Origin: Candidatus Parcubacteria bacterium
Lineage (GTDB): Bacteria > Patescibacteriota > Minisyncoccia > Minisyncoccales > JAGMDC01
Length of the DNA stretch: 64,000 nucleotides
Reading direction: 5' to 3'
NCBI GenBank assembly: GCA_023128895.1
Contig: JAGMDC010000011.1
Coordinates: 31,820 to 95,819, forward strand
How positions within the stretch are numbered: the stretch's first letter is position 1; the number at the start of each line of letters is the position of its first letter. Both the position numbers and the translations under genes were made by a program. Positions 1-64,000 of the stretch are shown one piece after another. The notes below the pieces were generated by a model that was given only the letters and a program-made list of their open reading frames with translations, ran no database searches and was not told the DNA's origin.

Positions 1-29
1 CGTAATAATGGCACTTCGGTGTCCTTTTT

Positions 30-1751
30 TTATCTATGAAATATATCAATCAATTCTTTTGGAACCCTGCTTTCTAATAATACCACATCTTCGGGATTGT
101 TAAAATTTTTCAATTTTTCAAAAATTTTTTTTGGATCTTCCATAAATAAAATTTTATCTTTATCCATTCCGCTTTCCATAGCGGAATTTTTCATAATCTC
201 ATAACACTCTTTTTTGGTAATAATCGCTAAATCACAATTCTCGTTAATTTTCGCGCCTATTCTCTGATGAACATCTTTTGACGCGCTCCCCAACTCAATC
301 AAACAAGGCATTACAATCGCTTTTTTGCCTTTCCATGTCTTCAAATAATCAAGATGCGCTAACACGCTGTCAGGATTGGCAGAATAAGCGGCGTCAATTA
401 TATTAAAACCCTGCCTCGACTCGCCGTCTTCGGCGAGGCGGGCTTGTTTGCTCTTTATTAATCGCCCGCTTCCAGGCATTGGCTTGATTTTTTCGCAAGC
501 GCGCGCGCTTTCCTTTAATTTCATTCCCAATTCCTTGGCGCAAGTCACAGCCCCCAAAACATTCAAAATGCTTTGCGCTCCCAACAATTCCACTCTAAAA
601 TTCGCGCTATCGCCGTGTTTCGCGCAAACCTTAAACCTAACATCCTCTTTCCCTACCTCAATATCCTCTGCCCACACATCGCATTTCTCCTTAATTGAAT
701 AAAATAAACGTGTCAAGACCCGAGATTGACCTGTTTTCATTATTTTCTCGCAGTCGGCGTTCAAAATCGCTGTTCCATCTTTCGGCAAACTCTCTATTAA
801 CTCAAACTTCGCCTTAATTATATTCTCCTGCGTTCCAAAAGTCGCCAGATGCTGTTCATTAATGCCTGTTAAAATTCCGATTTTCGGCTTTACGATGTCA
901 CAAAGCAATTTTATCCCTCCCCTATTGTAAGCGCCCATCTCGCAGATAAAAATTTGATGCTCTGGTTTCAAATCATTCAATATGCATTGCGAGATTCCTA
1001 TTTCTGAATTCTGATGTTCTCTTGTTTTGAGAACATTATATTTTTTTGACAAAATCGCGTACAAAAACTCTTTTGTTGATGTCTTGCCGTAACTGCCGGT
1101 AATGCCAATAACCAGCAAATCCTTAAATTCTTTACGCTTCAACGCGGCTTTCTTAATAACGCGATTTCTTATTAAAACAGTCATTGGCTGAAAAGCCAAA
1201 ACAATTAAAGAAATAATTATCGGAGATAGAATATCAATCAATAGAAGCCAAAAACAGAAAACATTTAAGTTCGGCGCGTCAAAAGTAAATTTGCTTTGTT
1301 GAATATAATTCCAGAAAAAAATAGGAATAAAGCCAAGAATTATAAAACAAAAAAATAAAATTATGCCCGTCTTTTTTGTCAAAACCGGAATTTTAATTTT
1401 TTTCTGGAAAAAATCTTTGGAAAATTTTATTGATATGGGGATATATATTGATATTGATATAGGGAGATACAAAGCAAATAGCAAAATGGGTAGAGATAAA
1501 GCATTAGAAAAAATTGGATGGAAAAATAGAATAATATTGGAAAAGAAAAAACCGAGCAGTAAAATGACTTTCAAAGCCAAAAGTTTGTTAACAACAAGCC
1601 GCCTGCCATCTTCAGTATGAAAATGCGCCAAGAACCTGCCAATGTGGTATTCTTTTAATTGCCAAAGATAAACCCAAAACAAAATTTGCTTCGCAATCAC
1701 AACAAACCATACAATAGATATTAAAAATAATATAGAATATATGATAAACAT
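30..1751 (-). CDS. Mur ligase family protein: MurF-like central and C-terminal domains fused to an N-terminal polytopic membrane region
   Basis: 573-aa ORF. The first ~195 aa are consecutive hydrophobic helices. They are followed by the Mur-ligase P-loop GITGSYGKTSTKEF and the MurF-like motifs IDAAYSANPDS and CLIELG. Confidence 0.7.
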   Translation of the reverse strand: MFIIYSILFLISIVWFVVIAKQILFWVYLWQLKEYHIGRFLAHFHTEDGRRLVVNKLLALKVILLLGFFFSNIILFFHPIFSNALSLPILLFALYLPISISIYIPISIKFSKDFFQKKIKIPVLTKKTGIILFFCFIILGFIPIFFWNYIQQSKFTFDAPNLNVFCFWLLLIDILSPIIISLIVLAFQPMTVLIRNRVIKKAALKRKEFKDLLVIGITGSYGKTSTKEFLYAILSKKYNVLKTREHQNSEIGISQCILNDLKPEHQIFICEMGAYNRGGIKLLCDIVKPKIGILTGINEQHLATFGTQENIIKAKFELIESLPKDGTAILNADCEKIMKTGQSRVLTRLFYSIKEKCDVWAEDIEVGKEDVRFKVCAKHGDSANFRVELLGAQSILNVLGAVTCAKELGMKLKESARACEKIKPMPGSGRLIKSKQARLAEDGESRQGFNIIDAAYSANPDSVLAHLDYLKTWKGKKAIVMPCLIELGSASKDVHQRIGAKINENCDLAIITKKECYEIMKNSAMESGMDKDKILFMEDPKKIFEKLKNFNNPEDVVLLESRVPKELIDIFHR

Positions 1752-1759
1752 AAATAGAA

Positions 1760-2503
1760 TTACGAATTACGAATTACGAATTTACGGATTTTTTGGGCTA
1801 AAATTTCTGGATTTTCCGTGTATGGAAAATGGCCAATGCCCGGCAAAATCTCCAACTTAGAATTTGGGATTTCCTTGTCCATCAAGTATGCGTCGGATAT
1901 TGGCGTCATATTATCTTTATCGCCCCAGATAATCAAACAGGGAATTTTAATTTTTGAAAAATATTTTCTTAAATCTTCTTTGATTATATTTCTAAATGTT
2001 TCTTTCAAATACAATGATTTTTCCGCCTGAATATAATCAGTTCTTCGTAAAATGTATTTGTAAAAACCCTTGCGAAACAGATTATACAAGGGAATGGACG
2101 AAAATATCTTTCCAAATTTTGCGATTTTGGAAACGCAAACCCGAACAAATTTTCTTTTCGGAATTATTCCGGCAGATGAAACCAAAATTAATCCTTTTAA
2201 TTTTTCAGGATTTCGCGCTGCGAACTTTATGGCAACCCGGCCCCCGAAAGAATGCCCCAATAAAAAAAACGGCTCATCAAAGTCCGAACAAAATTTCTCA
2301 AACCACCTCACATAATCGTTTAAATCCCATACGCGCGGCAATTCTGTTTCTTTTTTAAACCCCGGCACATCCATCACCTTTATTTTAATACTGCGAGAAC
2401 CGTTCTCGTAGTATTGATTGAGCAGGGATTTTACTGTCTGCCATTTTTCTTTTGAACTGCCCCATCCGTGGAGAATAATAATTGTATCTTGACAAATTGG
2501 CAT
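1760..2503 (-). CDS. alpha/beta-fold hydrolase
   Basis: 247-aa ORF with HGWGSS near the N-terminus, the nucleophile elbow GHSFGG and a C-terminal GIGHFP histidine motif. It contains an in-frame copy of the 29-bp palindrome (QYYENGSRSI). Confidence 0.75.
   Translation of the reverse strand: MPICQDTIIILHGWGSSKEKWQTVKSLLNQYYENGSRSIKIKVMDVPGFKKETELPRVWDLNDYVRWFEKFCSDFDEPFFLLGHSFGGRVAIKFAARNPEKLKGLILVSSAGIIPKRKFVRVCVSKIAKFGKIFSSIPLYNLFRKGFYKYILRRTDYIQAEKSLYLKETFRNIIKEDLRKYFSKIKIPCLIIWGDKDNMTPISDAYLMDKEIPNSKLEILPGIGHFPYTENPEILAQKIRKFVIRNS
2387..2415. repeat. 29-bp palindromic element, copy 1 (inside the hydrolase CDS)
   Basis: aatactgcgagaaccgttctcgtagtatt. One mismatch from a perfect 14+1+14 palindrome. 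Translated in-frame as YYENGSR. Confidence 0.85.
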
Positions 2504-2545
2504 AAAAAAGTTATTTTTAAAAAAAGTTCTTAGGAGGCAAAAAAA

Positions 2546-2818
2546 ATGGATTTATGGATAATAGGGGCCGCAAGCGCATTAGCAGGAATATTTGTATATC
2601 TTTTCGTTGGCTATTTAATCTGTTCGACGAGGCGATATATAGGAATAACGATAATGAGTTTTCTTTTTTCAGATACAGAATTCGACAGAATGAAGAAAAA
2701 AGACAAAAGAAAAATGATTTTTCTGAAATGCGTGTTCCGCGCTCCTGTGGAAGAATTGTTATTGCTAACGCCCAAAAATAAGAAAAAAGAAAAAAGAGTT
2801 GTTGCTCACCATCACTAA
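2546..2818 (+). CDS. small hypothetical membrane protein
   Basis: 90-aa ORF preceded by a strong AGGAGG 8 nt upstream of the ATG. It has an N-terminal hydrophobic helix and a Lys-rich tail. It fills the gap between two minus-strand genes. Confidence 0.4.
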   Translation: MDLWIIGAASALAGIFVYLFVGYLICSTRRYIGITIMSFLFSDTEFDRMKKKDKRKMIFLKCVFRAPVEELLLLTPKNKKKEKRVVAHHH

Positions 2819-4140
2819 GACAACTCATTTTTTTTATCTCTTTTCTCTATTTTGTTTATTCCAATATATTTTTGCAGGACTTTTGGGATTAAGACACTGC
2901 CGTCTTTCTGCTGATAATTTTCCAAAATAGCGATAAGGATTCTCGGAGAAGCAATCATTGTGTTATTTAGAGTATAAACAAATTTTTTCTCGTTATTTTT
3001 TATTCTGTATTTTATATTCATCCGCCGCGCCTGCCAATCAGTCAGCGCGGAATCAGAATGCGTCTCGCCGTAACTATCTCTGGAAGGCATCCAAGTTTCA
3101 ACATCTTGCATTTCATATTTTCCAGCGCCCATATCTCCCGTGCAAACCTGAACAACCCTGTACGGCAATTTCAATTCCTCTAAAATTTCTTTGGCACAGC
3201 CCCCTATTTCGTCAAACAATTTATGACTTTCCTCTAAATCAGCCCGGCAAAAAACAACCTGCTCAATTTTCATAAACTCGTGAAGGCGATACAAGCCCTT
3301 TGTATCTTTTCCGTAACTTCCCGCTTCTGAACGATAGCAAGAAGAAAATCCAGCCAATTTGATTGGCAATTTTTTTTCGTCTAAAATAGTGTCAGCGTAA
3401 TACGCTAATAACGCGGGCTCGGATGTTCCGCCTAAAAAAAATTTCTCTTTCACTTCCTCTCCGCTTGCTAATCTGCCTGGATTTGCGATTTGATATATTT
3501 CGGCTTTCGCTTCCGGAAAATGACCGCTGCCAATAAGAACATTCTCGCGCAAAATTGTTGGCGGAATCATTACAACAAATCCTTTCTTCCTTAATTTATC
3601 CAAAGCAAACTGCATTAAAGCGAATTGCAACAATACTGCTTCATTTTTGAGATAATAACCGCGAAATCCGCTTGTTTTAACTCCTCTCTCTATATCAATC
3701 AAATCCAAATCTTTTCCTATTTGAATATGGTCTTTTATTGGAAAATCAAATTTGGGAATTTTGCCTGATTTATAAACTTCTTTATTATAAGTATCGTCAA
3801 CGCCAATAGGAGTATCTTTTGAATAAACATTCGGAACCAAAAGCATTATCTCGTTATACTCCGCGTCAATTTTCTGGAATTGTTTTTTTGTTTTGTCGCT
3901 TTGCTTGTCAATCTTGCGCATTTCTGAAATAATTTTCTTTTTGCTTTTTTCGTCTTTTGCAGCGATAATATCCTTGTTCGCTTTATTCTTTTTCGCGCGA
4001 AACCCGTCTAAAGTGAGCATTATCTTCCGCCTCTGCCTGTCTATTTTCAAAAGTTTATCAATATCAACTTTCACCTGCTTATTCTCGCAGGACTTCTTAA
4101 CTCTATCCGCGTTCTCTCTAATAAATTTTATGTTTAACAT
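2815..4140 (-). CDS. serS: seryl-tRNA synthetase
   Basis: 441 aa. N-terminal coiled-coil arm followed by class II motifs (FLGGTSEPAL, CYRSEAGSYGKDTKGLYRLHEF, TLNNTMIASPRILIAILENYQ). Confidence 0.95.
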   Translation of the reverse strand: MLNIKFIRENADRVKKSCENKQVKVDIDKLLKIDRQRRKIMLTLDGFRAKKNKANKDIIAAKDEKSKKKIISEMRKIDKQSDKTKKQFQKIDAEYNEIMLLVPNVYSKDTPIGVDDTYNKEVYKSGKIPKFDFPIKDHIQIGKDLDLIDIERGVKTSGFRGYYLKNEAVLLQFALMQFALDKLRKKGFVVMIPPTILRENVLIGSGHFPEAKAEIYQIANPGRLASGEEVKEKFFLGGTSEPALLAYYADTILDEKKLPIKLAGFSSCYRSEAGSYGKDTKGLYRLHEFMKIEQVVFCRADLEESHKLFDEIGGCAKEILEELKLPYRVVQVCTGDMGAGKYEMQDVETWMPSRDSYGETHSDSALTDWQARRMNIKYRIKNNEKKFVYTLNNTMIASPRILIAILENYQQKDGSVLIPKVLQKYIGINKIEKRDKKNELS

Positions 4141-4158
4141 AATATTTTAATGAGCGAA

Positions 4159-5655
4159 TTATTTTTTATTCTTTTGTTTCATCATTGGAAACAGCATTGC
4201 TTCGCGTAATGCGTGAGAATTGCTTAAGACAGCAACTAATCTGTCAATTCCCATTCCAATTCCTGCCACAGGCGGCATGCCGTATTCAAGTGCCTCCAAA
4301 AAATCCTTGTCTATTCTTTGCGCTTCTTCAAATCCCTTCTTGCGCAATTTCTCCTGCTCCTCAAATCTCTTTCTTTGCTCCAAAGGGTCGTTAAGTTCGG
4401 AAAACCCCAAAGCCATTTCCCAGCCAGCGATAACCATTTGAAAATTCGCGAGTTTTCTTTCATTAGAAATCCCATTAACAATATGAGTTTTCTGGTCAAG
4501 TTCTTTTGCTAAAGGAAAACTGCCCAATGGATGATTAATAACAAAACAAGGGTTCCAGATTTTTGGGCGGCAGAGCTTCTTGTAAATCTCGTCGGCGATT
4601 TCCGGCTTGCCGGCTCCTTTTGGTATATCAATCCCTAATTTCTTGGCTTTTTGCGCCAAAGCTTTGTCGTTAATTTCTCTTAAATCTATTTTTGTGTGTT
4701 TCTTTACTAACGCGGAAAATTCAATTCTTTGCCAAGGGGTTTTAAAGTCAATTTTTCTGCCCTCATATTCTATTGTTGTCCTCTTAAACACATTCTTTAA
4801 AATACTCTTGAACATTTCCTCAACCATCTTCATCATATCTTTATAATCAGCGTAAGCCCAATAAAATTCCAAAGAAGTGTATTCCGGGTTGTGCGACTTG
4901 TCCATACCTTCATTTCTGAATAATCTTCCTATTTCAAAAACCTTGTCAAAACCGCCGATAACAAGCCGTTTCAAATAAAGTTCCGGCGCGATTCTTAAAT
5001 ACAAATCCATATTCAGCGCGTTAAGATGTGTCTTAAACGGCTTTGCTTTTGCCCCGCCGTATATTGGCTGTAAAATCGGGGTTTCTACTTCTAAAAATCC
5101 CTTTTTCTCCAAAAAATTACGGATTTCTTTTGTGGTTTTGGAACGCAAAATAAACTTTTCTTTCACATCCGGATTAAACAATAAATCCAAATATCTCTTT
5201 CTGTATCTCTCTTCAACATCCTGCAAGCCATGCCATTTTTCCGGCAAAGGCAAAAGCGATTTTGCCAGCATCTTATAATCCCCTGCTTCAATTGTTTTTT
5301 CGCCTCTTTTTGTTTTAAATAAAATCCCGCGAATTTCTATAAAATCGCCTATGTCAAAATTATCCAGAAAAAACTGATAGCTTTTTTCGCCCAAGCGATT
5401 TTTTTTAAAATACGCCTGAATTTGGTTAGTTCCGTCCTGAAAATGCAAAAAACAAGAGCCGCCGTGCTCGCGCAAAGACCTGATTCTGCCTGTTAAAATC
5501 ACCAGCGTCTCTGTTTTGCTTAACTTCGCAAAATCTTTAAGCGCCTCAGTTATAGTATGGGTTCTTTTCACTGTCCCGGGATAAGGATTTATGCCGGCGC
5601 GCTGTATTGCCTCTAATTTCTGTATTCGTATTTTCCTTAAATTCTGCTCCGCCAT
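4159..5655 (-). CDS. lysS: lysyl-tRNA synthetase, class II
   Basis: 498 aa. OB-fold N-terminal domain, then FRNEGMDKSHNPEYTSLEFY and GIGMGIDRLV class II motifs. Confidence 0.95.
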   Translation of the reverse strand: MAEQNLRKIRIQKLEAIQRAGINPYPGTVKRTHTITEALKDFAKLSKTETLVILTGRIRSLREHGGSCFLHFQDGTNQIQAYFKKNRLGEKSYQFFLDNFDIGDFIEIRGILFKTKRGEKTIEAGDYKMLAKSLLPLPEKWHGLQDVEERYRKRYLDLLFNPDVKEKFILRSKTTKEIRNFLEKKGFLEVETPILQPIYGGAKAKPFKTHLNALNMDLYLRIAPELYLKRLVIGGFDKVFEIGRLFRNEGMDKSHNPEYTSLEFYWAYADYKDMMKMVEEMFKSILKNVFKRTTIEYEGRKIDFKTPWQRIEFSALVKKHTKIDLREINDKALAQKAKKLGIDIPKGAGKPEIADEIYKKLCRPKIWNPCFVINHPLGSFPLAKELDQKTHIVNGISNERKLANFQMVIAGWEMALGFSELNDPLEQRKRFEEQEKLRKKGFEEAQRIDKDFLEALEYGMPPVAGIGMGIDRLVAVLSNSHALREAMLFPMMKQKNKK

Positions 5656-5751
5656 ATTATTATATCATTGTTCATATATTATTTTATGGTATCTCATTTT
5701 ATAATTTTAGTCAAAACAAAATAATCGCTGGAAAAAAATCCATTCAAAAAT

Positions 5752-5780
5752 TTGACAAATTAAATAGAATATAGTATCCT
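5752..5780 (+). promoter_or_regulatory. possible sigma70-type promoter for the HEAT-like repeat gene
   Basis: TTGACA, 17 nt, TATCCT. Lies about 18 nt upstream of the GGTGA-ATG start region. Confidence 0.3.
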
Positions 5781-5797
5781 TTTAACAGGTGATAGAA

Positions 5798-6508
5798 ATG
5801 GATATAAAAAACATAAAAGATATAGATAAGATTGAGAAAGAGAGGCTTGGATTGCTCGTAAAAACAAGCAGAACAGGAATATTGTCAGATGAAGAAATTG
5901 AAAAAGTTTTGGATTCCTTTTCTGACGAAACACTGGTATACGCGAAAAATCTCAGAAGCGACGTTGTCAGGCAGCCGGCACTCAAACTTGTGAAAAAGAG
6001 AATGGAAAAATGGACTGACGAAGAGATATTATCTACGGCAGAAAATGAAAGCTGGCAATTCCGGGAAGCGGCAGTAAATCTTCTGGAAAAGAGAATGGAA
6101 GAATGGACTAACGAAGCGTTAATACAGGCGGTAGAGAACAAAAGCGGCATTATCAGGCAAGCGGCACTCAATCTTCTGCAAAAGAAAATGGAAGGATGGA
6201 CTGACGAAGCGTTGATACAAGCGGTAAAGAGCGAAATCGTAGAAATCCACAAAACGGCCATTAAGGCTATGAAAGGCAGAAAAGGCGAAGCGACTAATAC
6301 TCTAGTTAAAGCGTTAAAAAGTGACAATCGGGAAATCGCGGAAGCAGCGGCGAAAGCATTAACGGGAAAAGGAACGAAAACAGTAATTAGCGCTCTGCTT
6401 GAAGTATCAAAAAAAAATGTTTTGGAAGTCTGGGAAGCAGCGATAAAAACGCTAGCCAGCACAGAAGAAGGAAAAGAAGCGCTCAAAAAAAAATTGGGGT
6501 TGGAATAA
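5798..6508 (+). CDS. HEAT-like helical repeat protein
   Basis: The ORF opens at GTG 5789. The ATG at 5798 has GGTGA 5 nt upstream. It contains four to five ~31-aa repeats (LxKRMEEWTDEALIQAVENxxxxIRQAAL). Confidence 0.6.
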   Translation: MDIKNIKDIDKIEKERLGLLVKTSRTGILSDEEIEKVLDSFSDETLVYAKNLRSDVVRQPALKLVKKRMEKWTDEEILSTAENESWQFREAAVNLLEKRMEEWTNEALIQAVENKSGIIRQAALNLLQKKMEGWTDEALIQAVKSEIVEIHKTAIKAMKGRKGEATNTLVKALKSDNREIAEAAAKALTGKGTKTVISALLEVSKKNVLEVWEAAIKTLASTEEGKEALKKKLGLE

Positions 6509-6593
6509 CCCCATTATGCCTGCAGAATCCAATGGATTATCCAAACGGATTTCTGAAGGCTTTTTTTATTACAGAAATTTTGTCTTTTTAGGG

Positions 6594-6622
6594 TTGACAA
6601 AAGTAATATTTTTTAGTATAAA
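6594..6622 (+). promoter_or_regulatory. sigma70-type promoter
   Basis: GGGTTGACAA, 17 nt, TATAAA, about 30 nt upstream of the ATG at 6656. The extended -35 context is the same as in the island promoters. Confidence 0.5.
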
Positions 6623-6655
6623 CAAGACAGAACTTACAAAACATGGAACGAAAAA

Positions 6656-7474
6656 ATGACAGAAATAGAAAAAGGATATGTGGAAAGATATTTAAAAATG
6701 GCAAAGGAATTGGAAGTGCTCGAACAGGCAAAAGAGGTACAAATACTTGCGTCTGGATTTAATGGAGTCCGAATAGCAGACCTTTATCCGCGAAAACACA
6801 AATTCCCAAAAACACAGATGGACAAAATTGCTCAAACATGGAAAAAAGCAGAAAAAGAACACAAAGGCGTCCTATGGAACGGCCCCCTGGCATCGGTTAT
6901 GAATTTTAAGATAGATGAATATAAAATCTTAGAATTCATATTAAGAAAAAGCGATTTTCGCTTATATCTGGGAACAAGAAGCAAACAACCGATTAGAACC
7001 GCGTTAAAGCCCTTAGACAAAGAGCGTTCTCTGCCTTTATCTTTTGGAGCAGTAACTATAACTTCAGATAATTTCATTGTTCTGGGGATAAGAGAAAAAA
7101 CAGAGGCCTACAAAGGGGAAGCGGATTTGAGGGCATCGGGATATTTTGATCCTGAACAAGACATAATAAAAACAGACATAGGAGCAGAATACAGCGTGGA
7201 GTTATTAATTCTAAGAGAATCATACGAAGAATTAGGAACGGAAATTTATATTGCCAAAAGATACCTTGCTTTAATTCAAGACGCCCAGCCATTGCTCTCG
7301 GTAGAAATAAAAATTCCTTTTTCTAAAGAACAAATAGGAAAAATTGCTAAAGGGAGCGATGAGCATTCAGAAAGCGTTTTTGTAGAAAACAACTTTGAGG
7401 CAATAAAAACAGCATTCCAAGAATACAAGTTCACGCCGCATACATTGAGCGCAATAATCTGCCATCTTTTATAA
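6656..7474 (+). CDS. hypothetical protein with a degenerate Nudix-like box
   Basis: 272 aa. GAEYSVELLILRESYEELGTEI resembles GX5E..REUXEEXGU but has a shortened spacer, so the functional call is weak. Confidence 0.35.
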   Translation: MTEIEKGYVERYLKMAKELEVLEQAKEVQILASGFNGVRIADLYPRKHKFPKTQMDKIAQTWKKAEKEHKGVLWNGPLASVMNFKIDEYKILEFILRKSDFRLYLGTRSKQPIRTALKPLDKERSLPLSFGAVTITSDNFIVLGIREKTEAYKGEADLRASGYFDPEQDIIKTDIGAEYSVELLILRESYEELGTEIYIAKRYLALIQDAQPLLSVEIKIPFSKEQIGKIAKGSDEHSESVFVENNFEAIKTAFQEYKFTPHTLSAIICHLL

Positions 7475-7546
7475 CGCCAAAGAAATAATCTTTGGTTTGT
7501 TTTTTTCTATTGCCAAATAAAAATTTTAGTGTTAAATTAAATAAAT

Positions 7547-8428
7547 ATGATAATGAATGTTAAAAAAGCGATTATTCCTATTGCCGGACTGGGGACAAGG
7601 TTTCTGCCTTTGTCCAAAGCCATGCCAAAAGAACTCCTGCCGTTAGTTGACAGGCCCGCAATCCAATATGTGATTGAGGAAATTTTGGCTGCGAAGATGA
7701 ACGAGATTATTTTTGTTAACCGCCCAAAAAGCAAGGAGGTTTTGGAATATTTCAAAAAATCGCCAAAATTGGAAAAAATTTTACAGCAAAGAAACAAAAA
7801 TAATCTTTTAGAAGAAGTAAAAGAATTAACCAGAATTTCGGAAAAAATTATTTTTTCTTCTGTTATTCAAAAAGAGCCGTTGGGCGACGGCCACGCGATT
7901 TTGCAGACAAAAAAACTTCTAGGCAATGAAGCGACAGCAGTTTTATTCCCTGACGACATTATTGATTCAGATGTCCCCTGTGTAGAACAGCTCTGCGAAA
8001 TTTTCAAAACTTGCCAGAAACCGGTTGTTGCTTTAATGAAAGTGCCGCGCGAACAAGTAACAAGATACGGAGTTGTGGCAGTGGAAAAAATAGCGAATCG
8101 CGTTTATAAAATTAAAAAAATTATAGAAAAACCCTCTCTAGAAGAAGCGCCGTCTGACTTGGTGATTATTGGAAGATATATTCACACTCCAGAGGTTTTT
8201 GATTATCTTAAAAAAGCAAAACCAAGCGAAAAAGGGGAAATTATACTTGCTGAAGTTATGAATAGAATGCTTGAAGACGGCAAAACGATTTACGGATATG
8301 AATTCAAGGGCGAACGGCTGGACTGCGGAGACAAAATCGGATGGCTGAAATCATCAATTCATTTTGCGCTTAAACATCCAGAATTTGGACAGGAGCTAAA
8401 ACAATCTCTTAAGGATGAAAAACTATAG
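7547..8428 (+). CDS. galU: UTP--glucose-1-phosphate uridylyltransferase
   Basis: 293 aa. N-terminal KAIIPIAGLGTRFLPLSKAMPKELLP, then PLGDGHAI and VIIGRYI motifs. Confidence 0.9.
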   Translation: MIMNVKKAIIPIAGLGTRFLPLSKAMPKELLPLVDRPAIQYVIEEILAAKMNEIIFVNRPKSKEVLEYFKKSPKLEKILQQRNKNNLLEEVKELTRISEKIIFSSVIQKEPLGDGHAILQTKKLLGNEATAVLFPDDIIDSDVPCVEQLCEIFKTCQKPVVALMKVPREQVTRYGVVAVEKIANRVYKIKKIIEKPSLEEAPSDLVIIGRYIHTPEVFDYLKKAKPSEKGEIILAEVMNRMLEDGKTIYGYEFKGERLDCGDKIGWLKSSIHFALKHPEFGQELKQSLKDEKL

Positions 8429-9662
8429 AATGAAAAAATCTAAGATTAAAAATATAAAAGCGCGTGAAATTTTGAATTCCAGAGGCGAACCTGCGATAGA
8501 AGCAGAAATTGAAACCAATGATGGAAATTTTTTCGCTTCTGTTCCGTCCGGCGCGTCCAAAGGAAAATATGAAGCGCGCGAACTGCGCGACAAAGACAAA
8601 AGATATCAGGGCAAAGGCGTTCTAAAAGCCATTAACAATATTGAAAAAATTATCGCTCCAAAATTAAAAGGAAAAAATCCCTGCGAGCAGAAAAAAATAG
8701 ACGAAATAATGCGCGAATTGGACGGAACAAACAATAAATCAAAACTCGGAGCAAACGCGATTTTGGCTGTTTCCATTGCTGTGTGCCGCGCGGGCGCGGG
8801 CGCGCAGAACATCGCCCTCTCGCGCCATATCGCTTATTTATCAAAATTAAAACAAACAAAACAATATCCCCTGCCCTGTTTGTTAATGATTGAAGGCGGT
8901 CTCCACGCTGGAAATAATCTGGATTTTCAAGAATTTATGCTCATTCCAGCGTACGCGAAAAATTCTTTTTCAAAAAATCTGGAAATGCAAACAGAAATTT
9001 ATCATGAGCTGGGAAAAATTATAGAGAAAAAATTCGGGAGAACGGCAATAAATGTCGGAATGGAAGGAGGATTTGCCCCTCCAATAAAATCATCTGAACA
9101 AGCCCTGGATTTGATTGCGCGGGCAGTCAAAAAATGCGGCTCTAATAATAAAGTAAAAATTATCATTGACGCCGCGGCGTCTGAATTTTACGAAAACAAA
9201 AAATATAAAATTAACGGAAAAATTTTTACCAACAGCGAACTTCTGAACTACTATAAAAAATTAGTCAAAAAATATCCCATTGCGGGAATTGAAGACCCAT
9301 TTGCTGAAAACGATTTACAAGGATGGCAAATGGCAAAAAAACTTCCATGCCAATTTATTATTGGAGACGATTTAACCGTCACAAATCTTGAAAAAATCAA
9401 AACAGCGAAACAAAACAATTTTATCAATGCCGTAATAATTAAGCCAAACCAAATCGGCACGGTGAGCGAAACAATTGATTCCAGTAAATTTGCCGCGGAC
9501 AGCAACATAAAAATTTTCGTGAAACACAGATCTGGCGAGACCAACGATGATTTTATCGCTGACCTGGCAATCGGCATTGGAGCTTACGGAATAATGGCCG
9601 GCGCGCCCTGTCGCGGGGAGCGAACAGCAAAATACAATCGGCTATTAAAATTGATACAATGA
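8415..9662 (+). CDS. eno: enolase
   Basis: 415 aa. AREILNSRGEPAIEAEI, IKPNQIGTVSET and HRSGETNDDFIADLA motifs. The start may instead be the ATG at 8430, just after the galU stop. Confidence 0.95.
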   Translation: MKNYRMKKSKIKNIKAREILNSRGEPAIEAEIETNDGNFFASVPSGASKGKYEARELRDKDKRYQGKGVLKAINNIEKIIAPKLKGKNPCEQKKIDEIMRELDGTNNKSKLGANAILAVSIAVCRAGAGAQNIALSRHIAYLSKLKQTKQYPLPCLLMIEGGLHAGNNLDFQEFMLIPAYAKNSFSKNLEMQTEIYHELGKIIEKKFGRTAINVGMEGGFAPPIKSSEQALDLIARAVKKCGSNNKVKIIIDAAASEFYENKKYKINGKIFTNSELLNYYKKLVKKYPIAGIEDPFAENDLQGWQMAKKLPCQFIIGDDLTVTNLEKIKTAKQNNFINAVIIKPNQIGTVSETIDSSKFAADSNIKIFVKHRSGETNDDFIADLAIGIGAYGIMAGAPCRGERTAKYNRLLKLIQ

Positions 9663-11263
9663 AAAAAACAATTAAAACAATTAAAAAAAGAACCGAATCA
9701 ATAAAACCAGTAAAGAAACCTGTTAAATCTGCGGTAAAGAAACAAATGAGAAAGAAACGACCTATGAAAGACAACACAAATATTAAGCAAACCAAGATTA
9801 AAGTTATCGGCGTTGGCGGAGGCGGATGTTCTATTGTTTCGGAGATTTCATCGTCTCTTAAAAAAATAGATTTTATCGCGGCGAACACTGATATTCAAGC
9901 GCTAAAAAAAATAAACAGAAACTGCAAAAAATTGCAGTTTGGCGAAAAACTTACTCATGGATTAGGATGCGGAATGAATTCTGAATTAGGAAAAAAATCA
10001 GCTGAAATTGAAAAAGAAAAAATCAAAAAAATAATTGAAGGCGCTGACTTTTGCGTGTTAATATCCTGTTTAGGCGGCGGCGCCGGGTCTGGCGCGACGC
10101 CTGTTTTCGCTGATATATGCAGAGAATTAAAAATTATTTCATTTGGCATATTCACGCTTCCTTTTAAATTTGAAGGCGAAAAAAAAGCAAAAATCGCGCA
10201 AAACGCGCTGGAAAAAATAAAACCCAACCTAAATGGCTTTGCTGTTATCCCAAATGAAAAAATATTCCAAATCATTGACAAAAACACTCCGTTGGAAAAA
10301 TCTCTTTACGCTCTAAATAAAATTTTGGGACAATGGCTGGAGGGCGTTGTAGAAATGATTTATCTTCCAGGGTTAATCAATATTGACTGGTCTGACTTAA
10401 AAACAATCTTAGAAGGAAAAGGGAAATTGTGTTTTCTTAATAGCGTTGAGGAGAAGAAAACAGGAAAATTAGAAGAAATAACAAGAAAAGTTCTTCATAG
10501 CCCGTTAAACACATATGATATAGAAGGCGCTGAAAAAATTTTATATAATATTGCTTCCAGTAAAGACATCACAATGAAAGAAGTCCAGCAAATCAGCGAA
10601 AATATCACTAATTTTAACACCAATGCAAAAATAATTTTTGGCGTATCGTTTCATCCTAAATACAAAGAAAAAATCAAAATAACTTTACTTGCTGTTGGGT
10701 GCGGGAAAGACCGGGAAAATCTAAAACCAAAACCCAAAATCCGCCCTACGAGCCGCCGGCCTGTAGAAAAAAAACTCGCGGAGTTGCAGTTATCGCTCAA
10801 AGAAAATAACAAAGAAGACAGCGCCGCAAAAGAATCAGAAGATCAAATCGTTGAACCTGCCCGCAACGCTTCGCTACGCTCGCGTAGCGAAGCGGGCGGG
10901 CCCGAGCAAAAACCCGAACAAAAACCCGAGCAAAAACCCGAGCCAGCCCGCAACGCTTCGCGTAGCGATGCGGGCGGGCAAAAACCCGAGCCAGCCCGCA
11001 ACGCTTCGCGTAGCGATGCTGGCGGGCAAAAAATACAAGAAATCCGCCAGCGCGTAGAAGACAAACCTAAAAAACCAAAACCTAAAAATCCGCCAGCGCG
11101 TAGAAAAAAAACCGGCAGCACTCTTTTACTGCCTCAAGATACTACCAAGAGGAAAAACGCTTTAGAACTAAAAAAAGAAGCGGAAAATATAGAAAAAAAA
11201 TTATTAGAAGAGGAAGAACAATGGGAAACGCCTGCTTTTTTGCGCAAAAAAAAATTACCTTGA
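9659..11263 (+). CDS. ftsZ: cell division protein FtsZ with a long repeat-containing C-terminal linker
   Basis: 534 aa. IKVIGVGGGGCSIV and LGGGAGSGATPVFA tubulin-signature motifs. The linker carries three in-frame GC-rich palindromes (PARNAS..RSDAGG) and QKPE repeats. The C-terminal peptide is TPAFLRKKK. Confidence 0.9.
   Translation: MKKTIKTIKKRTESIKPVKKPVKSAVKKQMRKKRPMKDNTNIKQTKIKVIGVGGGGCSIVSEISSSLKKIDFIAANTDIQALKKINRNCKKLQFGEKLTHGLGCGMNSELGKKSAEIEKEKIKKIIEGADFCVLISCLGGGAGSGATPVFADICRELKIISFGIFTLPFKFEGEKKAKIAQNALEKIKPNLNGFAVIPNEKIFQIIDKNTPLEKSLYALNKILGQWLEGVVEMIYLPGLINIDWSDLKTILEGKGKLCFLNSVEEKKTGKLEEITRKVLHSPLNTYDIEGAEKILYNIASSKDITMKEVQQISENITNFNTNAKIIFGVSFHPKYKEKIKITLLAVGCGKDRENLKPKPKIRPTSRRPVEKKLAELQLSLKENNKEDSAAKESEDQIVEPARNASLRSRSEAGGPEQKPEQKPEQKPEPARNASRSDAGGQKPEPARNASRSDAGGQKIQEIRQRVEDKPKKPKPKNPPARRKKTGSTLLLPQDTTKRKNALELKKEAENIEKKLLEEEEQWETPAFLRKKKLP
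10859..11027 (+). repeat. three GC-rich palindromic elements (10859-10901, 10946-10979, 10994-11027) inside ftsZ
   Basis: gcccgcaacgcttcgc..gcgaagcg/gtagcgatgcgggcgggc. Each is an imperfect hairpin in an otherwise AT-rich gene. All are read in the same frame as P-A-R-N-A-S..R-S-D/E-A-G-G. Confidence 0.85.
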
Positions 11264-11264
11264 A

Positions 11265-11720
11265 TTACGAAATTTTCAAAATTTTATACCGAATATCGCC
11301 TTGTGGCGCGGAAACTGTAATAATAGCCCCTTCTGGTTTGTCTAAAAACGCTCTGCCTATTGGAGATTCTATGGAAATTTTTCCTTCCAAGGGCGAGGCT
11401 TCTTCGGCTCCAACAATTTCAAATTTTTCTGTTGTCCCGTCTGTTTTAACTAAAACAACTGACCCAATCTGAACCCATCCATTTTGCGAATTTTTTAACA
11501 CAACTTTCGCGGTTTTAATCAAATTATCTAATTCTAAAATCCTGCCTTCCAAAAACGCCTGTTGTTCTTTTGCTTCGGCATAATCAGCGTTCTCGGACAA
11601 ATCGCCATAACTTATGGCTTTTTTTAATCTCTGCGCGATTTCTCTGCGCTTATCGGTTTTAAGTTCAAGAATCTCTTTTTTTAATTTTTCCAGACCGTCT
11701 GGAGTAAAATATTTTGACAT
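11265..11720 (-). CDS. greA: transcription elongation factor GreA
   Basis: 151 aa. Coiled-coil N-terminus with AISYGDLSENADYAEAKEQQ, plus a C-terminal FKBP-like domain. Confidence 0.9.
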   Translation of the reverse strand: MSKYFTPDGLEKLKKEILELKTDKRREIAQRLKKAISYGDLSENADYAEAKEQQAFLEGRILELDNLIKTAKVVLKNSQNGWVQIGSVVLVKTDGTTEKFEIVGAEEASPLEGKISIESPIGRAFLDKPEGAIITVSAPQGDIRYKILKIS

Positions 11721-11727
11721 ATCTTTT

Positions 11728-11888
11728 AAGGTTGCAGGACAATATCATTTCTACTGCGACTTCCAAAATTTGGTCAAATTTCCCCAAAATTTTCTCAACT
11801 TGTATTCCATACAGGTTTCAAAAATTATTTGAAAAATTTCCCTCAAATTTTGAAACTCTCGCTACGAAAGCATATTGTCCCACAACCT
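11728..11888. mobile_element. MITE family 1, copy 1 (161 bp)
   Basis: The terminal inverted repeats are aaggttgcaggacaatat and atattgtcccacaacctt. The interior is near-identical to copy 41080-41239. It sits 7 bp upstream of the greA start. Confidence 0.75.
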
Positions 11889-11956
11889 TACACCAACATA
11901 TTATGCCATAATATCAAAATAAAAATCCCTGTCAATATGTTAATAACACAGAGGAA

Positions 11957-12120
11957 AATGAGCGAAGCAACAAGCCCTCAATGGCAAACATCGGAGGCGC
12001 CTGAGCATGGTCCGAGCACTCAGTAATCTGAGTGCTCGGTCAGGCGCTGAGATATTAGACCCCAAAATCCCGCTGGGATTTTGAGGGTCGGTGCCTTGAG
12101 GGCTTCGTTGCCTCGCGAAT
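11957..12120. repeat. composite palindromic element (MITE-like) with nested hairpins
   Basis: The ~22-bp terminal inverted repeats are gagcgaagcaacaagccctcaa and ttgagggcttcgttgcctcgc. Inside are the hairpins ccgagcactcag-taat-ctgagtgctcgg, gcgcctga/tcaggcgc and ccaaaatccc-gct-gggattttgg. The ends recur at 56895 and 61747. Confidence 0.6.
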
Positions 12121-12127
12121 TGTATTT

Positions 12128-14047
12128 TTATTTATCATTGAAATACCATTCCAGAATTTGCTTTGCGACTGGGAGAACCACTACTTGATCGCCTTCCACA
12201 TATTCAATCATAATAACTAAAACAATTTCCGGATTTTCATAAGGGGCAAAAACTGTTACCCAGTTATGGTAATAGCCCTTTTTACCTGTCTGCGCTGTTC
12301 CTGTTTTCGCCCCGGCGTTAACCGGCAGAGTATTCAACAAAACTGCCGACGCCTGCGGGCTGTTCTTTCCTGTTACTGTCTGGCGCATCCCCTGCCTCAC
12401 AACTTCCAAATTTTCTTTATTAATAAAATCTTGCCTGATAATTTTTGGTTCTATTTTCTGTTCAACTCCATTAGCGTCAATAATTTCCTTAACTACGCGC
12501 GGCTCGTACAAAATTCCTTTATTGGCAATAGACGCGGAACTCATTGCTAATTGCAATGGAGTGGCCAAAACATACTCCTGCCCGATAGAAAGATAGTAAG
12601 TATTTCCCCTGCCCCATATTGTACTAACTCCTGTTCCGGCAAAATATTCTTTTTTCCACTCTGGACATGGAACCAAACCAGATTTTTCGCTCGGAATATC
12701 TATGTTTGTCTTTTCGCCCCAACCGAATAAATTCAAATATTTTTTAATTCTTTCAACCCCTAATCCCTTAAAATTCTTAGAACCGCCGCCAATAGTATAG
12801 AAAAACACATTGCAGGATTCAGCTATGGCTTTTCTTACATCTGTTAATCCATGAATGGACCAATCCCTGTATATCCAAAATTCCGGCTCCTGATCTGGCC
12901 AAAGTATATTTTCAATTTTTATTTCACCGGTGCAATGTATCTTTTTTTTGGGAAAAATAATTTTTTCTTCCAGGGCCGCGGAAGCGATCAACGGCTTAAT
13001 AGTGGAACCGGTTGGATAAGTCCCTGAAACCGCCCTGTTAAGCATAGGATATGTTGTATCCTGAGACAGTTCCTGCCATTGCTCAACAGACATTGTTTGC
13101 GAAAAAAGATTATTGTCATAATTAGGCAAACTCACCATAGCGAGCACTCCTCCTGTTTTTGGGTCAATCGCCACTCCAACGCCGGCTTTTGAGCCCACTT
13201 TTTTCATCCCTGTTCCAAGCGCTTCCTGAATTTTTTTCTGTAAGCTGGAATCAATATGAAGAATCAAACTATTTCCCGATTCCGGCAAAGAAACAATTTT
13301 TTTTGAAATAATATTTCCTTCGGCGTCTCTTTCCGAAAGAATTTCGCCTCCTTTCTGCCGCAACGCCTCATCATAAAAACTTTCCAGACCAGCTGCTCCG
13401 CCCACTTCTCTTTTATAGCCAATAATATGCGAAAAAACAGGCCCGTCTTTATATTCCCTTATTGTATTGTCCACAACTACAAATCCTGGAAACTCTTCTG
13501 CTCTTGCTTCTAATACGATTATTGCTGAATGCGGAAGATTTTCAAAAATTTTAATTGATGAGTCTGAAGAAGATTCTATTTGTTGTTTCACAATTTCGGG
13601 CTCTTTCTCAATAATACGCGCGACTTGAGATATTACTGCTTGTCTTTTCGCAAAATCTTGCGGGAGCTGTTTCTTTTCACAAAGCAAATCAAAAGCAGGC
13701 ACATTGAAAATTAACTGAACTTTGTCTTTGTCGTATATTATTCCTCTCTGCGCCTGGACAGAATAAATCTTAAACCTGTTTTCTTCAGACAAATCAAAAA
13801 ATGTTTTTCCTTCAATAATCTGAAAATGAAATGTTTTGGCAAAAAAAACAACGAGCATTAGCAGAAAACAAAAATAAAAAGCGCGCAAAATACTTTTCGA
13901 AAGAGGCACCTCAATTTTCTTTTCTGAAACACCTGCGCGCTCTTGCTGTTTTTGAGATAAAGAGTCCAAAAAAATCTCCTGCGGCTCCAGGTCCTGATTG
14001 AAAAATTTTTTAATTTTCTTGTTATTAGATCCAAACATATCTTTCAA
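12128..14047 (-). CDS. mrdA: penicillin-binding protein 2 (elongasome transpeptidase)
   Basis: 639 aa. N-terminal TM helix, then SxxK (GSTIKP), SxN (ESCNVF) and KTG (AKTGTA) motifs. Adjacent to mreD and mreC. Confidence 0.9.
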   Translation of the reverse strand: MKDMFGSNNKKIKKFFNQDLEPQEIFLDSLSQKQQERAGVSEKKIEVPLSKSILRAFYFCFLLMLVVFFAKTFHFQIIEGKTFFDLSEENRFKIYSVQAQRGIIYDKDKVQLIFNVPAFDLLCEKKQLPQDFAKRQAVISQVARIIEKEPEIVKQQIESSSDSSIKIFENLPHSAIIVLEARAEEFPGFVVVDNTIREYKDGPVFSHIIGYKREVGGAAGLESFYDEALRQKGGEILSERDAEGNIISKKIVSLPESGNSLILHIDSSLQKKIQEALGTGMKKVGSKAGVGVAIDPKTGGVLAMVSLPNYDNNLFSQTMSVEQWQELSQDTTYPMLNRAVSGTYPTGSTIKPLIASAALEEKIIFPKKKIHCTGEIKIENILWPDQEPEFWIYRDWSIHGLTDVRKAIAESCNVFFYTIGGGSKNFKGLGVERIKKYLNLFGWGEKTNIDIPSEKSGLVPCPEWKKEYFAGTGVSTIWGRGNTYYLSIGQEYVLATPLQLAMSSASIANKGILYEPRVVKEIIDANGVEQKIEPKIIRQDFINKENLEVVRQGMRQTVTGKNSPQASAVLLNTLPVNAGAKTGTAQTGKKGYYHNWVTVFAPYENPEIVLVIMIEYVEGDQVVVLPVAKQILEWYFNDK

Positions 14048-14345
14048 TAATAAATTTCATAAATCCCGCGATACACACCAAAACCAAAATTTCAAATCCA
14101 AACACGGCATTTGAATAAACAGATAAAAAAAATCCGGCGATAAAAGCAGAAATAATCCCCATATATCTGGCGCTCCTTTTGTCTTTTTCCGCGAACCAGC
14201 GCGGAGCAAAAAGACATATTAAAATCACTGACAATAAAACAAGATTTATCTGATATCCGCTTATATTAAAACGAGTTAAAAAACTTGTCTGAAACAATGT
14301 CAAAAAATAAAAAAATATAACAAGAATTGCGATTTTTTTAAACAT
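14025..14345 (-). CDS. mreD: small polytopic membrane protein, MreD-like by position
   Basis: 106 aa with 3-4 hydrophobic helices. It lies between mreC and mrdA with overlapping start and stop codons. Confidence 0.45.
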   Translation of the reverse strand: MFKKIAILVIFFYFLTLFQTSFLTRFNISGYQINLVLLSVILICLFAPRWFAEKDKRSARYMGIISAFIAGFFLSVYSNAVFGFEILVLVCIAGFMKFIIERYVWI

Positions 14346-15133
14346 TAATAATCAGTGATAATGAATAAACTTTCTAAATCATTAAGGTTAAAAAGCACGG
14401 ACAATTCTGCCTGCTGAAACGGTTCTGCGTCACTCCTTCTTATTTTTTTTATTTCACCTGCCAAAAGCCCTTTTGGAAAAATTCCTCCCAAAGAAGTAGT
14501 AACTACGATATCTCTTTCTTGAATTTCCTTGTCTTTTGAGACGCGCTCAAAATAAAGAGAACCGCTGCCTTTGCCTTTTATCAAGCCAGAAGCATTTTTT
14601 TCTTGAATCTCAGCGCCAAACGAACTTTCCTTATTTGTGAGCAGCATTACTTGTGAAAAATTTTTATAAACTTTGCTCACTTTTCCGCAAACAATTTTCT
14701 CTGCTGTCACAACAGGCATATCTTCTAAAATCCCATAGTCTGAACCTTTATCTACTAAAATAAAATCCCCTTGCTTTGCCGTAATATCGCACAAAACTAT
14801 TTTAAAATTTTCCGTTAATCCAATATCAAGAACCGTTCTCAAAATTTTATTTTCCTGCCGTATATTTTCAATACGAGCGATCTCTGCCAGCAGCCTTTGA
14901 TTTTCTTGCTTAAGATAATCATTTTCGCTTTTTAGATTTTTAGAGTTATAAATTGTTTCAAAAAGATTAGAAGCTCTGTTGCCCGCGTTCCAGAAAACTT
15001 TTTGTATCGGCGCGGAAAAAACATAAAAAGCGTTTTTTATATTATCAGAAAAACCGGTCAAATTAACAACCGCGAAAAAAACAATTAAGCAAGCCGCTGC
15101 GATTATAATTTTTTTTCTCAAATCTGTGTTCAT
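14345..15133 (-). CDS. mreC: rod shape-determining protein MreC
   Basis: 262 aa. N-terminal TM helix, coiled coil (ENDYLKQENQRLLAEIARIE), then a beta-rich domain with GGIFPKGLLAGEI. Confidence 0.75.
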   Translation of the reverse strand: MNTDLRKKIIIAAACLIVFFAVVNLTGFSDNIKNAFYVFSAPIQKVFWNAGNRASNLFETIYNSKNLKSENDYLKQENQRLLAEIARIENIRQENKILRTVLDIGLTENFKIVLCDITAKQGDFILVDKGSDYGILEDMPVVTAEKIVCGKVSKVYKNFSQVMLLTNKESSFGAEIQEKNASGLIKGKGSGSLYFERVSKDKEIQERDIVVTTSLGGIFPKGLLAGEIKKIRRSDAEPFQQAELSVLFNLNDLESLFIITDY

Positions 15134-15142
15134 AAAAAAATA

Positions 15143-15784
15143 TCATTTTTGTTCTTGGTCTTTACGAGAAATTTCTTTCAAAGAGAAACGCATGCCGTGG
15201 CCAAAAATACCCTTAATGTCATTTCTTAAAAATAAAAGCAAAATTACTCCTAATATTCCAAAAATTCCCACTGCGACAAACACTGGTACAAATCCAAAAT
15301 TAGTTGCTGCCCAGCCGCCAACAACTCCTGATATTCCAGCTCCAAAACCCAAAAAAGTGGCATCCAAACCCCATTCAGTCGCTTCTTTGCCTTTATCAAT
15401 ATGGCGGGTAAAGATTGCTGTCCATCCGGAAAGCGACATAGCCATTCCCGTTGCGTAAATCGCCTGAAACAAATAAATATGCCATGGAAGTTCACAAAAT
15501 ATAAATCCAAACGGAACCAAGGCCGCTATAAAAAGTCCTACTGTTAGAAATAAATAATCATCTTGTTCTCCTTTACAATTGTCTAAAAACATTCCAATAG
15601 GAACTCTTAACAACGATGTTAAAATACAATAAATCGCTGAAGCAATCCCCACTGTCAAAGCAGTTGCTCCCTGAATCTCGTCAACAATAAAAATAGCGAA
15701 AATAGGCGTAATCAAACCCCAGCCAGTCCAAAAGGCTATATCTGATAAAATTAGATATTTTACAATTTTATTAACTTTTAACAT
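15143..15784 (-). CDS. six-helix membrane protein, MFS-like half transporter
   Basis: 213 aa, about 6 predicted TM helices. The RVPIGMFLD loop resembles MFS motif A. Confidence 0.45.
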   Translation of the reverse strand: MLKVNKIVKYLILSDIAFWTGWGLITPIFAIFIVDEIQGATALTVGIASAIYCILTSLLRVPIGMFLDNCKGEQDDYLFLTVGLFIAALVPFGFIFCELPWHIYLFQAIYATGMAMSLSGWTAIFTRHIDKGKEATEWGLDATFLGFGAGISGVVGGWAATNFGFVPVFVAVGIFGILGVILLLFLRNDIKGIFGHGMRFSLKEISRKDQEQK

Positions 15785-15796
15785 TGATTATCTTTC

Positions 15797-15880
15797 ATTG
15801 TTGCGGCAGAGCCGCATAATTGTTCGCTCGGTCAAAATACAAAAACAAATTTTTGTGTTTTTTCCTCGCTCTCAATTATA
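15797..15880. repeat. 84-bp 5'-region repeat, copy A (paired with 45313-45396)
   Basis: attgttgcggcagagccgcataattgttcgctcgg..cctcgctctcaattata. High identity to copy B. It contains the gcggc-aga-gccgc hairpin next to the downstream start codon. Confidence 0.7.
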
Positions 15881-15906
15881 GCAAAAAATCGGCGGATTGG
15901 CGATTA

Positions 15907-16653
15907 TTATTTGCAGAATTTGATTAATGTTTTAGCGTTTGCAATGGCAAAACCGGAAGTATCGTTGTTGAAATACACATAAACGTCTAAATTCTGTTTA
16001 ATATATTCCGCGATTTTCCGAAACAAATCTTTTAATTCCTTGTCTGTGTATTTTGACGTAAAGAGAATTTCAGAGCCGTGCATTCTGATATAAACAAAAT
16101 CAGCTGTGATTGTTTGAGTTTTAGGAAAATTCGGTGAATCAGCAATCACAAACGCCGCATTATATTTCTTCAAAATTTTATAAACTTTTTCGCAAAACCA
16201 AGTTTGATGCCGAAACTCAAACGCATTCCTCAACCCATCAGTTTTTATTATTGGAAGGAAATTTAGTAATCTTTGAATATTTTCATCTGTGGCTTGAAAG
16301 TTCGGCGGAAACTGGAATAAGATTGGACCTAATTTTTTTTCTAATCCTTGAGCGCGCTCTAAAAAAGTTTTATACGCGCCTTCAACTTCTTTCAGCCGCT
16401 TGATATGCGTGATATATCTGCTTGCCTTCACGGCAAACACAAAATCATTGGGCGTTTCTTGGCGCCATTTCTGAAAGTTTTGTTTCGTAGGCAAACGATA
16501 AAATGAATAATTGATTTCAGTTGTTTTGAAATGTTGGGAAAAATATTTTAACTTGTCTTTGCCTGCTAAATCTTCAGGATAAAAAATTTTCTTCCAATGA
16601 GGATAAACCCAGCCAGAAGTTCCAATGAATAATTTTGTTTTTTGCTTTGCCAT
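15907..16653 (-). CDS. DUF72 family protein
   Basis: The ORF opens at 16734, but MAKQKTKLFIGTSGWVY (ATG at 16653) matches the usual DUF72 N-terminus. It has YSFYRLP and FQFPPNF motifs. Confidence 0.7.
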   Translation of the reverse strand: MAKQKTKLFIGTSGWVYPHWKKIFYPEDLAGKDKLKYFSQHFKTTEINYSFYRLPTKQNFQKWRQETPNDFVFAVKASRYITHIKRLKEVEGAYKTFLERAQGLEKKLGPILFQFPPNFQATDENIQRLLNFLPIIKTDGLRNAFEFRHQTWFCEKVYKILKKYNAAFVIADSPNFPKTQTITADFVYIRMHGSEILFTSKYTDKELKDLFRKIAEYIKQNLDVYVYFNNDTSGFAIANAKTLIKFCK

Positions 16654-16723
16654 TTGTGCATTATAACACATTTGTATAAAAAAAATTGGGTAACTGCCTT
16701 TCGGCGGCTGCCCTTTTTTATTT

Positions 16724-17803
16724 CTATTCATCATTGTATTCCAATCCTAATGGCTCAATCACGACTTTCTTGGCATTGCTTGCTTCTACGCGCCCTGCCT
16801 CTATCGCTGGAATTCCGTATCCGTCAGCAATATGGATAATATCCGGGGTATCTCTTGGTTCAACAATCACCGCAATTCCCGCGCCATTATTGAATGTCTG
16901 GTACATCTCCTCATCGCTGATATTTCCGTATTCCTGGAGAAACTTGAATACCTCTTGCGGTTTGGGAATTTTATTGATAATGTACGCCCATATCTCTTCG
17001 GCCCTCATTATCTTGCGCCAGCCCTGTCCGGTAATGTTGGAAGCATAATGAATTTTTATGCCTCTATCCAAACAATCTCTTATAACCCGCGCGTATATCA
17101 CTGTCGGCTCAAACAAAGCTATTCCAAAAATTTCTCCATTGTTCATCTCTGCAGAATATCCATTTGGAAGTTTGTCAGCAATATCCCGCGCCAAAGTTAG
17201 GCCATTGGCGTGTACCCCTGAACTTCCAAAAAGAACTATCTCGTCGCCTTCTTTGATGTTTTCGCTGGAAATCCTTCTCTTTTTTGGCTTGATAATCCCA
17301 ACTGCCGAACCATCTAAAACCGCGTGCGCAGGATGTATAATGTCTTTCAGGACCGAGGTTTCTACGCCGCCAAAAACGCATCCGGCGATACGGCACGCTC
17401 TGACCCAACCCTTAATCAAAAGAAAGTATCTCTCTTCGTTGTCAAACCAGGCAGAATCCCCTACTGCCAAATGCATATTCACATTGAGCGGTGTTGCTCC
17501 TGATGCTGCCATACTGTTCACTATCCTTGCGACAGCGTCTTGTCCCATATAGTCATAAAAACTCTTCCAAACCATATTCGTTGCGTCCGCTGCTGCGCTC
17601 TTTGTACCCAGCCCTTCCTTTATATGAGCAACATAACAATCTTCCATTTCTATAAGTTGAACGCTCTCTCTACGGGATTCTTCCACAAATCTCACGCCAA
17701 GTCCGTCTATGCTCTTATCTGTTATTTTTGCTGTGTTTTGGGCTAGCTCCTTGAACGCATCCAATTTGCCGTAATCTACTCTACTCTTCCTTTTTTCTTT
17801 CAT
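16724..17803 (-). CDS. AIR synthase-related (PurM-like) protein
   Basis: 359 aa. PurM-like motifs GLGTKS, GGVETS, FGSSGVHANGLTLARD and EMYQTFNNGAGIAVIV. Confidence 0.65.
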   Translation of the reverse strand: MKEKRKSRVDYGKLDAFKELAQNTAKITDKSIDGLGVRFVEESRRESVQLIEMEDCYVAHIKEGLGTKSAAADATNMVWKSFYDYMGQDAVARIVNSMAASGATPLNVNMHLAVGDSAWFDNEERYFLLIKGWVRACRIAGCVFGGVETSVLKDIIHPAHAVLDGSAVGIIKPKKRRISSENIKEGDEIVLFGSSGVHANGLTLARDIADKLPNGYSAEMNNGEIFGIALFEPTVIYARVIRDCLDRGIKIHYASNITGQGWRKIMRAEEIWAYIINKIPKPQEVFKFLQEYGNISDEEMYQTFNNGAGIAVIVEPRDTPDIIHIADGYGIPAIEAGRVEASNAKKVVIEPLGLEYNDE

Positions 17804-17936
17804 TTTTTTCCTTTTCCTCTTTTTTTTCCATCCTTAATATTTCGATATACTCATCTTTCCTTTTTATCAATGTTTCCAATTCTCTTATTTTTTTGCTTTG
17901 CTTTACTATTGTTTCCTTAAGCGCTTCTTCAACCAT
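17781..17936 (-). CDS. possible 51-aa coiled-coil micro-ORF
   Basis: I translated this by hand: MVEEALKETIVKQSKKIRELETLIKRKDEYIEILRMEKKEEKEKNERKKEE. It is below the ORF-track cutoff. It overlaps the start of the purM-like gene and has no homology signal. Confidence 0.2.
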   Translation of the reverse strand: MVEEALKETIVKQSKKIRELETLIKRKDEYIEILRMEKKEEKEKNERKKEE

Positions 17937-18014
17937 TTCTTTTTTTCTCCTATTTTTTTATTGACAATATTCTAAACAAACATTACCAAAAATCCGCGAA
18001 AAAATCAATACAAT

Positions 18015-18317
18015 TTAATCGTTTTCAATGTCTATGCCGCTTATTTTTTCCAAATAGCGGATTCTCCTGTCTAATTTCTTTTTTTCAGTGAAGGAACCTG
18101 CCCTAAATCTCTTATGACGCATTTCTAAAAGTTTTTTCTTAAATTCTCCCTTGCTGATTAATTCTCCGTATTTTTTGCCGAAAACCTGCTTTTCCAAATC
18201 AATCCGTTCTTCGCGGCTGAATCCTCTGCCTGAACCTGGAATTTTAGGCGATGCCTTTTCCAATTTTTTCCTAAATTCCTGCCTGTCAATATGTTTTTCT
18301 TTGCCAAAAATAGACAT
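18015..18317 (-). CDS. hypothetical basic protein
   Basis: 100-aa Lys/Arg/Glu-rich ORF with no recognisable motif. Its start lies 1 nt from the stop of the upstream gene. Confidence 0.4.
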   Translation of the reverse strand: MSIFGKEKHIDRQEFRKKLEKASPKIPGSGRGFSREERIDLEKQVFGKKYGELISKGEFKKKLLEMRHKRFRAGSFTEKKKLDRRIRYLEKISGIDIEND

Positions 18318-18318
18318 A

Positions 18319-19965
18319 TCATTTTGACCACTTACACTCTCCTTCTAAACACTTGCAATCATATCCAAGTTGTTTGGGAGTGGGCCTAAGCGGAACTATG
18401 CATATAGAAACCATTGTGTCTTCAGTTTTGCTCTGGCAAATTTCTCCATTACAGCCAGAAATTAAACAATCACCATCTGTTTCACAAAAGCCATTCGTGG
18501 AAAAACCGTAATATTCTTGATCTTCTTTTGTCGCTTGTTTTATGTGTTTCTCTAAAAAGGCCCTGGTGGATGGTCCAAAATAGCCGGTGCCCTTTTTCAA
18601 ACCTACCGGTTCTAATATCTCTTTAGCATACTTTTCCTGAAATCCAGCCAAAGCGCTCTTAGTAATTTTGCCAAAATAACCGGCTGCCTTAACATCCGGC
18701 ATTTGCCATACTTTCTCGGCAATTAAAATTTTCTGAAGTTCTTTTACGTCATCTCCTCTCATTCCCAAATATAGATTCTTGTTCCAAGGGCTTATTGTCT
18801 TGCTTTTTATCGCCAAAGAAATACTTTGCTGTAAAACCTCTCTGGTTTTCGCGCCAAAATATCCGGTTCCTTTTTCTAAATCAAAAGGTTTCAAAATTCT
18901 TAACTCATTCATTTCTTGAAATTTCACAAGCGCGTTCTTGGTAACTCTGCCAAAATATCCGGTTGCTTCGACTTTCGCGTCCCATAGTCCCTCGTTAATT
19001 AAAATCTTTTGAAGGGCTTTTACATCATCTCCAAAACTTCCTTTCCCTAAATTCCTCTGCCAAATCTGCGGATAAAAAATCAAATCTTTTGTAAATTGAT
19101 TTAAAGAGCCGTAATAATCAAAAGAAGTTACTTTCACTTTTGAATCAAATAAACCAGCAACATCTTCGCTGACTTCCTGCAATTCCTTTTGGCTGAACTC
19201 TACTGGATACCTGAAATAACCCTTTTGATAAGGACGCCAATATCTCTCATTTAAAATTTCATCTTCAGTAATCAAAAAAACTTGAATATTTGCTCTGCTC
19301 TCGCTAATCTCTGAAACTCCGCTTATTAAAATTGGGTAATAAAGATAATCAGAATCAAATTTGTAAATCAACGGCTTTATGCTTTCCTCCCCTTCTTTTG
19401 TGTCAATTACGTCAAAAACAAAATGTTTTATATCCCTTTTTAAATAATTAGAAATTCCATTCCTGAATTTCATTGAGATTTCTTTTACTTCTAATCCTTT
19501 GCCTTCAGCAAAATCTTTGGTCCAGTCCAAAAAATAATCTAAGTCGTTCACTTTTACGACAGTTACATCATGCGCGCCAATTTTTTCGTGAAAGACAATT
19601 TCTACTCCGGCGGCTCCTGTTTTATTATCACCCTCTCTCCCATAGCCAGGAGTCTGAATTTTTTCAATCTTTTCGTTTATAATCTCTGTTATTTTTTCAA
19701 ACGACTCAAAATCTCCTTCTTTTATATCAGAAGGATTGGAAGGCAATGGCACCATTCTCAAAGCAGTAACAGATTCATCGCTTTCTACGTCGTTAGACAA
19801 AATTATTATCTCCTCTTGCCCGTTCCAAGCCACAATAGCGTTTTGAGCGGACTGGTTCAGTTCAACCTTGGGAGGCCAAACCATCATCCCTCCGTCAGCA
19901 AAAACAAAACTTGGCAGAACCAGGGCAAAAAATAATAGAACGACTAAAAAATTTATTTTACTCAT
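18319..19965 (-). CDS. secreted protein with two peptidoglycan-binding repeats and a C-terminal Cys-rich knot
   Basis: 548 aa with a signal peptide. Two PG_binding_1-like repeats are present (GDDVKALQKILINEGLW..GYFGRVTKNALVKFQ and GDDVKELQKILIAEKVW..GYFGKITKSALAGFQ). The tail is CETDGDCLISGCNGEICQS..CKCLEGECKW. Confidence 0.6.
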   Translation of the reverse strand: MSKINFLVVLLFFALVLPSFVFADGGMMVWPPKVELNQSAQNAIVAWNGQEEIIILSNDVESDESVTALRMVPLPSNPSDIKEGDFESFEKITEIINEKIEKIQTPGYGREGDNKTGAAGVEIVFHEKIGAHDVTVVKVNDLDYFLDWTKDFAEGKGLEVKEISMKFRNGISNYLKRDIKHFVFDVIDTKEGEESIKPLIYKFDSDYLYYPILISGVSEISESRANIQVFLITEDEILNERYWRPYQKGYFRYPVEFSQKELQEVSEDVAGLFDSKVKVTSFDYYGSLNQFTKDLIFYPQIWQRNLGKGSFGDDVKALQKILINEGLWDAKVEATGYFGRVTKNALVKFQEMNELRILKPFDLEKGTGYFGAKTREVLQQSISLAIKSKTISPWNKNLYLGMRGDDVKELQKILIAEKVWQMPDVKAAGYFGKITKSALAGFQEKYAKEILEPVGLKKGTGYFGPSTRAFLEKHIKQATKEDQEYYGFSTNGFCETDGDCLISGCNGEICQSKTEDTMVSICIVPLRPTPKQLGYDCKCLEGECKWSK

Positions 19966-20034
19966 ATCTTATTTCTTGATTTAATATATTAAAGATAATA
20001 TTTTTCTTATCAATAATAAACTAAAATCAAGTTT

Positions 20035-21318
20035 TTAAAATAATATTTTTTGTCTGATAAAATTTTTCTTTTCAATTTTGGAAAAAAATCTCACTTTGCC
20101 GAACACGCCGTCATAGCCCGGTTCCACGTTAACTCTCCCCTGCCTTACTCTAACAATCCCTTCCGCAATTTCCGGGGTAGACGCTTTGGACATATCATTT
20201 TGCTTTGCGTTCAATAAAATATGAAATTCGCTTCCGACTTCTTTAATTAAATTATCGTATTGCGCGGCAACGCGTTTTGACGCGGGACCAACGCCAAGCG
20301 CCTCGCCGATTATTTCCAGCAATGGCACTAAACTCTTGAAAGGAATCGCGTTATCTGGCTTAAAGCCCTCTGGCTTGTCTGCCAACTGCTCTATTCTGTT
20401 CATTACTCCAATAGTCAATGGCCTGCCGCAGGAAGGGCAAAGGTTATTGTATTTCTTTGATTCTTCTGGCGACAAACTCACATCGCACTCGCGATGACCG
20501 TCATAATGATACTTGCCTTCCTGCGGATAAAATTCAATCGTATACCCCAACTTTAATTGGTCGGAGCTCGGGTCTCCGCCCGCTTTTATGGCGGATGTTA
20601 TTGCATTATAACTTATTTTGTCAGACCCTTCAAACACATTTGCTTCCCTGCCCAGTTTCCCAGGGCTGTGCGCGTCGCTGTTTGAGATTAAAGTTGTTCT
20701 CCTGCCGTCTGGCAAACGCCAGAGCATTGCCGGGTCAGCGGAGAGGCCTGTTTCCAAAGCATAAATATATTTCGTGTAATCCTCAAAACATTCTTCCAGA
20801 GAGTCAAACCCGGACTTTGACCCAAACACGCCGAACCATGGCGTCATACAATGCGCTGGGATAATCAAGCAATCTTCTGAAACATTAAGAACGATTTTAG
20901 CCAGCTCTTTGGCGTCTAAACCCAGAATAGGCCGTCCGTCGGCCTTGAGATTGCCGATTTTCGCGAGTTCAGAATTGATTTTTTCAACGATTTGTATTGA
21001 AGGCGCGAGAACCACAATGTGGACTTTCCTTACTTTGCCTGCTTTAGAATAGATACAACTGATTTCCGAGGTCAAAATAAACCTTGTTTCCTGATTAAGT
21101 GGTCGGAGACCCGAGGTCCGACCAAATCTATATAATCCGGGTTCTGCCGGTTCTAATTGGTCTTTTAATTCTTTGAGCCATTGCGGATGCGTAAAATCGC
21201 CTGTACCTAAAATATCTATGCCTTTAATTTTAGCGAATTCAGACAAATGCTCTAAATCCGTTTTAGGCGAAGTCGCGCGCGAGTATTTGGAATGTATGTG
21301 AAAATCAGCAATAAACAT
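20035..21318 (-). CDS. PHP-domain nuclease, endonuclease Q-like
   Basis: 427 aa. N-terminal FIADFHIHSKYSRATS PHP motif, further His/Asp metal ligands, and a CPSCGRPLTIGVMNR zinc-finger-like segment as in the EndoQ family. Confidence 0.6.
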   Translation of the reverse strand: MFIADFHIHSKYSRATSPKTDLEHLSEFAKIKGIDILGTGDFTHPQWLKELKDQLEPAEPGLYRFGRTSGLRPLNQETRFILTSEISCIYSKAGKVRKVHIVVLAPSIQIVEKINSELAKIGNLKADGRPILGLDAKELAKIVLNVSEDCLIIPAHCMTPWFGVFGSKSGFDSLEECFEDYTKYIYALETGLSADPAMLWRLPDGRRTTLISNSDAHSPGKLGREANVFEGSDKISYNAITSAIKAGGDPSSDQLKLGYTIEFYPQEGKYHYDGHRECDVSLSPEESKKYNNLCPSCGRPLTIGVMNRIEQLADKPEGFKPDNAIPFKSLVPLLEIIGEALGVGPASKRVAAQYDNLIKEVGSEFHILLNAKQNDMSKASTPEIAEGIVRVRQGRVNVEPGYDGVFGKVRFFSKIEKKNFIRQKILF

Positions 21319-21334
21319 TATTTAATTATAACAA
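21319..21334 (-). promoter_or_regulatory. extended -10 promoter abutting the EndoQ-like start (candidate leaderless mRNA)
   Basis: The minus-strand sequence reads TTGTTATAATTAAATA-ATG, i.e. TGnTATAAT ending 6 nt before the ATG. Confidence 0.35.
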
Positions 21335-21490
21335 ATTGGATGGGATAAGGAAAACAAAACCCATGCTGGTCTCAATTGGATTTTTTCAAAAATTAACCTT
21401 TTGTATAGCTTCATATTTATTAACTATGTGGTTAATAATTCTATACATAGAATATCCTATAATTTAATTTTCTAAAATTTTGCTTCTTGT

Positions 21491-21537
21491 AATCATTACT
21501 TAATCATTACCTTAAATCCTACCCAATCATTACCTTA
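21491..21537. repeat. three direct repeats AATCATTAC(C)TTA at the 3' end of the intact Fic gene
   Basis: Copies lie at 21491-21502, 21502-21514 and 21525-21537. The last one overlaps the Fic stop codon. Confidence 0.6.
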
Positions 21538-22597
21538 AAATATAATAAACGCTTCTGCCTTTTCCAGCTTTTTTAATCACCTTACTTTTAATTAAATCCT
21601 GCAATAACTTATAGGCTGTCTTGTTGCTTACTTTTAATAAATCCCTTATTTGTCTATTGGTTATTTTTCCTTGTTTCTGCAAAAATTCTACCACCTTAAT
21701 TTGCTTATAGTCCAACGCCACTTGCTCGGCTTTGCGGTCTTTTTTCCTGCCCTTTGTTAACATTATTATTTTGTCTTTTACTGCTTTAGCGCTTACTGCC
21801 ACGCCCTCGCAGAAATACTCAATCCACGCTGTTAAATCTAAAATTTTGGGGTCAACGGTTTTCAATGCTTCGTAATAGCGCGGTCTGTCAGAATTATAAA
21901 AATCATCTAATGCAAAAAATCTTTTTGTGTCAAATCCCTGTCTTAACAAAATTAAACTTGCTAATGCTCTGGCGGTTCTGCCATTGCCATCTACAAATGG
22001 GTGTATTCTTACAAATTCGTAGTGCGTAATCCCTGCTTCTAATACAGTGTCTACTTCTTTTGCCTCTTTGCTGTTTAGCCAAACTATAAATTTTTTCATT
22101 TCTGCAGCCACTTCTTTTGCTGGCGGCGGCATAAAAGTAATGCGTCTGGTGAATTGCCCTACTCGTTCGGCTACCACTACTCTCCCTCGCTTCTTCTCGT
22201 CTACTGGTGTGCGGTAATGTCCGCTATTTTTCGGATCGCCTAATACTCCTTTAGTGATAATCTTGTGTAGTTTTAAAATATCCTTTTGAGCAATTTCTTT
22301 TTCTTTCGCTAGGGTATCTAAATGTTTCAGGGCTTCAAAATAATTCAGCACCTCTTTTTTGTCTTTTGCGGCGGCTGTTATTTCTCGCCCTATCATCAAA
22401 TCGCTCACTTCTCCAAGCGATAATTTGTTGCCCTCAATACTTGTTGAGGCGTGAGCGCTTTTGATTAAAGCCTGACGCCTTAAATCAATTTCCCATTTTG
22501 GTACAAGCGGCGCGTTTAAGATAATAGTCCGAGCTTCGGCTATCTCTGACAAAAAACGAATTGTTTTATTTGTAATTGTAAAATTTGGTTTAAACAT
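21530..22597 (-). CDS. Fic family protein with a C-terminal winged-helix domain
   Basis: Fic motif HPFVDGNGRTARAL. The ORF opens at 22639, but MFKPNFTIT (ATG at 22597) matches the paralogue's N-terminus. The C-terminal wHTH is KITNRQIRDLLKVSNKTAYKLLQDL. Confidence 0.9.
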   Translation of the reverse strand: MFKPNFTITNKTIRFLSEIAEARTIILNAPLVPKWEIDLRRQALIKSAHASTSIEGNKLSLGEVSDLMIGREITAAAKDKKEVLNYFEALKHLDTLAKEKEIAQKDILKLHKIITKGVLGDPKNSGHYRTPVDEKKRGRVVVAERVGQFTRRITFMPPPAKEVAAEMKKFIVWLNSKEAKEVDTVLEAGITHYEFVRIHPFVDGNGRTARALASLILLRQGFDTKRFFALDDFYNSDRPRYYEALKTVDPKILDLTAWIEYFCEGVAVSAKAVKDKIIMLTKGRKKDRKAEQVALDYKQIKVVEFLQKQGKITNRQIRDLLKVSNKTAYKLLQDLIKSKVIKKAGKGRSVYYILR

Positions 22598-22674
22598 AAA
22601 TATAATTAGTGAATCTTGGATTGATAAATCATTATTCATTCTACCAAAAAATCGCCTTCAATAAAAGACGAATA

Positions 22675-22701
22675 AAAAATCCCGCCAAACGCGGGATTTT
22701 T
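22675..22701 (-). terminator. intrinsic terminator after the 751-aa LTD gene
   Basis: aaaaatcccgc-caaa-gcgggattttt. There is a U-run on the minus-strand transcript, and the structure would work in both directions. Confidence 0.65.
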
Positions 22702-22714
22702 AATTCGTGATTCA

Positions 22715-24970
22715 TTATTCATCTGGTGGCGGTTCAACTGGCGCTGGTGCGGGCACCTCAACTGGTTCTGGAGTAATAACTGGTTCGGGTTCAATAACTG
22801 GTTCGGCTCCCTCCTCTGTTTCTGAAGGAACTTGCGTAGGCAAGGGTTCAGGCTCGCCCGCCTGAATGCCCGAAAGGCTTTGCGTAGGTTCAATTGTCGG
22901 AGGTTCAACCTCCGATTGTTCTAACTCGGACTCAATTTTCGGAAGTCCGACTTCCGAAAATTCTGGTTCGGGTTCATCTATAGACAATCCTTCGACAGGC
23001 GCTTCAGCGTCTATTGGAACTTCCTCTGCGTTATCGTTATTGCCATCTCCAATCTCGTCAACAGCGCTCTCTGTATCCACGCTGCCTGTTGCGACAAAAG
23101 TATTGTTATTAATAATTAATGTGTCTAAAACTTCCTCATCTCCGCTGTCAACCTCATCATCATCATTTGTCGGAGGTTCAACCTCCGATTGTTCAGGCGC
23201 TTCATCGCTGGTCTCGTTCACAGGTGCTTCGGCGATAGATTCATCGCCAATGTCATCGCCCGCCCCGCCGTTGCCATCAAACTCAACAACAGCGTCCTCT
23301 ACACCAGGCGCGCTTATTCCGACAAAAGTATTGTTATTAATAATTAATGTGTCTGGCACTTCATTATCGTTAACGATTTCCTCAAAAGTTTCTTCGGGAG
23401 AAGTTTCTTCATCGTTCATTCCTTCAACAAGTATTTCTTCATCAGGTATTTCTTCAACGAGTATTTCTTCAACGAGTATTTCTTCAACGAGTATTTCTTC
23501 AACGAGTATTTCTTCAGACGATTCTATCGTCTCAAAAAGCAACATTTCTAATACTTCGGATTCAGTTAATAAAGGAGGACAAAAATCATTATCACTTTTA
23601 TCCCATGTCTGAACCATAAAATTCTCAGGCCCTTCTGCTGATATTTTTATTTTAATATCAGCGCCCACAAATCGGTGGTCGTAAGGAATTGTCCACTCGT
23701 ATTCTCCATCATTATAAGTATCATCAACAATTTTATAAAAACAATTATTACCGTGCTTATTGCAGAACCAGATATCTATTTTCAAATTTTCGTCAGAACC
23801 ATTATAATTGAAAGCTTCCCAACTTATAGGATAAATTCCAAACCAAAGATGAGCCAAATGAGGAGGAACAATGAACCACTGCTCTCCTCCATTAGGATAT
23901 AAAACAGTAACTTCGGGCAAACCAAGATATTCCCAATCAGAAACTTTGTCAGTGTCAAAACCTGTCGGCACCCTGCCCAGCACATTGCCTTTTGCCGCGC
24001 CGAGCACTCCAGGGTTCCATACATTTGAATTCCAATTTTGCCAACCATTGTTAGAATATCCCCAATTCATCTGGTCAATAATATTTCCGTGACTATCCTT
24101 CAAGATAAGCATATCAGCAACATTATCCAGCCAGCCGTTTGCTGGCGCTGTTCCTAAATTTATAGTTTCAACAAAATCAGGCACATCCCAATATTCAGTC
24201 CAAGTAGTATTGTCATGGGAAAGCAAAGCATATCCAAGGGTAGGAACATTTACTTGCTTGTCAATAACTTTACATTGGCTATTATTGCAAATTTCCCATT
24301 TCTCAATATTTATATCTTCGTCTGTGGGATTATAAAGTTCTATCCATTCATTTTTCTGCTCTGTGCCATGCTCTGAATCAACATTATAATACACTTTATT
24401 TATTACTAAATAGGGCTCAAATTGCGTGCTAATTATTGTATTTTCAATTTCTTCATAGTCGCTGAAACCAGCACAATCGCCAAGTTGAACGCCATCAAAA
24501 ATAAACTTAAAATTACAAATTTTGTTTTCAAATTCTGGATTATCATCTGGCAAACTCGCGATAAACTCCCAGTTCTCTGTCTCAAAAAATTTCCCTGCTT
24601 CAAAAATAAAATCTGTTAAATTCCCGATATATTCAGATTCTCCGTTGTCTAAATTAGCGTCTAATCGCAAAGCGTTGCAAAAATCCGTGTCACCGGAAAA
24701 CTCATCCGCGTAAACCGTATATTGAAAACCCAAACTGCCGTTGTTAATAACGCTAATAGCCCGTTTCGCGGGTTGCGTCAAGGATACTAATGGAAGAAAA
24801 TTTGCTAAAGAAGAAAGAGAGAAATCCAATGTGCTGATTTCTATCACATTGCTTCCAGAATTTTCAATATCGCGAAAATGCGCCAACTCTTCGTTCACAG
24901 CCAAAACCCCAGGTATATTCAAACCCAGAATCATTAACAACGCAATTATTTTGGTGATATATTTAAACAT
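22715..24970 (-). CDS. secreted protein: TasA/SipW-type N-terminus + lamin-tail domain + Ig-like domain + acidic low-complexity tail
   Basis: 751 aa. The signal region is followed by LAHFRDIENSGSNVIEISTLDF. The LTD motif is [37 protein letters not shown]. It has a PNGGEQW Ig-like module and EEILV, D/E-rich and PEP-rich tails. It is a paralogue of 36787-38790. Confidence 0.75.
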   Translation of the reverse strand: MFKYITKIIALLMILGLNIPGVLAVNEELAHFRDIENSGSNVIEISTLDFSLSSLANFLPLVSLTQPAKRAISVINNGSLGFQYTVYADEFSGDTDFCNALRLDANLDNGESEYIGNLTDFIFEAGKFFETENWEFIASLPDDNPEFENKICNFKFIFDGVQLGDCAGFSDYEEIENTIISTQFEPYLVINKVYYNVDSEHGTEQKNEWIELYNPTDEDINIEKWEICNNSQCKVIDKQVNVPTLGYALLSHDNTTWTEYWDVPDFVETINLGTAPANGWLDNVADMLILKDSHGNIIDQMNWGYSNNGWQNWNSNVWNPGVLGAAKGNVLGRVPTGFDTDKVSDWEYLGLPEVTVLYPNGGEQWFIVPPHLAHLWFGIYPISWEAFNYNGSDENLKIDIWFCNKHGNNCFYKIVDDTYNDGEYEWTIPYDHRFVGADIKIKISAEGPENFMVQTWDKSDNDFCPPLLTESEVLEMLLFETIESSEEILVEEILVEEILVEEILVEEIPDEEILVEGMNDEETSPEETFEEIVNDNEVPDTLIINNNTFVGISAPGVEDAVVEFDGNGGAGDDIGDESIAEAPVNETSDEAPEQSEVEPPTNDDDEVDSGDEEVLDTLIINNNTFVATGSVDTESAVDEIGDGNNDNAEEVPIDAEAPVEGLSIDEPEPEFSEVGLPKIESELEQSEVEPPTIEPTQSLSGIQAGEPEPLPTQVPSETEEGAEPVIEPEPVITPEPVEVPAPAPVEPPPDE
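23431..23520 (-). repeat. 15-bp tandem repeat (6 units) encoding (EEILV)n
   Basis: gtatttcttcaacga repeated head-to-tail, in frame inside the LTD protein. Confidence 0.9.
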
Positions 24971-24999
24971 TTGCCCTGTTAAAAATTAAACTCTTTACA

Positions 25000-25026
25000 G
25001 TCTCCCGCTAAATTTTAGCGGGAGAC
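25000..25026 (-). promoter_or_regulatory. intercistronic stem-loop between the TasA-like gene and the LTD gene
   Basis: gtctcccgctaaa-t-tttagcgggagac. The perfect ~13-bp arms lack a downstream U-run on the minus strand. Confidence 0.5.
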
Positions 25027-25052
25027 AAAAAACCTCAATTCAGGCATTTTTA

Positions 25053-26231
25053 TTAGATATCGGTATCGTCGTATGTAATCAAATTCATCTCAAACAAATA
25101 CTCTGAAGGATGCCAATCTGCCATACCAGGCTCAGTGTAATCGCTAGACAAAACTAACCAAATCTTAGCGCCAACTGGATAATTAGCGTCAGCAGAATCT
25201 GGTAAATCCATCCCTAAGTTAACAATCTGACCGGGATCATTTATACTGCCAATACCATCTGTAGTATGAGTGCCAATCAATTTACCCGGATGGTTTCCTG
25301 ACCATGGGTCAGCATAATAAATCAAATCATAACTTGTGGTTGGATTAAGCCCTGAAGCTGTAAAATCATAATCAAAAGTCGAACCTGAAGTATTGTAAGT
25401 CAAAGTTCCAGTAGCGCCGTTAGGTTCCCAAGTATCACCATCTTTCGCTTTTAGAGTAAGCAAACCGCTTCCTTCGCTTGTTGGAGCTGGAGCGCTAATT
25501 TGTCTTGCTTCTAATTCAATGTCAAATGTCATTTTATCGCCTTGCGCCCAGTTAGTGATTGTTTCAACTCCGGCGTCATCCCAAGCCATTAAATGGTAAC
25601 TTTGGCTAACTGCCAGAGGTTCGTCCACTTCTAATTCATTATCTAATTTAATCCAAATGCCATTAACATTGTCGATTCTTACCTGATTGGTTTCCGGAAT
25701 GATAACTATCCATTTGCCAGTAGTTAAATCCGGCGCGCTAGTGGCAGGATTAGCAGAATCAAGAACAGGACAATCGGAAGTATTTACTACACCATAACAA
25801 AAATACATGTCGTAAACTACATAAGCAGAAAGATTGTCTCGCTCTATGTAACCACCTACAACACAATTACCGCTTGCGTCAAATGTTCCGCCACCTTCTG
25901 TATATTCTGGTTCGGAAGAAGCTACACCACAAAAACTACTATCTCCGCCATCAGTCGCTACATTCATAATTCTTTTCCAAACATTAACTGGATTTGTGCC
26001 CACATTTTTGATGGTAAAATTCATGTAATTCGTCTGGCAAGGTTTGTCAAGCAACATTGGATAAGTTGTGTTCCATGGATTTTGACCAGCAACAGAAATA
26101 TCAATTGTTCCAATTGCCAATGTGTTTCCTATGCTTTTTTCAGTATCACTAAGAAAAGAAATAGTAACGCCAGTGGCAATTACGCCGACAACGGTAATAA
26201 GTGATAAACTAACTAATATTGTTTTGTTCAT
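25053..26231 (-). CDS. TasA/CalY (camelysin)-like secreted protein, paralogue C
   Basis: 392 aa. N-terminus MNKTILVSLSLITVVGVIATGVTISFLSDTEKSIGNTLAIGTIDISV, the SipW-cognate type. The proximal 5' region is identical to that of 26411-27280. Confidence 0.75.
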   Translation of the reverse strand: MNKTILVSLSLITVVGVIATGVTISFLSDTEKSIGNTLAIGTIDISVAGQNPWNTTYPMLLDKPCQTNYMNFTIKNVGTNPVNVWKRIMNVATDGGDSSFCGVASSEPEYTEGGGTFDASGNCVVGGYIERDNLSAYVVYDMYFCYGVVNTSDCPVLDSANPATSAPDLTTGKWIVIIPETNQVRIDNVNGIWIKLDNELEVDEPLAVSQSYHLMAWDDAGVETITNWAQGDKMTFDIELEARQISAPAPTSEGSGLLTLKAKDGDTWEPNGATGTLTYNTSGSTFDYDFTASGLNPTTSYDLIYYADPWSGNHPGKLIGTHTTDGIGSINDPGQIVNLGMDLPDSADANYPVGAKIWLVLSSDYTEPGMADWHPSEYLFEMNLITYDDTDI

Positions 26232-26410
26232 TTTAATTTTTATTAATGAATTATGAATTAAGAATTAAATTCAATAATTCATTAATTCGTTAATTGTTTA
26301 ATTTTTTAATTTGCTTTCGACCTTTTTCAGACTTATTTCAAAATAATTTTTCTGCTACAATCCACAAAATTGAGGCAACTGAAAAGGATTCAATTCAGAA
26401 ATTACTGTGT

Positions 26411-27280
26411 CTATATCCCACTAAACGGATCAGTCGGGTCATTATGCGTTGCCTGAACAACCTCAAAAATTGAATCACTAACATATGAGTCGCTCTGAAT
26501 AATATTGCCTGCGCTTGAACCATCACAGGTTAAATCTCCTGTGGCAACATTTGGCATAGTTCCTACGCACCAAGCAACGCCAATGTAATAAGTCTTATTT
26601 TCTCCGAATGGAATGTATATGCCAGTTGTTGGATCTTTGAGTTCTACCCAATCTCCCGCTGAATCATTGCCAGTGCCATAAACTAAGGTGCCAAGCTCCA
26701 CACCATTTAAAATATTATCTCCTTCTTCTAGATCATCTAGTTGTCCATATCCCCACTGGCTGCCCATATCAAACCAAATCGCAAAATCCATATTCGCGCC
26801 TAACTCGCCAGACACATCACTTCCTGGGTTGCCACAAGTTGTACCTGTACAAGTTTGTGTTGCAGGGTTCCATGTTCCTCCCTCAACAACACATTCTGGA
26901 ACATTACAACCATTGTCATAATTTTCTATATTATCTATTTTAAACCGCACATAAGCGTCATCGCCGGTTACATGCATACTAATAGTCGCTTCACCAAAAT
27001 CGCCTGACTTAAGACCTATAAAATTAAAGAATTTCTCGTCTATTAAATCTCTAGCGTCCCACTTGCAAGCGCAAGCTATACCTGTATCATCCCATGTGCC
27101 TCCAGTGCAATCCATACCATTGAAATGGCAATCGCTGTCTATCTTAAGATCTAAAATCCCCATAGCGAAAGTGCCGCTTTCACTCTTTTCAAAATCGCTC
27201 TGAAACGCTATAGTACCGCCAACGGCAATTACGCCAACAGCGGCAATAATCGATAAACTAATTAGTATTGTTTTGTTCAT
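26411..27280 (-). CDS. TasA/CalY (camelysin)-like secreted protein, paralogue B
   Basis: 289 aa. MNKTILISLSIIAAVGVIAVGGTIAFQSDFEKSESGTFAMGILDLKI. The mature part is Cys-rich. Confidence 0.75.
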   Translation of the reverse strand: MNKTILISLSIIAAVGVIAVGGTIAFQSDFEKSESGTFAMGILDLKIDSDCHFNGMDCTGGTWDDTGIACACKWDARDLIDEKFFNFIGLKSGDFGEATISMHVTGDDAYVRFKIDNIENYDNGCNVPECVVEGGTWNPATQTCTGTTCGNPGSDVSGELGANMDFAIWFDMGSQWGYGQLDDLEEGDNILNGVELGTLVYGTGNDSAGDWVELKDPTTGIYIPFGENKTYYIGVAWCVGTMPNVATGDLTCDGSSAGNIIQSDSYVSDSIFEVVQATHNDPTDPFSGI

Positions 27281-27403
27281 TTTAATTTTTATTAATGAAT
27301 TATGAATTAAGAATTAAATTCAATAATTCATTAATTCGTTAATTGATTAATCGTTTTTAGTATTTTCGACCTTTTAATTTTTTATATTTCAAAATTCAAA
27401 AAT

Positions 27404-27437
27404 TAAAAAAACTCCTTGCTTTTGCTAAGAAGTTTTT
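27404..27437 (-). terminator. terminator-like hairpin inside the 5' leader of the TasA-like operon (candidate attenuator)
   Basis: Minus-strand RNA reads aaaaacuucuu-agcaaaagc-aaggaguuuuuuuaauuuuu. The block is conserved at 39914-39947. It lies downstream of the promoter at 27542-27569. Confidence 0.5.
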
Positions 27438-27541
27438 GTAATATGAAAATTTTGTTGAAAATTGTATTTCCACAAATTGACATATCTAGCCCTCCAACTA
27501 AATAAATTATGTGTCAAAAAATTATGTCCTCTGTATTGTAA

Positions 27542-27569
27542 AGTTTACTCATTCCAAAAACCTTGTCAA
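27542..27569 (-). promoter_or_regulatory. island promoter block, copy 1
   Basis: The minus strand reads GGGTTGACAAGGTTTTTGGAATGAGTAAACT (TTGACA, 16 nt, TAAACT). It is near-identical at 40015-40042 and related at 34821-34848 and 33015-33043. Confidence 0.6.
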
Positions 27570-27578
27570 CCCAGTCAC

Positions 27579-27652
27579 AACTATCGAGGTTGAACCTCGA
27601 TAGTTATTCGATAGTTATTTGCCATAATTATCGAGGTTGAACCTCGATAGTT
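27579..27652. promoter_or_regulatory. two 27-bp perfect palindromes immediately upstream of the promoter -35
   Basis: AACTATCGAGGTT-G-AACCTCGATAGTT lies at 27579-27605. AATTATCGAGGTT-G-AACCTCGATAGTT lies at 27626-27652. CGATAGTT-like half-sites sit between and after them. Confidence 0.6.
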
Positions 27653-27699
27653 TTCAAACCTCCATAGTTTTCAATGATTTTCCTTTTTTCCGGCATAAA

Positions 27700-28539
27700 T
27701 TACTTATCTTTTAACTTTTTTTGTTCTTGAACCAATTTAAAATTATACTTGCTTATCGCTCGCTTGCCCGTCTTAGCTTCAATTTGTTTGCGAGCGTTGC
27801 CGGCAATACCGCCGCCATCTCGCGCTACTCGCCGATTTTCTGGAAGATTTTTCGGTTCGCGCTTATGCGATATTTCAGTGGTTGCGGTTTCGGCAAGCAT
27901 ATTAAGCACTAATTCCAAATTTGTCATATTGTCACGCAGACTTTCTTTTTTAAGTCTTTTGAAATTTTTATACTCGCGCGTGCCCATACCCGCCCAAGCT
28001 AAAGTAATGTCGTCAGTCAAAATAGCAAATTCGTCGCCTTGCTTAACACCACGCTTTTCCCATTCATCGGTTAATGCCTTTCTTATTTCAATGCTTTTCA
28101 AACGTTGATTTATCCAATTGTCGCTATACCCCTTCTTGCGATAGGTGTTTAATGCGCGGTTAATAGCCAACTCTGGATCATGCATTTCTTCTATGCGTTC
28201 ATAGCCCACGCGAGCAAGCCAAAGCTTAAATGGCTCGGCATTAGGCGATGGTATAGATTGAATTAAACGAAGCATAATTTCAGTGTCAGCAACATCTGTA
28301 AGCCGCATTTTTCCGTCTGCGGCTAACATTTTGAAACCGTGACATTTTGTCACGGTTTCATTCCCTCCCTCTTTTTTTAATCTTTCTTTAAGTTTTCTCC
28401 AATATTCCTGAGGGCTAACACTTTCAGAAAGTGCTGCCACCACATCAACCACGGAAAAATACCACTTTTCTTGTTTTTCATTCCAGTGGCGTCTTATTTT
28501 TTTACCCTTAAAAATTGCGATGCGTTTTTCTTTTTTCAT
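27700..28539 (-). CDS. BRO-N domain / DinD-like protein
   Basis: 279 aa. N-terminal FKGKKIRRHWNEKQEKWYFSVVDVVAAL, typical of Bro-N/DNA-damage-inducible protein D family proteins. It forms its own transcription unit between two terminators. Confidence 0.6.
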   Translation of the reverse strand: MKKEKRIAIFKGKKIRRHWNEKQEKWYFSVVDVVAALSESVSPQEYWRKLKERLKKEGGNETVTKCHGFKMLAADGKMRLTDVADTEIMLRLIQSIPSPNAEPFKLWLARVGYERIEEMHDPELAINRALNTYRKKGYSDNWINQRLKSIEIRKALTDEWEKRGVKQGDEFAILTDDITLAWAGMGTREYKNFKRLKKESLRDNMTNLELVLNMLAETATTEISHKREPKNLPENRRVARDGGGIAGNARKQIEAKTGKRAISKYNFKLVQEQKKLKDK

Positions 28540-28611
28540 AATTCTTCATTTTATCATAGCACAAAACGCCATAAAATGAATACCTGTAGAAAAACAAAAA
28601 ATCGGAAGCCC

Positions 28612-28666
28612 AAACAAAAAATCGGAAGCCCAGCTTCCGATTTTTTCTGCAGGGGTCAGACCCCTG
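28612..28666 (-). terminator. tandem hairpin terminator after the vWA gene
   Basis: caggggt-cag-acccctg (28650-28666) is followed on the minus strand by aaaaaatcggaagc-uggg-cuuccgauuuuuuguuu (28615-28646). Confidence 0.65.
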
Positions 28667-28679
28667 TAAGTTTTAAAAT

Positions 28680-31600
28680 TTATTCTCTCCTGCCAATCAA
28701 AGCTTTAGTCAAGCGCAGAATCATTAATCCTAATATAATGCCAAACAGGAATGTAAGCGCTAATTTCCAGCCATGTAAATTGCTGAAAAATGTTCCGATT
28801 CCGGCTAAAAATTTTGCTTCGCCAGCCATAGCATCGGCGGAGGCGGGATCGTCTTTTGATTGGTCATGTATAACTGATGACTGATCATTTTCGTCCGCGG
28901 GTAATAATGATAACTGACCATTGTCTTCAATCTTCGCAAGTTCGACTTCCGAAAATTCTGATTGATCATTATTCGCATAAGCGAAAGATGACATATCTGC
29001 TTTCGGTGAAATTTTTGCCACTTCATGTCTTATTGTTGCTACCTTGCTGTTTATTTCACTTATTTTTTCCGCTATTTCTTCTAAGGAAATTTCCGCTTCT
29101 TCCTGCTCTTCCTGCTCCTGCTCTTGTTCTTGCTCCTGTTCTTGTTCTTCTTGCTCTTCATCTTGAGCAGAGGTTTCAGAAACATCGTCATCCTCCAAAC
29201 TTGCTAAAGTTGTAAATGTGAATTCCTGACTGAAAATAGAAGGAGACGCACGAGAAATAGTCCTGTAATAATATGTTTGCTCAGGGCTTAATTCAGGGAT
29301 TACTACTGTATGAAAAGTAACTTTTGGATTAGTGTCTTGCTCAGGAGTCATATGCGCGTATCCATACATAGGCGGATTATTAGAATCAAAATTATGTATT
29401 TCGCCTTCAACTGAATAAATCACCTGGCTGCTGGCGAAAAAACTGGTTCGCCAGGTAATAGTCACGCTGTCTGCAACAATGTCTGTTGGTCTTACATCTA
29501 AAATTGAATGTGGAATTATTGCCACCCCGCCGCCACTAGGAGGAGTTGCGGCTGGCTCTGGGTCAGCAACAGGACAATTTGAATCATCGTGTTGACACTC
29601 ACCGTCAACGCAGGTATCTATTGTGCATTCAATATCGTCATCGCAAATTATAGGAGTGTATACACATTCTCCGTTAACGCAGGCGTCAGTTGTGCAAAGA
29701 TCTTCGTCATCGCAAACTATAGAAGTATATACACATTCTCCGTCAACGCAGGCGTCAGTTGTACAAGGGTCTCCGTCATCACAAACTATTGGCGTTCCCG
29801 CGCACTTGCCCCCTGAACAAATATCATTTTCTGTGCAATCAATGCCGTCATCGCATGGGTTAGTGTTGTCAATAGATTCACAAGTGTATGCTAAATTACA
29901 TATATTATTTGTGCAAGGATTACTATCGTCACAATCAGCGTCTTCATCACATTTGCAAGTAGAAGTATCGTGCTGGCAATTGCCATTAACGCAACTATCC
30001 TTTGTGCATTTAATGCCGTCATCACAATCCATTGGAGTCCCGGAGCAATCCCCGTCTAAACATACATCATCAATCGTGCAAGCGTCTTCATCGCTGCACA
30101 AAGTTCCATCTTGTTCGTTCCCTGTTATACCTGTATCAACCCATTGAAAATGTGTTGTGGTAGACTGACAATCTAAAATTATGTCGCAAAAGTAATCTAT
30201 AAATCCTTGTTCTTTCTGTTCTTTTTCTATACAAGAGCCACAATTTATCCATTTAGTATTTCCAGTATCAACCCATTCATCTTCTGAACAATTTGCGTCA
30301 TTTCGTGTGTTTACGCATTGGTCAATTTCTTCATCACAGGTATCATCTGTGCAATTAATTCCATCACCACAATCTGGCGGAGTGCCTGGTTGGCACTCAT
30401 ATGTCTCTAAATTAAATGTTTCTATCCCATTACACCATAATCCATCATCACAAGGATAATAATTACCAAAATGTTTATCAATAATATTTTCCAAACCAGC
30501 AGTTATAGTTTCTGTATATGTACTTGGTTCAAGTGTCACTGGGTCAAAAGGATAAGTTTGCTGCCAGCCGTTCTGCAAAGTTTCGCTAATAATATAATCG
30601 CCTGCTACTAAACCGGCAAATTTATAACAACCTTGCTTATCATCAATTAATTGGCTAGTTAATTGGCTTAGGTTGACTAATTGTCCTTCTGTTGTTGTGC
30701 CAGTTAAAGTAATTTCCCAGCCAGGCAAGCCAGTCAAAGGTTCTTCATCTGTAATATCGCCGTCAGCGTCAGCGTCCAAGTATTTACACCCGGAAATTGA
30801 ACCATACTGGCAAATTTCGCTGGCAATTGCCTCATAGATAGCGGCTAAATCCGAACCAGTAGGCGCGTAGTGATATTGAGCGTTAGTAGTACTAGCAATG
30901 CTTTGAAGCATTGGCTCATCTATTTTATTTTTATCACCTAATCCAATTGTAAAAATTTTATAACCCTTTGCCACGGCTTCTGCTGTTGCTATTTCAACAG
31001 CTCCAGTATTTAAATCCTTGCCGTCAGTTAAGAGAATTGCCGCTTTAATTGCCTGTGGATTGCCATTCGTCGTTAATTCAGCATTAGCCGCGTTAATCGC
31101 GCCAGCGATATCAGTCCCAGTCCCTGCCTGTGGAGTTAAGGTATCAATAGCTACATTAGTTGCGGAATGATTATTTGACAAAATCGGGTCCAAACTTGCT
31201 GTATCATTAAAAGAAACCAAAGAAGATTGGTCATCAGTTCCTAAATTATCAACAAACGCCTTTGCCGCTGTTTTTGCTAACTCAATTTTGTTTGAAACAG
31301 GAGGCGTATATTCAGGAGGAAAATTGCAGGGTGCAGCGCTGCCCTGGGTCTGTTCCAAACACCATTCTTCTGTAACATCTTCTTCGGTATAAAGAACGCA
31401 AAAGGGCACTTCATATTTTTTCCATTCACATTTGCTTAGAACTGCGCCTCCGTCCATACTACCAGTAGTATCCATTACTAAAACCACATCAAGGGCAGAA
31501 GGACAAAGTGAAAGTTCATCTGCTTGAATAAAAGGGATTAAAAACGCTGTGGCGCAAATAATCAAAGCAACAGCGCTAATCCCAGCAGCAACCTTGATTA

Positions 31601-32024
31601 TTTTTTCCTTACTTTGAATTACAAAATGTCTGACTTTTGTCATTCTGAGGGCGACTGCCTGAAGAATTTCTTGCGAACGCAAAGAATTTTGGAATAGACC
31701 CTTCACTTCGTTCAGGGTGACAATCCGAGAATTGTCAATACGCCAAAAATTCTTCTTTCCTTCTATTTTTCTTTTTGGTTTATCTTGCCAGGAAAAAGAA
31801 AGTTGGTTTTCTTTTCCAATCTTTTCTAATGAAATACTCTCTGGGTCTGCCTGCAGAACTTGCAAAGCAAGGCGGAATAATCTTAATCTCTGCTCAACTC
31901 GCTCTTTAGTATTATAAAAAACAGAAACAAGAGCAGAATATTTCTGTTTAATCTTTGAGGTTTGGATAACAAAAGAAATTCCTACTTCCCCATTTTCTGT
32001 TTTTATTCTCTTAATCTCCAACAT
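28680..32024 (-). CDS. 1114-aa double-anchored surface protein: vWA + CnaB/SdrD-B-like + ~10 Cys-rich CTxDxC repeats + Fn3-like module + acidic spacer + C-terminal TM
   Basis: The domain order is as follows. An N-terminal ~140-aa cytoplasmic segment and a TM helix (AAGISAVALIICATAFLIPFI) come first. Next is a vWA domain with MIDAS-like VLVMDTTGSMDG. A CnaB-like module follows (GCKYLDADADGDITDEE..GCYKFAGLVAGDYIISE). Then come repeats such as CDDGIDCTENDICSGGKC and CDDGDPCTTDACVDGEC. The protein ends with VTITWRTSFFASSQVIYS..YYYRTIS, an (EQ)n spacer and the C-terminal TM LALTFLFGIILGLMIL. Confidence 0.8.
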   Translation of the reverse strand: MLEIKRIKTENGEVGISFVIQTSKIKQKYSALVSVFYNTKERVEQRLRLFRLALQVLQADPESISLEKIGKENQLSFSWQDKPKRKIEGKKNFWRIDNSRIVTLNEVKGLFQNSLRSQEILQAVALRMTKVRHFVIQSKEKIIKVAAGISAVALIICATAFLIPFIQADELSLCPSALDVVLVMDTTGSMDGGAVLSKCEWKKYEVPFCVLYTEEDVTEEWCLEQTQGSAAPCNFPPEYTPPVSNKIELAKTAAKAFVDNLGTDDQSSLVSFNDTASLDPILSNNHSATNVAIDTLTPQAGTGTDIAGAINAANAELTTNGNPQAIKAAILLTDGKDLNTGAVEIATAEAVAKGYKIFTIGLGDKNKIDEPMLQSIASTTNAQYHYAPTGSDLAAIYEAIASEICQYGSISGCKYLDADADGDITDEEPLTGLPGWEITLTGTTTEGQLVNLSQLTSQLIDDKQGCYKFAGLVAGDYIISETLQNGWQQTYPFDPVTLEPSTYTETITAGLENIIDKHFGNYYPCDDGLWCNGIETFNLETYECQPGTPPDCGDGINCTDDTCDEEIDQCVNTRNDANCSEDEWVDTGNTKWINCGSCIEKEQKEQGFIDYFCDIILDCQSTTTHFQWVDTGITGNEQDGTLCSDEDACTIDDVCLDGDCSGTPMDCDDGIKCTKDSCVNGNCQHDTSTCKCDEDADCDDSNPCTNNICNLAYTCESIDNTNPCDDGIDCTENDICSGGKCAGTPIVCDDGDPCTTDACVDGECVYTSIVCDDEDLCTTDACVNGECVYTPIICDDDIECTIDTCVDGECQHDDSNCPVADPEPAATPPSGGGVAIIPHSILDVRPTDIVADSVTITWRTSFFASSQVIYSVEGEIHNFDSNNPPMYGYAHMTPEQDTNPKVTFHTVVIPELSPEQTYYYRTISRASPSIFSQEFTFTTLASLEDDDVSETSAQDEEQEEQEQEQEQEQEQEEQEEAEISLEEIAEKISEINSKVATIRHEVAKISPKADMSSFAYANNDQSEFSEVELAKIEDNGQLSLLPADENDQSSVIHDQSKDDPASADAMAGEAKFLAGIGTFFSNLHGWKLALTFLFGIILGLMILRLTKALIGRRE

Positions 32025-32034
32025 AAAAATTTAA

Positions 32035-33006
32035 TTAAAAGATAGTTTTAATTTTTTTTATTCCTATTTTCAAAAATTTGGGCTTTTTATAGAAAACAGT
32101 TAAAATGCCTGCTATGATTGCTAAAATTCCGCCAATAATAAACCATGCAAGGGTTAAATTTCCACCGCCAATAATAGCGATAGAGGCGAATAACTTACTC
32201 CAATCAAATCCAACCTGAAAGCGAAAATCGGTTTCCTTGATAACTTCGTTATTGAGCAAAACTTTAAGTTCCGCAAGATATCTGCCATTGTCCTTGCCAT
32301 CTGTAGGCCATTCAATTAAATTTTCAAAAACTTTTCTTTCAAACGGCCTTACTGGATTTTCATTTTCAGGATAGGGATAGATAACAGTACTTTGAACAAC
32401 TTTGCCAGTGTTGATTTGAGTAATCTTTAATTGGATATCCGGCTTAATTGAAACATTGCCTTGATTATTATAAATAACTTTAATTTTCAGGGGCTCATTT
32501 TTACCAACCCCATATTTTAAAGGAATGATAAAAGTATTAAAATCAAGAATCTCCTCATCGGTAACTATAATTGAAACTTCTCTGCCAATCCTTTGACCTA
32601 CAGTAATGCTCATTTCGCCTGTGTCTTTATTTTTTGTAGGCGTAGTAAAAATATACACTTTGCCGGAATATTCACCATTAGGCGCATCGCTTGGAACAGT
32701 AAATTTGACTATTGCTTTAACATAAGATTCAGCAGGAACTTGAATTTCAGTAATGGAATTTTCCAAATTTATATCATCAATCTTATAAAAACTTACCCAA
32801 TCAGCAATTTCGCCTTCTGTTTTTAATCCATAAAAAATTTCCTCATTTTCTGAATTAAATAAATCAAGAATTTTTGTTACTTGGCTGTCTCTTAAAATGT
32901 TTTCAATAATAATTGGCTTTGTCACTTGTCCAATTGCTAAAGCACTCAAAGGCAAAGCAAATGATAACACAAAAATTATTAGAATTAAATTATTTATTTT
33001 TCTCAT
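32035..33006 (-). CDS. surface protein with signal peptide, Ig-like beta-rich ectodomain and C-terminal TM anchor
   Basis: The ORF opens at GTG 33024. The ATG at 33006 gives MRKINNLILIIFVLSFALPLSALA. The C-terminal helix is WFIIGGILAIIAGILTVF followed by a basic tail. Confidence 0.6.
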   Translation of the reverse strand: MRKINNLILIIFVLSFALPLSALAIGQVTKPIIIENILRDSQVTKILDLFNSENEEIFYGLKTEGEIADWVSFYKIDDINLENSITEIQVPAESYVKAIVKFTVPSDAPNGEYSGKVYIFTTPTKNKDTGEMSITVGQRIGREVSIIVTDEEILDFNTFIIPLKYGVGKNEPLKIKVIYNNQGNVSIKPDIQLKITQINTGKVVQSTVIYPYPENENPVRPFERKVFENLIEWPTDGKDNGRYLAELKVLLNNEVIKETDFRFQVGFDWSKLFASIAIIGGGNLTLAWFIIGGILAIIAGILTVFYKKPKFLKIGIKKIKTIF

Positions 33007-33014
33007 AATGCTTC

Positions 33015-33043
33015 TTATTAACACATTCCCAAAACCTTGTCAA
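33015..33043 (-). promoter_or_regulatory. island promoter block, copy 3 (near-leaderless)
   Basis: The minus strand reads GGGGTTGACAAGGTTTTGGGAATGTGTTAATAA. The -10 ends about 8 nt before the ATG at 33006. Confidence 0.45.
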
Positions 33044-33087
33044 CCCCTTACTGCTTCGTATGTCTGAAGTAATAAGGTGGGGGCCTG

Positions 33088-33127
33088 CCCCCACACCTAA
33101 TCTGGTAATCCAGGTTAGGTGTGGGGG
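33088..33127. repeat. 40-nt GC-rich hairpin, copy 1
   Basis: cccccacacctaatctgg-taat-ccaggttaggtgtggggg. It lies downstream of the 435-aa gene. A near-identical copy is at 40043-40082. Confidence 0.75.
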
Positions 33128-33171
33128 CGCCACAAGGAACGCCCTAAAGAACTCATTTCAGCGATTAACCA

Positions 33172-34479
33172 CTAATCACTACACAAACTTGTATTAAAAA
33201 CTGCAAAATCAGCGTCTAACCATATCGTACCTGTGTAAGCACTCTGATCAATACCATGCTCCCATTTGTGCACCAAAATAACGAAATCCATTTTTTCAGT
33301 TTCTGAAAGGTCAAGAATTTCGTCTAAGATAGCGTAGTGTGAACCTATTGGGTCACCGAGATCGTCCTTATACTTGAAAGGGTCATAAAGACCGTGCCAA
33401 TCACCTGCAAGGGTGCCTACTCTGGCATCATACTGAACATTCCAGACACTGCTGCTCTGACCAAAATCCATATCGTCTTGGGCAACCTTGACGTTTAATC
33501 TGGTGTTGCCAAGATTTCTTACGGTTGGTTTACCGTCCCCAGCATGGCAAGCACTGTCATACCAATAACAGCCAGCACCTGAACATGCGGTTTCGTCCGC
33601 AAAGCCAGGACAACTATCTGGTGTGTAACCAAAATTTCTATCACCTGGAACTTGATTGCGGATATCCTTTGTTACATTTTTGTAAGTAATGTAATCAAAA
33701 TCTACTTCAAAACCGGTAAATCCCACATATTCAAAGTGATTGTCCAAAATCTCACCGGGACCATACGCATCATGAGCAGTAATCTCAACTAAGTAATCAC
33801 CAGCTGGGTGTTCCCAACTTATGGATTTGTCATCGCAGTAGACATATGCCAGTTCCTGTACTAACTGTCCGGTTGAAGGATCACAAACATCCTGGTAAAA
33901 ATCTGCGAGGTCAGTAAACATACCATTTACAGTCTCGATTACCGGTAAATCGTAGTTGCCATTTTTAATGCTGTCGCAGACCAACTGAATACCCTCATCC
34001 TTGCTTAACTGAATAAGAGTGTTTTCCTCAATGAAAGCGCCGCAGCCTCCGCTGGGATTATCTATCTCGTTAGGATCCATTGATACGTGCATAGGACTTA
34101 ATTCTGGATAATAGATGTCAGCGTAAACACCGTCAATGTCAGCAACACCGTTAAGGTCGCTGGCAATAGCGCAGACAGTATAGTTCATATCAGCATCCCA
34201 AGTACCGGGAGCATTAAACTGAGATCCAGGAGCATCGCTATCATCCTGTCCTTCTCCTCCTGATAATGCTGAACAAGCGTTATAAGTAATGCCATCTGCA
34301 TCAAAGCAGGGTCCTTTCATTTCCCATTTAGCTTTAACAAAAGGACGGTCACCACCGGCTGTGCCAATAGTTAAACCTGTCCCAACAGTAGGGTCAATAG
34401 TGCCAGCCGTACTCAAGGCTGGACCTACGGTCATGACAGCCATTGCTGCCATTAAAGTAATTGCAATTATTTTTTTCAT
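33172..34479 (-). CDS. secreted hypothetical protein (standard Sec signal)
   Basis: 435 aa. MKKIIAITLMAAMAVMTVGPALSTAG. The mature part is Asp/Gly-rich with several Cys. It has its own promoter block and a long structured leader. Confidence 0.6.
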   Translation of the reverse strand: MKKIIAITLMAAMAVMTVGPALSTAGTIDPTVGTGLTIGTAGGDRPFVKAKWEMKGPCFDADGITYNACSALSGGEGQDDSDAPGSQFNAPGTWDADMNYTVCAIASDLNGVADIDGVYADIYYPELSPMHVSMDPNEIDNPSGGCGAFIEENTLIQLSKDEGIQLVCDSIKNGNYDLPVIETVNGMFTDLADFYQDVCDPSTGQLVQELAYVYCDDKSISWEHPAGDYLVEITAHDAYGPGEILDNHFEYVGFTGFEVDFDYITYKNVTKDIRNQVPGDRNFGYTPDSCPGFADETACSGAGCYWYDSACHAGDGKPTVRNLGNTRLNVKVAQDDMDFGQSSSVWNVQYDARVGTLAGDWHGLYDPFKYKDDLGDPIGSHYAILDEILDLSETEKMDFVILVHKWEHGIDQSAYTGTIWLDADFAVFNTSLCSD

Positions 34480-34648
34480 CGTTTTTTACCTATTAATATC
34501 CACTAAGCCAATAAGCCAAGCTCAAGCTTACTGAACTTAATAAATAATAGGTATTAATTGATTTTCAAGCAGGTTTTTTTCCTGCTTCCTGGGCCGACCT
34601 TTTTTTGCTCCCTGCCCCCCACACCTTTTTCAAAAGGTGTGCGGGCAA

Positions 34649-34707
34649 TAAAAAAATGGAGCCCAAGCCAAGCGCATAACAAGTTATATGCTTGGTTCAA
34701 ACTCCAT
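34649..34707 (-). terminator. terminator-like hairpin within the ~340-nt leader of 33172-34479 (candidate attenuator)
   Basis: Minus-strand RNA reads auggaguuugaaccaagc..gcuuggcuugggcuccau followed by uuuuuuu. Two further hairpins follow at about 34560-34640. Confidence 0.45.
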
Positions 34708-34820
34708 TGATATTTTTGGACTAAATTTGTTTTCTGAATTCTATTTACATTTATCACTAATCTATTATCTAGTCCTCCTCTAGATAAATAAACTTTCTAT
34801 TTTTTATTTTAGTATTTTTT

Positions 34821-34848
34821 AGTTTATACAATCATAAAACCTTGTCAA
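34821..34848 (-). promoter_or_regulatory. island promoter block, copy 2
   Basis: The minus strand reads GGACTTGACAAGGTTTTATGATTGTATAAACT (TTGACA, 16 nt, TAAACT). The -35 overlaps the SipW stop codon. Confidence 0.5.
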
Positions 34849-35363
34849 GTCCTATCGCCGATTTCCTTTCCTTTCCTAACTTCTTTAACAATCTTATAAA
34901 TTTCATCGCCAATAATCGCTGCTGCCGGGATGCCGATTATCAATAAAAATCCCAATGGTTTGCGGGCAAAATCTACAGCAAGGCCCAGATACGGAACATC
35001 AAACAATACCTTTCCAACAATATCTTTTTCCGTAATTTCCCGCGCGTCAGGCGCGTTGTTAGTATCCCCTTTTGTGATATAAACAGGTTTGCCTTCAACC
35101 ACTTTCATCTCGTGAATTCTATGCGTTATGGGTGGGACATCCTTGTTTGCTGACTCAAAAGTAATTATATCCCCTATTCTATATTGGCTAACCGGCTTTA
35201 CAACAACAATGCTTCCTATCTTGATTTCCGGGTCCATTGACCCGGACAGCACGGTCAAAACCTTAAAATTTCCTGAAATCGGCAGAACAGACACAATCAG
35301 CAAGAGCGCAATCAAACCCAGAAACCCGACGACAACATAGTAAATTATTTTCAAAATCTTCAT
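34845..35363 (-). CDS. sipW: signal peptidase I, archaeal/ER (SipW) type
   Basis: 172 aa. N-terminal TM helix, LSGSMDPEIKIGS (catalytic Ser box), ITHRIHE (His box), KGDTNNAPD, and a C-terminal TM helix. Its start overlaps the upstream ORF by 4 nt. Confidence 0.85.
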   Translation of the reverse strand: MKILKIIYYVVVGFLGLIALLLIVSVLPISGNFKVLTVLSGSMDPEIKIGSIVVVKPVSQYRIGDIITFESANKDVPPITHRIHEMKVVEGKPVYITKGDTNNAPDAREITEKDIVGKVLFDVPYLGLAVDFARKPLGFLLIIGIPAAAIIGDEIYKIVKEVRKGKEIGDRT

Positions 35364-36769
35364 ACTGTTTCTTTTTTAAATTTTCTTTTGGTAATCTCTC
35401 TGTCAATCCAATAGGCCAAAAGAGTTGCTAAGGCCAAAACAATAAAAATCCAGAACGGAACGCAAAAACATTCAAGTAAGAACATTAAAATTGCCAAAAT
35501 TATTGGAATTAAACAACAAATAAGCCAAATAATTCCTTGCTTTCGGAAATGTTTTTTCAATAATACATTATATTCTTTTTTGCTTTTTTGCAAAAAGGTT
35601 ATTCCCTCTATTAAAGGATAAATGGCAAAGAGCAAAATTAACCACCAAGGCAGACAAGAGGGAAACTTTAGCGCGGCTAATAAACTAGCTAAGAAAGGAG
35701 TTGGAGAGGGTTCTTCAACTATTTCTTCCTCAACTATTTCATCTTTCATTGGTTCTTCTTCCTTTTTTTCAGGTTCTTTTGGTTCTTCAGGCGCTGCCTC
35801 TACCGGCGCTATGAATATTTTTTCATCAATTTTTTCCTCCTTTTCCTTCTCCTCTTCCTTCTTTTCTTTTGCTTCTTCCTTTTTCTCTTCCTCTTCTTCT
35901 TCCTCTCCTATTACACAAAGGGTAGTAAACTCATATTCCGGGCTTATATTCAATGAATATGGGCTAATTCGGTAAGAAACAACACGATAATAATAATCAG
36001 TGCAAGGCTCAATGTCAGGAAGAATAATCGTATGGAAAGTTTTTACTGCGGAATCCTCTGGCACAGGATAAATATGAGCATAGCCGTAATAAGGCGAGTC
36101 ATCAGGATTAAAATCACGGCTTTCGTGTTCAGCTGAATAAATCACCTGGCTTGTGGCGAAAAGAGTGGTCTGCCAGGTAATAGTTGCTGTATTTTCAGTG
36201 ATATCTATTGATTTTACATTAAAAATTTTAAGAGTAATCGGAACTCCGCCGCCGGTGCCTGTCTGAACGCCTAATGTTGTGACTGTGGTATCTTCATCTT
36301 CTTCTTCTTCTTCTGATGAAATATCTCCGATGACCAAATCAAATTGAAGGGTTTCTCCCTGATATTCATTACCTGCCAAAAGAGCAAAGGTAATATCAAG
36401 GTCGTATTGGGTTTGCGCGCCATTAGCAAGAACGGAAAGGTCAATACTGGTTTGAGAAAATAAATGGGAAAGAGTATTGCTGTAAAGAGTGCTGGCTCCT
36501 TCTTTAATTTCTAAATTAAGAACATCGCCTAAATGGGCAGGGTCAGTAACATTATCCGTGTAAATAGATATTGTTCGAGGTTCCGCGCCATTATTTTCAA
36601 CTTTTATCCAGCCGTCAGAACTGTCTCCGGGTAAAAAATTTGTTTCTGTAAATAATGGGTCTTGCTCAAACTGCATTTCTAATCCATTCTGCGCGCAAAC
36701 TGAAAACCCTGTGAAGCTAAAGCCAAGGATAAGTGATAAAAATATTAAATTGGCGCTGTGTTTGGTCAT
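35360..36769 (-). CDS. membrane-anchored protein: TasA-like beta-sandwich segment + Fn3-like module + acidic spacer + multi-TM C-terminus
   Basis: 469 aa with a signal peptide. FLPGDSSDGWIKVENNGAEPRTISIY resembles the TasA-family PGD..N.G strand pair. ATITWQTTLFATSQVIYS..YYYRVVS is shared with the vWA protein. E/K-rich tracts follow, then about 4 C-terminal TM helices. Confidence 0.6.
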   Translation of the reverse strand: MTKHSANLIFLSLILGFSFTGFSVCAQNGLEMQFEQDPLFTETNFLPGDSSDGWIKVENNGAEPRTISIYTDNVTDPAHLGDVLNLEIKEGASTLYSNTLSHLFSQTSIDLSVLANGAQTQYDLDITFALLAGNEYQGETLQFDLVIGDISSEEEEEDEDTTVTTLGVQTGTGGGVPITLKIFNVKSIDITENTATITWQTTLFATSQVIYSAEHESRDFNPDDSPYYGYAHIYPVPEDSAVKTFHTIILPDIEPCTDYYYRVVSYRISPYSLNISPEYEFTTLCVIGEEEEEEEKKEEAKEKKEEEKEKEEKIDEKIFIAPVEAAPEEPKEPEKKEEEPMKDEIVEEEIVEEPSPTPFLASLLAALKFPSCLPWWLILLFAIYPLIEGITFLQKSKKEYNVLLKKHFRKQGIIWLICCLIPIILAILMFLLECFCVPFWIFIVLALATLLAYWIDREITKRKFKKETV

Positions 36770-36786
36770 TGAATTTAATATAAGGG

Positions 36787-38790
36787 TTATTCTGCTGGGG
36801 CGGGCGCTGGTTCGGGCGCTGGCACAGGTTCAAGCGCTGGCGCAGGTTCGGGCGCAGGTTCGGGCGCTGGCGCAGGTTCGGGCGCTGGTTCAGGCGCTGG
36901 CGCTGGTTCAGGCGCTGGCGCTGGTTCAGGCGCAGGTTCAGGAGCTGGTTCTGGCGCTGGCGCTGGAGCAGGTTCAGGCGCTGGAGCTGGTTCGGGCGCT
37001 GGTTCAGGCGCTGGCGCTGGTTCAGGCGCAGGTTCAGAGGCTGGTTCGGGCGCTGGCGCTGGTTCAGGTGCTGGAGCTGGTTCGGGCGCTGGCGCTGGTT
37101 CGGGCGCTGGCGCTGGTTCGGGCGCTGGCGCTGGTTCAGGCGCTGGCGCAGGTTCTGGCGCTGGCGCTGGTTCGGACATTGGTTCTGGTTGTCCTACCCC
37201 ATTGTCCACAGGATTTTCAACTGGCAAGAGTTCTGGCGGAGCTGGCGGTTCAACTGGCTCAACTGGTTCAACTGGCTCAATAGGTTCTGTCGGTTCTACT
37301 GGCTCAACTGGCTCAACTGGCTCAATCGGTTCTGTCGGTTCTACTGGTGCAACCGCGCCAACTGATCCAAGGGGTTCGTCTGGTTCTGGCGGTTCAAAAA
37401 CTCGAGGACCTGTAGCAGAATCTTGAACCATAAAGTTCTCCGGACCGTAAGCAATTACTTTTACCCAAACATAACCATAATAGCAATAAGAGCCCCGTAT
37501 ATAAAGACGATAACTTCCTGAATTTGCTATATGATCAGCCACAAGATAAGTTCTGTCTCCGCTGCTAATTCTTCCATTTCTATCATTATCAGTAATATAA
37601 ACAATATCAATCAATAACTCATTATCATCGCCATTAGGATTTGTTGCTGACCAGTTAATTGTATAAGTCCGTCCACAATACCAATAGCCGCTGTGATAAT
37701 AAGAAACAGATACAATAGGCGGCGCTAAATCTTGAAAATCAGACGGTTGGTCAGTATCATACCCGTCCGGGACCCTTCCGAGCATATGTCCTTCGTCAAC
37801 ATCAGGACAGCCCATTGGAGTCCAAACTCCTAAATTATAATTCAACCAATTAATATCAGGAATTCCCCAATTCATTTGGTCAATAATATTGTTATGATTA
37901 TCTCTTAAAACGAGCATATCAGCGGTATTATCCAAGCCATTGCCAATAGTCCCGTCAGATAAAACAATTTTCACAACATCCGCGGGAATCTCCCAATAAT
38001 TCCAAGTGCTTGCGTTTCCTGTAATCAACGCGTAACCATAAGATGGAATAATAATACTTGAAGCAGATAACACATCTAACCCGGCATCGTCTTCAATGCT
38101 CCAGTTCATAATATCTATTGACTCATCGCTGTCATTGTAAAGTTCTATCCATTCATTTGCCGGCTCTGTCCCATGGTCTGAATCAACATCGTAATAAACC
38201 TTGTTAATAACAAGTTTTGGCAATTCAGGAGCACAAATTCCTGAAGTGATAGTATTTTCAATTTCCTCTTCGTCGTGAAATCCGCCTCCTTCTAAATCCA
38301 CTTGCCAGCCGGAATACAAAAACTTAAAAGAGCAAACTGATTCTTCCGGAAATCCGTCAATTAAAGTAGCGGTAAAATGCCATTGATGAGGAACAATGCC
38401 ATTAGGTTCTGCAAATAGAAATTCCTCACAATTAAAACCAATTAAATTGCCTTGGCATTCTGATACTCCTCCATCTAAATTCGCCTCTAAAATAATGTAA
38501 CTACAGAGGTCTCCAGAAAAATCAGTTGTCTCAATTTTATAACGAAAAGGATTGCCATTATTCAACAGGTCAATAGTTCTCTCAGCCGTTAAACAAGTCA
38601 TTTCCGGCATGAAATCCTGGGGCGAGGATAAATAGAAATCCAAGGCCCCGGCAATCAGGGAACTGTCAGTAGAACTTTCAGGGTCGTCAAAATAAGCAAA
38701 AACCTGTTTTGTTTCTAAAGCAAAAGCCGCCATCCAAATTACTGCTAAGACAGCGCAAAAAATACCTATTTTGAACGCTCTAAAATTCAT
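36787..38790 (-). CDS. secreted protein: TasA/SipW-type N-terminus + lamin-tail domain + Ig-like domain + (PAPE)n tail
   Basis: 667 aa. [27 protein letters not shown]. The LTD motif is [37 protein letters not shown]. The C-terminus carries ~140 aa of PEPAPA and PVEPTEPIE repeats. Confidence 0.75.
36790..37345 (-). repeat. GC-rich hexa/dodecanucleotide tandem repeats encoding PAPE and PVEP tracts
   Basis: ggcgctggttcaggc-type units, in frame within the 667-aa ORF. This is the most G+C-rich stretch in the window. Confidence 0.9.
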
Positions 38791-38941
38791 AGTTTGGTTT
38801 GAGGTTTTTTATCTTAAACCCCCTTTATCTTAGGATAAAAGCACGACATTAAGAAAAATCTACGGATTTTTTCAATGCCTGAGTTCCAGAATATGTTATG
38901 TCCTACGGACGAACAAATTTATAAGACTAACATCTTGTGTC

Positions 38942-39715
38942 CTAGGGACAAGTAGGCCCTCCGAGTGCACTTTGGTTATTTTGAGTTTGGACAACCATAA
39001 AGCTGACATCCATTGTCATACTATCTGTTTGAGCTTCATTGCCAATGCTTAGGCCGTTACAAGTGTAATTAGGACCCTCAAAAACACCAAAACACCACTT
39101 AATACCCACATAATAGTTACTGCAAGGAACGAAAGGATCAATAACGCAGCAAGGACCTCCATCAAGCCGCCATATCTCGCAGGCATCTAAAATTTCTCCA
39201 TCGTGCATTATTCGCTCTCCAGCTTCATATATATTGTCTCCATCATCCATCCAGATAAGAAAGTGCATATTCTCATATAATTCTCCTTCATTTACTCCAG
39301 GGTCGCCGCAACTAGTATCTACTTTTCCTTCCGGTTCATTACAACCATTTTCGTTATCCACTACATTGCCAATCTTTAACCAAGCCCAAGCAGGATTATC
39401 ATAAAGATGCAAACTAATGGTGTCTTCTCCCCAGGCGCCTGGTTTAATATCGCCAAAATAAAAAAACTTATGGACTCCGTCTTGTAAATCCGTAAGCGCC
39501 CAATTAGCTTTCATGCCGCCAACTCCTTCCCAAGGACAATTATTAATCCCGCCATTCCAACTGCATTGGTTGTCAATCTCCAAATTAATTTCTCCGGCAG
39601 TGAAAGTGTTGCCAGTACTGGTTTCCGTGTCGCTGAAATACGCGACAGTGCCGCCAACAGCAATTACGCCAACTGCGGCAATAATTGATAAACTAATTAA
39701 TATTGCTTTATTCAT
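38942..39715 (-). CDS. TasA/CalY (camelysin)-like secreted protein, paralogue A
   Basis: 257 aa. MNKAILISLSIIAAVGVIAVGGTVAYFSDTETSTGNTFTAGEINLEI closely matches the CalY/TasA N-terminal consensus. The mature part is Cys-rich. Confidence 0.8.
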   Translation of the reverse strand: MNKAILISLSIIAAVGVIAVGGTVAYFSDTETSTGNTFTAGEINLEIDNQCSWNGGINNCPWEGVGGMKANWALTDLQDGVHKFFYFGDIKPGAWGEDTISLHLYDNPAWAWLKIGNVVDNENGCNEPEGKVDTSCGDPGVNEGELYENMHFLIWMDDGDNIYEAGERIMHDGEILDACEIWRLDGGPCCVIDPFVPCSNYYVGIKWCFGVFEGPNYTCNGLSIGNEAQTDSMTMDVSFMVVQTQNNQSALGGPTCP

Positions 39716-39913
39716 TTTATTTTAATCAACGAAATATAAATCGGGAATTACAAATTTTATTATTCGTAATTCTTAATTCTTTATTCGTGATTCTATCTAT
39801 TATTTTCGACCTTTATATGCGAATTCTTTCCTCCTTAGAATTCAAACCTTAACTCGCTGTTATTATCTGAAACGACCTAAGGTTTGAATTTACCAGATGA
39901 AAATTCAATAATT

Positions 39914-39947
39914 AAAAAAACTCCCTTGCTTTTGCTAAGAAGTTTTT
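39914..39947 (-). terminator. terminator-like leader hairpin, second copy (candidate attenuator)
   Basis: Same block as 27404-27437 (aaaaaaactcccttgcttttgctaagaagttttt), located between the promoter at 40015-40042 and the ATG at 39715. Confidence 0.5.
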
Positions 39948-40014
39948 GTAATACGAAAATTTTTTGTTGAAAATTTTGTTTTCATATGTCAAAAATTATC
40001 TGTCTGTATTGTGA

Positions 40015-40042
40015 AGTTTACTCATTCCAAAAACCTTGTCAA
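40015..40042 (-). promoter_or_regulatory. island promoter block, copy 4
   Basis: The minus strand reads GGGTTGACAAGGTTTTTGGAATGAGTAAACT, identical in core to copy 1. Confidence 0.6.
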
Positions 40043-40082
40043 CCCCCACACCTAATCTGGTAATCCAGATTAGGTGTGGGGG
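40043..40082. repeat. 40-nt GC-rich hairpin, copy 2
   Basis: cccccacacctaatctgg-taat-ccagattaggtgtggggg, directly abutting the -35 of the promoter block. Confidence 0.75.
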
Positions 40083-40307
40083 TCAAGGGTTGGCGCATAG
40101 GACGATGTCTGGGGGCCAGGAATAGGGAGGAAAAAGTCCTGCGCAAAAGCGCAAAACAAATCATCTATTCAAGGCGCCCAGATATTGTCCTTTTTGTCCG
40201 ACCCTGTCCTAATGAACCCAGACTTTTGTAAGGTATCAAACCCTACACGAAGATTTATATGTTTACCCCGCCGCTTAATAGTGGGGTATTAAAAAGTCTG
40301 GGGTACA

Positions 40308-40362
40308 TTTTCGCGTTCGCTCGGAAGTCCAAGCGAGCTTGCTCGCTTGAACTTCCCTCGCT
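40308..40362. repeat. flank-hairpin-flank element, copy C
   Basis: gcgttcgctcgg-aagtccaagcgagcttgctcgcttgaactt-ccctcgcttcac. The flank pattern is shared with copies at 42156, 15797 and 45313. Confidence 0.45.
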
Positions 40363-40395
40363 TCACTTGAAAATAAAAAGAACATAATTTTCAAT

Positions 40396-40554
40396 GAGAG
40401 GGTGGGACAATATCTTTCGTAGCGAGAGTTTCAAAATTTGAGGCAAATTTTTCAAACAATTTTTGAAACTTAATATTGTTAAGTTGAAAAAATTTTTGGG
40501 AAATTTGACCGAATTTTGGAAATCGCAGCAGAAAGAATATTGTTCTACACTCTC
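40396..40554. mobile_element. MITE family 1, copy 2 (inverted relative to copy 4)
   Basis: gagagggtgggacaatat..atattgttctacactctc. The interior matches the reverse complement of 49972-50130, including the central cttaacaatattaagtt loop. Confidence 0.8.
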
Positions 40555-40639
40555 ACAATGTCCTAATATTAAAAATAAACAAAATTTTGTCAATACCTTT
40601 TATGTCCTAATGTCCCACATCGCCTTTACGGACAATAAA

Positions 40640-40686
40640 ACAAAACCCGTCTTTGTTCAACTGTACAAAGACGGGCTTTGTTTTCT
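40640..40686. terminator. bidirectional intrinsic terminator
   Basis: aaaacccgtctttgt-tcaactgt-acaaagacgggctttgtttt, with T-runs on both strands. Confidence 0.65.
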
Positions 40687-40691
40687 AAAAT

Positions 40692-40818
40692 AATCCCGCA
40701 ATTATCCCGCAATTTATCCCGCAAGCAAACGGCTCAAATGCGGCTCAAAATGCGGATCAAAATGCGGATCAAAATGAAAAAGTTTAACGGACAAATAACG
40801 GACATTTTAACGGACACT
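40692..40818. repeat. iteron-like cluster of three different short direct repeats
   Basis: Three copies of ATCCCGCAA, four of TCAAA(A)TGCGG and three of TAACGGACA occur in 127 bp. The last unit overlaps the stop of the wHTH ORF. Confidence 0.7.
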
Positions 40819-41047
40819 AGATATTAAGTTGGTAGTACGCGTCTTTCTTAGTCCCCACTTTAGCTAATAATTTTACTTTAACTAAATCAGATAAATACCT
40901 TCTGGCGCTTCTTTGAGTAATATCTAAAATATCCTGAACATCGCTACTGGTTATTTTGCCCATTGTCATCATGAAATCAATTATTTTAATCTGGTTTTTG
41001 TCAAGATATACCTGTCCGCCAATTTTCTTTTTCATTTTAATATCCAA
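40817..41047 (-). pseudogene. C-terminal winged-helix fragment of a MITE-split Fic gene
   Basis: The 76-aa ORF (TTG start) aligns with the C-terminus of the intact Fic paralogue (KNQIKIIDFMMTMGKITSSDVQDIL vs YKQIKVVEFLQKQGKITNRQIRDLL). The frame stays open up to the MITE at 41079. Confidence 0.8.
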
Positions 41048-41079
41048 ACTTAAAGGAATAATAGCATCTTTGGTATATT

Positions 41080-41239
41080 GAGAGTGTAGAACAATATCAT
41101 TTCTACTGCGACTTCCAAAATTTGGTCAAATTTCCCAAAAATTTCCTCAACTTGTATTCTATACAGGTTTCAAAAATTATTTGAAAAATTTGTCTCAAAT
41201 TTTGAAATTCTCGCTACGAAAAATATTGTCCTACACTCT
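41080..41239. mobile_element. MITE family 1, copy 3, inserted in a Fic gene
   Basis: 160 bp, gagagtgtagaacaatat..atattgtcctacactctc, flanked by ATATT/ATTTT. Removing the MITE plus one 5-bp flank restores one continuous Fic ORF. Confidence 0.85.
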
Positions 41240-42059
41240 CATTTTTCATTTCAGAATTAAATCCCTGGATAAAATATTCCAGCCAATTAGTCATATCGCC
41301 CTTCATCCGTTCTTCATAATTGTCGCCCAGATGAATTGCCTTATAATACGCGGGACGATTTTTATTGTAATAACTTTCTAAAGCGAATAATCTGCGGAAG
41401 TCATAGCCCCTTTGATAAAGAATAAGGGTCGCTAACAAGCGCGCGGTTCTGCCGTTGCCGTCAGCAAAAGGATGAATAGCCGCAATTTCAGAATGCGCGA
41501 CTCCAGCTACAATGATTGGACAAATATGATTTTTCTTAGTTTGGTTCATATAATTGACTAAATTTTTAGCCAATTGCGGGACTTGTTTCGGGTCTGGGCC
41601 GGTATAAGATATTTTAATAATTTTATTGCCTCTGCGGCTCACGACATAAACTTTGCGCTTTCTAAAACTGCCGCAGTTGTCTTGAGCAATAGTATTTTTT
41701 GTTACTAATTCGTGAATTTTCAAAATGGTCTTAATGGTAATTTTTTGCTTTTTCTGCGCAAATTCGGAAATAAAATACAGCGCGTCGCGGTAATTTTTGA
41801 CTTCAAAAATATCCCGTTCAGGAGCATCAACCTTTTCATTGGATAAAACTTTTTCCACTTCATAACGATTCAATATATTTCCCTCAATGCTGGTAGAGGA
41901 ATGAATCATTCTTATCATTGCTTGCCGCCTTAGTTTCAATTCTTGTTTGGGAAGAATCGGCGTATGTAAAATCAATGATTTGATTTCAGCGATCTCCATT
42001 AAATCATTAAGGATTTGATGCGTGATTGTATATTTTGGAGTAAAGATATTTATTTTCAT
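41214..42059 (-). pseudogene. N-terminal Fic-domain fragment of the MITE-split Fic gene
   Basis: 281 aa with the Fic motif HPFADGNGRTARLL. The last 8 codons (ESVGQYFS-stop) are read from MITE sequence. Confidence 0.8.
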
Positions 42060-42155
42060 TGTTTTATTATTTCATTATAGCGTAAAAATTAGCGAATATC
42101 AATTCGCTATACCACATTTACCTGCAAACGAAGTGCCCCCTTTGGTGTATTTTTT

Positions 42156-42218
42156 GCGTTCGTTCGGAAATACAAACAAACTCGCTTCGCTCGCTTGTTT
42201 GCACTTCTCTCACTTCAC
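42156..42218. repeat. flank-hairpin-flank element, copy D
   Basis: gcgttcgttcgg-aaatacaaacaa..ttgtttgcactt-ctctcacttcac. It overlaps the permease stop codon. Confidence 0.4.
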
Positions 42219-43391
42219 CAAAAAATAAAAAATCTCCAAAGCGATGCCGAGAATGAAAAAGACAGGCAGGATATACAACAAAGGGTTCATCTTGCGGGAA
42301 AACTTTTTCTTCAAAAACGCTTTGTAAAGCAAGATAACTATTACGCCCTCCAGACCTATGGATAAAGCGCCTGTAAATCCAACAATTTCTATAAATTCTT
42401 TAAACCCTAATAAATAAAAAAACAAGGGCAGAAAACAAACAATAAACCAGGAAAGATTTTTAGGCAAGCCAAAATCATACCATAAGGTTTTTTTGAAAAC
42501 CAAACCCAAAGTAATAAAAGAGGTAAAGCAGGCAATCAAACCAAATATAAAGCCCAAGCTGATAACGCTGTTGCCCAGGGTCTGGCTAAAACCGGACATC
42601 GCGTCTTTTGAAGTATCGCCTCCGCAGACCCCTAAAATAATAAAAATAAAAAACAGATAAGCAAGCGCGGCAATTAAAATCCCGTAAATAATCACCTTGT
42701 TCACTCTTTTTTTGTTTGTTTTTATGTCAATTTTTCCGCTCAAAAAATCGCGGCATATTATTTCTTTTAACGCGGGAACCACGGACAAGCCCCACAAAGA
42801 AAACAAAATAACCCCATAAGGCATGGCAAGGAACCTCCAATCCAATACAGAGGTTTGCAGATTTTCTATAGTAATAAAGGGCAGGGCTCTGGCAAAAAAT
42901 ATCAATAAAATAACAAAGAGAACCAATAAAAGCAAAAGTTCAAAAATGGAAATAGACCTGATGCCCCGAAAAATAAAATAAGCGCCAAGGCAAAAAAAGA
43001 GCAAACCATAAACAACAGCGCTCCCTCCAAAATAAGGGGAAAAAAGAAATTTAAGAAACTCGCCCCCAACAATCAGATAAGCCAAAGACGCGCCGGTTAT
43101 GCCTAATCCTGTTATTAAAACCGTAATTTTTCCCCAAGGTTTTCCAAAATATTCGTTGACATAGCCGGGCAAGCGATGGATATTTTTTGTGCCTAAACAA
43201 ACCTTGGCAAAAAGAAGATGAACAATCGTAACAATTACGGTTATAAGCAGGAAAAATAAAAACACAACAAAAAAACTTGCCTTAGAAGCAATATAAGGCA
43301 AGCCGAAAATCCCTACTCCAATTATTGTGCCGGTAAAAATCGCCAGCGCTTTTAAAGAATTTAGCATTTTATCAATGAGACTGCGGGACAA
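42210..43391 (-). CDS. amino acid permease-like polytopic membrane protein
   Basis: 393 aa, about 11 TM helices. The N-terminal GTIIGVGIFGLPYIASKAS resembles aromatic/hydroxy amino-acid permease family motifs. Confidence 0.6.
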   Translation of the reverse strand: MSRSLIDKMLNSLKALAIFTGTIIGVGIFGLPYIASKASFFVVFLFFLLITVIVTIVHLLFAKVCLGTKNIHRLPGYVNEYFGKPWGKITVLITGLGITGASLAYLIVGGEFLKFLFSPYFGGSAVVYGLLFFCLGAYFIFRGIRSISIFELLLLLVLFVILLIFFARALPFITIENLQTSVLDWRFLAMPYGVILFSLWGLSVVPALKEIICRDFLSGKIDIKTNKKRVNKVIIYGILIAALAYLFFIFIILGVCGGDTSKDAMSGFSQTLGNSVISLGFIFGLIACFTSFITLGLVFKKTLWYDFGLPKNLSWFIVCFLPLFFYLLGFKEFIEIVGFTGALSIGLEGVIVILLYKAFLKKKFSRKMNPLLYILPVFFILGIALEIFYFLVK

Positions 43392-43395
43392 TATC

Positions 43396-43776
43396 TCATA
43401 CTGTTTTAATTAATCTGATGCCTAAGCCAGCGAGGTGGCTGGCGCCGAAAATCGCGATGCCGGCAAAAATTGACCAGGCGATAAGATTAAACAGAGTTGA
43501 CAAAAACGCGGTAGGGAAAATCGCTTTTATCTGCTCCGCCACCATCTTGTTCATAATCTCCTGCTGAATTTCAGGGCTCATGCCATGGGTTCCTTTTGAC
43601 AAATCAGGCAAAACAGGAATTGTTTCCTGATTTTTTTCTATGTCCGCTATATTAAAAACTTCCGGCATCTCCGCCTTGGCTGTAAAAATATTGTAAGAAA
43701 AATAAAGGGTTGCGCAGATGATAATAACACCCGCGAATAATAATACCCAACCGCAAAAAATTTTAAAAGTTATCAT
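43396..43776 (-). CDS. hypothetical membrane protein
   Basis: 126 aa with an N-terminal and two C-terminal hydrophobic helices. It has no prepilin (G/FTLxE) motif. Confidence 0.45.
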   Translation of the reverse strand: MITFKIFCGWVLLFAGVIIICATLYFSYNIFTAKAEMPEVFNIADIEKNQETIPVLPDLSKGTHGMSPEIQQEIMNKMVAEQIKAIFPTAFLSTLFNLIAWSIFAGIAIFGASHLAGLGIRLIKTV

Positions 43777-43785
43777 ATATAGTTA

Positions 43786-44985
43786 TTAATCGTTTGGAGT
43801 AACGCGAATCACTTCTTCAAGCGTTGTCGCGCCCACTCCTGCTTGTCTTATCGCTTCCTCTCTTAATGTATGCATGCCGTTTAGTTTAGCCGCTTCTTCA
43901 ATGTCAGTGAAAGGCGCGCCGCTTATAACCAACTGCTGGATATTCTTATTAATAAACATAAATTCAAATATGCCTTTTCTGCCAGAATATCCGCTTCCTT
44001 CACAATGGCCGCATCCCATCCCCTTAAAAAATCTTGTTTGTTTGTCTTTGGGAACTTTACTTAATTCAAGCACCTTAGCAGAGGGTTTGTCTTCTGCTAT
44101 GCAATAAGGACAAATCACTCTCACCAATCTTTGCGCGATAATAAGAGATAAAGAAGAAGCGATAAAAGAAGGGGGCAAATCAAACTCTAAAAGCCGCACA
44201 ATTGTTCCAACTGAATTAGAAGTATGCATAGTTGAAAGAAAAAGCGAACCTAACAACGACGCTCTAATAGACGCTTCAGCCGTCTTGTCGTCTCTTATTT
44301 CTCCAATCATAATCACATCTGGATTCTGCCTAAGAATTGATTTTAATCCGTCAACAAAATCAAAACCGATTTCCGGGCGAACTTGCGACTGCCGTAGCCC
44401 TTCTACATAATATTCTACCGGGTCTTCTAAAGTGACAATATTCTTTTGCTGGGAACGCAAGTTGTGCAATATAGTGTAAAGCGTTGTTGTCTTTCCCGTT
44501 CCACCCGGACCAGTGGACAGAATCATTCCTGAAGAACGCTGAAGAACATCTTTTAATTTTTCAGCGTCGTCGGCGTGCACGCCAAGTTTCTCAAAATCCG
44601 TAAAAAAAATATTTTTGCCGCCCAAAATCCTTATCACAACCGCTTCATTGATAACTAAAGGAAATACCGAAACCCGCAAATCAATGGACTCAAGCGTGCC
44701 TCCTGAACTAAAAAGTATATGGCCGTCTTGAGGTATGCGATGTTCGGTAATGTCAAGATTTGCCATAATTTTCAAACAGGAAATCACTCTTGGAAAAAAA
44801 TCAATTAACTGTGAATCTATTTTATGCAGTATTCCGTCAACGCGGAAGCGAACTATAAATTCGTTTCTGTAAGGGTCAATATGAATATCTGACGCGCCAG
44901 AGTTAATCCCTCTTGAAATTATATTATTCACCCATTCAGTCGCCTTTGTCTGTTTTAATTTTTGTTTAATGGGACTCTTAAACAT
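43786..44985 (-). CDS. type II secretion / type IV pilus assembly ATPase (GspE/PilB family), short form
   Basis: 399 aa. ASDIHIDP, Walker A GPGGTGKTTTLY, Walker B IMIGEIRD, His box TMHTS, and a tetracysteine CPYC..CGHC. Confidence 0.8.
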   Translation of the reverse strand: MFKSPIKQKLKQTKATEWVNNIISRGINSGASDIHIDPYRNEFIVRFRVDGILHKIDSQLIDFFPRVISCLKIMANLDITEHRIPQDGHILFSSGGTLESIDLRVSVFPLVINEAVVIRILGGKNIFFTDFEKLGVHADDAEKLKDVLQRSSGMILSTGPGGTGKTTTLYTILHNLRSQQKNIVTLEDPVEYYVEGLRQSQVRPEIGFDFVDGLKSILRQNPDVIMIGEIRDDKTAEASIRASLLGSLFLSTMHTSNSVGTIVRLLEFDLPPSFIASSLSLIIAQRLVRVICPYCIAEDKPSAKVLELSKVPKDKQTRFFKGMGCGHCEGSGYSGRKGIFEFMFINKNIQQLVISGAPFTDIEEAAKLNGMHTLREEAIRQAGVGATTLEEVIRVTPND

Positions 44986-44998
44986 GGTTAATTGCCTA

Positions 44999-45307
44999 TT
45001 ATTTCACGGGGTAAAGCGATGACTTTTTTAAAATAATTTTATAGATATTTTCAATAATATCCCCGCCAGCGTATCCGAATACAAAACCCAAAGCCGGTGT
45101 CATCGCGCCCACATTAAAAAAACTCAAACCCAGTTCATAAACAGACATCGCGCAAATCACTCCGACAATTCCTGAAATAAACATCATTGCGCAAAAATAG
45201 GGCAGATGAAACCCGACATTTTTGTAAGCGTATTGGTGCTTTGTGTATCCTATTAATCCCCTCACTGCGCCCCCGCCAAACCCGGCAATAAGAATTTCTA
45301 AATACAT
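44999..45307 (-). CDS. small Gly-rich membrane protein
   Basis: 102 aa with 3 hydrophobic helices. It is preceded by the 84-bp repeat, copy B. Confidence 0.45.
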   Translation of the reverse strand: MYLEILIAGFGGGAVRGLIGYTKHQYAYKNVGFHLPYFCAMMFISGIVGVICAMSVYELGLSFFNVGAMTPALGFVFGYAGGDIIENIYKIILKKSSLYPVK

Positions 45308-45312
45308 ATTAT

Positions 45313-45396
45313 ATTATTGCGGCAAAGCCGCATAATTGTTCGCTCGCTTGAAATACAAAAACAAGTTTTCGTATTTCTCCCTCACTCTCAATTATA
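45313..45396. repeat. 84-bp 5'-region repeat, copy B
   Basis: attattgcggcaaagccgcataattgttcgctcgc..ccctcactctcaattata, matching 15797-15880. Confidence 0.7.
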
Positions 45397-45427
45397 TCAA
45401 TTTTTCAATAAATATAGAAGTGGAAAA

Positions 45428-48400
45428 TTACAATTTGCGGAATTCGCAAATGTTTCTGAAATCGCAATACTTGCAATGGAACGGATTCGGGGTCGGCTGA
45501 AAATCGCTCTGCTTAATTTTCTCAACCATATTCTTTATCTTTTCCTCAATCTCTTGTTTGCCTTTCTCTATTCCAATAAAAGAAACAATACTCCCGTCGT
45601 TCAAATAATAATAACTTAATTTTTCCACGCGCAATCCAAATACTTTTTCCGCGGCAATCTGGTAAATCAATAATTGTTCTTTCTCCTCCGGCTTTAACTT
45701 TGTTTTTGATTTTCCTGTTTTATAATCAATAATCTCCACACTTTTGCCTGTATCGTCTATTCTGTCTATTTTCCCGACAAAAGTACTCCCTCCTATTTTC
45801 AGTTTGAAACTTTTTTCCAAGACAGGGATGCCCTGAATTGTTTTGATTTTTGGATTTGTTTTTATAAAATTATCGTAAAAAATTTTAAGCGAATCCTTGC
45901 CCAACTTGTAATACTTCTGTTTCTCTTCTTCATTTTCAAACCATTCGTCTTTCCAATTATTTTTATAAATCTCCATCAGCTCCTCAAATCCAATAGTACG
46001 AGAACCGTTCTCGTAGTATTGATTTTGGTTTGATTGGGCAGGGGCAAACAATTGATTTTGGGAACTATTTTCGCTTTTCATAACCCTGTTTATAAAATCA
46101 TATAGAGTATTATGCATTGTTGTGCCGTAAGTAAATACTGCTTTGCCTTTCACCGGAATTTTCAAAATATGCGCGAATTTATACTGCAAAGGACATTTTT
46201 CAAAATTCGCCAACTGGCTGTAAGAAAAATGGTCTGGAATCTGCCCTCCCGCATCGCTACGCTTCGCTGGCGAAGCGTTGCGGGCGGGGATTTGGGATAT
46301 TTTTAGGATACTTGCCATTGGAACCTGGGATTTATCTATTATCCCTGCTTCCATCAAAAACCGCGAAGGCTTTTTGAGCCGCGCCTGGCCGTAATCTTTC
46401 GCAGAAGTAAAAAACAATCCTTTTTTCGCGCGAGTCATCGCGACATAAAACAACCGCCTTTCCTCCTGTAAGTGAATGTCCCCTTCCGGCGCCACCTCCT
46501 TAACCAATGGCTCTGGAATTTCAATGGGCTCTTTTCTTTCAATCGTTGGAAATCTCTTATCAACCAAATTAACCAAAAAAACATACTTAAATTCCAAGCC
46601 CTTTGCGGAATGGATTGTCATAATTTTTACTGTTTCTTCGCCCAATTCTGGATTAAATTTCAACGAGCCCTCTTCGCCGGACTCCAATTCCATATCTATC
46701 TGCTGAATAAATAAGTTTAATTTAGGGTCTGTTTGCTCATCCTCAAACCGCTTAATTCTGTCATAAAATTGATTTATTAAGTCCAAATTTTCTTTCATTT
46801 TTTCCGGTTTCTTTTCTTTTGTTAAATGCTCCAAATATCCTGAATCCTGCAAAAATTCCACAAAAATCTCGCTGATATTTTTCTTTTGCGCCGCGGCGCT
46901 GTGCTTTTTGAGCAAACCTAAAATACTGCTGATTTTCTGCTGTCCCTGTTGGGAAATGCCTTGAATTAAAGGCAATTCCTCCATTGCTTCATACATAGAA
47001 CGAGCTTTGCGACGGCTGTATTGATTTATTCTTACTATATCGTCATAAGCAACCTTAAAACAAGGAATATTCAAAACCCTGTAAACAGCGGAACTTTCAA
47101 AATAATTGTCCAGCAATTTAAGATACGAAATAATGTCTAAAACAATTGGCTTGGAATACAGGCCTTTTGAAGACAAAAATTGATAAGGTATGTTCGCGCG
47201 CTCCATCGCGCGGGAAAACATATTTGCCGCCTCATTGGTTCTGCAAAGAATAGCAAAATCATTAAACGCAATATCTTGAGATTTGCTTTTGAGCTCTAAA
47301 ATTTTATTGACAACGCCGTCAAATTCCAGTTCTTTGGTGTCAAAAAATAAATGTTCAATCACTGCTTTGTCTGTTTTCGCGGCTTTTAATCTTTTGTCAA
47401 TTTTTTTAAATTCTGTCAAATCAACTCCTTTTTCGCGCGCACTTTGGGAAATTTCCTTTACTTTGTTGAGCTGGTATTCCAAGCGATTGGGATTATTAAA
47501 TTGGATGAATTTATAAGATAAGTCCAAAATGTTCTGACAGGAGCGATAATTTTCCGTAAGCACTATTTCCTTTGCTTTTGGAAAATCTTTTCTGAATTGC
47601 AAAACATTATTAAAAGAAGCGCCTCTCCACCTATACACACTTTGGTCGTCGTCTCCGCAAACCATAATATTGTTCTTTGGCTCAGCAATTTGTTTTACCA
47701 ATTCATACTGCGCCCAATTAGTGTCCTGAAATTCGTCCACTAAAATATACTTAAATTGTTTTCTGAATTTCTCTAAAATAAGAGGCCTCTGCTGGAATAA
47801 TTTCAAGCAGTAATTGATTAAATCAGCGAAATCCAGACAATTATTTTCCAACAATAAGCGCTGGTATGTATGATAAGCGTTTGCTATTTCTTTAATTCTG
47901 TCACGCTCGTCCTGCAGGCAGGCGAGTTCGCTTTTGTCTTTTGATTTTATTGCCTTGCTCCCAACTGGCGCGTCGTTTGTATTAAACTGCAAATCCTCGC
48001 TGTATTTCAAATATTGTTCCGGCGCGATTCCCTCGTCTTTGCACCGGGAAAAATGATTAAGCAAACTCTGTATAAACTTTGTTGGATTGCCCAACGGCTT
48101 ATAATAATCCAAATCAAACTTGTCTAAATTCTGGCGTATCAAAAGCCAGGACCCTACTTGGTCCAATAACCGAAAATTAGTTGAAAGCCCGATGTCCAAC
48201 CCGTAATTTTTCAAAACCCGCTCGCAAAAAGAATGAAAAGTGGAAATCCAAAATTCTGAATAATTATCCGGGAATATCTCCTCTACCCTATCCGCCATTT
48301 CTTCCGCGGCTTTTTCCGTAAAAGTTAAACCTAAAATTTCTTCTGGCTTTGCTTTTTTGGTTTTAATAAGTTCAGCGATTCTTTCCGTAATTACGGTTGT

Positions 48401-48502
48401 TTTTCCAGTCCCGGCGCCGGCAACAATTAAAAGAGGGCCGTCACACCACGTCGCGGCCATCTTCTGCTCTTTATTCAATTTTCTCTTTTTTACTTCTGCC
48501 AT
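45428..48502 (-). CDS. UvrD/PcrA-type SF1 helicase fused to a C-terminal Cas4/AddB-type PD-(D/E)XK nuclease
   Basis: 1024 aa. Helicase motifs are GAGTGKTTV, VDEFQDTN, TIHSAKGLEF and YVAMTRAK. Nuclease motifs are GKIDRID..IIDYKTGK with Cys ligands C..CKYCDFRNIC. It carries one GC-rich palindrome and one 29-bp palindrome in frame. Confidence 0.85.
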   Translation of the reverse strand: MAEVKKRKLNKEQKMAATWCDGPLLIVAGAGTGKTTVITERIAELIKTKKAKPEEILGLTFTEKAAEEMADRVEEIFPDNYSEFWISTFHSFCERVLKNYGLDIGLSTNFRLLDQVGSWLLIRQNLDKFDLDYYKPLGNPTKFIQSLLNHFSRCKDEGIAPEQYLKYSEDLQFNTNDAPVGSKAIKSKDKSELACLQDERDRIKEIANAYHTYQRLLLENNCLDFADLINYCLKLFQQRPLILEKFRKQFKYILVDEFQDTNWAQYELVKQIAEPKNNIMVCGDDDQSVYRWRGASFNNVLQFRKDFPKAKEIVLTENYRSCQNILDLSYKFIQFNNPNRLEYQLNKVKEISQSAREKGVDLTEFKKIDKRLKAAKTDKAVIEHLFFDTKELEFDGVVNKILELKSKSQDIAFNDFAILCRTNEAANMFSRAMERANIPYQFLSSKGLYSKPIVLDIISYLKLLDNYFESSAVYRVLNIPCFKVAYDDIVRINQYSRRKARSMYEAMEELPLIQGISQQGQQKISSILGLLKKHSAAAQKKNISEIFVEFLQDSGYLEHLTKEKKPEKMKENLDLINQFYDRIKRFEDEQTDPKLNLFIQQIDMELESGEEGSLKFNPELGEETVKIMTIHSAKGLEFKYVFLVNLVDKRFPTIERKEPIEIPEPLVKEVAPEGDIHLQEERRLFYVAMTRAKKGLFFTSAKDYGQARLKKPSRFLMEAGIIDKSQVPMASILKISQIPARNASPAKRSDAGGQIPDHFSYSQLANFEKCPLQYKFAHILKIPVKGKAVFTYGTTMHNTLYDFINRVMKSENSSQNQLFAPAQSNQNQYYENGSRTIGFEELMEIYKNNWKDEWFENEEEKQKYYKLGKDSLKIFYDNFIKTNPKIKTIQGIPVLEKSFKLKIGGSTFVGKIDRIDDTGKSVEIIDYKTGKSKTKLKPEEKEQLLIYQIAAEKVFGLRVEKLSYYYLNDGSIVSFIGIEKGKQEIEEKIKNMVEKIKQSDFQPTPNPFHCKYCDFRNICEFRKL
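45992..46020. repeat. 29-bp palindromic element, copy 2 (inside the helicase CDS)
   Basis: aatagtacgagaaccgttctcgtagtatt, translated as QYYENGSRTI. Confidence 0.85.
46244..46289 (-). repeat. GC-rich palindromic element, copy 4 (inside the helicase CDS)
   Basis: The minus strand reads ccccgcccgcaacgcttcgccagcgaagcgtagcgatgcgggaggg, translated as PARNASPAKRSDAGG. Frame and orientation are the same as in ftsZ. Confidence 0.85.
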
Positions 48503-48555
48503 AGTTTCTTCTTAGTTCCAATCTACTATCTTTGCCGCTTTCGGTCAAACAAAAC

Positions 48556-48584
48556 AATACTACGAGAACCGTTCTCGTAACATT
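48556..48584. repeat. 29-bp palindromic element, copy 3 (intergenic)
   Basis: aatactacgagaaccgttctcgtaacatt. Confidence 0.8.
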
Positions 48585-48694
48585 GGAGATTTGAAGATTT
48601 TATTGAATCAGGTTATAATATAAAATGATTAAAGGTCGGTAAATTGGACAAATCAAAATATAATATAATATAATTTATATCAAATCAAAAAAAT

Positions 48695-49936
48695 ATGACA
48701 AAAATAAAAATTACTTTAGGAATTTTAGTCGTTGGAGTTTTAATTGTTTCAGGGGCAATGTTGGCTTCGGCAGGCAATCATGCGGCAGACCAAAGGGTTT
48801 ATGTTTTGACAGATAATTCAACGGTAAAAACAATACTGGGAGTTAGACACGAATTTCCAGGCGCATTTTCCGCTGAAGTTTCTCCGCGATTGAAAGCATT
48901 AAACTCTTTAGGATTGATAAAAACTGAACCGGTTCAGATTTATCAAATTACTGGAAAACCGGTTTGCGGCAATGGGATAATTGAGGGCGGCGAGAAATGC
49001 GAGAAAAATGAATCGGGTGAATGGCAGGGATGTCCAGAAGGGCAAACCTGTAAAAATTGTAAATGTATTGAAGAAAGCGCGCCGCCAGAAAGAGCTTGTT
49101 ATCCAGCTAACCAAACTCCTTGGGGCATTGTAAAAGTAAATGGGGGTTCTGGCGGAGCAGGAATAAAAGTGGCGGTTCTGGATACAGGTGTGTATAAAGA
49201 CCATTTAGATTTAAAAGCCAATGTTGTAGATTGCAAAGACACTACAAAAAGAGGGATTAAGAATGGTTGCCGGGATGGTAATGGCCATGGTACTCATGTT
49301 GCCGGAACAATTTTAGCCAATGGTGGAGATGATGGTAAAGGGATTTATGGAGTAGCGCCAGAAGCAAAATTGATGGCGATAAAAGTTTGCGGACCAACTG
49401 GTTGTTGGGGTGACGATATTGCGGCTGCTATTAGATATGCATCAAACAATGGCGCTAATATTATCTCAATGAGCCTTGGCGGAGATAGCCAGAGTTCTAT
49501 TATTAAAGATGCGATAGATTACGCGGTTGGCAAAGGTGTTTTGGTAATAGCTGCGGCCGGCAATGACGGACCCGCAGATGGTAGTATAGATTATCCAGGA
49601 GCAAATGCGAAAGTAATAGCAGTAGGCGCAATTGATTCAGGGAAAAATGTGCCAAGTTGGTCATCTCGGGGCATAACTGCTGGTGATTACATAATTGAAG
49701 AAAGAGAGGTAGAGTTTGGAGCACCGGGTGTGAGCGTGGAATCGACATGGAAAGACAGCTGTTATAACACAATTTCTGGAACATCTATGGCAACACCACA
49801 TGTTGCGGGACTGGCAGCTAAATTATGGCAAGGCAATGCTTCTGCTACCAGAACTTACTTGCAAAGTGTAGCCACGGATATTTGGGACGCCGGAGATGAC
49901 ACAGCAACTGGTTTTGGGCTTCCAATAGCTCCATAA
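48695..49936 (+). CDS. secreted subtilisin-like serine protease (S8) with a Cys-rich insert
   Basis: 413 aa with a signal peptide. The insert is CGNGIIEGGEKCE..CKNCKC. The catalytic triad motifs are VAVLDTGV, HGTHVAGT and GTSMATPHVAG. Confidence 0.9.
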   Translation: MTKIKITLGILVVGVLIVSGAMLASAGNHAADQRVYVLTDNSTVKTILGVRHEFPGAFSAEVSPRLKALNSLGLIKTEPVQIYQITGKPVCGNGIIEGGEKCEKNESGEWQGCPEGQTCKNCKCIEESAPPERACYPANQTPWGIVKVNGGSGGAGIKVAVLDTGVYKDHLDLKANVVDCKDTTKRGIKNGCRDGNGHGTHVAGTILANGGDDGKGIYGVAPEAKLMAIKVCGPTGCWGDDIAAAIRYASNNGANIISMSLGGDSQSSIIKDAIDYAVGKGVLVIAAAGNDGPADGSIDYPGANAKVIAVGAIDSGKNVPSWSSRGITAGDYIIEEREVEFGAPGVSVESTWKDSCYNTISGTSMATPHVAGLAAKLWQGNASATRTYLQSVATDIWDAGDDTATGFGLPIAP

Positions 49937-49971
49937 CTTCAAGGCGGAAAATAATTAAAATTTAATAGTTT

Positions 49972-50130
49972 GAGAGTGTAGAGCAATATCCTTTCTACTG
50001 CGATTTCCAAAATTCGGTCAAATTTCCCAAAAATTTTCTCAACTTAACAATATTAAGTTTCAAAAATTGTTTGAAAAATTTACCTCAAATTTTGAAAACC
50101 TCGTTACGAAAAATATTGTTCTACACTCTC
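49972..50130. mobile_element. MITE family 1, copy 4
   Basis: gagagtgtagagcaatat..atattgttctacactctc, 159 bp, flanked by a perfect AGTTT/AGTTT direct repeat. Confidence 0.85.
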
Positions 50131-50144
50131 AGTTTTTGTAAAAT

Positions 50145-51746
50145 ATGACAAAAATAAAAATTGGAATTACTCTATTAACTTCAGTGATACTTGGTGGTTT
50201 AGTTTTGGGCGCGGCAGTATTTGCCAATCCTTATTCTGACAAAAATGAAAAATCTAACAACGGCAGAGCTGAATATGTCCAGAATGAAATTCTCGTAAAG
50301 TTTCAGGGAGATGACAAGCCTTTCAGAGTGGTTAAAGTCCCCCGCGGAAAAGTTGAAGAAAAAGTAAAAGAATACAAAGGCAAGGCAAATGTAGTTTACG
50401 CTGAACCAAATTATATTCTTTACGCCTTTGACGCGCCTGCTGACCCACTTTACGCAGATTGGCAATGGGCATTAAATAACACAGGACAAGACTTAGAAGG
50501 AAGAATTAATGGAACTCCAGGGGCTGACATTAACTGGGAGCAAGCGTGGACAGAGTTTAACACTTATGATTGGGCAAACGATGATAGCAATAGCACTATT
50601 ATCGCAATCCTTGATAGTGGTATTGACGCAAGCCATCCTGATTTAGAAAATAAATTAGTTCTTGGAAAAAATTTTACAGATGATGGCGGCGAGAATGAAA
50701 CTCAAGATGTCTATGGGCACGGTACTCATGTTGCTGGAATTGCCGGGGCAGAAACAAATAATTCAGTAGAAACTACTGGAGGAATTGCTGGAGTTGCTTT
50801 CCCTGCTAATATCAAAATTATGTCTGTGAAAGTTCTTGGTAATAATGGCTGCAGTGACAGTGGAAGCGTTGCTGATGGAATTTATTACGCGGCAGACCCA
50901 ACCCGCGGAGGAGCTAAAGTAATAAACCTTAGTTTAGGCGGACGCGGTTCTGAAACAATGAAAACCGCGATAAATTATGCTTATGGTAAAGGAGTTTTAA
51001 TAGCTGCCGCGGCTGGCAATGACGGCGCGGGCAGAAAGCGCTATCCAGCAAGTTATCCTAATGTAATGTCAGTAGCTGGCACTGATTATAATGACAACAA
51101 TTATTCTTGGTCTAATTTCAATGACGAAATAGATATTTCAGCCCCGGCGGTTAAGGTTTTGTCCACTATCATGTACCACGCTAATCCTGATAAGGACCAA
51201 GAATACGGCCTTGGTACCGGCACTTCAATGGCATGTCCTCATGTTGCCGGATTAGCAGGATTGCTTTTTGCCCAAGACAACACCAGAACTAATACTGATG
51301 TAAGGGCCATTATTGAACAAAGCGCTGACGACTTGGGCGATACTGGCTGGGATAAACATTTCGGACATGGAAGAATCAATGTTCACGCGGCGTTAACTTA
51401 TTCCGCTTGCGAAACAAATAATGACTGCGAATCAGGAAAAATTTGCTGCTTGGGAAAATGTATTGTGTCAATCTGTACAACAGGAGGCAACGAATGTGAT
51501 GATGGAGAAATCTGCACAACAGATACTTGTATCAATCCAGGAACCTGCGAAGCTTCTTGCACAAATACATGGTTTGCTTGCGGGATTGCAGATGGATGCT
51601 GCGGTCCAGAATGCACCAGTGAGACAGATATAGACTGTTCGCCATCGGAATGCGTGAAAAATGGAAGGTATTGCAACTGTAATGGCAAATGCGATAAATT
51701 TGAGAGTTTTGAAAGTTGCCCCTCGGATTGCCCTAAAGCGATATAA
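50145..51746 (+). CDS. secreted subtilisin-like serine protease (S8) with a C-terminal Cys-rich domain
   Basis: 533 aa with a signal peptide and propeptide. The triad motifs are IAILDSGI, HGTHVAGI and GTSMACPHVAG. The ~110-aa tail has more than 25 Cys, including CDDGEICTTDTCINPGTC. Confidence 0.9.
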   Translation: MTKIKIGITLLTSVILGGLVLGAAVFANPYSDKNEKSNNGRAEYVQNEILVKFQGDDKPFRVVKVPRGKVEEKVKEYKGKANVVYAEPNYILYAFDAPADPLYADWQWALNNTGQDLEGRINGTPGADINWEQAWTEFNTYDWANDDSNSTIIAILDSGIDASHPDLENKLVLGKNFTDDGGENETQDVYGHGTHVAGIAGAETNNSVETTGGIAGVAFPANIKIMSVKVLGNNGCSDSGSVADGIYYAADPTRGGAKVINLSLGGRGSETMKTAINYAYGKGVLIAAAAGNDGAGRKRYPASYPNVMSVAGTDYNDNNYSWSNFNDEIDISAPAVKVLSTIMYHANPDKDQEYGLGTGTSMACPHVAGLAGLLFAQDNTRTNTDVRAIIEQSADDLGDTGWDKHFGHGRINVHAALTYSACETNNDCESGKICCLGKCIVSICTTGGNECDDGEICTTDTCINPGTCEASCTNTWFACGIADGCCGPECTSETDIDCSPSECVKNGRYCNCNGKCDKFESFESCPSDCPKAI

Positions 51747-51774
51747 TAAAATTCATATTGCAGATATTTCAAAA

Positions 51775-51808
51775 ACAAAATCCGACAATTGTCGGATTTT
51801 GTTTTTGG
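51775..51808. terminator. bidirectional intrinsic terminator between the convergent S8 and acyP genes
   Basis: aaaatccgacaattgtcggatttt flanked by A-run and T-run. Confidence 0.75.
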
Positions 51809-51813
51809 TTTTT

Positions 51814-51842
51814 AATACTACGAGAACGGTTCTCGTAGTATT
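51814..51842. repeat. 29-bp palindromic element, copy 4 (intergenic, opposite orientation)
   Basis: aatactacgagaacggttctcgtagtatt. The arms are perfect and the central base is flipped (g instead of c). Confidence 0.85.
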
Positions 51843-51844
51843 AA

Positions 51845-52147
51845 TTAATTTATGAATTTTTCAAGTTCGGGATATTTGATTTGAAAATCCTTAAATTCGC
51901 CTGTGTATTCCTGGGGTTCAATATCTATATTGTCAACTCTCGCGAACATCGGGCCTTTTTTCGTCCATTTCACGATTTTTTCCACTTTTTCTTTTTCGCC
52001 TTCAAACATTGCTTCCACTCTGTTGTCCGACAAATTCTGGACCCAGCCGAAAACCCCTAACTTTCGCGCGCGCTTCATAACGCTGTCCCTAAAAAAAACG
52101 CCCTGCACCTTTCCTAAAACAAAGATATGAACCCTAACTTTTTCCAT
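51845..52147 (-). CDS. acyP: acylphosphatase
   Basis: 100 aa. GKVQGVFFRDSVMKRARKLGVFGWVQNLSDNRVE matches the acylphosphatase signatures. Confidence 0.85.
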   Translation of the reverse strand: MEKVRVHIFVLGKVQGVFFRDSVMKRARKLGVFGWVQNLSDNRVEAMFEGEKEKVEKIVKWTKKGPMFARVDNIDIEPQEYTGEFKDFQIKYPELEKFIN

Positions 52148-52150
52148 CTT

Positions 52151-52495
52151 CTAAATTTTAACCAATGAAGTAAATTTAGTGAACATTAATAATGTTCTAA
52201 AAATTTTCTTAAACTCCTCTATATTTTTATCTTTTTTTATGTAAAACTGCGCCAGAACATCCCTAAATCTTAATAACTCGTTCAATCCATTGCGCCAGCG
52301 AGGGTCATTTATTGTTAAGTCCAATAATTCAAACGCTCTATTCAAACAATCCAAAACCTGTTTCTTGTCGCCATTTGCCATCCAATTTTTCGCGCGCGAA
52401 AATTCCGCGACAATATTCAAAATCTGGTCTTCTTTTGAAAATCCCTGCCATTTTTCCGCGCTCAAATTTTTATGATACTTATTTTCCATAGTCAA
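52151..52495 (-). CDS. hypothetical protein
   Basis: 114-aa helical ORF, tightly packed with its neighbours. No motif recognised. Confidence 0.45.
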   Translation of the reverse strand: MTMENKYHKNLSAEKWQGFSKEDQILNIVAEFSRAKNWMANGDKKQVLDCLNRAFELLDLTINDPRWRNGLNELLRFRDVLAQFYIKKDKNIEEFKKIFRTLLMFTKFTSLVKI

Positions 52496-52844
52496 CTAAT
52501 TTCTCAATAATTTGGTCAATCTTTATTATAATATTCTTATCTTCAATATCCATTGAAAAACTATTTTCTGTTGGCTTGATATTTATTAACGAAATATATT
52601 CAATTCTTTTTTCTCCATCACCTTTTAACGGATATAAATTGCCGCCCCATAAATTTCTATTATCCGACCCTTCTTCCACGAGTTTTTCCGCGGCGTCGGA
52701 ATGAAGTTCCCCGCCAAAAGCGATGATTTGTTTTTCTGTATCAACAACAAATTTAATCATTTCATGAAACGGATTGTCTAAAAATTTTTTCAAATACTCC
52801 TTATCTATTTTCTCTTTAATAATATCTATTGGATATTCCATCAT
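52479..52844 (-). CDS. hypothetical protein
   Basis: 121-aa ORF. Its start abuts the pgk stop. No motif recognised. Confidence 0.45.
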   Translation of the reverse strand: MMEYPIDIIKEKIDKEYLKKFLDNPFHEMIKFVVDTEKQIIAFGGELHSDAAEKLVEEGSDNRNLWGGNLYPLKGDGEKRIEYISLINIKPTENSFSMDIEDKNIIIKIDQIIEKLVDYGK

Positions 52845-53890
52845 TATTTTATTGCTTCTATGCCGGGTAGGGGTTTGCCGCAGAGGAACAAAAGCATTGC
52901 GCCGCCACCAGTTGACACAAAATTAAATTTATCGCGCAAACCCTGCTTGCCTAAAAACAAAACAGTGTCTCCCCCGCCAACAATGGAATACGCGCCAGAC
53001 GCAATTATTGCCTTGGCTATTGCCAAAGAACCCTGGATAAATCTCTTATCGTCTGTCAAACCCAATGGCCCGTTCCAGAAAATTGTTTTTGCCGTGAAAA
53101 TTTTCTGCTCAAACAAATCAATTGTTTTGGGTCCTATGTCCAAATCCTTATCATCAAGCCGTAGAGAATCTACCGGCTCCACAATTTTTTGCGAATTCTT
53201 TATCTCAAAATCCTGTTCTTTTATTTCCTGTTGAATCAAATGGCCGATTAAAATCTCATCAGCGATTTCTGAAATTTTGTCAAGCGCTTTTATTTTTGTT
53301 TTTGCTTTTACGCCGCCTATGAGCACCTTTAATGGTTTTTGCGGCGTTTCTCGCAATTCTTTCAAAATTTTAATTTCCTGTTCTGCTAAAAGTCCTATGC
53401 CAGAAGGCAAAAATTTTGGGATTCCTATTATTGAAGAATGCTCGCGGTGGCACACGCTAAAAGCGTCCTGAACAAAAATATCTCCTAATTTTGCCAGTTT
53501 TTCGGCAAACTCTAAATTATTTTCTGTTTCTTCTTTATAAAACCGCAAATTTTCCAGTAAAATCACATCCCCCTGTTTCATATTTGCTATTTCTTGCTCC
53601 ACTTTCTCGCCGACGCAATCATCTAAAAATTTTACTGGTCTGTTTAACAACTCGCTCAATCTCAAAGCAATAAATTTCAAACTATATTTATTATCCCGCG
53701 TTTCAGGGCGTCCAAGATGGCTTATTAAAACAACTTTCGCTCCTTTCTCAATTAAGTATTTAATTGTTGGCAAACTCTTTTCAAGCCGAAAATTATCTAA
53801 AATACCCCCTTGCTCGTTTAAGGGAACATTAAATCCAACTCTCACTAAAACTCGTTTGTTATTAACATCAAAATCCTTTATTGTTTTCAT
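52844..53890 (-). CDS. pgk: phosphoglycerate kinase (short form)
   Basis: 348 aa. RVGFNVPL, ISHLGRP, FWNGPLG and STGGGA motifs. It is shorter than typical bacterial PGK. Confidence 0.9.
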   Translation of the reverse strand: MKTIKDFDVNNKRVLVRVGFNVPLNEQGGILDNFRLEKSLPTIKYLIEKGAKVVLISHLGRPETRDNKYSLKFIALRLSELLNRPVKFLDDCVGEKVEQEIANMKQGDVILLENLRFYKEETENNLEFAEKLAKLGDIFVQDAFSVCHREHSSIIGIPKFLPSGIGLLAEQEIKILKELRETPQKPLKVLIGGVKAKTKIKALDKISEIADEILIGHLIQQEIKEQDFEIKNSQKIVEPVDSLRLDDKDLDIGPKTIDLFEQKIFTAKTIFWNGPLGLTDDKRFIQGSLAIAKAIIASGAYSIVGGGDTVLFLGKQGLRDKFNFVSTGGGAMLLFLCGKPLPGIEAIK

Positions 53891-55506
53891 TCTTCATCTT
53901 CATTTGTTTCGTCTAAAATTTTTTTTAACCCGTCAATATCAACTTCTTTTCTCTCTTTAGGCCTCTTGCCAATATCTTTTTTAGAAGGATTGAAATCTGT
54001 TGTTTCTTTTTCCAAAATAGCGTCTCTTAAAGAAGTAAAACTGGATTTTTCTTTTACGGGCGCCACTGGCGCTCCGATTTTCTCTTTGCAGGATTTGCAG
54101 TAAACAGGCCTATTTGGGTCTGGCTTAAAGGGAACTTTGATAATTTTTCCGCAAGTAGAGCATTGCGCGTCATACAGCGTCATTGTTGGCGCTGTTCGCC
54201 TTGCCTGACCTGTCTGCAACGCTGGACCAGCGCTGATTGTTTCCGCCCATTCAATTATTTTTTCCTCCACTTTTGCCCGCGGAGTGCTGTACTTCTCCCT
54301 TGACCAATTAATAATTTTATCCATATTAGAATCTTTCAACTTCTCAAAAGGAGGCAAAGTATCTGCTGAAAAGGGCCTGCCGGCCAGTCCGTCAATCATT
54401 AACTTCAAATAGATATTATATTTCGCCAAATTGACCATATCGCTGGCAATAAATTCCGGCATAAATTCTTTTTCTATAAATTCCGCGTCTTCCGCGCCTA
54501 CTCTAAAAGAGATTAATGTCCCGATGTTGCCGAAAACAGCGTCCCTCACTGTTTCTTCCATTTGATTGATATATTGATGCCCTAAAATCAAAGCCAAACG
54601 ATATTTTCTGGCTTCTGACAAGATATTAACAAAACTCTCTGTGGCGAAATTCTGGAACTCGTCCACATAAAGGTAAAAATCCTTTCTCTCGGCTTCGGGC
54701 ATATCAACACGGGACATTGCCGCAAGTTGAAGTTTGGTAATTAAAAGCGCGCCCAGCAAACGCGAAGCGTCCTCCCCTACCTTTCCCTTGGACAAATTCA
54801 TTATAAAAATCTTCTGGTTATCCATTATTTCTCTCATATTAATAGAAGAATTGACCTGCCCTATTATATTTCTTATTAAAGGCGCTGAAGTAAATTGCCC
54901 AATTTTATTTTGAATTGCCGCTGTTGCTTCTGACGCGTATCTCTGGTCATATCCGGCAAATTCCTGAGTCCAATACGCTTTTATCACGGGGTCTGTAACT
55001 TTTTCAATCACTTGCTGCCTGTATCCTGGATCTGCCAGCATCCTGTTCACCCCTAAAAGAGTGGCGCCCGGATATTCCAATAAAGCCAAAATACAATTAT
55101 TCAAAATATATTCCATTCTCGCTGACCAGACATCCGGCCAAATTTTCTTAAACACGCCCATTAAACCGCCTGAAACCAAATGCCGCTTTTCAATATCAAC
55201 CTGCTCCATGATATTAAAAGCAATAGGATAGTTAATGTCAGCCGGATTGAAATAAACAACATCTTTAATTCTTGATTCCGGAACAAAATTCAATAAGTCC
55301 TCCGCTACTTCTCCGTGAGGGTCAACAAAAGCCAATCCTTTTCCGTCTTGAATATCCTGAATAGCCATATTTTGCAGCATAGCGCTTTTTCCCATACCGG
55401 TTTTCCCAACAACATAAACATGCCGACGCCTGTCATCGGTCTTTATTCCAAATTTTTTCCTTATATTGCGAAAATTTGTTTCCGCAAAAAAATTTATTTC
55501 TGACAT
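53887..55506 (-). CDS. VirD4/TraD/FtsK-HerA-like P-loop ATPase with a C-terminal CxxC..CxxC zinc ribbon
   Basis: 539 aa. Walker A VVGKTGMGKSAM, FVDPHGE, Walker B FYLYVDEFQNF, and the C-terminal CSTCGKIIKVPFKPDPNRPVYCKSCKEK. Confidence 0.6.
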   Translation of the reverse strand: MSEINFFAETNFRNIRKKFGIKTDDRRRHVYVVGKTGMGKSAMLQNMAIQDIQDGKGLAFVDPHGEVAEDLLNFVPESRIKDVVYFNPADINYPIAFNIMEQVDIEKRHLVSGGLMGVFKKIWPDVWSARMEYILNNCILALLEYPGATLLGVNRMLADPGYRQQVIEKVTDPVIKAYWTQEFAGYDQRYASEATAAIQNKIGQFTSAPLIRNIIGQVNSSINMREIMDNQKIFIMNLSKGKVGEDASRLLGALLITKLQLAAMSRVDMPEAERKDFYLYVDEFQNFATESFVNILSEARKYRLALILGHQYINQMEETVRDAVFGNIGTLISFRVGAEDAEFIEKEFMPEFIASDMVNLAKYNIYLKLMIDGLAGRPFSADTLPPFEKLKDSNMDKIINWSREKYSTPRAKVEEKIIEWAETISAGPALQTGQARRTAPTMTLYDAQCSTCGKIIKVPFKPDPNRPVYCKSCKEKIGAPVAPVKEKSSFTSLRDAILEKETTDFNPSKKDIGKRPKERKEVDIDGLKKILDETNEDEE

Positions 55507-55525
55507 AGAATTAATAATTTATTGT

Positions 55526-56887
55526 TTACTCTTCTATTGGCAGTTCTGCCGGCGCTTCGCCTCTCTTTGCTTCCACGCGGAAAATAGAAGGCGCGCCTGT
55601 CACCATTCTGCCCGGAAAATGATACAAAGAAGCCAACTCCTCAATATTCAAAATAAAGCTTGATGGCCCGGCGTTTCTTGGAAACAAAGGACTGATTCTA
55701 CCCACATAATTCCTAAACATATTTCTCTTTCTTACATAAGTCCTTCTTTTATCCAAAAACCACAGCCAAAAAGTGTATTTTTTTGTAATGGTGTTGGACC
55801 AGGGCTTAAATCCATTAAAATTAGTTGTAGAAAACTGGTCAAAAAATCCCATAGGAATTGTTTTTCTGCCGCCAAAATAATCCTCTTTTTTACCTAAATG
55901 CACAAATCTGATATTGCACTTAAAAGCGTATTTGCTTACTTTTTTTTCAATTACTGAAACAACCTCTCTTTCTCCGGGGCTGAGCGTCAGTTCCGGAGGA
56001 ATAAGTTGCGCTTCTTTTTTCTCTTCCTCTGTGGGCGCCTTGTTCATTAACGAACCAATAAAAACCCCTATTGCTTCCTGAACTATTGGCTTGCCTGCCG
56101 GCTTGAGACCGGGCCTGTCCAATAACTTATCAACTTCTTTTTTACCGCGTTTCGGATAATCGTCTTCCACATTTGCCGCTACCGGCGTTGCTATTATCTG
56201 AACCCATAACTGCTCTTTTGGCTTAAATTTCGCCATACCTTCCAAAAGCGCGGATATAGGGTCTATTCTTTTTTCTTCTTTCGCTACTTCTGGCTTTTCT
56301 TCAAAAAATTGCGAATAGGTTCTTATTGGATAAACATCGTCTTTTAATAGAACATAATCGCAGCCCCATAGATCCCAATTTTTATTAGGAATATCCTGGG
56401 GAACAAATTTTGTGTAATCCTCAACTTCTTCAATCTCCACATCAGGATACTGGGAATAGATGCTTGACTCTACTCTGTCGCGCGTCGCGGCTGGAATTCT
56501 GATATAAAAATGCGGTTTGCCCCCCAAGGAAGCTATTTCAAGAGACATAGCCAGCTGCTGCTTTCCGTCCAGCCATTTTTCTCTCGGATTGGGCGGGTCG
56601 TATAAATGCCATAATCCGGAAAACACTAGTTCCATTGCTTTTACCGGCGTAAGCACTTCTTTGGGCGGCTTAATTTCCAATAAAATCATTCTCACATTTT
56701 TCGCGCACCATTTGTCTCCGAGCCACCAAAGCCAAAGATATTTGAACGGCTTTATTAAAATAAAAGGAATCGGCAGCCACCACCAATCCTTTATCATCTG
56801 CCATATAATTTGAAAAAAAGGTGTTAAAACCTTTTGCGCGGTGCCGAATTCCTGACTAACTGCTTCTAAAAAAACTAGGTCAATCAT
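55526..56887 (-). CDS. hypothetical membrane protein, upstream partner of the ATPase
   Basis: 453 aa. Two N-terminal Trp-rich TM helices (WWWLPIPFILIKPFKYLWLWWLG) followed by a large soluble domain. Confidence 0.5.
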   Translation of the reverse strand: MIDLVFLEAVSQEFGTAQKVLTPFFQIIWQMIKDWWWLPIPFILIKPFKYLWLWWLGDKWCAKNVRMILLEIKPPKEVLTPVKAMELVFSGLWHLYDPPNPREKWLDGKQQLAMSLEIASLGGKPHFYIRIPAATRDRVESSIYSQYPDVEIEEVEDYTKFVPQDIPNKNWDLWGCDYVLLKDDVYPIRTYSQFFEEKPEVAKEEKRIDPISALLEGMAKFKPKEQLWVQIIATPVAANVEDDYPKRGKKEVDKLLDRPGLKPAGKPIVQEAIGVFIGSLMNKAPTEEEKKEAQLIPPELTLSPGEREVVSVIEKKVSKYAFKCNIRFVHLGKKEDYFGGRKTIPMGFFDQFSTTNFNGFKPWSNTITKKYTFWLWFLDKRRTYVRKRNMFRNYVGRISPLFPRNAGPSSFILNIEELASLYHFPGRMVTGAPSIFRVEAKRGEAPAELPIEE

Positions 56888-56894
56888 AAATATA

Positions 56895-56925
56895 AATGAG
56901 CGGGCTTCGTTGCCGAGCGAATATT
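56895..56925. repeat. collapsed copy of the 11957-12120 element (both ends, no interior)
   Basis: aatgagcgggcttcgttgccgagcgaatatt combines the left-end aatgagcg with the right-end ggcttcgttgcc..gcgaat. Confidence 0.5.
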
Positions 56926-56927
56926 AC

Positions 56928-57935
56928 TTAGGTTTCGCGAACAAAATATCTCCCTTTATTATCCTGTTGGAAATATTCCCGGTTGTTGAGATTCAATAAG
57001 ACAGTGTTTTCTTTTACAAATCTTTGTTTGAGAACATAATCCACGATTTTTTGTTTTGGCAATGGCTTGTGCGATTTTTTAAGAACATTGAAAATCACAT
57101 CCTTTATATGCCCAGTTTCATATCCCCATTCCTGCAAAGCGTAAAGTCCTCTGCCCACTAAAACAAATCTATTGTCTTTAATCAATTCGTTGTGAACTGT
57201 CTTGAATAAATACGGCTTTTTAATTTTTTCCTGCGTCTGAATAATATCAGCCACTTGTGTAAAGTGCATTGGCTTATTTTCTTTTTTCAGCGTCAAAAAC
57301 GCTTTGTCTTTAATCCCTCTTGGATTTATTTCAGGCCAATTGGAAAAACCGTACAAATTGTCCTGGTTTTTTAAAATATGCTTGGAAAGCTCAATGGAAG
57401 AAAGCAAAACATTGGCATTGGAAGGGTTTGCATTATAAACCCGAAAATCTTCAAACACAAGAGGTCTGTCTTTTTTCTTTAATTCCTTGAAAAACGATTC
57501 TGTGATTTTCTGAGCGCGTTTAATAGAATTTGATTCCATTGTCCAGAAAGGGAAAAAATCGTCTGTTTCAGGAAATCTTTTGAATGGCTCTCTAATGCTC
57601 AATAAAAATAAAATATAGGGTCTTGAATTTAAGCCGCCTAATTTTTCCAAAAGCAAATTTTCTCTTTTCAAACCCCCGAAATTTTTTATTTCGCGCGCGA
57701 AATATTGAAATGGCTTTTGTGAAATATTTTGCGCTTTTTCTCGCGCGATTTTAAGCCCTATATTCTCAATCTGGCGAACTCTTTCGCGCGTTATTTTGTA
57801 ATCGTTCCCAACGAATTCCAATGTTTCTTTCTCACCTGTTCCAAACCCAAAACGCCTGCTTATAATATCTTGTGTTCTTTTCGGCAGGTCTTGCAAAAGA
57901 TTTTCGCAAATTTTCTTATAATTAAATTTAGACAT
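56928..57935 (-). CDS. DNA-binding protein with a sigma-70 region-4-like HTH and a C-terminal HARE-HTH-like domain
   Basis: The ORF opens at 58055. The probable start is MSKFNYKKICENL (57935). TLEFVGNDYKITRERVRQIENIGLKIAR resembles region 4. MHFTQVADII..VLVGRGLYALQEWGY resembles HARE-HTH. Confidence 0.5.
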   Translation of the reverse strand: MSKFNYKKICENLLQDLPKRTQDIISRRFGFGTGEKETLEFVGNDYKITRERVRQIENIGLKIAREKAQNISQKPFQYFAREIKNFGGLKRENLLLEKLGGLNSRPYILFLLSIREPFKRFPETDDFFPFWTMESNSIKRAQKITESFFKELKKKDRPLVFEDFRVYNANPSNANVLLSSIELSKHILKNQDNLYGFSNWPEINPRGIKDKAFLTLKKENKPMHFTQVADIIQTQEKIKKPYLFKTVHNELIKDNRFVLVGRGLYALQEWGYETGHIKDVIFNVLKKSHKPLPKQKIVDYVLKQRFVKENTVLLNLNNREYFQQDNKGRYFVRET

Positions 57936-58064
57936 ATTCTCTATATATTTTCTTTTTATATCACATTGCATACATAATGTCAAATCCTTTTCTGTGGATA
58001 AAAAAAAGGGAGATAAGCTCCCCAATGTTGCGCAGGATAAAAAATTATTTCTCACGCAAAACTT

Positions 58065-58763
58065 TTATAATTCTTGCAGCAGACTTTCAGCTTTTTGTCG
58101 CAGCTTTTCGCTAAGGAAACTTGGCAAGTCGACATCTCTAATCATCGCTATGAACCATTCTGGAACTGCGTCAATTGATACTGTTGGTAATAAAACCTCT
58201 GATAAAACCTCTGATATCCGCTTCTCAAGTAACGCTTCCAGTTCTGACTCAGAACTGATTTTGTGCCAGCAAAACATCAGTATTTCCATATCGCTGATTG
58301 TTGGTAAAAGCTCTGGTAAAACCTCTGCCACCCGCTTCTCGACTAACTCTCTCACTTCTGACTCAAGATCAATTTTGTCCCAATAAGACATCAGTGTTTT
58401 CATATCATCGGCTGCTGATAAAACCTCTGTCATCCGTTTCTCGGTTAACGCTTCCAGTTCTGACCCAGAATCAGTTTTGCCATAAAAAGACATCAGTATT
58501 TCCATATCGTTGACTGCTGGTAAAACCTCTGCTATCCGCTTCTCAATTAACGTACTCGGTTGTGACCCAAAACCAATGCTATCCCAATAAAACATCAGTG
58601 TTTCCATGTTATTGACTGTTGAAAAATCTAAATCCACGTTCGTTGGCGTACTCTCTCCCAAAAAAGATGATTCTAAAAAAGCTGATAACAAAATTTTCAA
58701 TTCATTTTTTTCCATTTCCTTACTTTCACCTCCTAAAAGCCCTTTCTCTGTCATCAGCCGCAT
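58065..58763 (-). CDS. helical repeat protein (four ~38-aa repeats)
   Basis: The repeats are DMEILMSFYGKTDSGSELEALTEKRMTEVL, DMKTLMSYWDKIDLESEVRELVEKRVAEVL and similar. The probable start is the internal ATG at 58715, which follows GGAGGTGA. Confidence 0.5.
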   Translation of the reverse strand: MRLMTEKGLLGGESKEMEKNELKILLSAFLESSFLGESTPTNVDLDFSTVNNMETLMFYWDSIGFGSQPSTLIEKRIAEVLPAVNDMEILMSFYGKTDSGSELEALTEKRMTEVLSAADDMKTLMSYWDKIDLESEVRELVEKRVAEVLPELLPTISDMEILMFCWHKISSESELEALLEKRISEVLSEVLLPTVSIDAVPEWFIAMIRDVDLPSFLSEKLRQKAESLLQEL

Positions 58764-58823
58764 TTGCAGTCTTGAACCGCCTGGCGCAACCTCTATTAAA
58801 AGAACTGCCTAAATCATAGCAGT

Positions 58824-59390
58824 TTATTTGATTCTGTCAACAGTTGGAATCTCGTATAATCTTATATATGGATAATCTGGAAGAGATTTAATGAAAGGGA
58901 TATTATCAAAAGTGAAAGCCAAAGAAACAATCCTTGTTCCCGGTTTTAATTCAGATAAAAATTTTCTTTCCAGTAAAACCATAGTCGGCTGAAAAAGATA
59001 AATTAAAATAACATCGGCGTCGGAAAAATCTTTTTTGAAAAAATTGCCTTGATGAATTTTAATTTTATTTTGCAATCCTAATTTTTCAATCCTGCGCGTA
59101 GACATCCGAACTAATACCGGATTAATCTCAATCCCATTGCATTTTACATTATATTTTCTCGCGGCTTCAATAAGGATTTTCGCGTCTCCTGAACCAAGGT
59201 CGTAAAGAATTTCACCCTGCTTTGGACTTGCCAACTCGAGCATCTTTCTAACTTTTTCTATCGGCGCGGGGACAAACGGAGCGCCAAAAATAATAAACAA
59301 AGAAAAAAATAGTTTAATCAAAAGAAAACCCGTGAAAACAAGCAAACATATTAAAAATAATAAATCTAGAAATAAAATAGCAGAAATCAT
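58824..59390 (-). CDS. class I SAM-dependent methyltransferase with an N-terminal TM helix
   Basis: 188 aa. ILYDLGSGDAKILIEAA (motif I), NGIEINP, DADVILIY. Confidence 0.6.
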   Translation of the reverse strand: MISAILFLDLLFLICLLVFTGFLLIKLFFSLFIIFGAPFVPAPIEKVRKMLELASPKQGEILYDLGSGDAKILIEAARKYNVKCNGIEINPVLVRMSTRRIEKLGLQNKIKIHQGNFFKKDFSDADVILIYLFQPTMVLLERKFLSELKPGTRIVSLAFTFDNIPFIKSLPDYPYIRLYEIPTVDRIK

Positions 59391-59393
59391 TTT

Positions 59394-60287
59394 TTACTCG
59401 CGGAATTTTTTGTAATTAAGCCAGGCAAGAAGAATCGGACTGGCTAAAAAGATTGAGGAATATGTTCCGGCAACAACCCCAATAATAAGGGCAAGGGCAA
59501 AGTATTGCAAAGTCGCGCCGCCAAAAAAGAAAATGGCAAGCAGAACAAACAAAGTGGTTAAAGAAGTGTTAATTGAACGGGATAATGTGTCATTTAATGA
59601 TTTATTGACAATATCTTCCAAAGAACCGCTGTGTATTCTTATTAAATTTTCCCTGACTCTGTCAAACACAACTACTGTGTCATTGACCGAATAGCCCAAC
59701 ACCGTGAGCAAACCCACAACAACCGGAATAGAAATTTCTATCCCCTGATACCTGCCTAAAACAGCGAATACTCCAATAGGTATTAAAACATCATGCCCCA
59801 GCGCGAACAATGTCGCAATGCCGTACTGCCAGCTCTTGATAGAACTTTTGACTTTCCTGAAAGCAAAGGTTACATACGCGATTATCGCAGATAAGGACAA
59901 AATAATAATCAAAATAGTTTTTTGTTTTAATTCTTCGCCAATCACCGGCCCGATGGATTCAAATCTCATTTCTTCCAGTTCATGGGTTTCTTTCAACTTA
60001 CTGAGAATTTCCTGGTGTTTTTCTTCGCTAATATCTTTGATTCGTAAAATCATTGCGCTCTCCCCGCTCGGCTGGACCATTATATCGCCCAACTCTAATT
60101 CCGACAAAGCCCCCTTAATCTCATCATTAGACGGCCTCGCGTCTTTATATTCTACTTCCATAATACTGCCGCCGGTAAATTCAATGTTTGGATTCAGGCC
60201 AAACATTGCCAAACAGCACAAACTCCCGAGGATTAAAACCCCGGAAAAAATGAAATAAAACTTTGAATATTTAATGAAATTAAACAT
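59394..60287 (-). CDS. secF: protein translocase subunit SecF
   Basis: The ORF opens at 60305, but the ATG at 60287 (MFNFIKYSKFYF) avoids overlap with secD. It has six TM helices and follows secD. Confidence 0.85.
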   Translation of the reverse strand: MFNFIKYSKFYFIFSGVLILGSLCCLAMFGLNPNIEFTGGSIMEVEYKDARPSNDEIKGALSELELGDIMVQPSGESAMILRIKDISEEKHQEILSKLKETHELEEMRFESIGPVIGEELKQKTILIIILSLSAIIAYVTFAFRKVKSSIKSWQYGIATLFALGHDVLIPIGVFAVLGRYQGIEISIPVVVGLLTVLGYSVNDTVVVFDRVRENLIRIHSGSLEDIVNKSLNDTLSRSINTSLTTLFVLLAIFFFGGATLQYFALALIIGVVAGTYSSIFLASPILLAWLNYKKFRE

Positions 60288-60289
60288 AA

Positions 60290-61705
60290 TTATTTCCACA
60301 ACCATTTATATCGTTCCCATCTGGTGCTTTCAAATAATCTGAGCAAAGTTCGCGTAATAAAAATCGCGGAAAACATACTGATTAAAATTCCCAACCCAAG
60401 CGTAAAAGCAAATCCTTTCACAAAACTTACGCCAAAAACAAATAAAATCAAAGCCACGAGCAAAGTAGTTAAATTGCCGTCTCTAATAGAAGGCCATGCC
60501 CTTTCAAAACCCTGTTCCACGCTCTGGGTAAAACTTTTTCCGTCTCTTAATTCTTCCCTGAACCGGGAAAAAATCAAAACATTGGCGTCAACAGCCATTC
60601 CAATTGACAAAATAAATCCGCCAATCCCCGCCAAAGTCAAAGTAACCGGAATCAATTTGAAAAGCGAAAGGATGATTGCTGCATAGACCAATAAAGAGAA
60701 ACAAGCCAAAATTCCTGGAACTCTGTAAAAGAAAATTAAAAACAAAAGGACTGCTAAAAAACCAAACATACCTGCCTGCAAAGATTTTTCCAATGATCTC
60801 GCGCCCAATGTGGGACCAACTGTTTGCTGGGAAATCAATGTTATCGGCACGGGCAAAGCACCGGCGCTAAGATTTCTTGCCAATTCTTTTGCTTCATCAA
60901 TAGTGAACTTGCCTGTGATTTGCGCCTTGCCTCCGGAAATTCTTTGCTGGACCGTGGGCGCAGAAATTACCATTCCGTCAATATAGATAGCCAATGGCTT
61001 GCCAATATTTCTCTCTGTCAATTCTTCAAACAATTTTGAGCCCTCGTCGTCAAATTGAAGCATAATCAATGGTTCATACATTGTCTGGTCAAAGCCCATT
61101 TCAGCGTTTTTCATATATTTTCCGGTTAAACCGGTTTCTTGAAAAATATCTTGAAGCCCTAATTCCCAATTTTCAATTTCCTGAATTTCCTCCATTGTCT
61201 TGCCTTCCAATTCTTTTCTTTTGTCTAAAATCTTTTTCATCTCTTCCTCGCTCTTCTGCTCTTTAAATTCTAAAAACGGGGTCTTGCCAATCATTTGTAT
61301 CGCTGCTGCCGTGTCTTTTACGCCTGCTAATTCAACAATCAAGCGATGATGCCCCTTGGTTTCCTGGGTTTGCACCACCGGCTCCTGAACTCCAAACATA
61401 TTAACCCTTCGCTCAATCACATCTCTTAACCCCTGCAAAGACGAATCATGGTCTTCCTCGTCAATCTGGGACATATCTGCTTCGTATATTAAATGTGTCC
61501 CGCCCTGAAGGTCCAATCCCAGCTTAAACGGGTCTGATGGCAATTGCAGAATGTTGGTTAATCGCTCAATATATTTTATTTCATTCTTTTTAGCGTTAAT
61601 AATATCCGCGGAATTATTCCAGTATTTTGGTTCGCAAAAATTCCCGGCAAGAAAAGCCAGGAAGAAAATAGAAATTGTGATTAGATATAATTTTCGCTTT
61701 GACAT
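60290..61705 (-). CDS. secD: protein translocase subunit SecD
   Basis: 471 aa. N-terminal TM helix, periplasmic domain (LGLDLQGGTHLIYE) and a C-terminal 5-TM bundle. Confidence 0.85.
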   Translation of the reverse strand: MSKRKLYLITISIFFLAFLAGNFCEPKYWNNSADIINAKKNEIKYIERLTNILQLPSDPFKLGLDLQGGTHLIYEADMSQIDEEDHDSSLQGLRDVIERRVNMFGVQEPVVQTQETKGHHRLIVELAGVKDTAAAIQMIGKTPFLEFKEQKSEEEMKKILDKRKELEGKTMEEIQEIENWELGLQDIFQETGLTGKYMKNAEMGFDQTMYEPLIMLQFDDEGSKLFEELTERNIGKPLAIYIDGMVISAPTVQQRISGGKAQITGKFTIDEAKELARNLSAGALPVPITLISQQTVGPTLGARSLEKSLQAGMFGFLAVLLFLIFFYRVPGILACFSLLVYAAIILSLFKLIPVTLTLAGIGGFILSIGMAVDANVLIFSRFREELRDGKSFTQSVEQGFERAWPSIRDGNLTTLLVALILFVFGVSFVKGFAFTLGLGILISMFSAIFITRTLLRLFESTRWERYKWLWK

Positions 61706-61746
61706 TATCTTTATATTATAATTTAATTGTGGAATGTCAATTGCTT

Positions 61747-61771
61747 ATGAGCGAGGCAACAAGCCCTCAAT
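61747..61771. repeat. solo left-end copy of the 11957-12120 element
   Basis: atgagcgaggcaacaagccctcaat lies between the secA stop and the secD start. Confidence 0.5.
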
Positions 61772-64000
61772 TATCCAAATTTAGGATAGCAACATTTTTT
61801 ATATTTTATTGGTTTGCCAGTTTTAGGATCTTTTTTTCCGCACGGACAGGGGTCGTTTCTGCCCGGTTTTGGAGCGCGCGTGGTGTTTTGAGACGCGGAA
61901 GATGGGGCTGGAGCGGAAGACGAGGGCTGGCTAAAAGACGGCACGGGCGCGTTAATCTGCGTTCCGGAATTCGCAAGATTATCCGGCTTTTTCACTAAAC
62001 TCACTTGGAAAATCGTATTCACGATGTCTATTTCTATCGCGGACAACAACGCCTTAAACATTTTATGACCCTCGTTTTTATATTCCACTAAAGGATCTTT
62101 TTGGCCGTAAGCCCTTAAACGAACAGAATCCCTAAGATATTCCATATTTTCCAAATGATCCATCCAAAGGAAATCCAATGTCCGTAAAGCAACAATTTTT
62201 TCTACTTTTCTCATATTCTCCTCGCCAACTTCTTTTTCCTTTTTCTCATAGTCCTCTATTGAATGCTTGGACTTTTCAAGTATTTCTAAAATATATTCTC
62301 TAAGTTTGGAATTCTCGGCTTTCTCCAAAATCTCTCTTCTTCTCTTATAAATTATGTCCCTATGTTTGTTCAAAACATCGTCATAATCCAGCAAATGCTT
62401 TCTTAAATCAAAATTCATCCCTTCAATTTTCCCTTGCGCGCCTTCTATCACTCCGGAAAGCATTTTCGCTTCAATTGCTTGGTCATCCGGAATATTTAAT
62501 TTTTCCATCATTCCTTTAATCTTGTCGCCGCCAAAAATCCGCAAAAGGTCGTCTTCCAATGAAACAAAAAATTGCGAAGACCCGGGATCGCCCTGTCTTC
62601 CGCCTCTTCCTCTTAATTGGTCGTCTATACGCCGCGCTTCGTGACGCTGGGTTCCAATTATATGAAGCCCCCCGGCGCCAACCACTTTTTTGAATTTTTC
62701 TTGGTTTTGCGGATTTCCGCCAAGCATAATATCCACTCCCCTTCCAGCCATATTCGTGGCAATAGTCACCTGCCCTAATTTGCCGGCTTGCGCGATAATC
62801 TCGCCTTCTTTTTCATGCTGTTTGGCGTTCAAAAGCTGATAAGGGATTCCCTCAAGAGACAATAATTTTCCTAAATATTCGTTTTTATCAATAGAAGTTG
62901 TTCCAACAAGGACCGGCTGTCCGGATTCGTGCTTTTGTTTAATCTCCTGGATAACTGCCTTAAATTTGCCCTGTTCTGTTTTGTAAATTCTGTCAGGCAA
63001 ATCCTCGCGCGCCATTGGCTTGTTTGTCGGAATTATTACAACTTCTAATTTATAGACCTTGTCAAGCTCTTCCGCGGATGTTGCGGCAGTTCCTGTCATC
63101 CCGGCCAACTTATTATAAAGCCGAAAATAATTCTGAAATGTTACAGACGCGAGTGTTTTTGATTCCGGCTGGACATTAACGCCTTCTTTTGCTTCCAATG
63201 CCTGATGAAGCCCGCCTGAAAACCTGCGCCCGGGCATCATCCGCCCGGTAAATTCATCCACAATAATCACTTCTCCGTTCTTCACGACATATTCTTTGTC
63301 TTTTTTGAAAAGCGTCTGCGCGCGCAGTGCCTGCTCCATATTATGCAAATATTTTATCCCTTTTTCCTCGTAAATATTTTCCATCCCCAATATCTTTTCA
63401 ATCCTGTTAATCCCTTTCTCCGTAAGCGTAACTGCTTTCATTTTTTCGTCAATTTCATAATCAGTGTCCTGGTCCAATTTTGGGATAATTTTGGCAAACT
63501 CTCCGTACATCGCGGTTGCGTCAACATCCGGCGCTGAAATAATCAACGGCGTGCGCGCTTCGTCAATCAAAATAGAATCAACCTCGTCAACAATAGCGAA
63601 ATTAAAATCCCTCTGTGATTTCATATTCAAATCATAGACCATGTTATCCCTTAAATAATCAAATCCGAATTCATTATTAGTGCCATAAGTAATGTCCGCG
63701 CCATATACATCCTTGCGCAGGGCAGGTCTCAAATATGTTTCAACAACTTTGAACCCTCCCAAAGTATCCCTTTCTTCATCTTTCCGCTCCTCATCCTGTG
63801 TTTCTTTCAAATTCGCGTCGTAAATATACCCTGTATCGTGAACAATACATCCGGTGGACAAGCCCAATAAATCATATATCTGTCCCATCCAAACAGTATC
63901 TCTTTTCGCTAAATAATCGTTAACTGTGACTACATGAACTCCCTTGCCTTCTATGGCATTTAAATATATCGCCAAAGTTGCTGCCAGGGTTTTTCCCTCG
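61771..64000 (-). CDS. secA: preprotein translocase ATPase SecA (5' end outside the window)
   Basis: The frame is open to the window edge (..EGKTLAATLAIYLNA). It has DEVDSILIDEARTPLIIS and TNMAGRGVDI motifs and the C-terminal zinc motif CPCGKKDPKTGKPIKYKKCC. Confidence 0.95.
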   Translation of the reverse strand, partial: EGKTLAATLAIYLNAIEGKGVHVVTVNDYLAKRDTVWMGQIYDLLGLSTGCIVHDTGYIYDANLKETQDEERKDEERDTLGGFKVVETYLRPALRKDVYGADITYGTNNEFGFDYLRDNMVYDLNMKSQRDFNFAIVDEVDSILIDEARTPLIISAPDVDATAMYGEFAKIIPKLDQDTDYEIDEKMKAVTLTEKGINRIEKILGMENIYEEKGIKYLHNMEQALRAQTLFKKDKEYVVKNGEVIIVDEFTGRMMPGRRFSGGLHQALEAKEGVNVQPESKTLASVTFQNYFRLYNKLAGMTGTAATSAEELDKVYKLEVVIIPTNKPMAREDLPDRIYKTEQGKFKAVIQEIKQKHESGQPVLVGTTSIDKNEYLGKLLSLEGIPYQLLNAKQHEKEGEIIAQAGKLGQVTIATNMAGRGVDIMLGGNPQNQEKFKKVVGAGGLHIIGTQRHEARRIDDQLRGRGGRQGDPGSSQFFVSLEDDLLRIFGGDKIKGMMEKLNIPDDQAIEAKMLSGVIEGAQGKIEGMNFDLRKHLLDYDDVLNKHRDIIYKRRREILEKAENSKLREYILEILEKSKHSIEDYEKKEKEVGEENMRKVEKIVALRTLDFLWMDHLENMEYLRDSVRLRAYGQKDPLVEYKNEGHKMFKALLSAIEIDIVNTIFQVSLVKKPDNLANSGTQINAPVPSFSQPSSSAPAPSSASQNTTRAPKPGRNDPCPCGKKDPKTGKPIKYKKCCYPKFG

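Follow-up and report, generated by a model that had tools for sequence, protein, structure and literature searches.

Within 64,000 nucleotides of a Candidatus Parcubacteria genome (the window, meaning the whole stretch of DNA analyzed), the gene ftsZ carries three in-frame copies of a short G+C-rich palindrome, and a fourth copy is found in a gene encoding a helicase fused to a nuclease. This locus raises the question of how such palindromes come to lie within genes of this kind and which activity spreads them; we know of no spreading enzyme for most of the palindromic repeat families found inside essential genes. The best overall explanation, to which a probability of roughly 0.6 is assigned, is that the window copies are solo members of a hairpin family that is linked to a GIY-YIG nuclease, its putative mobiliser.

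Four Copies of One Hairpin in Two Genes

The small palindrome, window copies included, was named H. Its basic unit of 36 bp consists of a 10-bp G+C outer stem (CCCGCCCGCA/TGCGGGCGGG) enclosing a variable self-complementary interior; the size ranges from 36 to 52 bp, with a structured interior of 16–32 nt. The four copies reported in a preliminary description of this DNA were confirmed, with coordinates corrected by 1–3 nt. Their lengths are 45, 36, 36, and 45 nt, all multiples of three.

Three copies lie in the linker of ftsZ (9659..11263, plus strand; 534 aa), in the syntenic locus enolase - ftsZ - greA. The encoded protein contains the domains Tubulin (aa 46–207) and FtsZ_C (aa 266–347), and the inserts occupy approximately aa 401–457. 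Copy 1 (10856..10900, plus strand, 45 nt; CCTGCCCGCAACGCTTCGCTACGCTCGCGTAGCGAAGCGGGCGGG) contributes the peptide PARNASLRSRSEAGG, and its 9 additional central bases create a perfect inner stem of 12–13 bp; as RNA, it folds with -36 kcal/mol (z = -5.8). Copy 2 (10943..10978, plus strand, 36 nt; peptide (P)ARNASRSDAGG) and copy 3 (10991..11026, plus strand, 36 nt), which differ by 1 nt, are embedded in a 12-nt tandem repeat of the FtsZ linker (CCCGAGCAAAAA, encoding PEQK; 10901..10942, plus strand), and this repeat is restored on deleting exactly 36 nt of copy 2. Both copies are contained in a 48-nt tandem unit whose units are 96% identical (repeat family D14), and therefore they may represent a single insertion followed by duplication instead of two insertions.

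Copy 4 (46244..46288, minus strand, 45 nt; CCCGCCCGCAACGCTTCGCCAGCGAAGCGTAGCGATGCGGGAGGG) is located in the gene of an AddA/PcrA-like protein of 1024 aa, a UvrD-type helicase fused to a PD-(D/E)XK nuclease (45428..48502, minus strand). UvrD_C ends at aa 702 and PDDEXK_1 starts at aa 758, and the insert (approximately aa 741–757; peptide PARNASPAKRSDAGG) falls in the segment that joins the helicase core to the nuclease domain. This copy has its own 9-nt central extension, unlike that of copy 1.

Searches of the window with the arms of the element returned 9 matches for the left-arm 16-mer (up to 3 mismatches; 0.33 expected) and 7 for the right-arm 18-mer (0.02 expected), and neither count was reached in any of 100 shuffles. 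Because the element is palindromic, the matches beyond the four copies are opposite-strand reads of those copies, and a generic family pattern revealed no fifth copy in the window. The G+C-richness against an AT-rich host that had been pointed out earlier was borne out: only a few 30-nt stretches of the window, itself 34–47% G+C, reach 73% G+C or more, and the copies are among them. The same holds for the strong mRNA hairpins (RNA folds of the copies from -20.6 to -36 kcal/mol, z-scores from -2.4 to -5.8) and for the observation that all four window copies run in one direction with respect to the host ORF and are read in one frame (F0, PARNAS...RSDAGG). No Rfam family matched the window at gathering score, and around the copies matches were at chance level only.

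H Is a Mobile Element Present in Many Phyla

Comparison of orthologous, syntenic ftsZ genes revealed both empty and filled sites: locus L204 has an empty site (GCGCCTG^AAACAG), and both L203 and the window carry H there, copy 1 sharing its site with a 36-nt copy of L203. Additionally, the FtsZ linker of another lineage (L205) carries an independent H in reverse orientation. Excision of 36 nt repairs the adjacent sequence in the window and in L007, L064, L075, and L119, showing that insertion of H is precise and leaves no target-site duplication. Copies nested within another H were found in L129 and L124. The exact 36-mer CCCGCCCGCAACGCTTCGCGTAGCGATGCGGGCGGG occurs at 119 or more loci in several phyla with unrelated flanks; the scan of loci demanded an exact 22-mer, so this identity across phyla is partly an ascertainment effect. 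Carriers include Patescibacteria, Verrucomicrobiota, Lentisphaerae, Bdellovibrionales, Gammaproteobacteria MAGs, Margulisiibacteriota, and Terriglobales. H is therefore a mobile DNA element, and it belongs to a family distributed across many phyla of mostly uncultivated bacteria; the empty and filled ftsZ sites and the cross-phylum copies sustain the earlier view of a mobile REP- or RPE-like hairpin that is read in-frame where the site tolerates it.

The preliminary description had held that the same peptide in FtsZ linkers of unrelated lineages would speak against this view. Such peptides were indeed found in P0001/L203 and, in reverse frame, in P0017/L205. Judged from their DNA, in which H insertions are visible, and from close relatives with empty sites, they are insertions of one element and not a conserved FtsZ motif.

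The 36-mer had no match in PLSDB or INPHARED and was present on only 2 contigs of IMG/VR, and in phages the nuclease described below has only 16 distant matches. Therefore, known plasmids and phages are not the carriers of H.

Host Proteins and Reading Frames

The basic unit corresponds to 12 codons and is stop-free in five of the six frames, so its insertion into a gene adds merely a peptide of 12–15 mostly hydrophilic residues. Among 26 long ORFs reading through H, frame F0 was used in 11, R1 in 6, R0 in 4, F1 in 3, and F2 and R2 in 1 each. F0 is enriched (p = 0.008, tested against 0.2), and this over-represented frame, PARNASRSDAGG, is the most hydrophilic one. The earlier proposal that a single frame is tolerated holds as a preference for F0, whereas its exclusivity does not, as further frames are used and five are open. 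A peptide query of four PARNASRSDAGG units produced 1349 word-sharing candidates, with only 3 at E <= 10, and was uninformative. No convincing case of a gene split by H in its stop frame was observed.

Similarly, the claim that copies always lie in disordered linkers is not supported as it stands. In other genomes, copies were detected within UvrD_C, Aminotran_5, the RecG DEAD domain, and the Fpg N-terminal domain. The host proteins are genuine; those identified by Pfam were PcrA/UvrD, MiaA, a family 1 glycosyltransferase, RecJ, UvrB, a SufS-like protein, RecG, and Fpg, and UvrA was identified by eye. These data show that H copies persist where the host protein tolerates the insert, as in the FtsZ C-terminal linker and at the helicase/nuclease junction.

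H Is Linked to a Minimal GIY-YIG Nuclease and to tRNA and tmRNA Genes

In loci selected solely by the hairpin, a conserved nuclease ORF was located within 206 nt of H in 13 of 119, and no such ORF was found at 300–2500 nt; L064 has a weaker second nuclease match at 299 nt. When the ORFs near H were clustered, a minimal GIY-YIG nuclease was the sole recurrent neighbour gene. The reverse test was carried out with 80 metagenome loci picked by the nuclease protein alone. A family hairpin was present within 150 nt of the nuclease gene in at least 30 of the 80, the hairpin density being 1.43 per kb near this gene vs 0.033 per kb elsewhere, and a tRNA or tmRNA gene lay within 400 nt in 32. Approximately half of these loci have no family hairpin, and some of the hairpin-free ones are flanked by another inverted repeat, CCCCGTGAGATA. 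The tight linkage between the H family and a gene for an Slx1-like (UPF0213-type) GIY-YIG protein of about 80 aa was thus shown in both directions.

The nucleases linked to H are 79–88 aa long and comprise only the catalytic domain, with no separate C-terminal DNA-binding domain. They match PF01541 with E = 1e-15 to 1e-16, the catalytic residues Y5, Y16, R26, H30, and E50 are invariant, and identity between phyla is 54–68%. Nucleases associated with the same hairpin class were slightly more alike (64.1% vs 61.0%; permutation p = 0.0005, in a test that ignores sequence relatedness). The closest solved relatives are the UPF0213 proteins 1zg2 (E = 4.8e-11) and 1ywl (E = 1.1e-8), and SLX1 matches with E = 0.0055; eukaryotic Slx1 is a structure-specific nuclease. 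The family has thousands of members, with 7769 or more clusters at 90% identity and 8401 or more at 50% identity. Databases name its members only generically, and gene callers run the nuclease ORFs on through the hairpin.

Moreover, 19 of 125 H copies were found within 400 nt of a tRNA or tmRNA gene, compared with 4.9 expected, while about 85% of the class-I copies are away from both tRNA and nuclease genes. The layout A-H-B-GIY-tRNA was observed in approximately 26 of 33 tRNA-linked loci. In these cassettes, H breaks a duplicated fragment of the tRNA gene, usually positions 1 to ~14–26 with the duplication beginning at +1, and thereby sits in a non-functional tRNA copy, splitting a direct repeat of ~22 nt. 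The point of insertion varies (positions 6–20), with a weak preference for ~GG^T; a constant target sequence did not emerge. H lies 7–80 nt from the nuclease ORF, on either side of it. At tmRNA genes, H touches the mature 5' end of the tmRNA. In the smpB-ssrA region of a Nealsonbacteria MAG (L200), a relative of the window organism, a copy matching the 36-mer consensus exactly separates the nuclease gene from the tmRNA, whose positions 1–3 it overlaps. Three loci (L029, L075, and L081) have H scars beside tRNA genes without a nuclease gene. The window itself contains neither a GIY-YIG gene nor a tRNA gene.

Neither the GIY-YIG/tRNA/hairpin cassette nor the palindrome, including its sequence, was described in the literature searched; the library was incomplete, so this silence is not proof of novelty.

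Possible Origin and Spread of the Hairpin

The window copies are probably solo, non-autonomous, REP-like elements whose movement would depend on a GIY-YIG nuclease. According to this proposal, the structure-specific nuclease would recognize or cleave H and, together with host repair, would copy it to new sites, in parallel to the RAYT transposases and their REP repeats. The four copies would be non-autonomous offspring of a cassette at another place in the genome, for which smpB-ssrA, the location in Nealsonbacteria L200, is the probable site. GIY-YIG enzymes are hydrolytic nucleases, and we know of no strand transfer by them.

A wider reading is put forward tentatively: that the hairpin makes up, with the minimal Slx1-like GIY-YIG nuclease, a so far unrecognized class of mobile elements across many phyla. 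In such a class, the nuclease-palindrome cassette would settle in the 5' (or 3') part of a tRNA or tmRNA gene and rebuild the gene by segment duplication, and the palindrome alone would be copied elsewhere without target duplication, essential protein genes included. Several points speak against the nuclease reading: the protein is a bare catalytic domain of 80 aa without a DNA-binding domain, the origin of the tRNA duplication is not accounted for, about half of the loci picked by the nuclease have no family hairpin, the window has neither a GIY-YIG nor a tRNA gene, and the insertion point in tRNA genes varies.

Other explanations were weighed against a nuclease-driven spread. H could be propagated by host processes (hairpin-primed or templated repair synthesis) or by an unidentified enzyme, with the GIY-YIG cassette only using H or being attracted to it. 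H could then serve as an mRNA 5'/3' stabiliser or terminator or as the homing site of the cassette; alternatively, it could protect the cassette from loss by disrupting homology between the tRNA duplicates. The variable spacing between H and nuclease with H on both sides, the position of H within a non-functional tRNA copy, where it divides a direct repeat, the many class-I copies far from tRNA and nuclease genes, and the 45-nt variants, which resemble intra-strand templated stem extension, all agree with this idea. It is considered unlikely, since it gives no reason why one palindrome family with conserved outer stems tracks a nuclease family across phyla and leaves the nuclease-free scars at tRNA genes unexplained. 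An ordinary REP/REPIN- or IS200/IS605-type element, moved by an HUH tyrosine transposase (for example a RAYT) whose gene lies in another part of the genome, appears quite improbable. REPs and IS200/IS605 ends are similar to H in size, hairpin shape, and duplication-free insertion. REPs within genes, often those for DNA repair, have been described (PMC3733652); H hosts include UvrA, UvrB, RecG, RecJ, Fpg, and PcrA. RAYT genes are single-copy, and one could sit beyond all stretches examined. However, the RAYT/IS200 partner suggested in the preliminary description did not appear: tblastn with an IS200 TnpA query detected no IS200/RAYT-like ORF in the window and 199 loci containing H or the nuclease (~1 Mb), and ORF clustering near H gave no recurrent transposase. 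The ends of H also have no conserved unpaired GTAG/CGTC tag, the defining mark of the REP superfamilies (PMC3733652), and the strong two-way link is to GIY-YIG.

The repeats as a selected, vertically inherited host-gene module, either a PARNAS..RSDAGG peptide motif or an mRNA hairpin regulating ftsZ, would fit the one frame of the four window copies, their strong predicted mRNA hairpins, and the possible tandem duplication of copies 2 and 3. This explanation is highly improbable, being contradicted by the empty orthologous ftsZ site, the absence of the repeats from close FtsZ orthologues, and the non-coding copies; about 60% of the copies lie outside long ORFs, and the DNA stays conserved, synonymous positions included, where it is non-coding or read in a different frame or orientation. 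Almost no credence is given to the removal of H from RNA like an intron, which would make the coding frame irrelevant. The D-loop positions of H in tRNA-like sequences recall non-canonical tRNA introns, but these sequences are mere fragments beside an intact gene, and there was no Rfam family match. ARAGORN, applied to 80 boundary combinations per copy, predicted no tRNA across any H-deleted junction, which led to the rejection of a tRNA intron or insert. RNA-level excision was rejected as well: removal of H joined ORFs in 3 of 125 cases, none convincing, all in G+C-rich loci and requiring 35 nt instead of 36.

Significance

REPs inserted in-frame, often into DNA-repair genes, have been described before. 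In the present analysis, one palindrome family links isolated in-frame insertions in ftsZ and DNA-repair genes with a defined cassette that has a GIY-YIG nuclease of ~80 aa beside tRNA and tmRNA genes. If the nuclease moves the hairpin, a function could be assigned to the bacterial UPF0213/Slx1-like proteins, the RAYTs would be joined by a second kind of enzyme that mobilises REP-like repeats, and the cassette would offer a very small, testable system for tRNA-gene targeting. Should the cassette and its palindrome prove to be a new element class, they would provide a first candidate mobilising enzyme for untagged REP-like repeats and a biological role for the UPF0213-type GIY-YIG proteins, which are widespread and uncharacterised. 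Annotation is also affected, as H inserts lengthen proteins of CPR bacteria and calls of nuclease ORFs are extended through the hairpin.

Comparison With Known Systems

In yeast mitochondria, short G+C-rich palindromes, the G+C clusters, are spread in a very A+T-rich genome and include in-frame copies in VAR1. They are organellar and eukaryotic, no mobilising activity is known for them, and their sequence is unrelated to H. MITEs, which have terminal inverted repeats around an internal sequence and a target-site duplication, differ in that H is one hairpin throughout, and exact 36-nt excision restores the target with no duplicated bases. Elements derived from IS200/IS605 have hairpin ends, insert 3' of a fixed tetra- or pentanucleotide, and depend on a TnpA (Y1) partner, and they share the duplication-free insertion; the target of H is only a weak GG^T, and no TnpA match was obtained in the window and ~1 Mb of loci. 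The Rickettsia palindromic elements (RPE) of Rickettsiales measure 100–150 bp, and proteins accommodate the inserted peptides in linkers or on their surface (PMC1779305). H is likewise inserted in-frame in protein-coding genes, but it is set apart by its size (36–52 bp) and its hosts (Patescibacteria, Verrucomicrobiota, and others).

The REPs are dispersed G+C-rich palindromes of 20–40 bp, intergenic and also intragenic in-frame (Di Nocera et al., 2013; PMC3733652). Among the hosts of intragenic REPs, replication and repair genes (uvrA, uvrB, recB, and others) stand out by their frequency, and for CGTC-type REPs the transposase is not known (PMC3733652). H resembles them as a short dispersed palindrome, with 36 nt and a 10-bp outer stem (REP criterion 20–40 bp, stem 5–13 bp), and as a mostly extragenic one with some in-frame copies, often in repair genes. 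By contrast, H has no unpaired GTAG/CGTC tag or 3-bp tail, and the flanks of 125 copies diverge right outside the stem; where a GTAG is present, it lies within the loop of class I copies, and many class II variants lack it. It also differs from REPs in the 16–32 nt interior within the 10-bp outer stem, in the association with GIY-YIG and tRNA/tmRNA genes, in the near-identical copies in several phyla, and in that no RAYT was found in the window and ~1 Mb of loci.

A precedent is SegB, a free-standing GIY-YIG homing endonuclease of phages T4 and T6, which cuts tRNA genes and drives duplication of the tRNA+segB unit (PMC2330249, PMC13096335). As in the cassettes described here, a GIY-YIG gene adjoins tRNA genes and tRNA segments are duplicated, and the catalytic residues of the H-linked nuclease are intact. 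SegB is a phage protein with a DNA-binding domain and no described palindrome, whereas the H-linked nuclease is a bare Slx1-like domain of ~80 aa in bacterial chromosomes. The Slx1-like/UPF0213 proteins (1zg2, 1ywl), to which this nuclease is similar in sequence (E = 4.8e-11) and in minimal single-domain architecture, have been regarded as repair proteins passed on vertically (Dunin-Horkawicz et al., 2006; PMC1564403). Here, a large subfamily of them behaves instead as a mobile cassette in tRNA and tmRNA genes, accompanied by a cognate palindrome.

Hairpin copies and other repeats in the window

The four in-frame copies of the G+C-rich hairpin element (H) claimed in the preliminary description were all located in the window. 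Copies 1 (10856–10900, 45 nt), 2 (10943–10978, 36 nt) and 3 (10991–11026, 36 nt) lie on the plus strand in the ftsZ ORF (9659–11263; Tubulin at aa 46–207, FtsZ_C at aa 266–347), and copy 4 (46244–46288, minus strand, 45 nt) in an ORF for a UvrD-type helicase fused to a PD-(D/E)XK nuclease (45428–48502, minus strand). As described, orientation and reading frame are common to all four. The background is A+T-rich (34–47% G+C in 2-kb steps); the left arm of H was matched nine times (0.33 expected) and the right arm seven times (0.02 expected), and none of 100 shuffled windows equaled either count. A generic family pattern detected no fifth copy in the window. The FtsZ inserts occupy approximately aa 401–457, the C-terminal linker, and the helicase insert is found between UvrD_C (ending at aa 702) and PDDEXK_1 (starting at aa 758).

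Comparison with copies elsewhere defined the unit as 36 nt, CCCGCCCGCAACGCTTCGCGTAGCGATGCGGGCGGG, with an outer stem of 10 bp and a fold of -29.1 kcal/mol; RNA folding of the four window copies gave values from -20.6 to -36 kcal/mol. The 9-nt central additions of the two 45-nt copies are different, and each lengthens the inner stem. Copies 2 and 3 are embedded in a PEQK 12-nt repeat of ftsZ, which is regained when exactly 36 nt are taken out. They make up a 48-nt tandem unit, 96% identical, and may originate from a single insertion that was then duplicated.

Related variants of H are common, such as class II, CCCGCCTGCA..TGCGGGCAGG, and its flipped form, CCTGCCCGCA..TGCAGGCGGG; their interiors vary in sequence and keep their self-complementarity. 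A nested case was found in locus L129, where a 33-nt copy sits within the loop of a 36-nt copy. Additionally, the 36-nt core was observed inside longer conserved repeats in some genomes, for example GGTGGCCCGGCTTCTCCCTG-core-CAGGCGGGCGAAGACGGGCT and GGATAGGGGAGCCTG-core-GGGGCGCAGGTGGGGTT, in loci from Lentisphaerae (L025, L044, L050, L055, L065, L099, and L118) and Gammaproteobacteria MAGs (L014, L052, L088, and L096). Therefore, the core is a module of larger, genome-specific repeat families.

Other repeats were also observed in the window. A second short palindrome family unrelated to H, AATACTACGAGAACCGTTCTCGTAGTATT, has copies at 2385–2419, 45989–46025, 48547–48587, and 51814–51851. Two are in the same frame in minus-strand ORFs (peptide NQYYENGSR[ST]I), one of them at about aa 829 of the helicase-nuclease gene holding copy 4, and the other two are intergenic. 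A near-perfect 40-nt palindrome, CCCCCACACCTAATCTGGTAATCCAGGTTAGGTGTGGGGG, occurs twice outside long ORFs (33088–33127 and 40043–40082). A repeat of about 160 nt, with terminal inverted repeats (TGAGAGTGTAGA...), is present four times in both orientations (11724–11870, 40393–40558, 41078–41243, and 49970–50131) and is MITE-like in appearance; one copy adjoins the ftsZ locus just past greA. Long in-frame tandem repeats were located at 36746–37400 (G+C-rich 12/18-nt and 9-nt units, Gly/Ser/Ala-rich), 23359–23531 (15-nt unit), and 58199–58636 (102–114-nt units).

Mobility and distribution of the hairpin

The nearest FtsZ proteins among 5.8 billion sequences searched were Parcubacteria/Nealsonbacteria-like. 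The H peptide is present once in relative P0001, as its reverse-frame counterpart in P0017, and absent from P0002 to P0007. The enolase–ftsZ–greA synteny is common to the window, L203 (the P0001 locus) and L204 (the P0003 locus), and DNA alignment revealed an empty site in L204, GCGCCTG^AAACAG, at the very point where L203 carries a 36-nt copy and the window carries copy 1. Insertion was thus precise, without target duplication, and H is present or absent at one orthologous site. Another Parcubacteria genome (L205) has an independent, reverse-orientation copy in a Lys-rich part of the FtsZ linker. H is a mobile element and not an FtsZ motif, so the earlier reading of a mobile in-frame hairpin was right in kind. 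The same peptide in other FtsZ linkers had been named as counting against that reading; it does recur (in P0001 and, in the reverse frame, P0017), but reflects insertions of H.

Scanning species-representative genomes with an exact 22-base core and a variable gap retrieved at least 119 loci with at least 125 copies in unrelated flanks, at local G+C contents of 31% to 66% in the listed loci. According to record titles, the hosts were Patescibacteria (many classes), Verrucomicrobiota, one Lentisphaerae MAG, Bdellovibrionales, Gammaproteobacteria MAGs, Margulisiibacteriota, and Terriglobales. Ascertainment with an exact pattern explains part of the perfect identity between phyla.

Hairpin copies inside genes

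About 60% of the listed copies lie outside long ORFs. Direct reading of the unit showed five of six frames to be open: F0 (PARNASRSDAGG), F1 (PPATLRVAMRA), R0 (PARIATRSVAGG), R1 (PPASLREALRA), and R2 (RPHRYAKRCGR); only F2 has a stop codon (TAG). When ORFs of at least 300 codons reading through H were counted, some of which may be spurious in G+C-rich loci, the frames were F0 in 11, R1 in 6, R0 in 4, F1 in 3, and F2 and R2 in one each, the F2 case being a long variant that shifts the frame. F0 is therefore enriched (p = 0.008 against 0.2) and not exclusive, and the proposal of a single tolerated frame was wrong. Removal of H joined split ORFs for only 3 of the 125 listed copies, none convincing; genic copies are therefore apparently translated, and insertions that disrupt a gene seem to be purged.

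Hosts confirmed by Pfam in A+T-rich CPR loci were PcrA/UvrD, MiaA, a family 1 glycosyltransferase, RecJ, UvrB, a SufS-like aminotransferase, RecG, and Fpg; a further host, UvrA, was assigned by eye. Confinement to disordered linkers, as initially suggested, holds for the window FtsZ and helicase, but several inserts elsewhere lie within Pfam domains. DNA-repair and recombination proteins (PcrA/UvrD, RecJ, UvrB, RecG, Fpg, UvrA, and the window helicase-nuclease at 45428–48502) were strikingly frequent among the in-frame CPR hosts (L009, L053, L062, L103, L107, L110, and the window). The same excess is described for intragenic REPs of Opitutus, Xanthomonas, and Rickettsia (PMC3733652).

A GIY-YIG nuclease accompanies the hairpin

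Clustering of all ORFs within 2.5 kb of H yielded a sole widely recurring family, a Slx1-like GIY-YIG protein of about 80 aa (consensus MFYTYVLKS..DGKLYVG...REKQLKTGFGRAYLKRRL). Its ORF was found in 13 of the 119 listed loci, each time within 206 nt of H and never at 300–2500 nt; a weaker second match in L064 is 299 nt off. PF01541 was the only profile matched, and the closest solved structures were the UPF0213 proteins 1zg2 and 1ywl, with SLX1 weakly similar. Across phyla the nucleases share 54–68% identity with invariant catalytic residues. The family is very large, with generic names only: at least 7769 clusters at 90% identity (E ≤ 1e-10, 8000 candidates scored) and 8401 at 50% identity (E ≤ 0.001).

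In the reverse direction, 80 metagenome loci were picked by the nuclease protein alone. The canonical hairpin was present in 10–11 of them and a family hairpin within 150 nt of the nuclease gene in at least 30, a few further hairpins overlooked by the pattern being found on inspection. Hairpin density was 1.43 per kb near the gene versus 0.033 per kb elsewhere, and a tRNA or tmRNA gene lay within 400 nt of the nuclease gene in 32 loci; in most of these the tRNA begins 4–31 nt past the stop codon of the nuclease and shares its strand. Nucleases sharing a hairpin class were slightly more alike, at 64.1% versus 61.0% identity (permutation p = 0.0005, kinship ignored). Among the listed copies, 19 of 125 class-I hairpins (the canonical form) were within 400 nt of a tRNA/tmRNA gene, versus 4.9 expected. 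The association of H with the nuclease and tRNA/tmRNA genes thus holds in both directions. A nuclease subgroup away from tRNA genes (metagenome loci L128, L138, L145, and L149) has a flanking inverted repeat, CCCCGTGAGATA / TATCTCACGGGG; that of L138 is apparently in or beside an ORF resembling, by eye, a four-helix-bundle gene of the 23S rRNA intervening-sequence type.

Architecture of the tRNA/tmRNA cassettes

Many copies at first appear to be placed in tRNA D-loops, a reading that was rejected because ARAGORN finds no tRNA over the junction once H is removed. Loci read directly showed that the site is a partial duplicate of an adjoining intact tRNA gene. Three layouts of H and nuclease recur. 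Layout A consists of tRNA positions 1 to k, H, the next 3–14 nt of the tRNA, a spacer, the nuclease ORF, 4–31 nt, and the intact tRNA; layout B, of the intact tRNA, the nuclease ORF, a variable-loop fragment, H, and a T-arm plus 3′ fragment; and layout C, of smpB, the nuclease ORF, H, and tmRNA. The duplicated segment starts at tRNA position +1 in about 26 of 33 tRNA-linked cassettes (0–4 nt of extra upstream identity), stops at about position 14–26, and is broken by H at positions 6–20, within the segment and not at its edge. The cassettes involve tRNAs of at least ten identities (Gln, Asn, Leu, Lys, Ala, Ile, His, Val, Thr, and Glu), and H occupies the same architectural position in either orientation.

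A MAG of Nealsonbacteria, the group nearest to the window FtsZ, carries the exact consensus 36-mer in the interval from the nuclease gene (P0127) to tmRNA, where it overlaps tmRNA positions 1–3. The 64-kb window contains no tRNA/tmRNA gene by ARAGORN, no Rfam family at the gathering score and no detected GIY-YIG gene. This makes the window copies solo ones, and a cassette would presumably sit at another site in this organism's genome.

Two further arrangements were observed. A 930-nt stretch of the Verrucomicrobiota MAG locus L081 (approximately 3816–4745) has two tandem scars before an intact tRNA-Val, each combining about 100 nt from upstream with the first 20 nt or so of tRNA-Val and a hairpin. 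Beyond tRNA-Val come the nuclease gene and a degenerate additional hairpin, and a third canonical hairpin, flanked in the same way, lies outside the stretch; the locus may have gone through insertion and duplication more than once. In L127 and L131, the nuclease ORF is followed 3′ by a duplicated tRNA 5′ segment and an apparent tRNA start, TTCCGGCGTGGCGCAACGGTAGCGCGGATCCCTGTAAAA..., where ARAGORN calls no gene; a group I intron may split this tRNA, a situation described in Patescibacteria (PMC13011429).

Possible mechanism and comparison with known systems

GIY-YIG nucleases are hydrolytic and are not known to catalyze strand transfer. The nuclease might recognize or cleave the H hairpin or cruciform, and host repair would then copy H to new sites; the two would in that case correspond to a RAYT and its REPs. 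SegB of T4/T6, a GIY-YIG endonuclease, cuts within tRNA genes and promotes tandem duplication of the tRNA+segB unit via microhomology (PMC2330249, PMC13096335). It is also credible that H serves the cassette and is not moved by the nuclease, for instance as a break in the flanking direct repeat or as an mRNA stabilizer. The RAYT/IS200 partnership proposed initially found no support: an approximate query detected no RAYT in the window or in about 1 Mb of related H and nuclease loci.

H was absent from Rfam, PLSDB plasmids, and INPHARED phages, and nearly absent from IMG/VR. H is not a MITE, since it lacks both separate terminal repeats and a target duplication. Earlier work treats prokaryotic Slx1-like GIY-YIG proteins as repair enzymes passed on vertically (PMC1564403), and a CPR study counts GIY-YIG genes among those horizontally transferred (PMC12455944). 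The literature searched, with incomplete coverage, contained no description of the cassette or the palindrome, and within it the tight link of H with a minimal GIY-YIG cassette in tRNA/tmRNA genes had gone unnoticed.

Like REPs, H is a dispersed palindrome found mostly outside genes, some copies being in-frame in repair genes, but it lacks their defining GTAG/CGTC tag (PMC3733652). It shares in-frame insertion with RPEs, but has only a third to a quarter of their length and is found in other phyla (PMC1779305). In-frame REP-like repeats are a known kind, so on their own the window copies represent a new family or variant. The cross-phylum spread of the family raises its interest, and the link to the GIY-YIG cassette provides a directly testable candidate for the mobilizing enzyme.

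Follow-up and report, generated by a model that had tools for sequence, protein, structure and literature searches.

A modular vWA adhesin-type surface protein and its two conserved gene partners in a Candidatus Parcubacteria genome

The gene at positions 28680..32024 on the minus strand of a 64,000-nt stretch of Candidatus Parcubacteria DNA (the window) encodes a 1114-aa vWA surface protein and is closely linked to the two genes immediately upstream, with which it makes up a conserved three-gene cassette that has so far gone undescribed. The evidence assembled here supports the vWA protein being a modular, exported, membrane-associated protein of the adhesin type. As such it belongs to a familiar kind of protein and introduces no new principle, and its uncharacterised context makes it moderately interesting. 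Its 118 homologues fall almost exclusively within the Patescibacteria, and all of their names are generic. A sequence-only reading of the same DNA had placed a 1114-aa ORF at these coordinates, leaving its strand unstated, and had listed a series of domains, nearly all of which are confirmed below, with a shorter unit for the Cys-rich repeat. That ORF is real. It runs unbroken for 1114 codons from an ATG at 32024 to a stop at 28680-28682. An independent assembly (L118) has all 3345 nt of the gene with 100% identity, and gene callers arrive at 1114 aa there as well; a further assembly (L119) matches it without a difference until its contig ends. A third scaffold (L117) seems to break the ORF, but the breaks are 100-N gaps left by scaffolding. 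No interruption of the ORF was found in these other assemblies.

The protein begins with a domain (aa 1-95; 31740..32024, minus strand) that is predicted to be cytoplasmic and to fold as beta-beta-alpha-alpha-beta-beta (AF2, AlphaFold2, pLDDT 55-75). It matches no Pfam family, is homologous in 12-13 of the 118 vWA homologues, and is absent outside the vWA homologues from a set of 1.84 billion representative proteins. As residue M128, together with the basic n-region and h-region behind it, would make a textbook signal peptide, one could suppose that translation truly starts there, or that the ORF results from gene fusion or decay. We consider an artefact of this kind to be nearly negligible in probability, given that the 95 aa upstream are conserved as protein, that the ATG at 32024 sits 10 nt past the stop of the preceding gene, as it likewise does in related loci, and that the gene calls and the identity across independent assemblies speak for the full length. 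The segment ahead of the first membrane helix, which the sequence-only reading had put at about 140 aa, is thus translated and conserved rather than the product of a mis-called start, with its domain taking up about 95 aa.

The vWA domain itself occupies aa 174-405 (30810..31505, minus strand), with C174 and C405 invariant, and is identified by Pfam (VWA, E 3.6e-14, 53.8 bits against a cut-off of 23.8), by the alignment, by an AF2 model with pLDDT >90, and by phmmer, which matches it to vWA structures. Foldseek returned 262 matches to the model at E <= 1e-3, and the best 50 of the 262 are all vWA-fold proteins. The MIDAS-like DTTGS that had been pointed out earlier (D185-T-T-G-S189, 31458-31472) is joined by T304 and D334, so that the MIDAS is complete as judged from its residues; D185, S189, T304 and D334 are invariant across 63 aligned homologues, while at position 187 this protein has Thr where at least 90% of them have Ser. 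Past the MIDAS loop lies a family-specific insertion with four Cys (aa 196-243; 31296..31439, minus strand), modelled as a beta-hairpin and a helix (pLDDT ~90) and conserved in the alignment consensus as 'SxCxW ... TExWC'. Through a bound divalent cation the MIDAS would engage an acidic side chain on its ligand, and the adjoining insertion probably shapes specificity. By sequence, the closest solved vWA domains are BatB-type and generic ones (PDB 3ibs, 4jdu, 4rck; E 7e-7 to 2e-4). In the BatA/BatB proteins (NCBIfam PRK13685) an N-terminal hydrophobic segment also adjoins the vWA domain; unlike the present protein, however, they are short and have neither stalk nor C-terminal anchor. Bat proteins are encoded alongside MoxR and DUF58 genes, and the window ORFs scanned gave no Pfam match to AAA/MoxR or DUF58. 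The likeness to the Bat proteins is confined to the vWA domain.

Behind the vWA domain follows a beta-sandwich of the SdrD-B/CnaB-like kind (aa 408-520; 30465..30803, minus strand). This module had also been proposed from the sequence. AF2 gives a confident beta-sandwich and most homologues have precomputed PF17210 matches, although in this protein the Pfam scores stay below their cut-offs (SdrD_B 7.5e-4, 20.1 bits against 29.7; SpaA 3.3e-3, 18 bits against 23.1). It contains a DxDxDG calcium-type loop (D417-E428). The Cys-rich stalk (aa 524-817; 29574..30455, minus strand) is built from nine four-Cys modules with the core C-D-D-x3-C-T-x-D-x-C-x2-G-x-C, as had been noticed earlier; its unit, however, is 23-24 aa (69 nt) rather than ~35 aa, and there are nine units rather than about ten, six full and three degenerate, with a 62-aa non-repeat insert at aa 579-640. 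The final units form a tandem of 2.2 copies with 89% nucleotide identity. AF2 provides no usable model of the stalk (pLDDT ~30). In unit length and Cys/Asp pattern the stalk is similar to Dicty_CTDC and DUF4215 repeats; the Dicty_CTDC match scores 19.1 bits, below the cut-off of 27, and relatives have DUF4215 repeats in the same position. The expected fn3-like module is present at aa 837-943 (29196..29516, minus strand; Pur_ac_phosph_N 4.6e-9, 37.2 bits against a cut-off of 30; pLDDT >90) and is 44% identical to the fn3 module of a 469-aa protein encoded at 35360-36769. The acidic low-complexity spacer (aa 944-1086; 28767..29195, minus strand) likewise bears out the earlier description, with its (EQ)n run at aa 955-977, and further includes a helix at aa 981-1005 and a FLAGIG motif at aa 1072-1077.

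By a Kyte-Doolittle scan the protein has two hydrophobic segments and no more. The first, TM1, is the h-region of a putative signal peptide (aa 145-168; 31521..31592, minus strand) that ends at a predicted cleavage site, IQA168/DE, and the second, TM2 (aa 1087-1106), forms together with a basic cytoplasmic tail, as anticipated by the sequence-only reading, a predicted C-terminal membrane anchor (28683..28766, minus strand). The 15 aa ahead of TM1 contain 5 K/R, the 15 aa behind it contain none, and the tail past TM2 has 4, a charge distribution that fits an N-in/C-in arrangement. It had been proposed that both ends reside in the membrane and that the ~900 aa between them loop outside; the two segments stand, but given a conserved AxA-type site the double-membrane topology is probably that of the precursor only. 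We favour the view that the protein would be cleaved at IQA168/DE, after which the C-terminus would be the sole end holding it. Among the 16 homologues with a long N-terminal extension, the residue at -1 of this site is small in all 16 and that at -3 is an allowed one in almost all; the AxA-type site is conserved across the 63 aligned homologues, these 16 included, and about 100 of the 118 homologues have an ordinary short signal peptide in the position of TM1 with the site kept likewise. Nearly all full-length homologues also have a C-terminal anchor of some kind, its mode varying between a single TM, a multi-TM domain, and a sorting signal of the LPxTG/LPxAG/LAxTG type with TM and basic tail (21 of 118), and a sortase gene lies immediately downstream of the vWA homologue in two loci (L115, L116). 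The site after TM1, the signal peptides of the relatives and their LPxTG/LAxTG signals with sortase together argue that the C-terminus is the anchoring end and the vWA domain the distal tip. No LPxTG/LAxTG was found in the present protein, whose C-terminus consists of FLAGIG, TM and basic tail.

It is also conceivable that TM1 is a permanent signal anchor, in which case the protein would be a true loop with two membrane spans, its vWA domain would lie at the membrane surface, and its N-terminal domain would couple it to the cell interior, for instance for inside-out regulation or for docking to a secretion or pilus machine. The positive-inside charge matches both hydrophobic segments; AF2 draws one unbroken helix over aa 117-162; the n-region before TM1, at 144 aa, is far beyond the normal range of signal peptides; and in the source proteins of BatB, 4rck and 4jdu the vWA domain sits right beside an N-terminal membrane anchor. 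Furthermore, the conservation of the N-terminal domain, confined as it is to a subfamily, argues for a lasting role of TM1. We nonetheless take this arrangement to be unlikely, if worth serious consideration, as every homologue bearing the N-terminal domain retains the AxA-type site past TM1, and three of them (P0001, P0014, P0026) have C-termini of the sortase type (LPKAG/LPSAG). Moreover, only 10 aa, in effect no spacer, separate TM1 from the vWA fold as against ~140 aa ahead of TM2, and the rod-like stalk is better suited to a tip-out design. The cleavage that we prefer is a proposal drawn from motif conservation and design logic.

The cassette runs on one strand from a secreted Ig-like protein through a ~320-aa C-terminally anchored protein to the vWA giant, an order shared by the window and L001, L003, L005, L017, L082-84, L087, L090, L103, L104, L106, L109 and L113-115. 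Its first gene (33172..34479, minus strand) encodes a secreted, unanchored protein of 435 aa with tandem Ig-like beta-sandwiches (AF2 pLDDT 87), a conserved, unstructured N-terminal extension with the consensus V-x-T-x-L-T-x-G, and a C-terminus in which neither a TM nor a sorting signal was found. This protein has >160 homologues, and its Foldseek matches are AgI/II C-domains, SdrG/SdrD and the BcpA pilin. The second gene (32035..33024, minus strand) encodes a 329-aa protein (323 aa if started at the gene callers' ATG) in which a signal peptide and a beta-rich ectodomain are followed by a C-terminal TM; none of its 82 homologues is named. Both families are without a Pfam hit, apart from weak WxLIP matches of the second that are described below. 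When loci were seeded independently with the 329-aa protein, 16 of ~21 informative ones had a vWA homologue immediately downstream, and nearly all had a counterpart of the 435-aa protein upstream; 5 of the ~21 loci with the 435/329 pair are without the vWA gene. The stop of the second gene and the vWA start are 10 nt apart here and 2-76 nt among loci. Between the first and second genes (33025..33171, minus strand) lie GC-rich hairpins followed by a TTGACA box, with a folding-energy (MFE) z of -4.45 here and of -3.6 to -7.3 in four related loci, and a terminator-like site at 33094-33077. The vWA and 329-aa genes would thus form a two-gene transcription unit, with the 435-aa gene transcribed separately.

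In the Csc/WxL complexes of lactobacilli and enterococci, CscA/DufA consists of DUF916 and DUF3324 with a C-terminal TM. The 329-aa protein shares its layout of signal peptide, beta-sandwich ectodomain and C-terminal TM in ~320 aa, and both are encoded with secreted partners and a large surface protein. Unlike those systems, however, the 329-aa family gives weak matches to WxLIP_PGBD (10 of 43 members, best 1e-3) and WxLIP_HBD (1 of 43), no WxL-domain proteins accompany it, and its host is a CPR bacterium.

A vWA domain with MIDAS and nearby insertions, held away from the cell on CnaB-type beta-sandwiches, is also found in the tip adhesins of sortase-assembled pili, RrgA, GBS104 and SpaC. The present protein shares with these the MIDAS with nearby insertions, the pairing with a CnaB/SdrD-B-like sandwich and, by our reading, the distal display; some homologues have LPxTG-type signals and an adjoining sortase, and the 435-aa partner shows a weak fold similarity to major pilins (BcpA and a C. 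perfringens pilin, at ranks 48 and 50). That it is the tip of a Gram-positive-type sortase pilus is nevertheless largely refuted and, in our judgment, very improbable. There is no LPxTG, pilin sortase or covalent pilus context within the window, where no ORF matches Pfam Sortase; the 435-aa protein lacks a C-terminal sorting signal; the stalk is made of Cys repeats and fn3; and pilus-tip adhesins are absent from the best 50 of the 262 Foldseek matches and from the sequence matches. Kinship to the Gram-positive tip adhesins is not close, the nearest solved domains being BatB-type and generic.

The model to which we incline, with moderate confidence, is that of a Sec-exported modular adhesin, held in the membrane by its C-terminus, with TM1 cut, the vWA tip facing out, and the 329-aa and 435-aa proteins as partners in a complex. 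The C-terminal helix and basic tail would hold the adhesin in the cytoplasmic membrane, and from there the order outward would be acidic spacer, fn3-like module, nine four-Cys modules, SdrD-B-like sandwich and vWA domain. The ~140-aa acidic, partly helical spacer would be long enough to cross the wall, and the four-Cys modules of the stalk are presumably disulfide-bonded. TM1 is most likely a signal peptide, cut at IQA168/DE so as to free the vWA tip, and the conserved 95-aa N-terminal domain would be left on the cytoplasmic side. The vWA protein, the membrane-anchored 329-aa protein and the secreted Ig-like 435-aa protein may act as one surface adhesion complex, whose ligand could be a host cell, matrix or fibre. 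A bolder proposal is that the three make up a new attachment organelle, in which the tandem-Ig protein would polymerise through its N-terminal extension, the CscA-like 329-aa protein would serve as membrane base, the vWA protein as MIDAS-dependent adhesin, and the N-terminal domain would exert integrin-like inside-out control of how the cell attaches to its host; to this we attach little credence.

In this genome the cassette sits within an island of SipW/TasA-like fibre genes. Directly upstream of it is a SipW-type (archaeal-type) signal peptidase I (34845..35363, minus strand; TIGR02228, 5.3e-34, 117 bits against a cut-off of 51.85), the vWA gene lies between the SipW and TasA-like genes, and a neighbour at 38942-39715 matches TIGR04088, the SipW-dependent-type signal, with 38.7 bits against a cut-off of 19; when the vWA protein was scanned against NCBIfam, TIGR04088 was not matched. 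In related loci, the genes that recur next to the cassette are those for SipW/TasA-like fibres, exopolysaccharide, sortases or type IV pilins. Of ~15 related loci, only 5 have SipW within 10 kb (the window, L017, L104, L113, L116), an enrichment but not an obligatory association, and 6 have TasA-like genes within that distance. The sequence-only reading had regarded the pairing of vWA with a SipW/TasA locus as unusual; the sipW-bsaA-bsaB-bsaC operon of C. perfringens, which includes the vWA protein BsaC, is a precedent (PMC7395162, PMC11580942). BsaC (CPE0517) is likewise an exported vWA protein, with its gene next to those of SipW and TasA-like matrix proteins, an accessory rather than a fibre subunit (PMC7395162, PMC11580942). 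As judged from its description in the literature, it is ~70 kDa and released to the medium, its secretion depending on PilA3, a type IV pilin. The present protein differs in its 1114 aa, C-terminal membrane anchor, Cys-repeat stalk and cytoplasmic N-terminal domain, and its conserved partners are two other genes, those of the 435-aa and 329-aa proteins. The island also follows the blueprint known from TapA, from TafC/TafF of the haloarchaeal Tafi and from AbpX loci, namely a signal peptidase of its own, several subunits of the TasA-like kind, genes predicted to encode adhesins and membrane anchors, and sometimes sortases (PMC9245690, PMC12337348, bioRxiv 10.64898/2026.01.04.697558), and for fibres of the TasA superfamily, loci with tip, anchor and sortase genes have already been described (bioRxiv 10.64898/2026.01.04.697558).

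It could be argued that the vWA protein is an accessory or anchoring factor of the island's TasA-like fibres in the manner of BsaC or TapA, its vWA domain binding the fibres or their subunits rather than a foreign surface, tying them to the cell and aiding matrix integrity. The position of the gene and the recurrence of SipW and TasA-like genes are in line with this, as is an exopolysaccharide module (GT2, deacetylase, GHL10) that recurs upstream in L001, L113 and L114, and bsaC mutants of C. perfringens form fragile pellicles with less BsaA polymer (PMC7395162). We deem such a role distinctly unlikely, however: in two thirds of the related loci (L003, L103, L115 and others) neither SipW nor a TasA-like gene occurs within 10 kb, and the vWA protein has neither a TasA-like domain for donor-strand insertion nor a SipW-type signal. 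Described tip and anchor proteins of the TasA superfamily enter the fibre by a pilin-like or jelly-roll domain, whereas this protein has no such domain and possesses its own membrane anchor.

To our knowledge, the means by which CPR/Patescibacteria attach to hosts or surfaces are largely unknown except in a few cultured Saccharibacteria, in which type IV pili have been implicated in attachment. The present analysis adds a widespread family of MIDAS-bearing surface proteins, and a cassette that combines two unannotated families (of >160 and >80 members) with the vWA giant. These are concrete candidates for attachment factors of the Parcubacteria, and the cassette may help these ultra-small CPR bacteria to attach to hosts or surfaces.

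The vWA gene forms a single unbroken open reading frame of 1114 codons on the minus strand (28680-32024), with its ATG at 32024 and its stop codon at 28680-28682; the sequence-only reading gave this frame and its length correctly, and the strand, which it did not state, is added here. In L118, an independent assembly from another sample, the gene is 100% the same over all 3345 nt and is likewise called at 1114 aa, and in L119, a third assembly, it is identical as far as the contig end. The breakage seen in L117, where gene callers split the gene, is due to 100-N scaffold gaps, and the suspicion that the frame might be interrupted in other assemblies is therefore answered in the negative. A 100% protein match to the product of the gene upstream assigns the source to a MAG of Parcubacteria (Patescibacteria/CPR). 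The window has a G+C content of ~38% and is a segment of bacterial chromosome, carrying housekeeping genes for FtsZ, enolase, SerRS, GreA, PBP2/MreC, PGK and SecA/D/F along with a class II aminoacyl-tRNA synthetase (tRNA-synt_2, D/K/N type); an Rfam scan of the whole window gave no match.

The hydropathy of the encoded protein shows exactly two hydrophobic segments, one toward each end as had been claimed: TM1 (aa 145-168), with five K/R in the 15 aa on its N side and none after it, and TM2 (aa 1087-1106), whose basic residues lie on its C side in the tail RLTKALIGRRE. The vWA domain with its MIDAS-like DTTGS is equally secure (Pfam VWA, E 3.6e-14). In an alignment of 63 sequences D185, S189, T304 and D334 are invariant, while position 187, Thr in the window protein, is occupied by Ser in 90% or more of the sequences, and we take the metal site to be complete, judging from this conservation. 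C174 and C405, which delimit the domain, are invariant as well, and the MIDAS loop is followed family-wide by a four-Cys insertion of 48 aa (aa 196-243), confidently modeled as a beta-hairpin and a helix. For the proposed CnaB/SdrD-B-like module (aa 408-520) the SdrD_B/SpaA matches in Pfam fall below threshold, but the model is a confident beta-sandwich with a DxDxDG calcium-type loop. The Cys-rich repeats (aa 524-817) are present, but with a period of 23-24 aa rather than ~35 aa, each unit having four Cys; six clear and three degenerate units are arranged in two blocks around a 62-aa non-repeat insert, and the array ends in a tandem whose 69-nt unit is present in 2.2 copies at 89% identity. 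This region matches Dicty_CTDC, a 24-aa repeat in Pfam, weakly, and AlphaFold2 gave no usable model of it (pLDDT ~30). Close relatives have DUF4215 repeats, LTD domains or additional beta-sandwiches at the same position, which argues that the stalk is a swappable cassette. The Fn3-like module (aa 837-943) exceeds the Pfam threshold and shares 44% identity with its counterpart in the 469-aa membrane protein encoded at 35360-36769. It is followed by an acidic spacer with the expected (EQ)n run (aa 955-977), a helix (aa 981-1005), a disordered stretch, TM2 and the basic tail. The original observation is thus confirmed with corrections to strand and repeat period, and the product is an adhesin-type surface protein; the interpretation placed upon it is partly supported.

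The first 95 aa are no annotation artefact, since 12-13 of the 118 homologues begin with the same module, which has the recurring motifs "M(L/F)KI..KKENGE.GISL" and "...ANPE.ISL...", and an alternative start at M128 is ruled out by this conservation. A HMMER search of 1.84 billion representative proteins found the module solely at the N-termini of such vWA proteins. No Pfam match was obtained at E <= 10, and a model of moderate confidence has the order beta-beta-alpha-alpha-beta-beta.

It had been proposed that both ends of the protein are held in the membrane. For the precursor this is well supported, the predicted topology having the N-terminus inside, the ectodomain outside and the C-terminus inside, but four lines of evidence speak for the removal of TM1. 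At the position homologous to TM1, a short signal peptide of the ordinary kind is found in approximately 100 of 118 homologues. Furthermore, the c-region after TM1 is retained in all aligned sequences, including 16 of 16 with long N-terminal extensions, as (small)-x-(A/S) followed by 3-6 residues that are polar or acidic and then by [LM]-C (e.g. IQA|DELSLC, TKA|NNGQGLC, VYA|NGGGLC, VLA|NELC and ALA|EEMC). The vWA fold lies only 10 residues from TM1 and a spacer of ~140 residues precedes TM2, which is the layout of a tip-out adhesin. Last, the C-terminus appears to be the anchoring end across the family. LPxTG, LPxAG or LAxTG with a hydrophobic stretch and a basic tail closes 21 of the 118 homologues, and both sorting-signal loci inspected have a sortase gene directly 3' of a vWA homologue (L115:12803-13447 and L116:13747-14505) that ends in LAATG or LPATG; relatives sharing the N-terminal domain (P0001, P0014 and P0026) carry LPKAG/LPSAG signals. 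Given the signal peptides of relatives, the kept c-region, the spacer layout and the family-wide C-terminal anchoring, we lean toward a protein that would be cleaved and anchored by its C-terminus with the vWA domain at its tip, the double anchor probably being transient and a permanent one less likely. A further candidate, a common sorting motif [FL][LF]A[SAG][IL][GA] ahead of the TM in the vWA, 329-aa and 469-aa proteins, was rejected; because it occurs in 4/118 vWA and 1/30 329-aa homologues, it is a trait of close relatives only. The L116 locus also has three vWA genes in tandem, with a SipW-like gene ahead of them.

By fold, the best matches of the vWA domain are the generic vWA domains of 4fx5, ANTXR2 and BatB, together with the inter-alpha-inhibitor heavy chain, vWF A3 and integrin I domains; among solved structures, sequence similarity reaches only BatB, mussel PTMP1 and a pair of membrane-spanning vWA proteins. 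The Gram-positive pilus-tip adhesins are absent from the top matches, LPxTG is lacking in the window protein, and there is no sortase gene in the window. The pilus-tip comparison made by the sequence-only reading fails as a statement of family, to which the protein does not belong, and holds as one of function: the protein probably works in a comparable way, with a metal-dependent adhesive head on a stalk. Bins of DPANN (Aenigmatarchaeota) and Methanosarcinales contain distant vWA homologues (P0101, P0118). Cassette proteins are also found in bins labelled Gammaproteobacteria (P0270, L008), the contigs of which are probably mis-binned CPR.

The genes of the surrounding island are all on the minus strand. 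From upstream to downstream they encode a Fic protein (41214-42059), a TasA-like protein with a TIGR04088 signal over cut-off (38942-39715), an LTD protein (36787-38790), the 469-aa fn3/multi-TM protein (35360-36769), SipW (34845-35363; TIGR02228, 117 bits), a 435-aa secreted protein (33172-34479), a 329-aa protein with a C-terminal TM (32035-33024), the vWA protein, a Bro-N protein (27700-28539; E 4e-9), two TasA-like proteins (26411-27280 and 25053-26231), another LTD protein (22715-24970) and another Fic protein (21530-22639). The two Fic paralogues (39% identity) thus flank the whole island in the same orientation; the upstream one lacks a C-terminal HTH, which is seemingly found on a separate 76-aa ORF (40817-41047), and ~1.1 kb nearby (39716-40816) has no convincing ORF. 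Bro-N, a family commonly associated with phages and mobile elements, separates the vWA gene from the downstream TasA-like genes and is missing at the equivalent site of related loci. Both LTD proteins start with a SipW-type 'A(Y/H)F(D/R)D' signal and a TasA-like N-terminal region and end in long Pro/Glu/Ala or acidic repeats, which account for a local G+C spike (0.469) and for spurious antisense ORFs (36711-37283 and 22866-23612). In the 469-aa protein the N-terminal beta domain closes with a TasA-like 'GNxYQG..F' motif and is fused to a 435-family domain in L005 and L104, two homologue loci; its multi-TM, Cys-bearing C-terminal domain belongs to a type with which many vWA homologues end as well (P0018, P0011, P0020). 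Downstream of the island, and with no evident connection to it, lie genes for two adjoining secreted subtilases and for a TraG/VirD4-like coupling protein that has a zinc finger (48695-49936, 50145-51746 and 53887-55506).

The combination of a vWA protein with SipW/TasA had been regarded as unusual; there is, however, a precedent in BsaC of C. perfringens, a vWA protein encoded inside a SipW/TasA-type operon, the loss of which weakens the pellicle and the secretion of which requires the pilin PilA3 (PMC7395162, PMC11580942). TasA homologues have been recorded in Patescibacteria (PMC9245690), and loci of the TasA superfamily are described as encoding minor subunits, a signal peptidase of their own, proteins for the tip and for membrane anchoring and, in some cases, sortases (PMC12337348; bioRxiv 10.64898/2026.01.04.697558). 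Since the vWA protein has neither a TasA-like domain for donor-strand incorporation nor a SipW-type signal, it is unlikely to be a fibre tip, though it could bind fibres. Co-occurrence with SipW in related genomes does exist but is facultative, SipW lying within 10 kb at 5 of ~15 loci and TasA-like genes at 6 of ~15. Generic vWA proteins dominate the matches listed from a scan of GTDB genomes with the vWA alignment, and as none of the listed loci has SipW nearby except L017, a true family member, the generic loci say nothing on BsaC-like arrangements.

Far more constant is the association with the two genes just upstream, which are homologues of the 435-aa and 329-aa genes at every homologue locus examined (L001, L003, L005, L017 and L113-L115). 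In an independent test, the 329-aa family alone served as seed for a metagenome scan, which brought up 31 loci; a vWA giant immediately follows the 329-aa gene in 16 of ~21 with enough downstream DNA, and a 435-aa homologue precedes it in nearly all. Where the vWA gene is lacking, the 435/329 pair is accompanied by type IV pilin clusters, by SipW and LTD, or by nothing. On this gene order, 435-329-vWA is a conserved, unannotated three-gene cassette, and in the CPR literature we found nothing specific to it or to the vWA family.

The gap between the 329-aa and vWA genes is 2-76 nt across loci (10 nt in the window). That between the 435-aa and 329-aa genes (33025-33171, minus strand) holds strong, very stable GC-rich hairpins (z = -4.45), as do the equivalent regions of four other loci (L001:8856-9005, L003:8818-8967, L113:8947-9052 and L017:8621-8770; z = -3.6 to -7.3); at three loci the region after the 435-aa gene has the common start 'UUUAGGGCGUUCCUUGUG(A/G)CGCCCC', and past the hairpins, shortly before the 329-aa gene, comes a conserved TTGACA box. 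The region looks like a terminator or attenuator with an internal promoter, and the short second gap, the hairpins and the TTGACA box together suggest that the 435-aa gene is transcribed apart from a 329-vWA unit. The same promoter-like hexamers (TTGACA, 16 nt, TAAACT) stand on the minus strand at 34848-34821, upstream of the 435-aa gene, and at 27569-27542, upstream of the TasA-like gene 26411-27280, and could reflect common regulation; a promoter-hexamer scan overall gave no enrichment over shuffles.

The 435-aa family has more than 160 members, every one "hypothetical", and its window member has no Pfam match at E <= 10. The model (pLDDT 87) consists of tandem Ig-like beta-sandwiches without an anchor, structurally closest to streptococcal AgI/II C-terminal domains, integrin alpha leg domains, PrgB and SdrG/SdrD, and matching major pilins weakly. 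After the signal peptide a conserved, low-pLDDT N-terminal extension (aa 25-45; consensus V-x-T-x-L-T-x-G, with T34 and L36 nearly invariant) resembles a donor strand. The 329-aa family has 82 members, none named, with weak matches to WxLIP_PGBD (10 of 43 members) and WxLIP_HBD (1 of 43, E 3.9e-6) amid other Ig-like families; its layout bears a tentative resemblance to that of CscA/DufA. PDB profile searches with both families gave no match. Profile-profile comparison gave nothing significant between the 329-aa and 435-aa families, the only pair in which the 329-aa profile was compared, nor between the 435-aa or 469-aa families and TasA-like proteins; the best match of all (22% probability) involved signal peptides only.

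The cassette, or the 435/329 pair, has type IV pilin genes and a PilC-like gene as neighbours at L001:14632-17092, L110:8327-11213 and L107:1271-3340, which recalls the dependence of BsaC secretion on PilA3; the window has a T2SSE/PilB-like ATPase 12 kb off (43786-44985). A sortase recurs at two loci. Just upstream of the cassette, three loci have a GT2 and a polysaccharide deacetylase (L001:2052-7218, L113:185-4512 and L114:1199-3829), joined in L001 and L113 by a GHL10 glycoside hydrolase, an exopolysaccharide-type module that suggests a matrix or attachment neighbourhood. We consider the conserved, unannotated three-gene cassette to be of more interest than the vWA protein itself.

What the first reader, a model, noticed from the sequence alone, without database searches (positions are those of the whole stretch)
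40817..42059. MITE insertion splits a Fic gene; precise excision restores the ORF
The Fic-domain ORF 41214-42059 ends in 8 codons read from the MITE (ESVGQYFS-stop). The wHTH ORF 40817-41047 is open in the same phase right up to the other MITE end. The MITE (41080-41239, 160 bp) is flanked by ATATT and ATTTT. Deleting the MITE plus one 5-bp flank (165 bp, or 55 codons) joins the two parts in frame. The joined sequence reads ..YFIQGFNSEMKN-TKDAIIPLSLDIKMKKK... It aligns without gaps to the intact paralogue, ..YFCEGVAVSAKAVKDKIIMLTKGRKKDRK.. (21530-22597). This is direct evidence for transposition of this MITE family with a 5-bp target duplication. It also leaves a possible two-piece Fic (catalytic domain separated from its DNA-binding domain).
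Basis: seen in the sequence. Interest (0 to 1): 0.65.

Follow-up and report, generated by a model that had tools for sequence, protein, structure and literature searches.

The report
MITE insertion splits a Fic gene
A 163-base non-coding mobile element has landed inside a SoFic-type Fic (protein-AMPylating, candidate anti-phage) gene of a Parcubacteria genome and cut the enzyme from its DNA-binding tail; this is an ordinary kind of gene disruption, though it is unusually cleanly documented.

Summary

**The insertion**
- The element is 41080-41240 (161 bp), or 41079-41241 (163 bp) if the conserved T..A ends are counted.
- The two ORFs are one base out of phase, not in the same phase.
- This ORF aligns without a gap at the junction to the window paralogue (39% identity, E 9e-88) and to 13 intact 354-359-aa orthologues (68-80% identity).
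- The filled site is 100% identical in scaffolds from four samples, so it is not a chimera.

**The element**
- It has every MITE feature except a known parent transposase: four copies in 64 kb, terminal inverted repeats, a whole-length hairpin and no coding capacity.
- Target duplication is more likely 3 bp with TG..CA ends than 5 bp. In this copy it is imperfect.

**The gene**
- It is a SoFic-type class II Fic-wHTH gene.
- The break lies in the middle of the long helix that links the two domains.
- A working two-piece Fic is not supported.

**Side finding, more novel**
- Orthologues carry triplets of 8-10-nt direct repeats, 11-12 nt apart, starting at the stop codon.
- The first repeat word follows the wHTH recognition-helix class, not the Fic body.

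The parts
41241..42059 (-). Native N-terminal part of the SoFic-type Fic gene (codons 1-273). It carries the inhibitory motif STSIEGN and the catalytic motif HPFADGNGR.
   Evidence: Pfam Fic 8.6e-20; PADLOC SoFic model matched end to end on the rejoined protein, E 4e-60.
41214..41240 (-). Eight element-encoded codons (ESVGQYFS) plus the TAG stop that now end the Fic ORF.
41079..41241 (+). MITE copy B, 163 bp: TGAGAGTGTAGAACAATAT..ATATTGTCCTACACTCTCA. The GAGAG..CTCTC core is 41080-41240 (161 bp). The whole element folds into one long imperfect hairpin.
   Evidence: -36.7 kcal/mol as ssDNA, z = -9.1.
41075..41079 (.). Left target-site flank: ATATT in the 5-bp reading, or TAT at 41076-41078 in the 3-bp reading.
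41241..41245 (.). Right target-site flank: ATTTT in the 5-bp reading, or TTT at 41242-41244 in the 3-bp reading. One mismatch to the left flank.
40817..41074 (-). Orphaned C-terminal part (TKDAIIPLSLD..wHTH..YYQLNI-stop), one base out of phase with the Fic ORF. The mechanical ORF is 40817-41047 (TTG start); an ATG lies at 41035.
   Evidence: Gene callers list a 72-aa product.
40688..40816 (-). Array of direct repeats that starts at the stop codon: (A)TGTCCGTTA x3, TTGA(T/G)CCGCAT x3-4, TTGCGGGAT(A/T) x3, with an 11-12-nt period.
40637..40684 (.). Bidirectional terminator-like hairpin that closes the Fic locus.
   Evidence: (I4).
42074..42102 (-). Promoter-like site of the Fic gene (TTGATA-17-TATAAT, 11/12), overlapped by the palindrome 42090-42109.
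40395..40555 (-). MITE copy A. Intergenic, flanked by TTG/TTG.
49971..50131 (+). MITE copy C. Lies between two S8 peptidase genes, flanked by GTT/GTT (AGTTT/AGTTT in the 5-bp reading).
11727..11890 (+). MITE copy D. It is 93% identical to copy B inside, but both ends have changed together (TAAGGTTGCAGGACAATAT / ATATTGTCCCACAACCTTA). No duplication is visible. Intergenic.
21530..22597 (-). Intact paralogue (the mechanical ORF extends to 22639). It has its own 3' array, AGGTAATGATT x3-4, at 21490-21538.

Best explanation
A 163-bp non-autonomous transposon with terminal inverted repeats (a MITE), from a small family found in Parcubacteria-type genomes, inserted between codons 273 and 274 of a SoFic-type class II Fic-wHTH gene.

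- The insertion added 166 bp: the element plus a short target duplication, most likely 3 bp with TG..CA element ends.
- This shifts the frame and stops translation after 8 element-encoded codons.
- It leaves a 281-aa Fic fragment without its DNA-binding domain, and an orphan wHTH ORF one base out of phase.
- The allele is the only one assembled in the sampled population.
- It is young relative to the divergence of the orthologues, because neither fragment carries further lesions.
- The simplest functional reading is a recently inactivated, or at least decoupled, Fic gene.

Shown here: the insertion, the exact restoration of the ORF, repeat-family membership and independent assembly.

Inferred: mobilisation in trans by a DDE transposase that recognises the TIRs, and loss of function.
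For: - **Restoration.** Deleting 166 bp gives a 358-aa ORF. It aligns to the paralogue over its full length. It aligns to 13 intact orthologues of 354-359 aa (68-80% identity) with no gap at the junction. Deletions of 163 or 160 bp would add one or two residues that no orthologue has.
- **Empty site in a relative.** The DNA of the 80% orthologue reads ATG AAA AAA GTA AAA GAT at the site where the window reads ATG AAA AAT|ACC AAA GAT.
- **Element features.** The TIR has 7 matches against 0.01 expected. There are four copies in 64 kb, three of them intergenic. Further members occur in JGI metagenomes. The element forms a whole-length hairpin, z = -9. There is no Rfam match and no tRNA.
- **Not a chimera.** 1701 bp across both junctions are 100% identical in scaffolds from four samples. 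Three Logan contigs carry the same 281-aa product and stop inside the repeat.
- **No decay.** The gene has only 4 private, conservative changes at columns that are otherwise invariant. Intact orthologues have 0-7.
- **Break position.** The break is in the middle of helix 258-292, between the Fic core and the wHTH.
Against: - No autonomous element with these TIRs was found in the window, in 60 fetched loci, or in the one genome-contig scan. That scan gave 23 isolated hits, all in other phyla. By my own estimate a few tens of such hits are expected by chance for this pattern.
- The duplication at this copy has one mismatch, and copy D shows none.
- No empty-site allele of the same species was seen. 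The best intact relative is 80% identical. Mobility is therefore inferred from comparison between species, not from polymorphism.
- Loss of function is not demonstrated. NCBI annotates the 281-aa piece as an ordinary Fic family protein.
Confidence: 0.9

Rival explanations
1. The split is functional. The truncated Fic enzyme and a separately translated wHTH protein both work, as a two-piece or domesticated arrangement. The element would supply the stop codon and perhaps an outward promoter.
For: - Both fragments are free of further lesions, and conserved residues are kept.
- A weak promoter-like match lies inside the element, facing the wHTH piece (41185-41156, 9/12).
- The catalytic and inhibitory motifs are intact.
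- In CccR, toxicity and DNA binding are separable (PMC9755527).
Against: - The break is in the middle of a 35-residue helix, not at a domain boundary.
- I see no Shine-Dalgarno-like sequence ahead of either candidate start of the wHTH piece.
- The 10 promoter-like matches in the region are not clearly above the shuffle mean of 5.8, sd 2.2.
- In CbFic2, deleting the HTH abolishes dimerisation and AMPylation (PMC10628234).
- The lack of decay is equally explained by a recent insertion.
- All ten complete orthologue loci examined downstream are fused or visibly disrupted; none is a native two-gene form.
Confidence: 0.1
2. Assembly artefact: a repeat was spliced into the gene by the assembler.
For: The element is a multi-copy repeat, and short-read contigs do break inside it (the Logan contigs end at about 41178).
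Against: - Four scaffolds from four different samples span both junctions with 100% identity over 1701 bp.
- The insert has its own sequence: 88-93% identical to the other copies, not a duplicate of any of them.
- The junctions sit exactly at the TIR ends, with short similar flanks.
Confidence: 0.02
3. The 163-bp unit is not a transposon. It would be a hairpin repeat spread by recombination, or a structured RNA or DNA element (REP-like), and its ends co-vary in order to keep base pairing.
For: - The whole element is one long hairpin.
- Subfamilies show matched changes in both ends (copy D; L034, L038, L039).
- No transposase partner was found.
Against: - The boundaries are sharp and lie exactly at the inverted repeats.
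- Two of four copies of this subfamily have perfect 3-bp flanking duplications.
- Insertion into a coding sequence added exactly element + 3 bp relative to 13 orthologues.
- Matched ends are also what is expected when subfamilies use different transposases.
- There is no Rfam family.
Confidence: 0.05

Closest known systems
Bacterial MITEs (for example Correia elements of Neisseria and RUP of Streptococcus pneumoniae; comparison from my own knowledge)
   Same: About 100-200 bp, terminal inverted repeats, no ORF, multi-copy, mostly intergenic, fold into a long hairpin, short target duplication, and occasionally interrupt genes.
   Different: - The sequence is unrelated to anything in the phage or plasmid collections and has no Rfam family.
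- The host is a Parcubacteria (CPR) genome.
- The paper library holds only 3 papers that mention MITEs together with Patescibacteria or CPR, each in passing (1-2 occurrences of each term, none in a title or abstract); I did not open them.
- The parent IS is unknown.
IS3-family insertion sequences (a lead from memory only: inverted repeats ending 5'-TG..CA-3', 3-5-bp duplication)
   Same: The element ends are TG..CA, and the best-fitting duplication is 3 bp.
   Different: No transposase was found. Related subfamilies end TA..TA. The TIR was not compared with ISfinder.
SoFic / CccR / CbFic2: class II Fic enzymes with a C-terminal wHTH
   Same: - The PADLOC SoFic model is matched end to end (E 4e-60 for the rejoined protein, 1e-64 for the paralogue).
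- An N-terminal (S/T)xxxE(G/N) inhibitory motif, the HPFxDGNGR catalytic loop, a long linker helix and a wHTH are present.
- The solved relatives 4rgl, 8uqu, 8cil, 7xux and 3eqx are hit.
   Different: - The score is only 67 bits against the NCBIfam SoFic equivalog cut-off of 550, so this is a distant relative and not an equivalog.
- The known DNA targets are in the gene's own promoter: two inverted 10-bp repeats 26 bp apart in CccR (PMC9755527), and the first 100 bp upstream in SoFic (bioRxiv 10.64898/2026.07.09.737422).
- Here the conserved repeats are direct, in triplets, and lie 3' of the gene.
PhoB/OmpR-type pho boxes, and C-terminal displacement in polymorphic toxin loci (analogies from my own knowledge, for the 3' arrays)
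   Same: - Like a pho box: a conserved core plus a 3-4-nt A/T spacer, repeated head to tail every 11-12 nt.
- Like toxin/immunity displacement: variable C-terminal modules with leftover 'orphan' partners downstream.
   Different: No binding data exist. The partner here would be DNA words rather than an immunity gene.

Membership tests
MITE (non-autonomous TIR transposon) | Small size (under about 500 bp) with no coding capacity | tested here: met
   159-164 bp. Only chance ORFs with stops in most copies.
MITE (non-autonomous TIR transposon) | Terminal inverted repeats | tested here: met
   The 18-19-nt TIR has 7 matches against 0.01 expected. The arms extend to 46 nt at 78% complementarity.
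MITE (non-autonomous TIR transposon) | Multiple dispersed copies | tested here: met
   Four copies in 64 kb, plus relatives in 11 JGI metagenome loci.
MITE (non-autonomous TIR transposon) | Target-site duplication of fixed length | tested here: inconclusive
   - 3-bp reading: TTG/TTG, GTT/GTT, TAT/TTT, TTA/TTT.
- 5-bp reading: 4/5, 5/5, 4/5, and a poor fit for the fourth copy (L041).
- Copy D and the other subfamilies show no duplication.
- Independent support comes from the Fic site: 166 extra bp against a 163-bp (or 161-bp) element.
MITE (non-autonomous TIR transposon) | Filled versus empty site | tested here: met
   Empty sites exist in 13 orthologues and the paralogue, that is, between species. 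A same-species empty allele was not found.
MITE (non-autonomous TIR transposon) | Cognate autonomous IS with the same TIRs | tested here: not met
   None in the window or in the fetched loci. The genome-contig scan gave only isolated hits in other phyla. The rest of the source genome could not be read.
IS3-family derivative | TG..CA termini and a 3-5-bp duplication | tested here: met
   TGAGAG..CTCTCA ends in copies A, B and C. The family definition is from memory.
IS3-family derivative | Mobilised by an IS3-type DDE transposase, with TIR similarity to a known IS3 member | not testable with these tools
   There is no IS database, and no transposase was found.
SoFic-type class II Fic-wHTH | Fic catalytic motif HxFx(D/E)GNGR | tested here: met
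   HPFADGNGR. Pfam Fic 8.6e-20.
SoFic-type class II Fic-wHTH | N-terminal inhibitory helix motif (S/T)xxxE(G/N) | tested here: met
   STSIEGN at residues 55-61, invariant in the orthologues. The class definition is from PMC3667792 (listed).
SoFic-type class II Fic-wHTH | C-terminal winged helix on the same polypeptide | tested here: not met
   Present in the rejoined protein and in all orthologues. In the window as it stands it is a separate, out-of-phase ORF.
SoFic-type class II Fic-wHTH | Curated family score | tested here: inconclusive
   The PADLOC SoFic model is matched end to end, E 4e-60. NCBIfam NF046030 scores 66.9 bits against a cut-off of 550.
SoFic-type class II Fic-wHTH | Anti-phage or AMPylation activity | not testable with these tools
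   Needs experiment.

The most novel reading that the evidence does not exclude
In this Parcubacteria Fic clade, the wHTH recognition helix and the triplet of direct repeats that starts at the stop codon form a matched protein-DNA specificity pair.

- The pairs would be exchanged as C-terminal modules, leaving 'orphan' arrays of earlier modules stacked downstream.
- The enzyme would be anchored, or regulated, at the 3' end of its own gene rather than at its promoter.
- The MITE would then have cut the catalytic domain from this anchor.

Evidence so far:
- The first repeat word matches the recognition-helix class in 10 orthologue loci plus the paralogue (7 classes). One match was predicted before the look-up.
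- The word follows the tail and not the Fic body. Same-word pairs have tails 77-85% identical; different-word pairs 30-74%. Body identity is 77% on average in both groups. P0008 and P0029 have bodies 92% identical but different words.
- In class B (TGTCGCGATT; L054, L055, L056) the word cores are largely conserved while the spacers vary. The 34-nt first array is identical in the window, L001 and L049, although the adjacent coding DNA is about 80% identical.
- In the window, non-coding arrays of this period with at least 3 copies occur only behind the two Fic genes.
- L055 keeps remnants of earlier gene ends in front of the later words.
Probability: 0.4. Interest if true: 0.6.

Novelty: new member of a known kind. 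Interest (0 to 1): 0.35.

Why it matters
**What the finding adds**
- It is a clean case of MITE activity in a Candidate Phyla Radiation genome, a group whose small genomes are usually thought poor in mobile DNA.
- It shows a candidate defence or toxin gene (SoFic type) being knocked out by selfish DNA.
- In a Falkowbacteria relative, the orthologous gene is cut at another site by a different small element. This suggests that these Fic genes are frequent and tolerated targets.
- None of this changes how MITEs or Fic proteins are understood.

**The side observation**
- It concerns the link between the 3' repeat triplets and the wHTH recognition-helix class.
- It could give a directly testable DNA target for a family of Fic-wHTH enzymes whose DNA-binding role is only now being worked out.

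Tried and rejected
- **TA-duplicating (IS630/mariner-like) reading of the ends.** Rejected. Copies A, B and C all end TG..CA. A 159+2-bp insert would be 161 bp, which cannot restore the frame.
- **Search for the parent IS.**
  - The TIR scan of genome contigs gave 23 single hits in unrelated phyla. By my own estimate a few tens are expected by chance.
  - A fuzzy TIR search of the window and all loci found only elements of about 160 bp.
  - The viral-contig scan found nothing.
  - Phage and plasmid blastn gave no match.
- **Known RNA.** There is no Rfam family at gathering score in the window and only sub-threshold noise locally. No tRNA or tmRNA was found.
- **Same words upstream.** I looked for the same words, or any shared motif, upstream of the orthologues as promoter operators. 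None are shared.
- **Generality of the 3' arrays.** Two more distant homologues (53-54% identity; L059, L060) have no triplets, so the feature is clade-limited.
- **Decay.** I tested for excess private substitutions in the split gene. There is none.
- **Not attempted.** I did not search proteins with element-encoded pseudo-ORFs to find more copies. I judged the yield too low for the cost, because gene callers did not call such ORFs in L025-L028.
Full report
**1. What is in the sequence**

On the minus strand, an ORF runs from 42059 to 41214 (281 aa). It carries a Fic domain (Pfam E 5e-20), the class II inhibitory motif STSIEGN and the catalytic loop HPFADGNGR. It ends in ESVGQYFS-stop.

Downstream, a second minus-strand ORF (41047-40817, 76 aa) has weak winged-helix matches.

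Between the two lies a repeat with ends GAGAGTGTAGAACAATAT / ATATTGTCCTACACTCTC. This 18-mer, allowing up to 3 mismatches, occurs 7 times in the window against 0.01 expected.

The core GAGAG..CTCTC spans 41080-41240 and is 161 bp, not 160. With the conserved flanking T and A it is 41079-41241, 163 bp.

**2. The excision test**

The two ORFs are one base out of phase: (42059-41047) mod 3 = 1. Any deletion of length 1 mod 3 therefore fuses them, and a 165-bp deletion does not.

Frame restoration alone has a one-in-three chance, so the weight lies on collinearity:
- The rejoined protein aligns over its full length to the paralogue 21530-22639(-), with 39% identity and E 9e-88. There is no gap at the junction.
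- A database search found many uninterrupted orthologues of 354-359 aa. The best 39 full-length hits (94-100% query coverage) are 68-80% identical.
- Thirteen of them align with no gap anywhere near the junction.
- Deletions of 163 or 160 bp would leave one or two extra residues that no orthologue has. The extra DNA is therefore 166 bp.
- The closest orthologue's DNA reads ATG AAA AAA GTA AAA GAT where the window reads ATG AAA AAT | ACC AAA GAT.

**3. Not an artefact**

The exact 281-aa product, with its element-encoded tail, is on record from at least 7 samples. It is annotated at NCBI as a Fic family protein of a Candidatus Parcubacteria bacterium, on a 403,582-bp contig.

Four scaffolds from four samples are 100% identical to the window over 1701 bp that span both junctions. 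Three Logan contigs stop inside the repeat, as short-read contigs do.

No intact allele closer than 80% identity is in the protein collection. In the sampled population only the filled site has been assembled.

**4. What the element is**

- There are four copies in 64 kb: 40395-40555 (-), 41079-41241 (+), 49971-50131 (+) and a diverged copy at 11727-11890. The other three are intergenic.
- The element has no coding capacity and folds into a single long hairpin (-36.7 kcal/mol as ssDNA, z = -9.1).
- It matches no Rfam family, and nothing in the phage or plasmid collections.
- A conserved internal 21-mer retrieved related elements of about 160 bp from 11 JGI metagenome loci. These include one full copy and one truncated left end of the same subfamily (L041, L032), and subfamilies with other, matched ends such as TAGACCTGTTGCTTAATA..TATTAAGCAACAGATCTA.
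- Copy D is 93% identical to copy B internally, but its two ends have changed together.
- Flanks, counting T..A as part of the element, are TTG/TTG (A), GTT/GTT (C), TAT/TTT (B) and TTA/TTT (L041).
- T..A is kept in subfamilies whose TIRs otherwise differ. I therefore favour a 163-bp element with TG..CA ends and a 3-bp duplication. Both readings give 166 bp.
- From memory, TG..CA ends with a 3-bp duplication point to an IS3-type parent. This is a lead, not a test.
- A TA-duplicating (mariner/IS630-like) reading is excluded.
- No autonomous partner was found in anything I could read.

**5. What the gene is and where it was cut**

- Both the rejoined protein and the paralogue match the PADLOC SoFic model end to end (E 4e-60 and 1e-64). 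They fall far below the NCBIfam SoFic equivalog cut-off (67 against 550 bits). They are distant SoFic-type class II Fic-wHTH proteins.
- An AlphaFold model of the 80% orthologue (pLDDT 88) shows the Fic core, a 35-residue helix (258-292) and a winged helix (helices 300-312, 317-324 and 328-340, then a beta wing).
- The insertion point corresponds to residues 274|275 of that model, in the middle of the long helix.
- The split gene has 4 private, conservative substitutions at columns that are otherwise invariant. Intact orthologues have 0-7. There is no sign of decay, so the event is recent on this time scale.
- I see no Shine-Dalgarno-like sequence in front of the wHTH piece. The only promoter-like match that faces it is a weak 9/12 site inside the element.
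- Published work on relatives bears on the consequences. The wHTH of CccR and of SoFic binds the gene's own promoter (PMC9755527; bioRxiv 10.64898/2026.07.09.737422). Deleting the HTH of CbFic2 abolishes dimerisation and AMPylation (PMC10628234).
- A working two-piece Fic is therefore possible but unsupported. A recently disabled or decoupled gene is the simplest reading.

**6. The same gene is hit elsewhere**

- In a Falkowbacteria lineage, recorded on more than 24 contigs, the orthologue stops at residue 298 followed by a 7-residue foreign tail.
- There, 301 extra bp with roughly 20-bp inverted ends ((C/A)ACCCCGCACCTTTTAAGCAT) carry an 86-aa GIY-YIG ORF on the opposite strand.
- Removing them joins ..KKQI|KIVDF.. 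in frame with the 66-aa wHTH remainder.
- Another orthologue (P0043) lacks its first 50 or so codons.

**7. Side finding: repeat triplets at the stop codon**

- Starting at the stop codon, the window carries (A)TGTCCGTTA x3, TTGA(T/G)CCGCAT x3-4 and TTGCGGGAT(A/T) x3, with an 11-12-nt period (40816-40688). A terminator hairpin follows.
- GTCCGTTA occurs nowhere else in the 64 kb.
- In the window, non-coding arrays of this period with at least 3 copies occur only behind the two Fic genes. The paralogue has AGGTAATGATT x3-4.
- All ten orthologue loci examined have such triplets at the stop codon, although their neighbouring genes differ.
- The first word goes with the sequence of the predicted recognition helix:
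  - ITQRSARRYL: TGTCCGTTA (window, L001, L049)
  - KRTAQRYINEIL: TGTCGCGATT (L054, L055, L056; the last was predicted before the look-up)
  - AKRTAQLYLQDL: TTGCGYGRTT (L053)
  - KERMAQNYLKEL: TTGCGGGATW (L057)
  - SPATAKRLIQSL: TGAGCCGCAT (L045)
  - SKRTAIRLINSL: TGGCACGCAA (L058)
- Fic-body identity averages 77% whether or not two proteins share a word. Tail identity is 77-85% for same-word pairs and 30-74% for different-word pairs. P0008 and P0029 have bodies 92% identical but different tails and different words.
- Later words in an array are the first words of other classes. L055 keeps remnants of old gene ends in front of them.
- Two more distant homologues lack the triplets. No shared motif exists upstream of the genes.
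- The layout resembles a winged-helix protein binding head to tail along one face of the DNA (pho-box-like; my own knowledge), with C-terminal modules displaced over time. Simple linkage of adjacent DNA is the alternative. It does not easily explain a 34-nt array that is identical across genes whose adjacent coding DNA is only about 80% identical, or the conserved cores with free spacers in class B. No binding data exist.
- The paper library has no paper that combines Fic, winged helix, direct repeats and AMPylation.

**8. Verdict**

Corrections:
- 161 or 163 bp, not 160.
- 166 bp, not 165.
- The ORFs are out of phase.
- The duplication is imperfect, and 3 bp is more likely than 5.

A MITE interrupting a gene is a known kind of event. 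This is a new family in a little-studied phylum, so the novelty is 'new member of a known kind' and the interest is modest. The array and recognition-helix covariation found next to it is the more unusual lead.

Noticed in passing
window 40688-40816 (and 21490-21538); L001 2115-2150, L049 3928-3990, L045 4370-4470, L053-L058 just after each Fic stop codon: Triplets of 8-10-nt direct repeats with an 11-12-nt period start at the stop codon of the Fic-wHTH genes. The first word follows the wHTH recognition-helix class, not the Fic body. Later words are the first words of other classes. Two homologues at 53-54% identity lack the triplets.
   Followed up: yes
L045 3895-4195 (also L046-L048): A 301-bp insertion with roughly 20-bp inverted ends ((C/A)ACCCCGCACCTTTTAAGCAT) carries an 86-aa GIY-YIG ORF. 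It splits the orthologous Fic gene of a Falkowbacteria lineage at ..KKQI|KIVDF... A TIR-flanked element that encodes a GIY-YIG protein is unusual.
   Followed up: partly
L049-L052 (P0043): An orthologous Fic gene lacks its first 50 or so codons and starts 29 bp from a divergent 792-aa gene. This is a third independent lesion in this orthologue group.
   Followed up: no
window 11727-11890; L034, L038, L039, L033 and others: MITE subfamilies share the internal sequence, but both ends have changed in matched fashion (for example TAAGGTTGCAGG.. / ..CCACAACCTTA). All begin with T and end with A.
   Followed up: partly
L032 141-213: The left 72 nt of the MITE lie directly upstream of an rplN-like ORF (MIQIQTILKSADNTG..). 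This may be a truncated copy in a ribosomal-protein operon.
   Followed up: no
window 40038-40375: A G+C-rich block sits in a 1.1-kb gene-free stretch. It has a perfect 19-bp hairpin (40042-40083) and a second hairpin (40323-40356). No Rfam family matches.
   Followed up: no
window 40313-40379 and 42155-42231; possibly also 15790-15884 and 45306-45400: A small repeat of the form GTTCG(C/T)TCGG - hairpin - C(C/T)CTC(G/A)CT flanks the Fic locus on both sides (79% identical). A similar pair, 84% identical, lies elsewhere in the window. That the two pairs are related is judged by eye only.
   Followed up: no
window 2387-2432, 45992-46037, 48556-48601, 51814-51859: Four copies of a palindromic unit AATACTACGAGAACCGTTCTCGTAGTATT. 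It looks like a terminator or a REP-like element.
   Followed up: no
window 42090-42109: The palindrome TAGCGAATTGATATTCGCTA overlaps the -35 hexamer of the Fic promoter-like site. It could be an operator, but it is not conserved upstream of the orthologues.
   Followed up: partly
window 43376-43394: A solitary TIR-like sequence, TGAGACTGCGGGACAATAT (4 mismatches), lies at the start of the permease gene. No partner end was found. It is either chance or a relic.
   Followed up: no
L058 about 693-820: Six tandem copies of GCCCTCTCCTGTCATTCCGCG lie upstream of the Fic orthologue in GCA_027717985.1.
   Followed up: no
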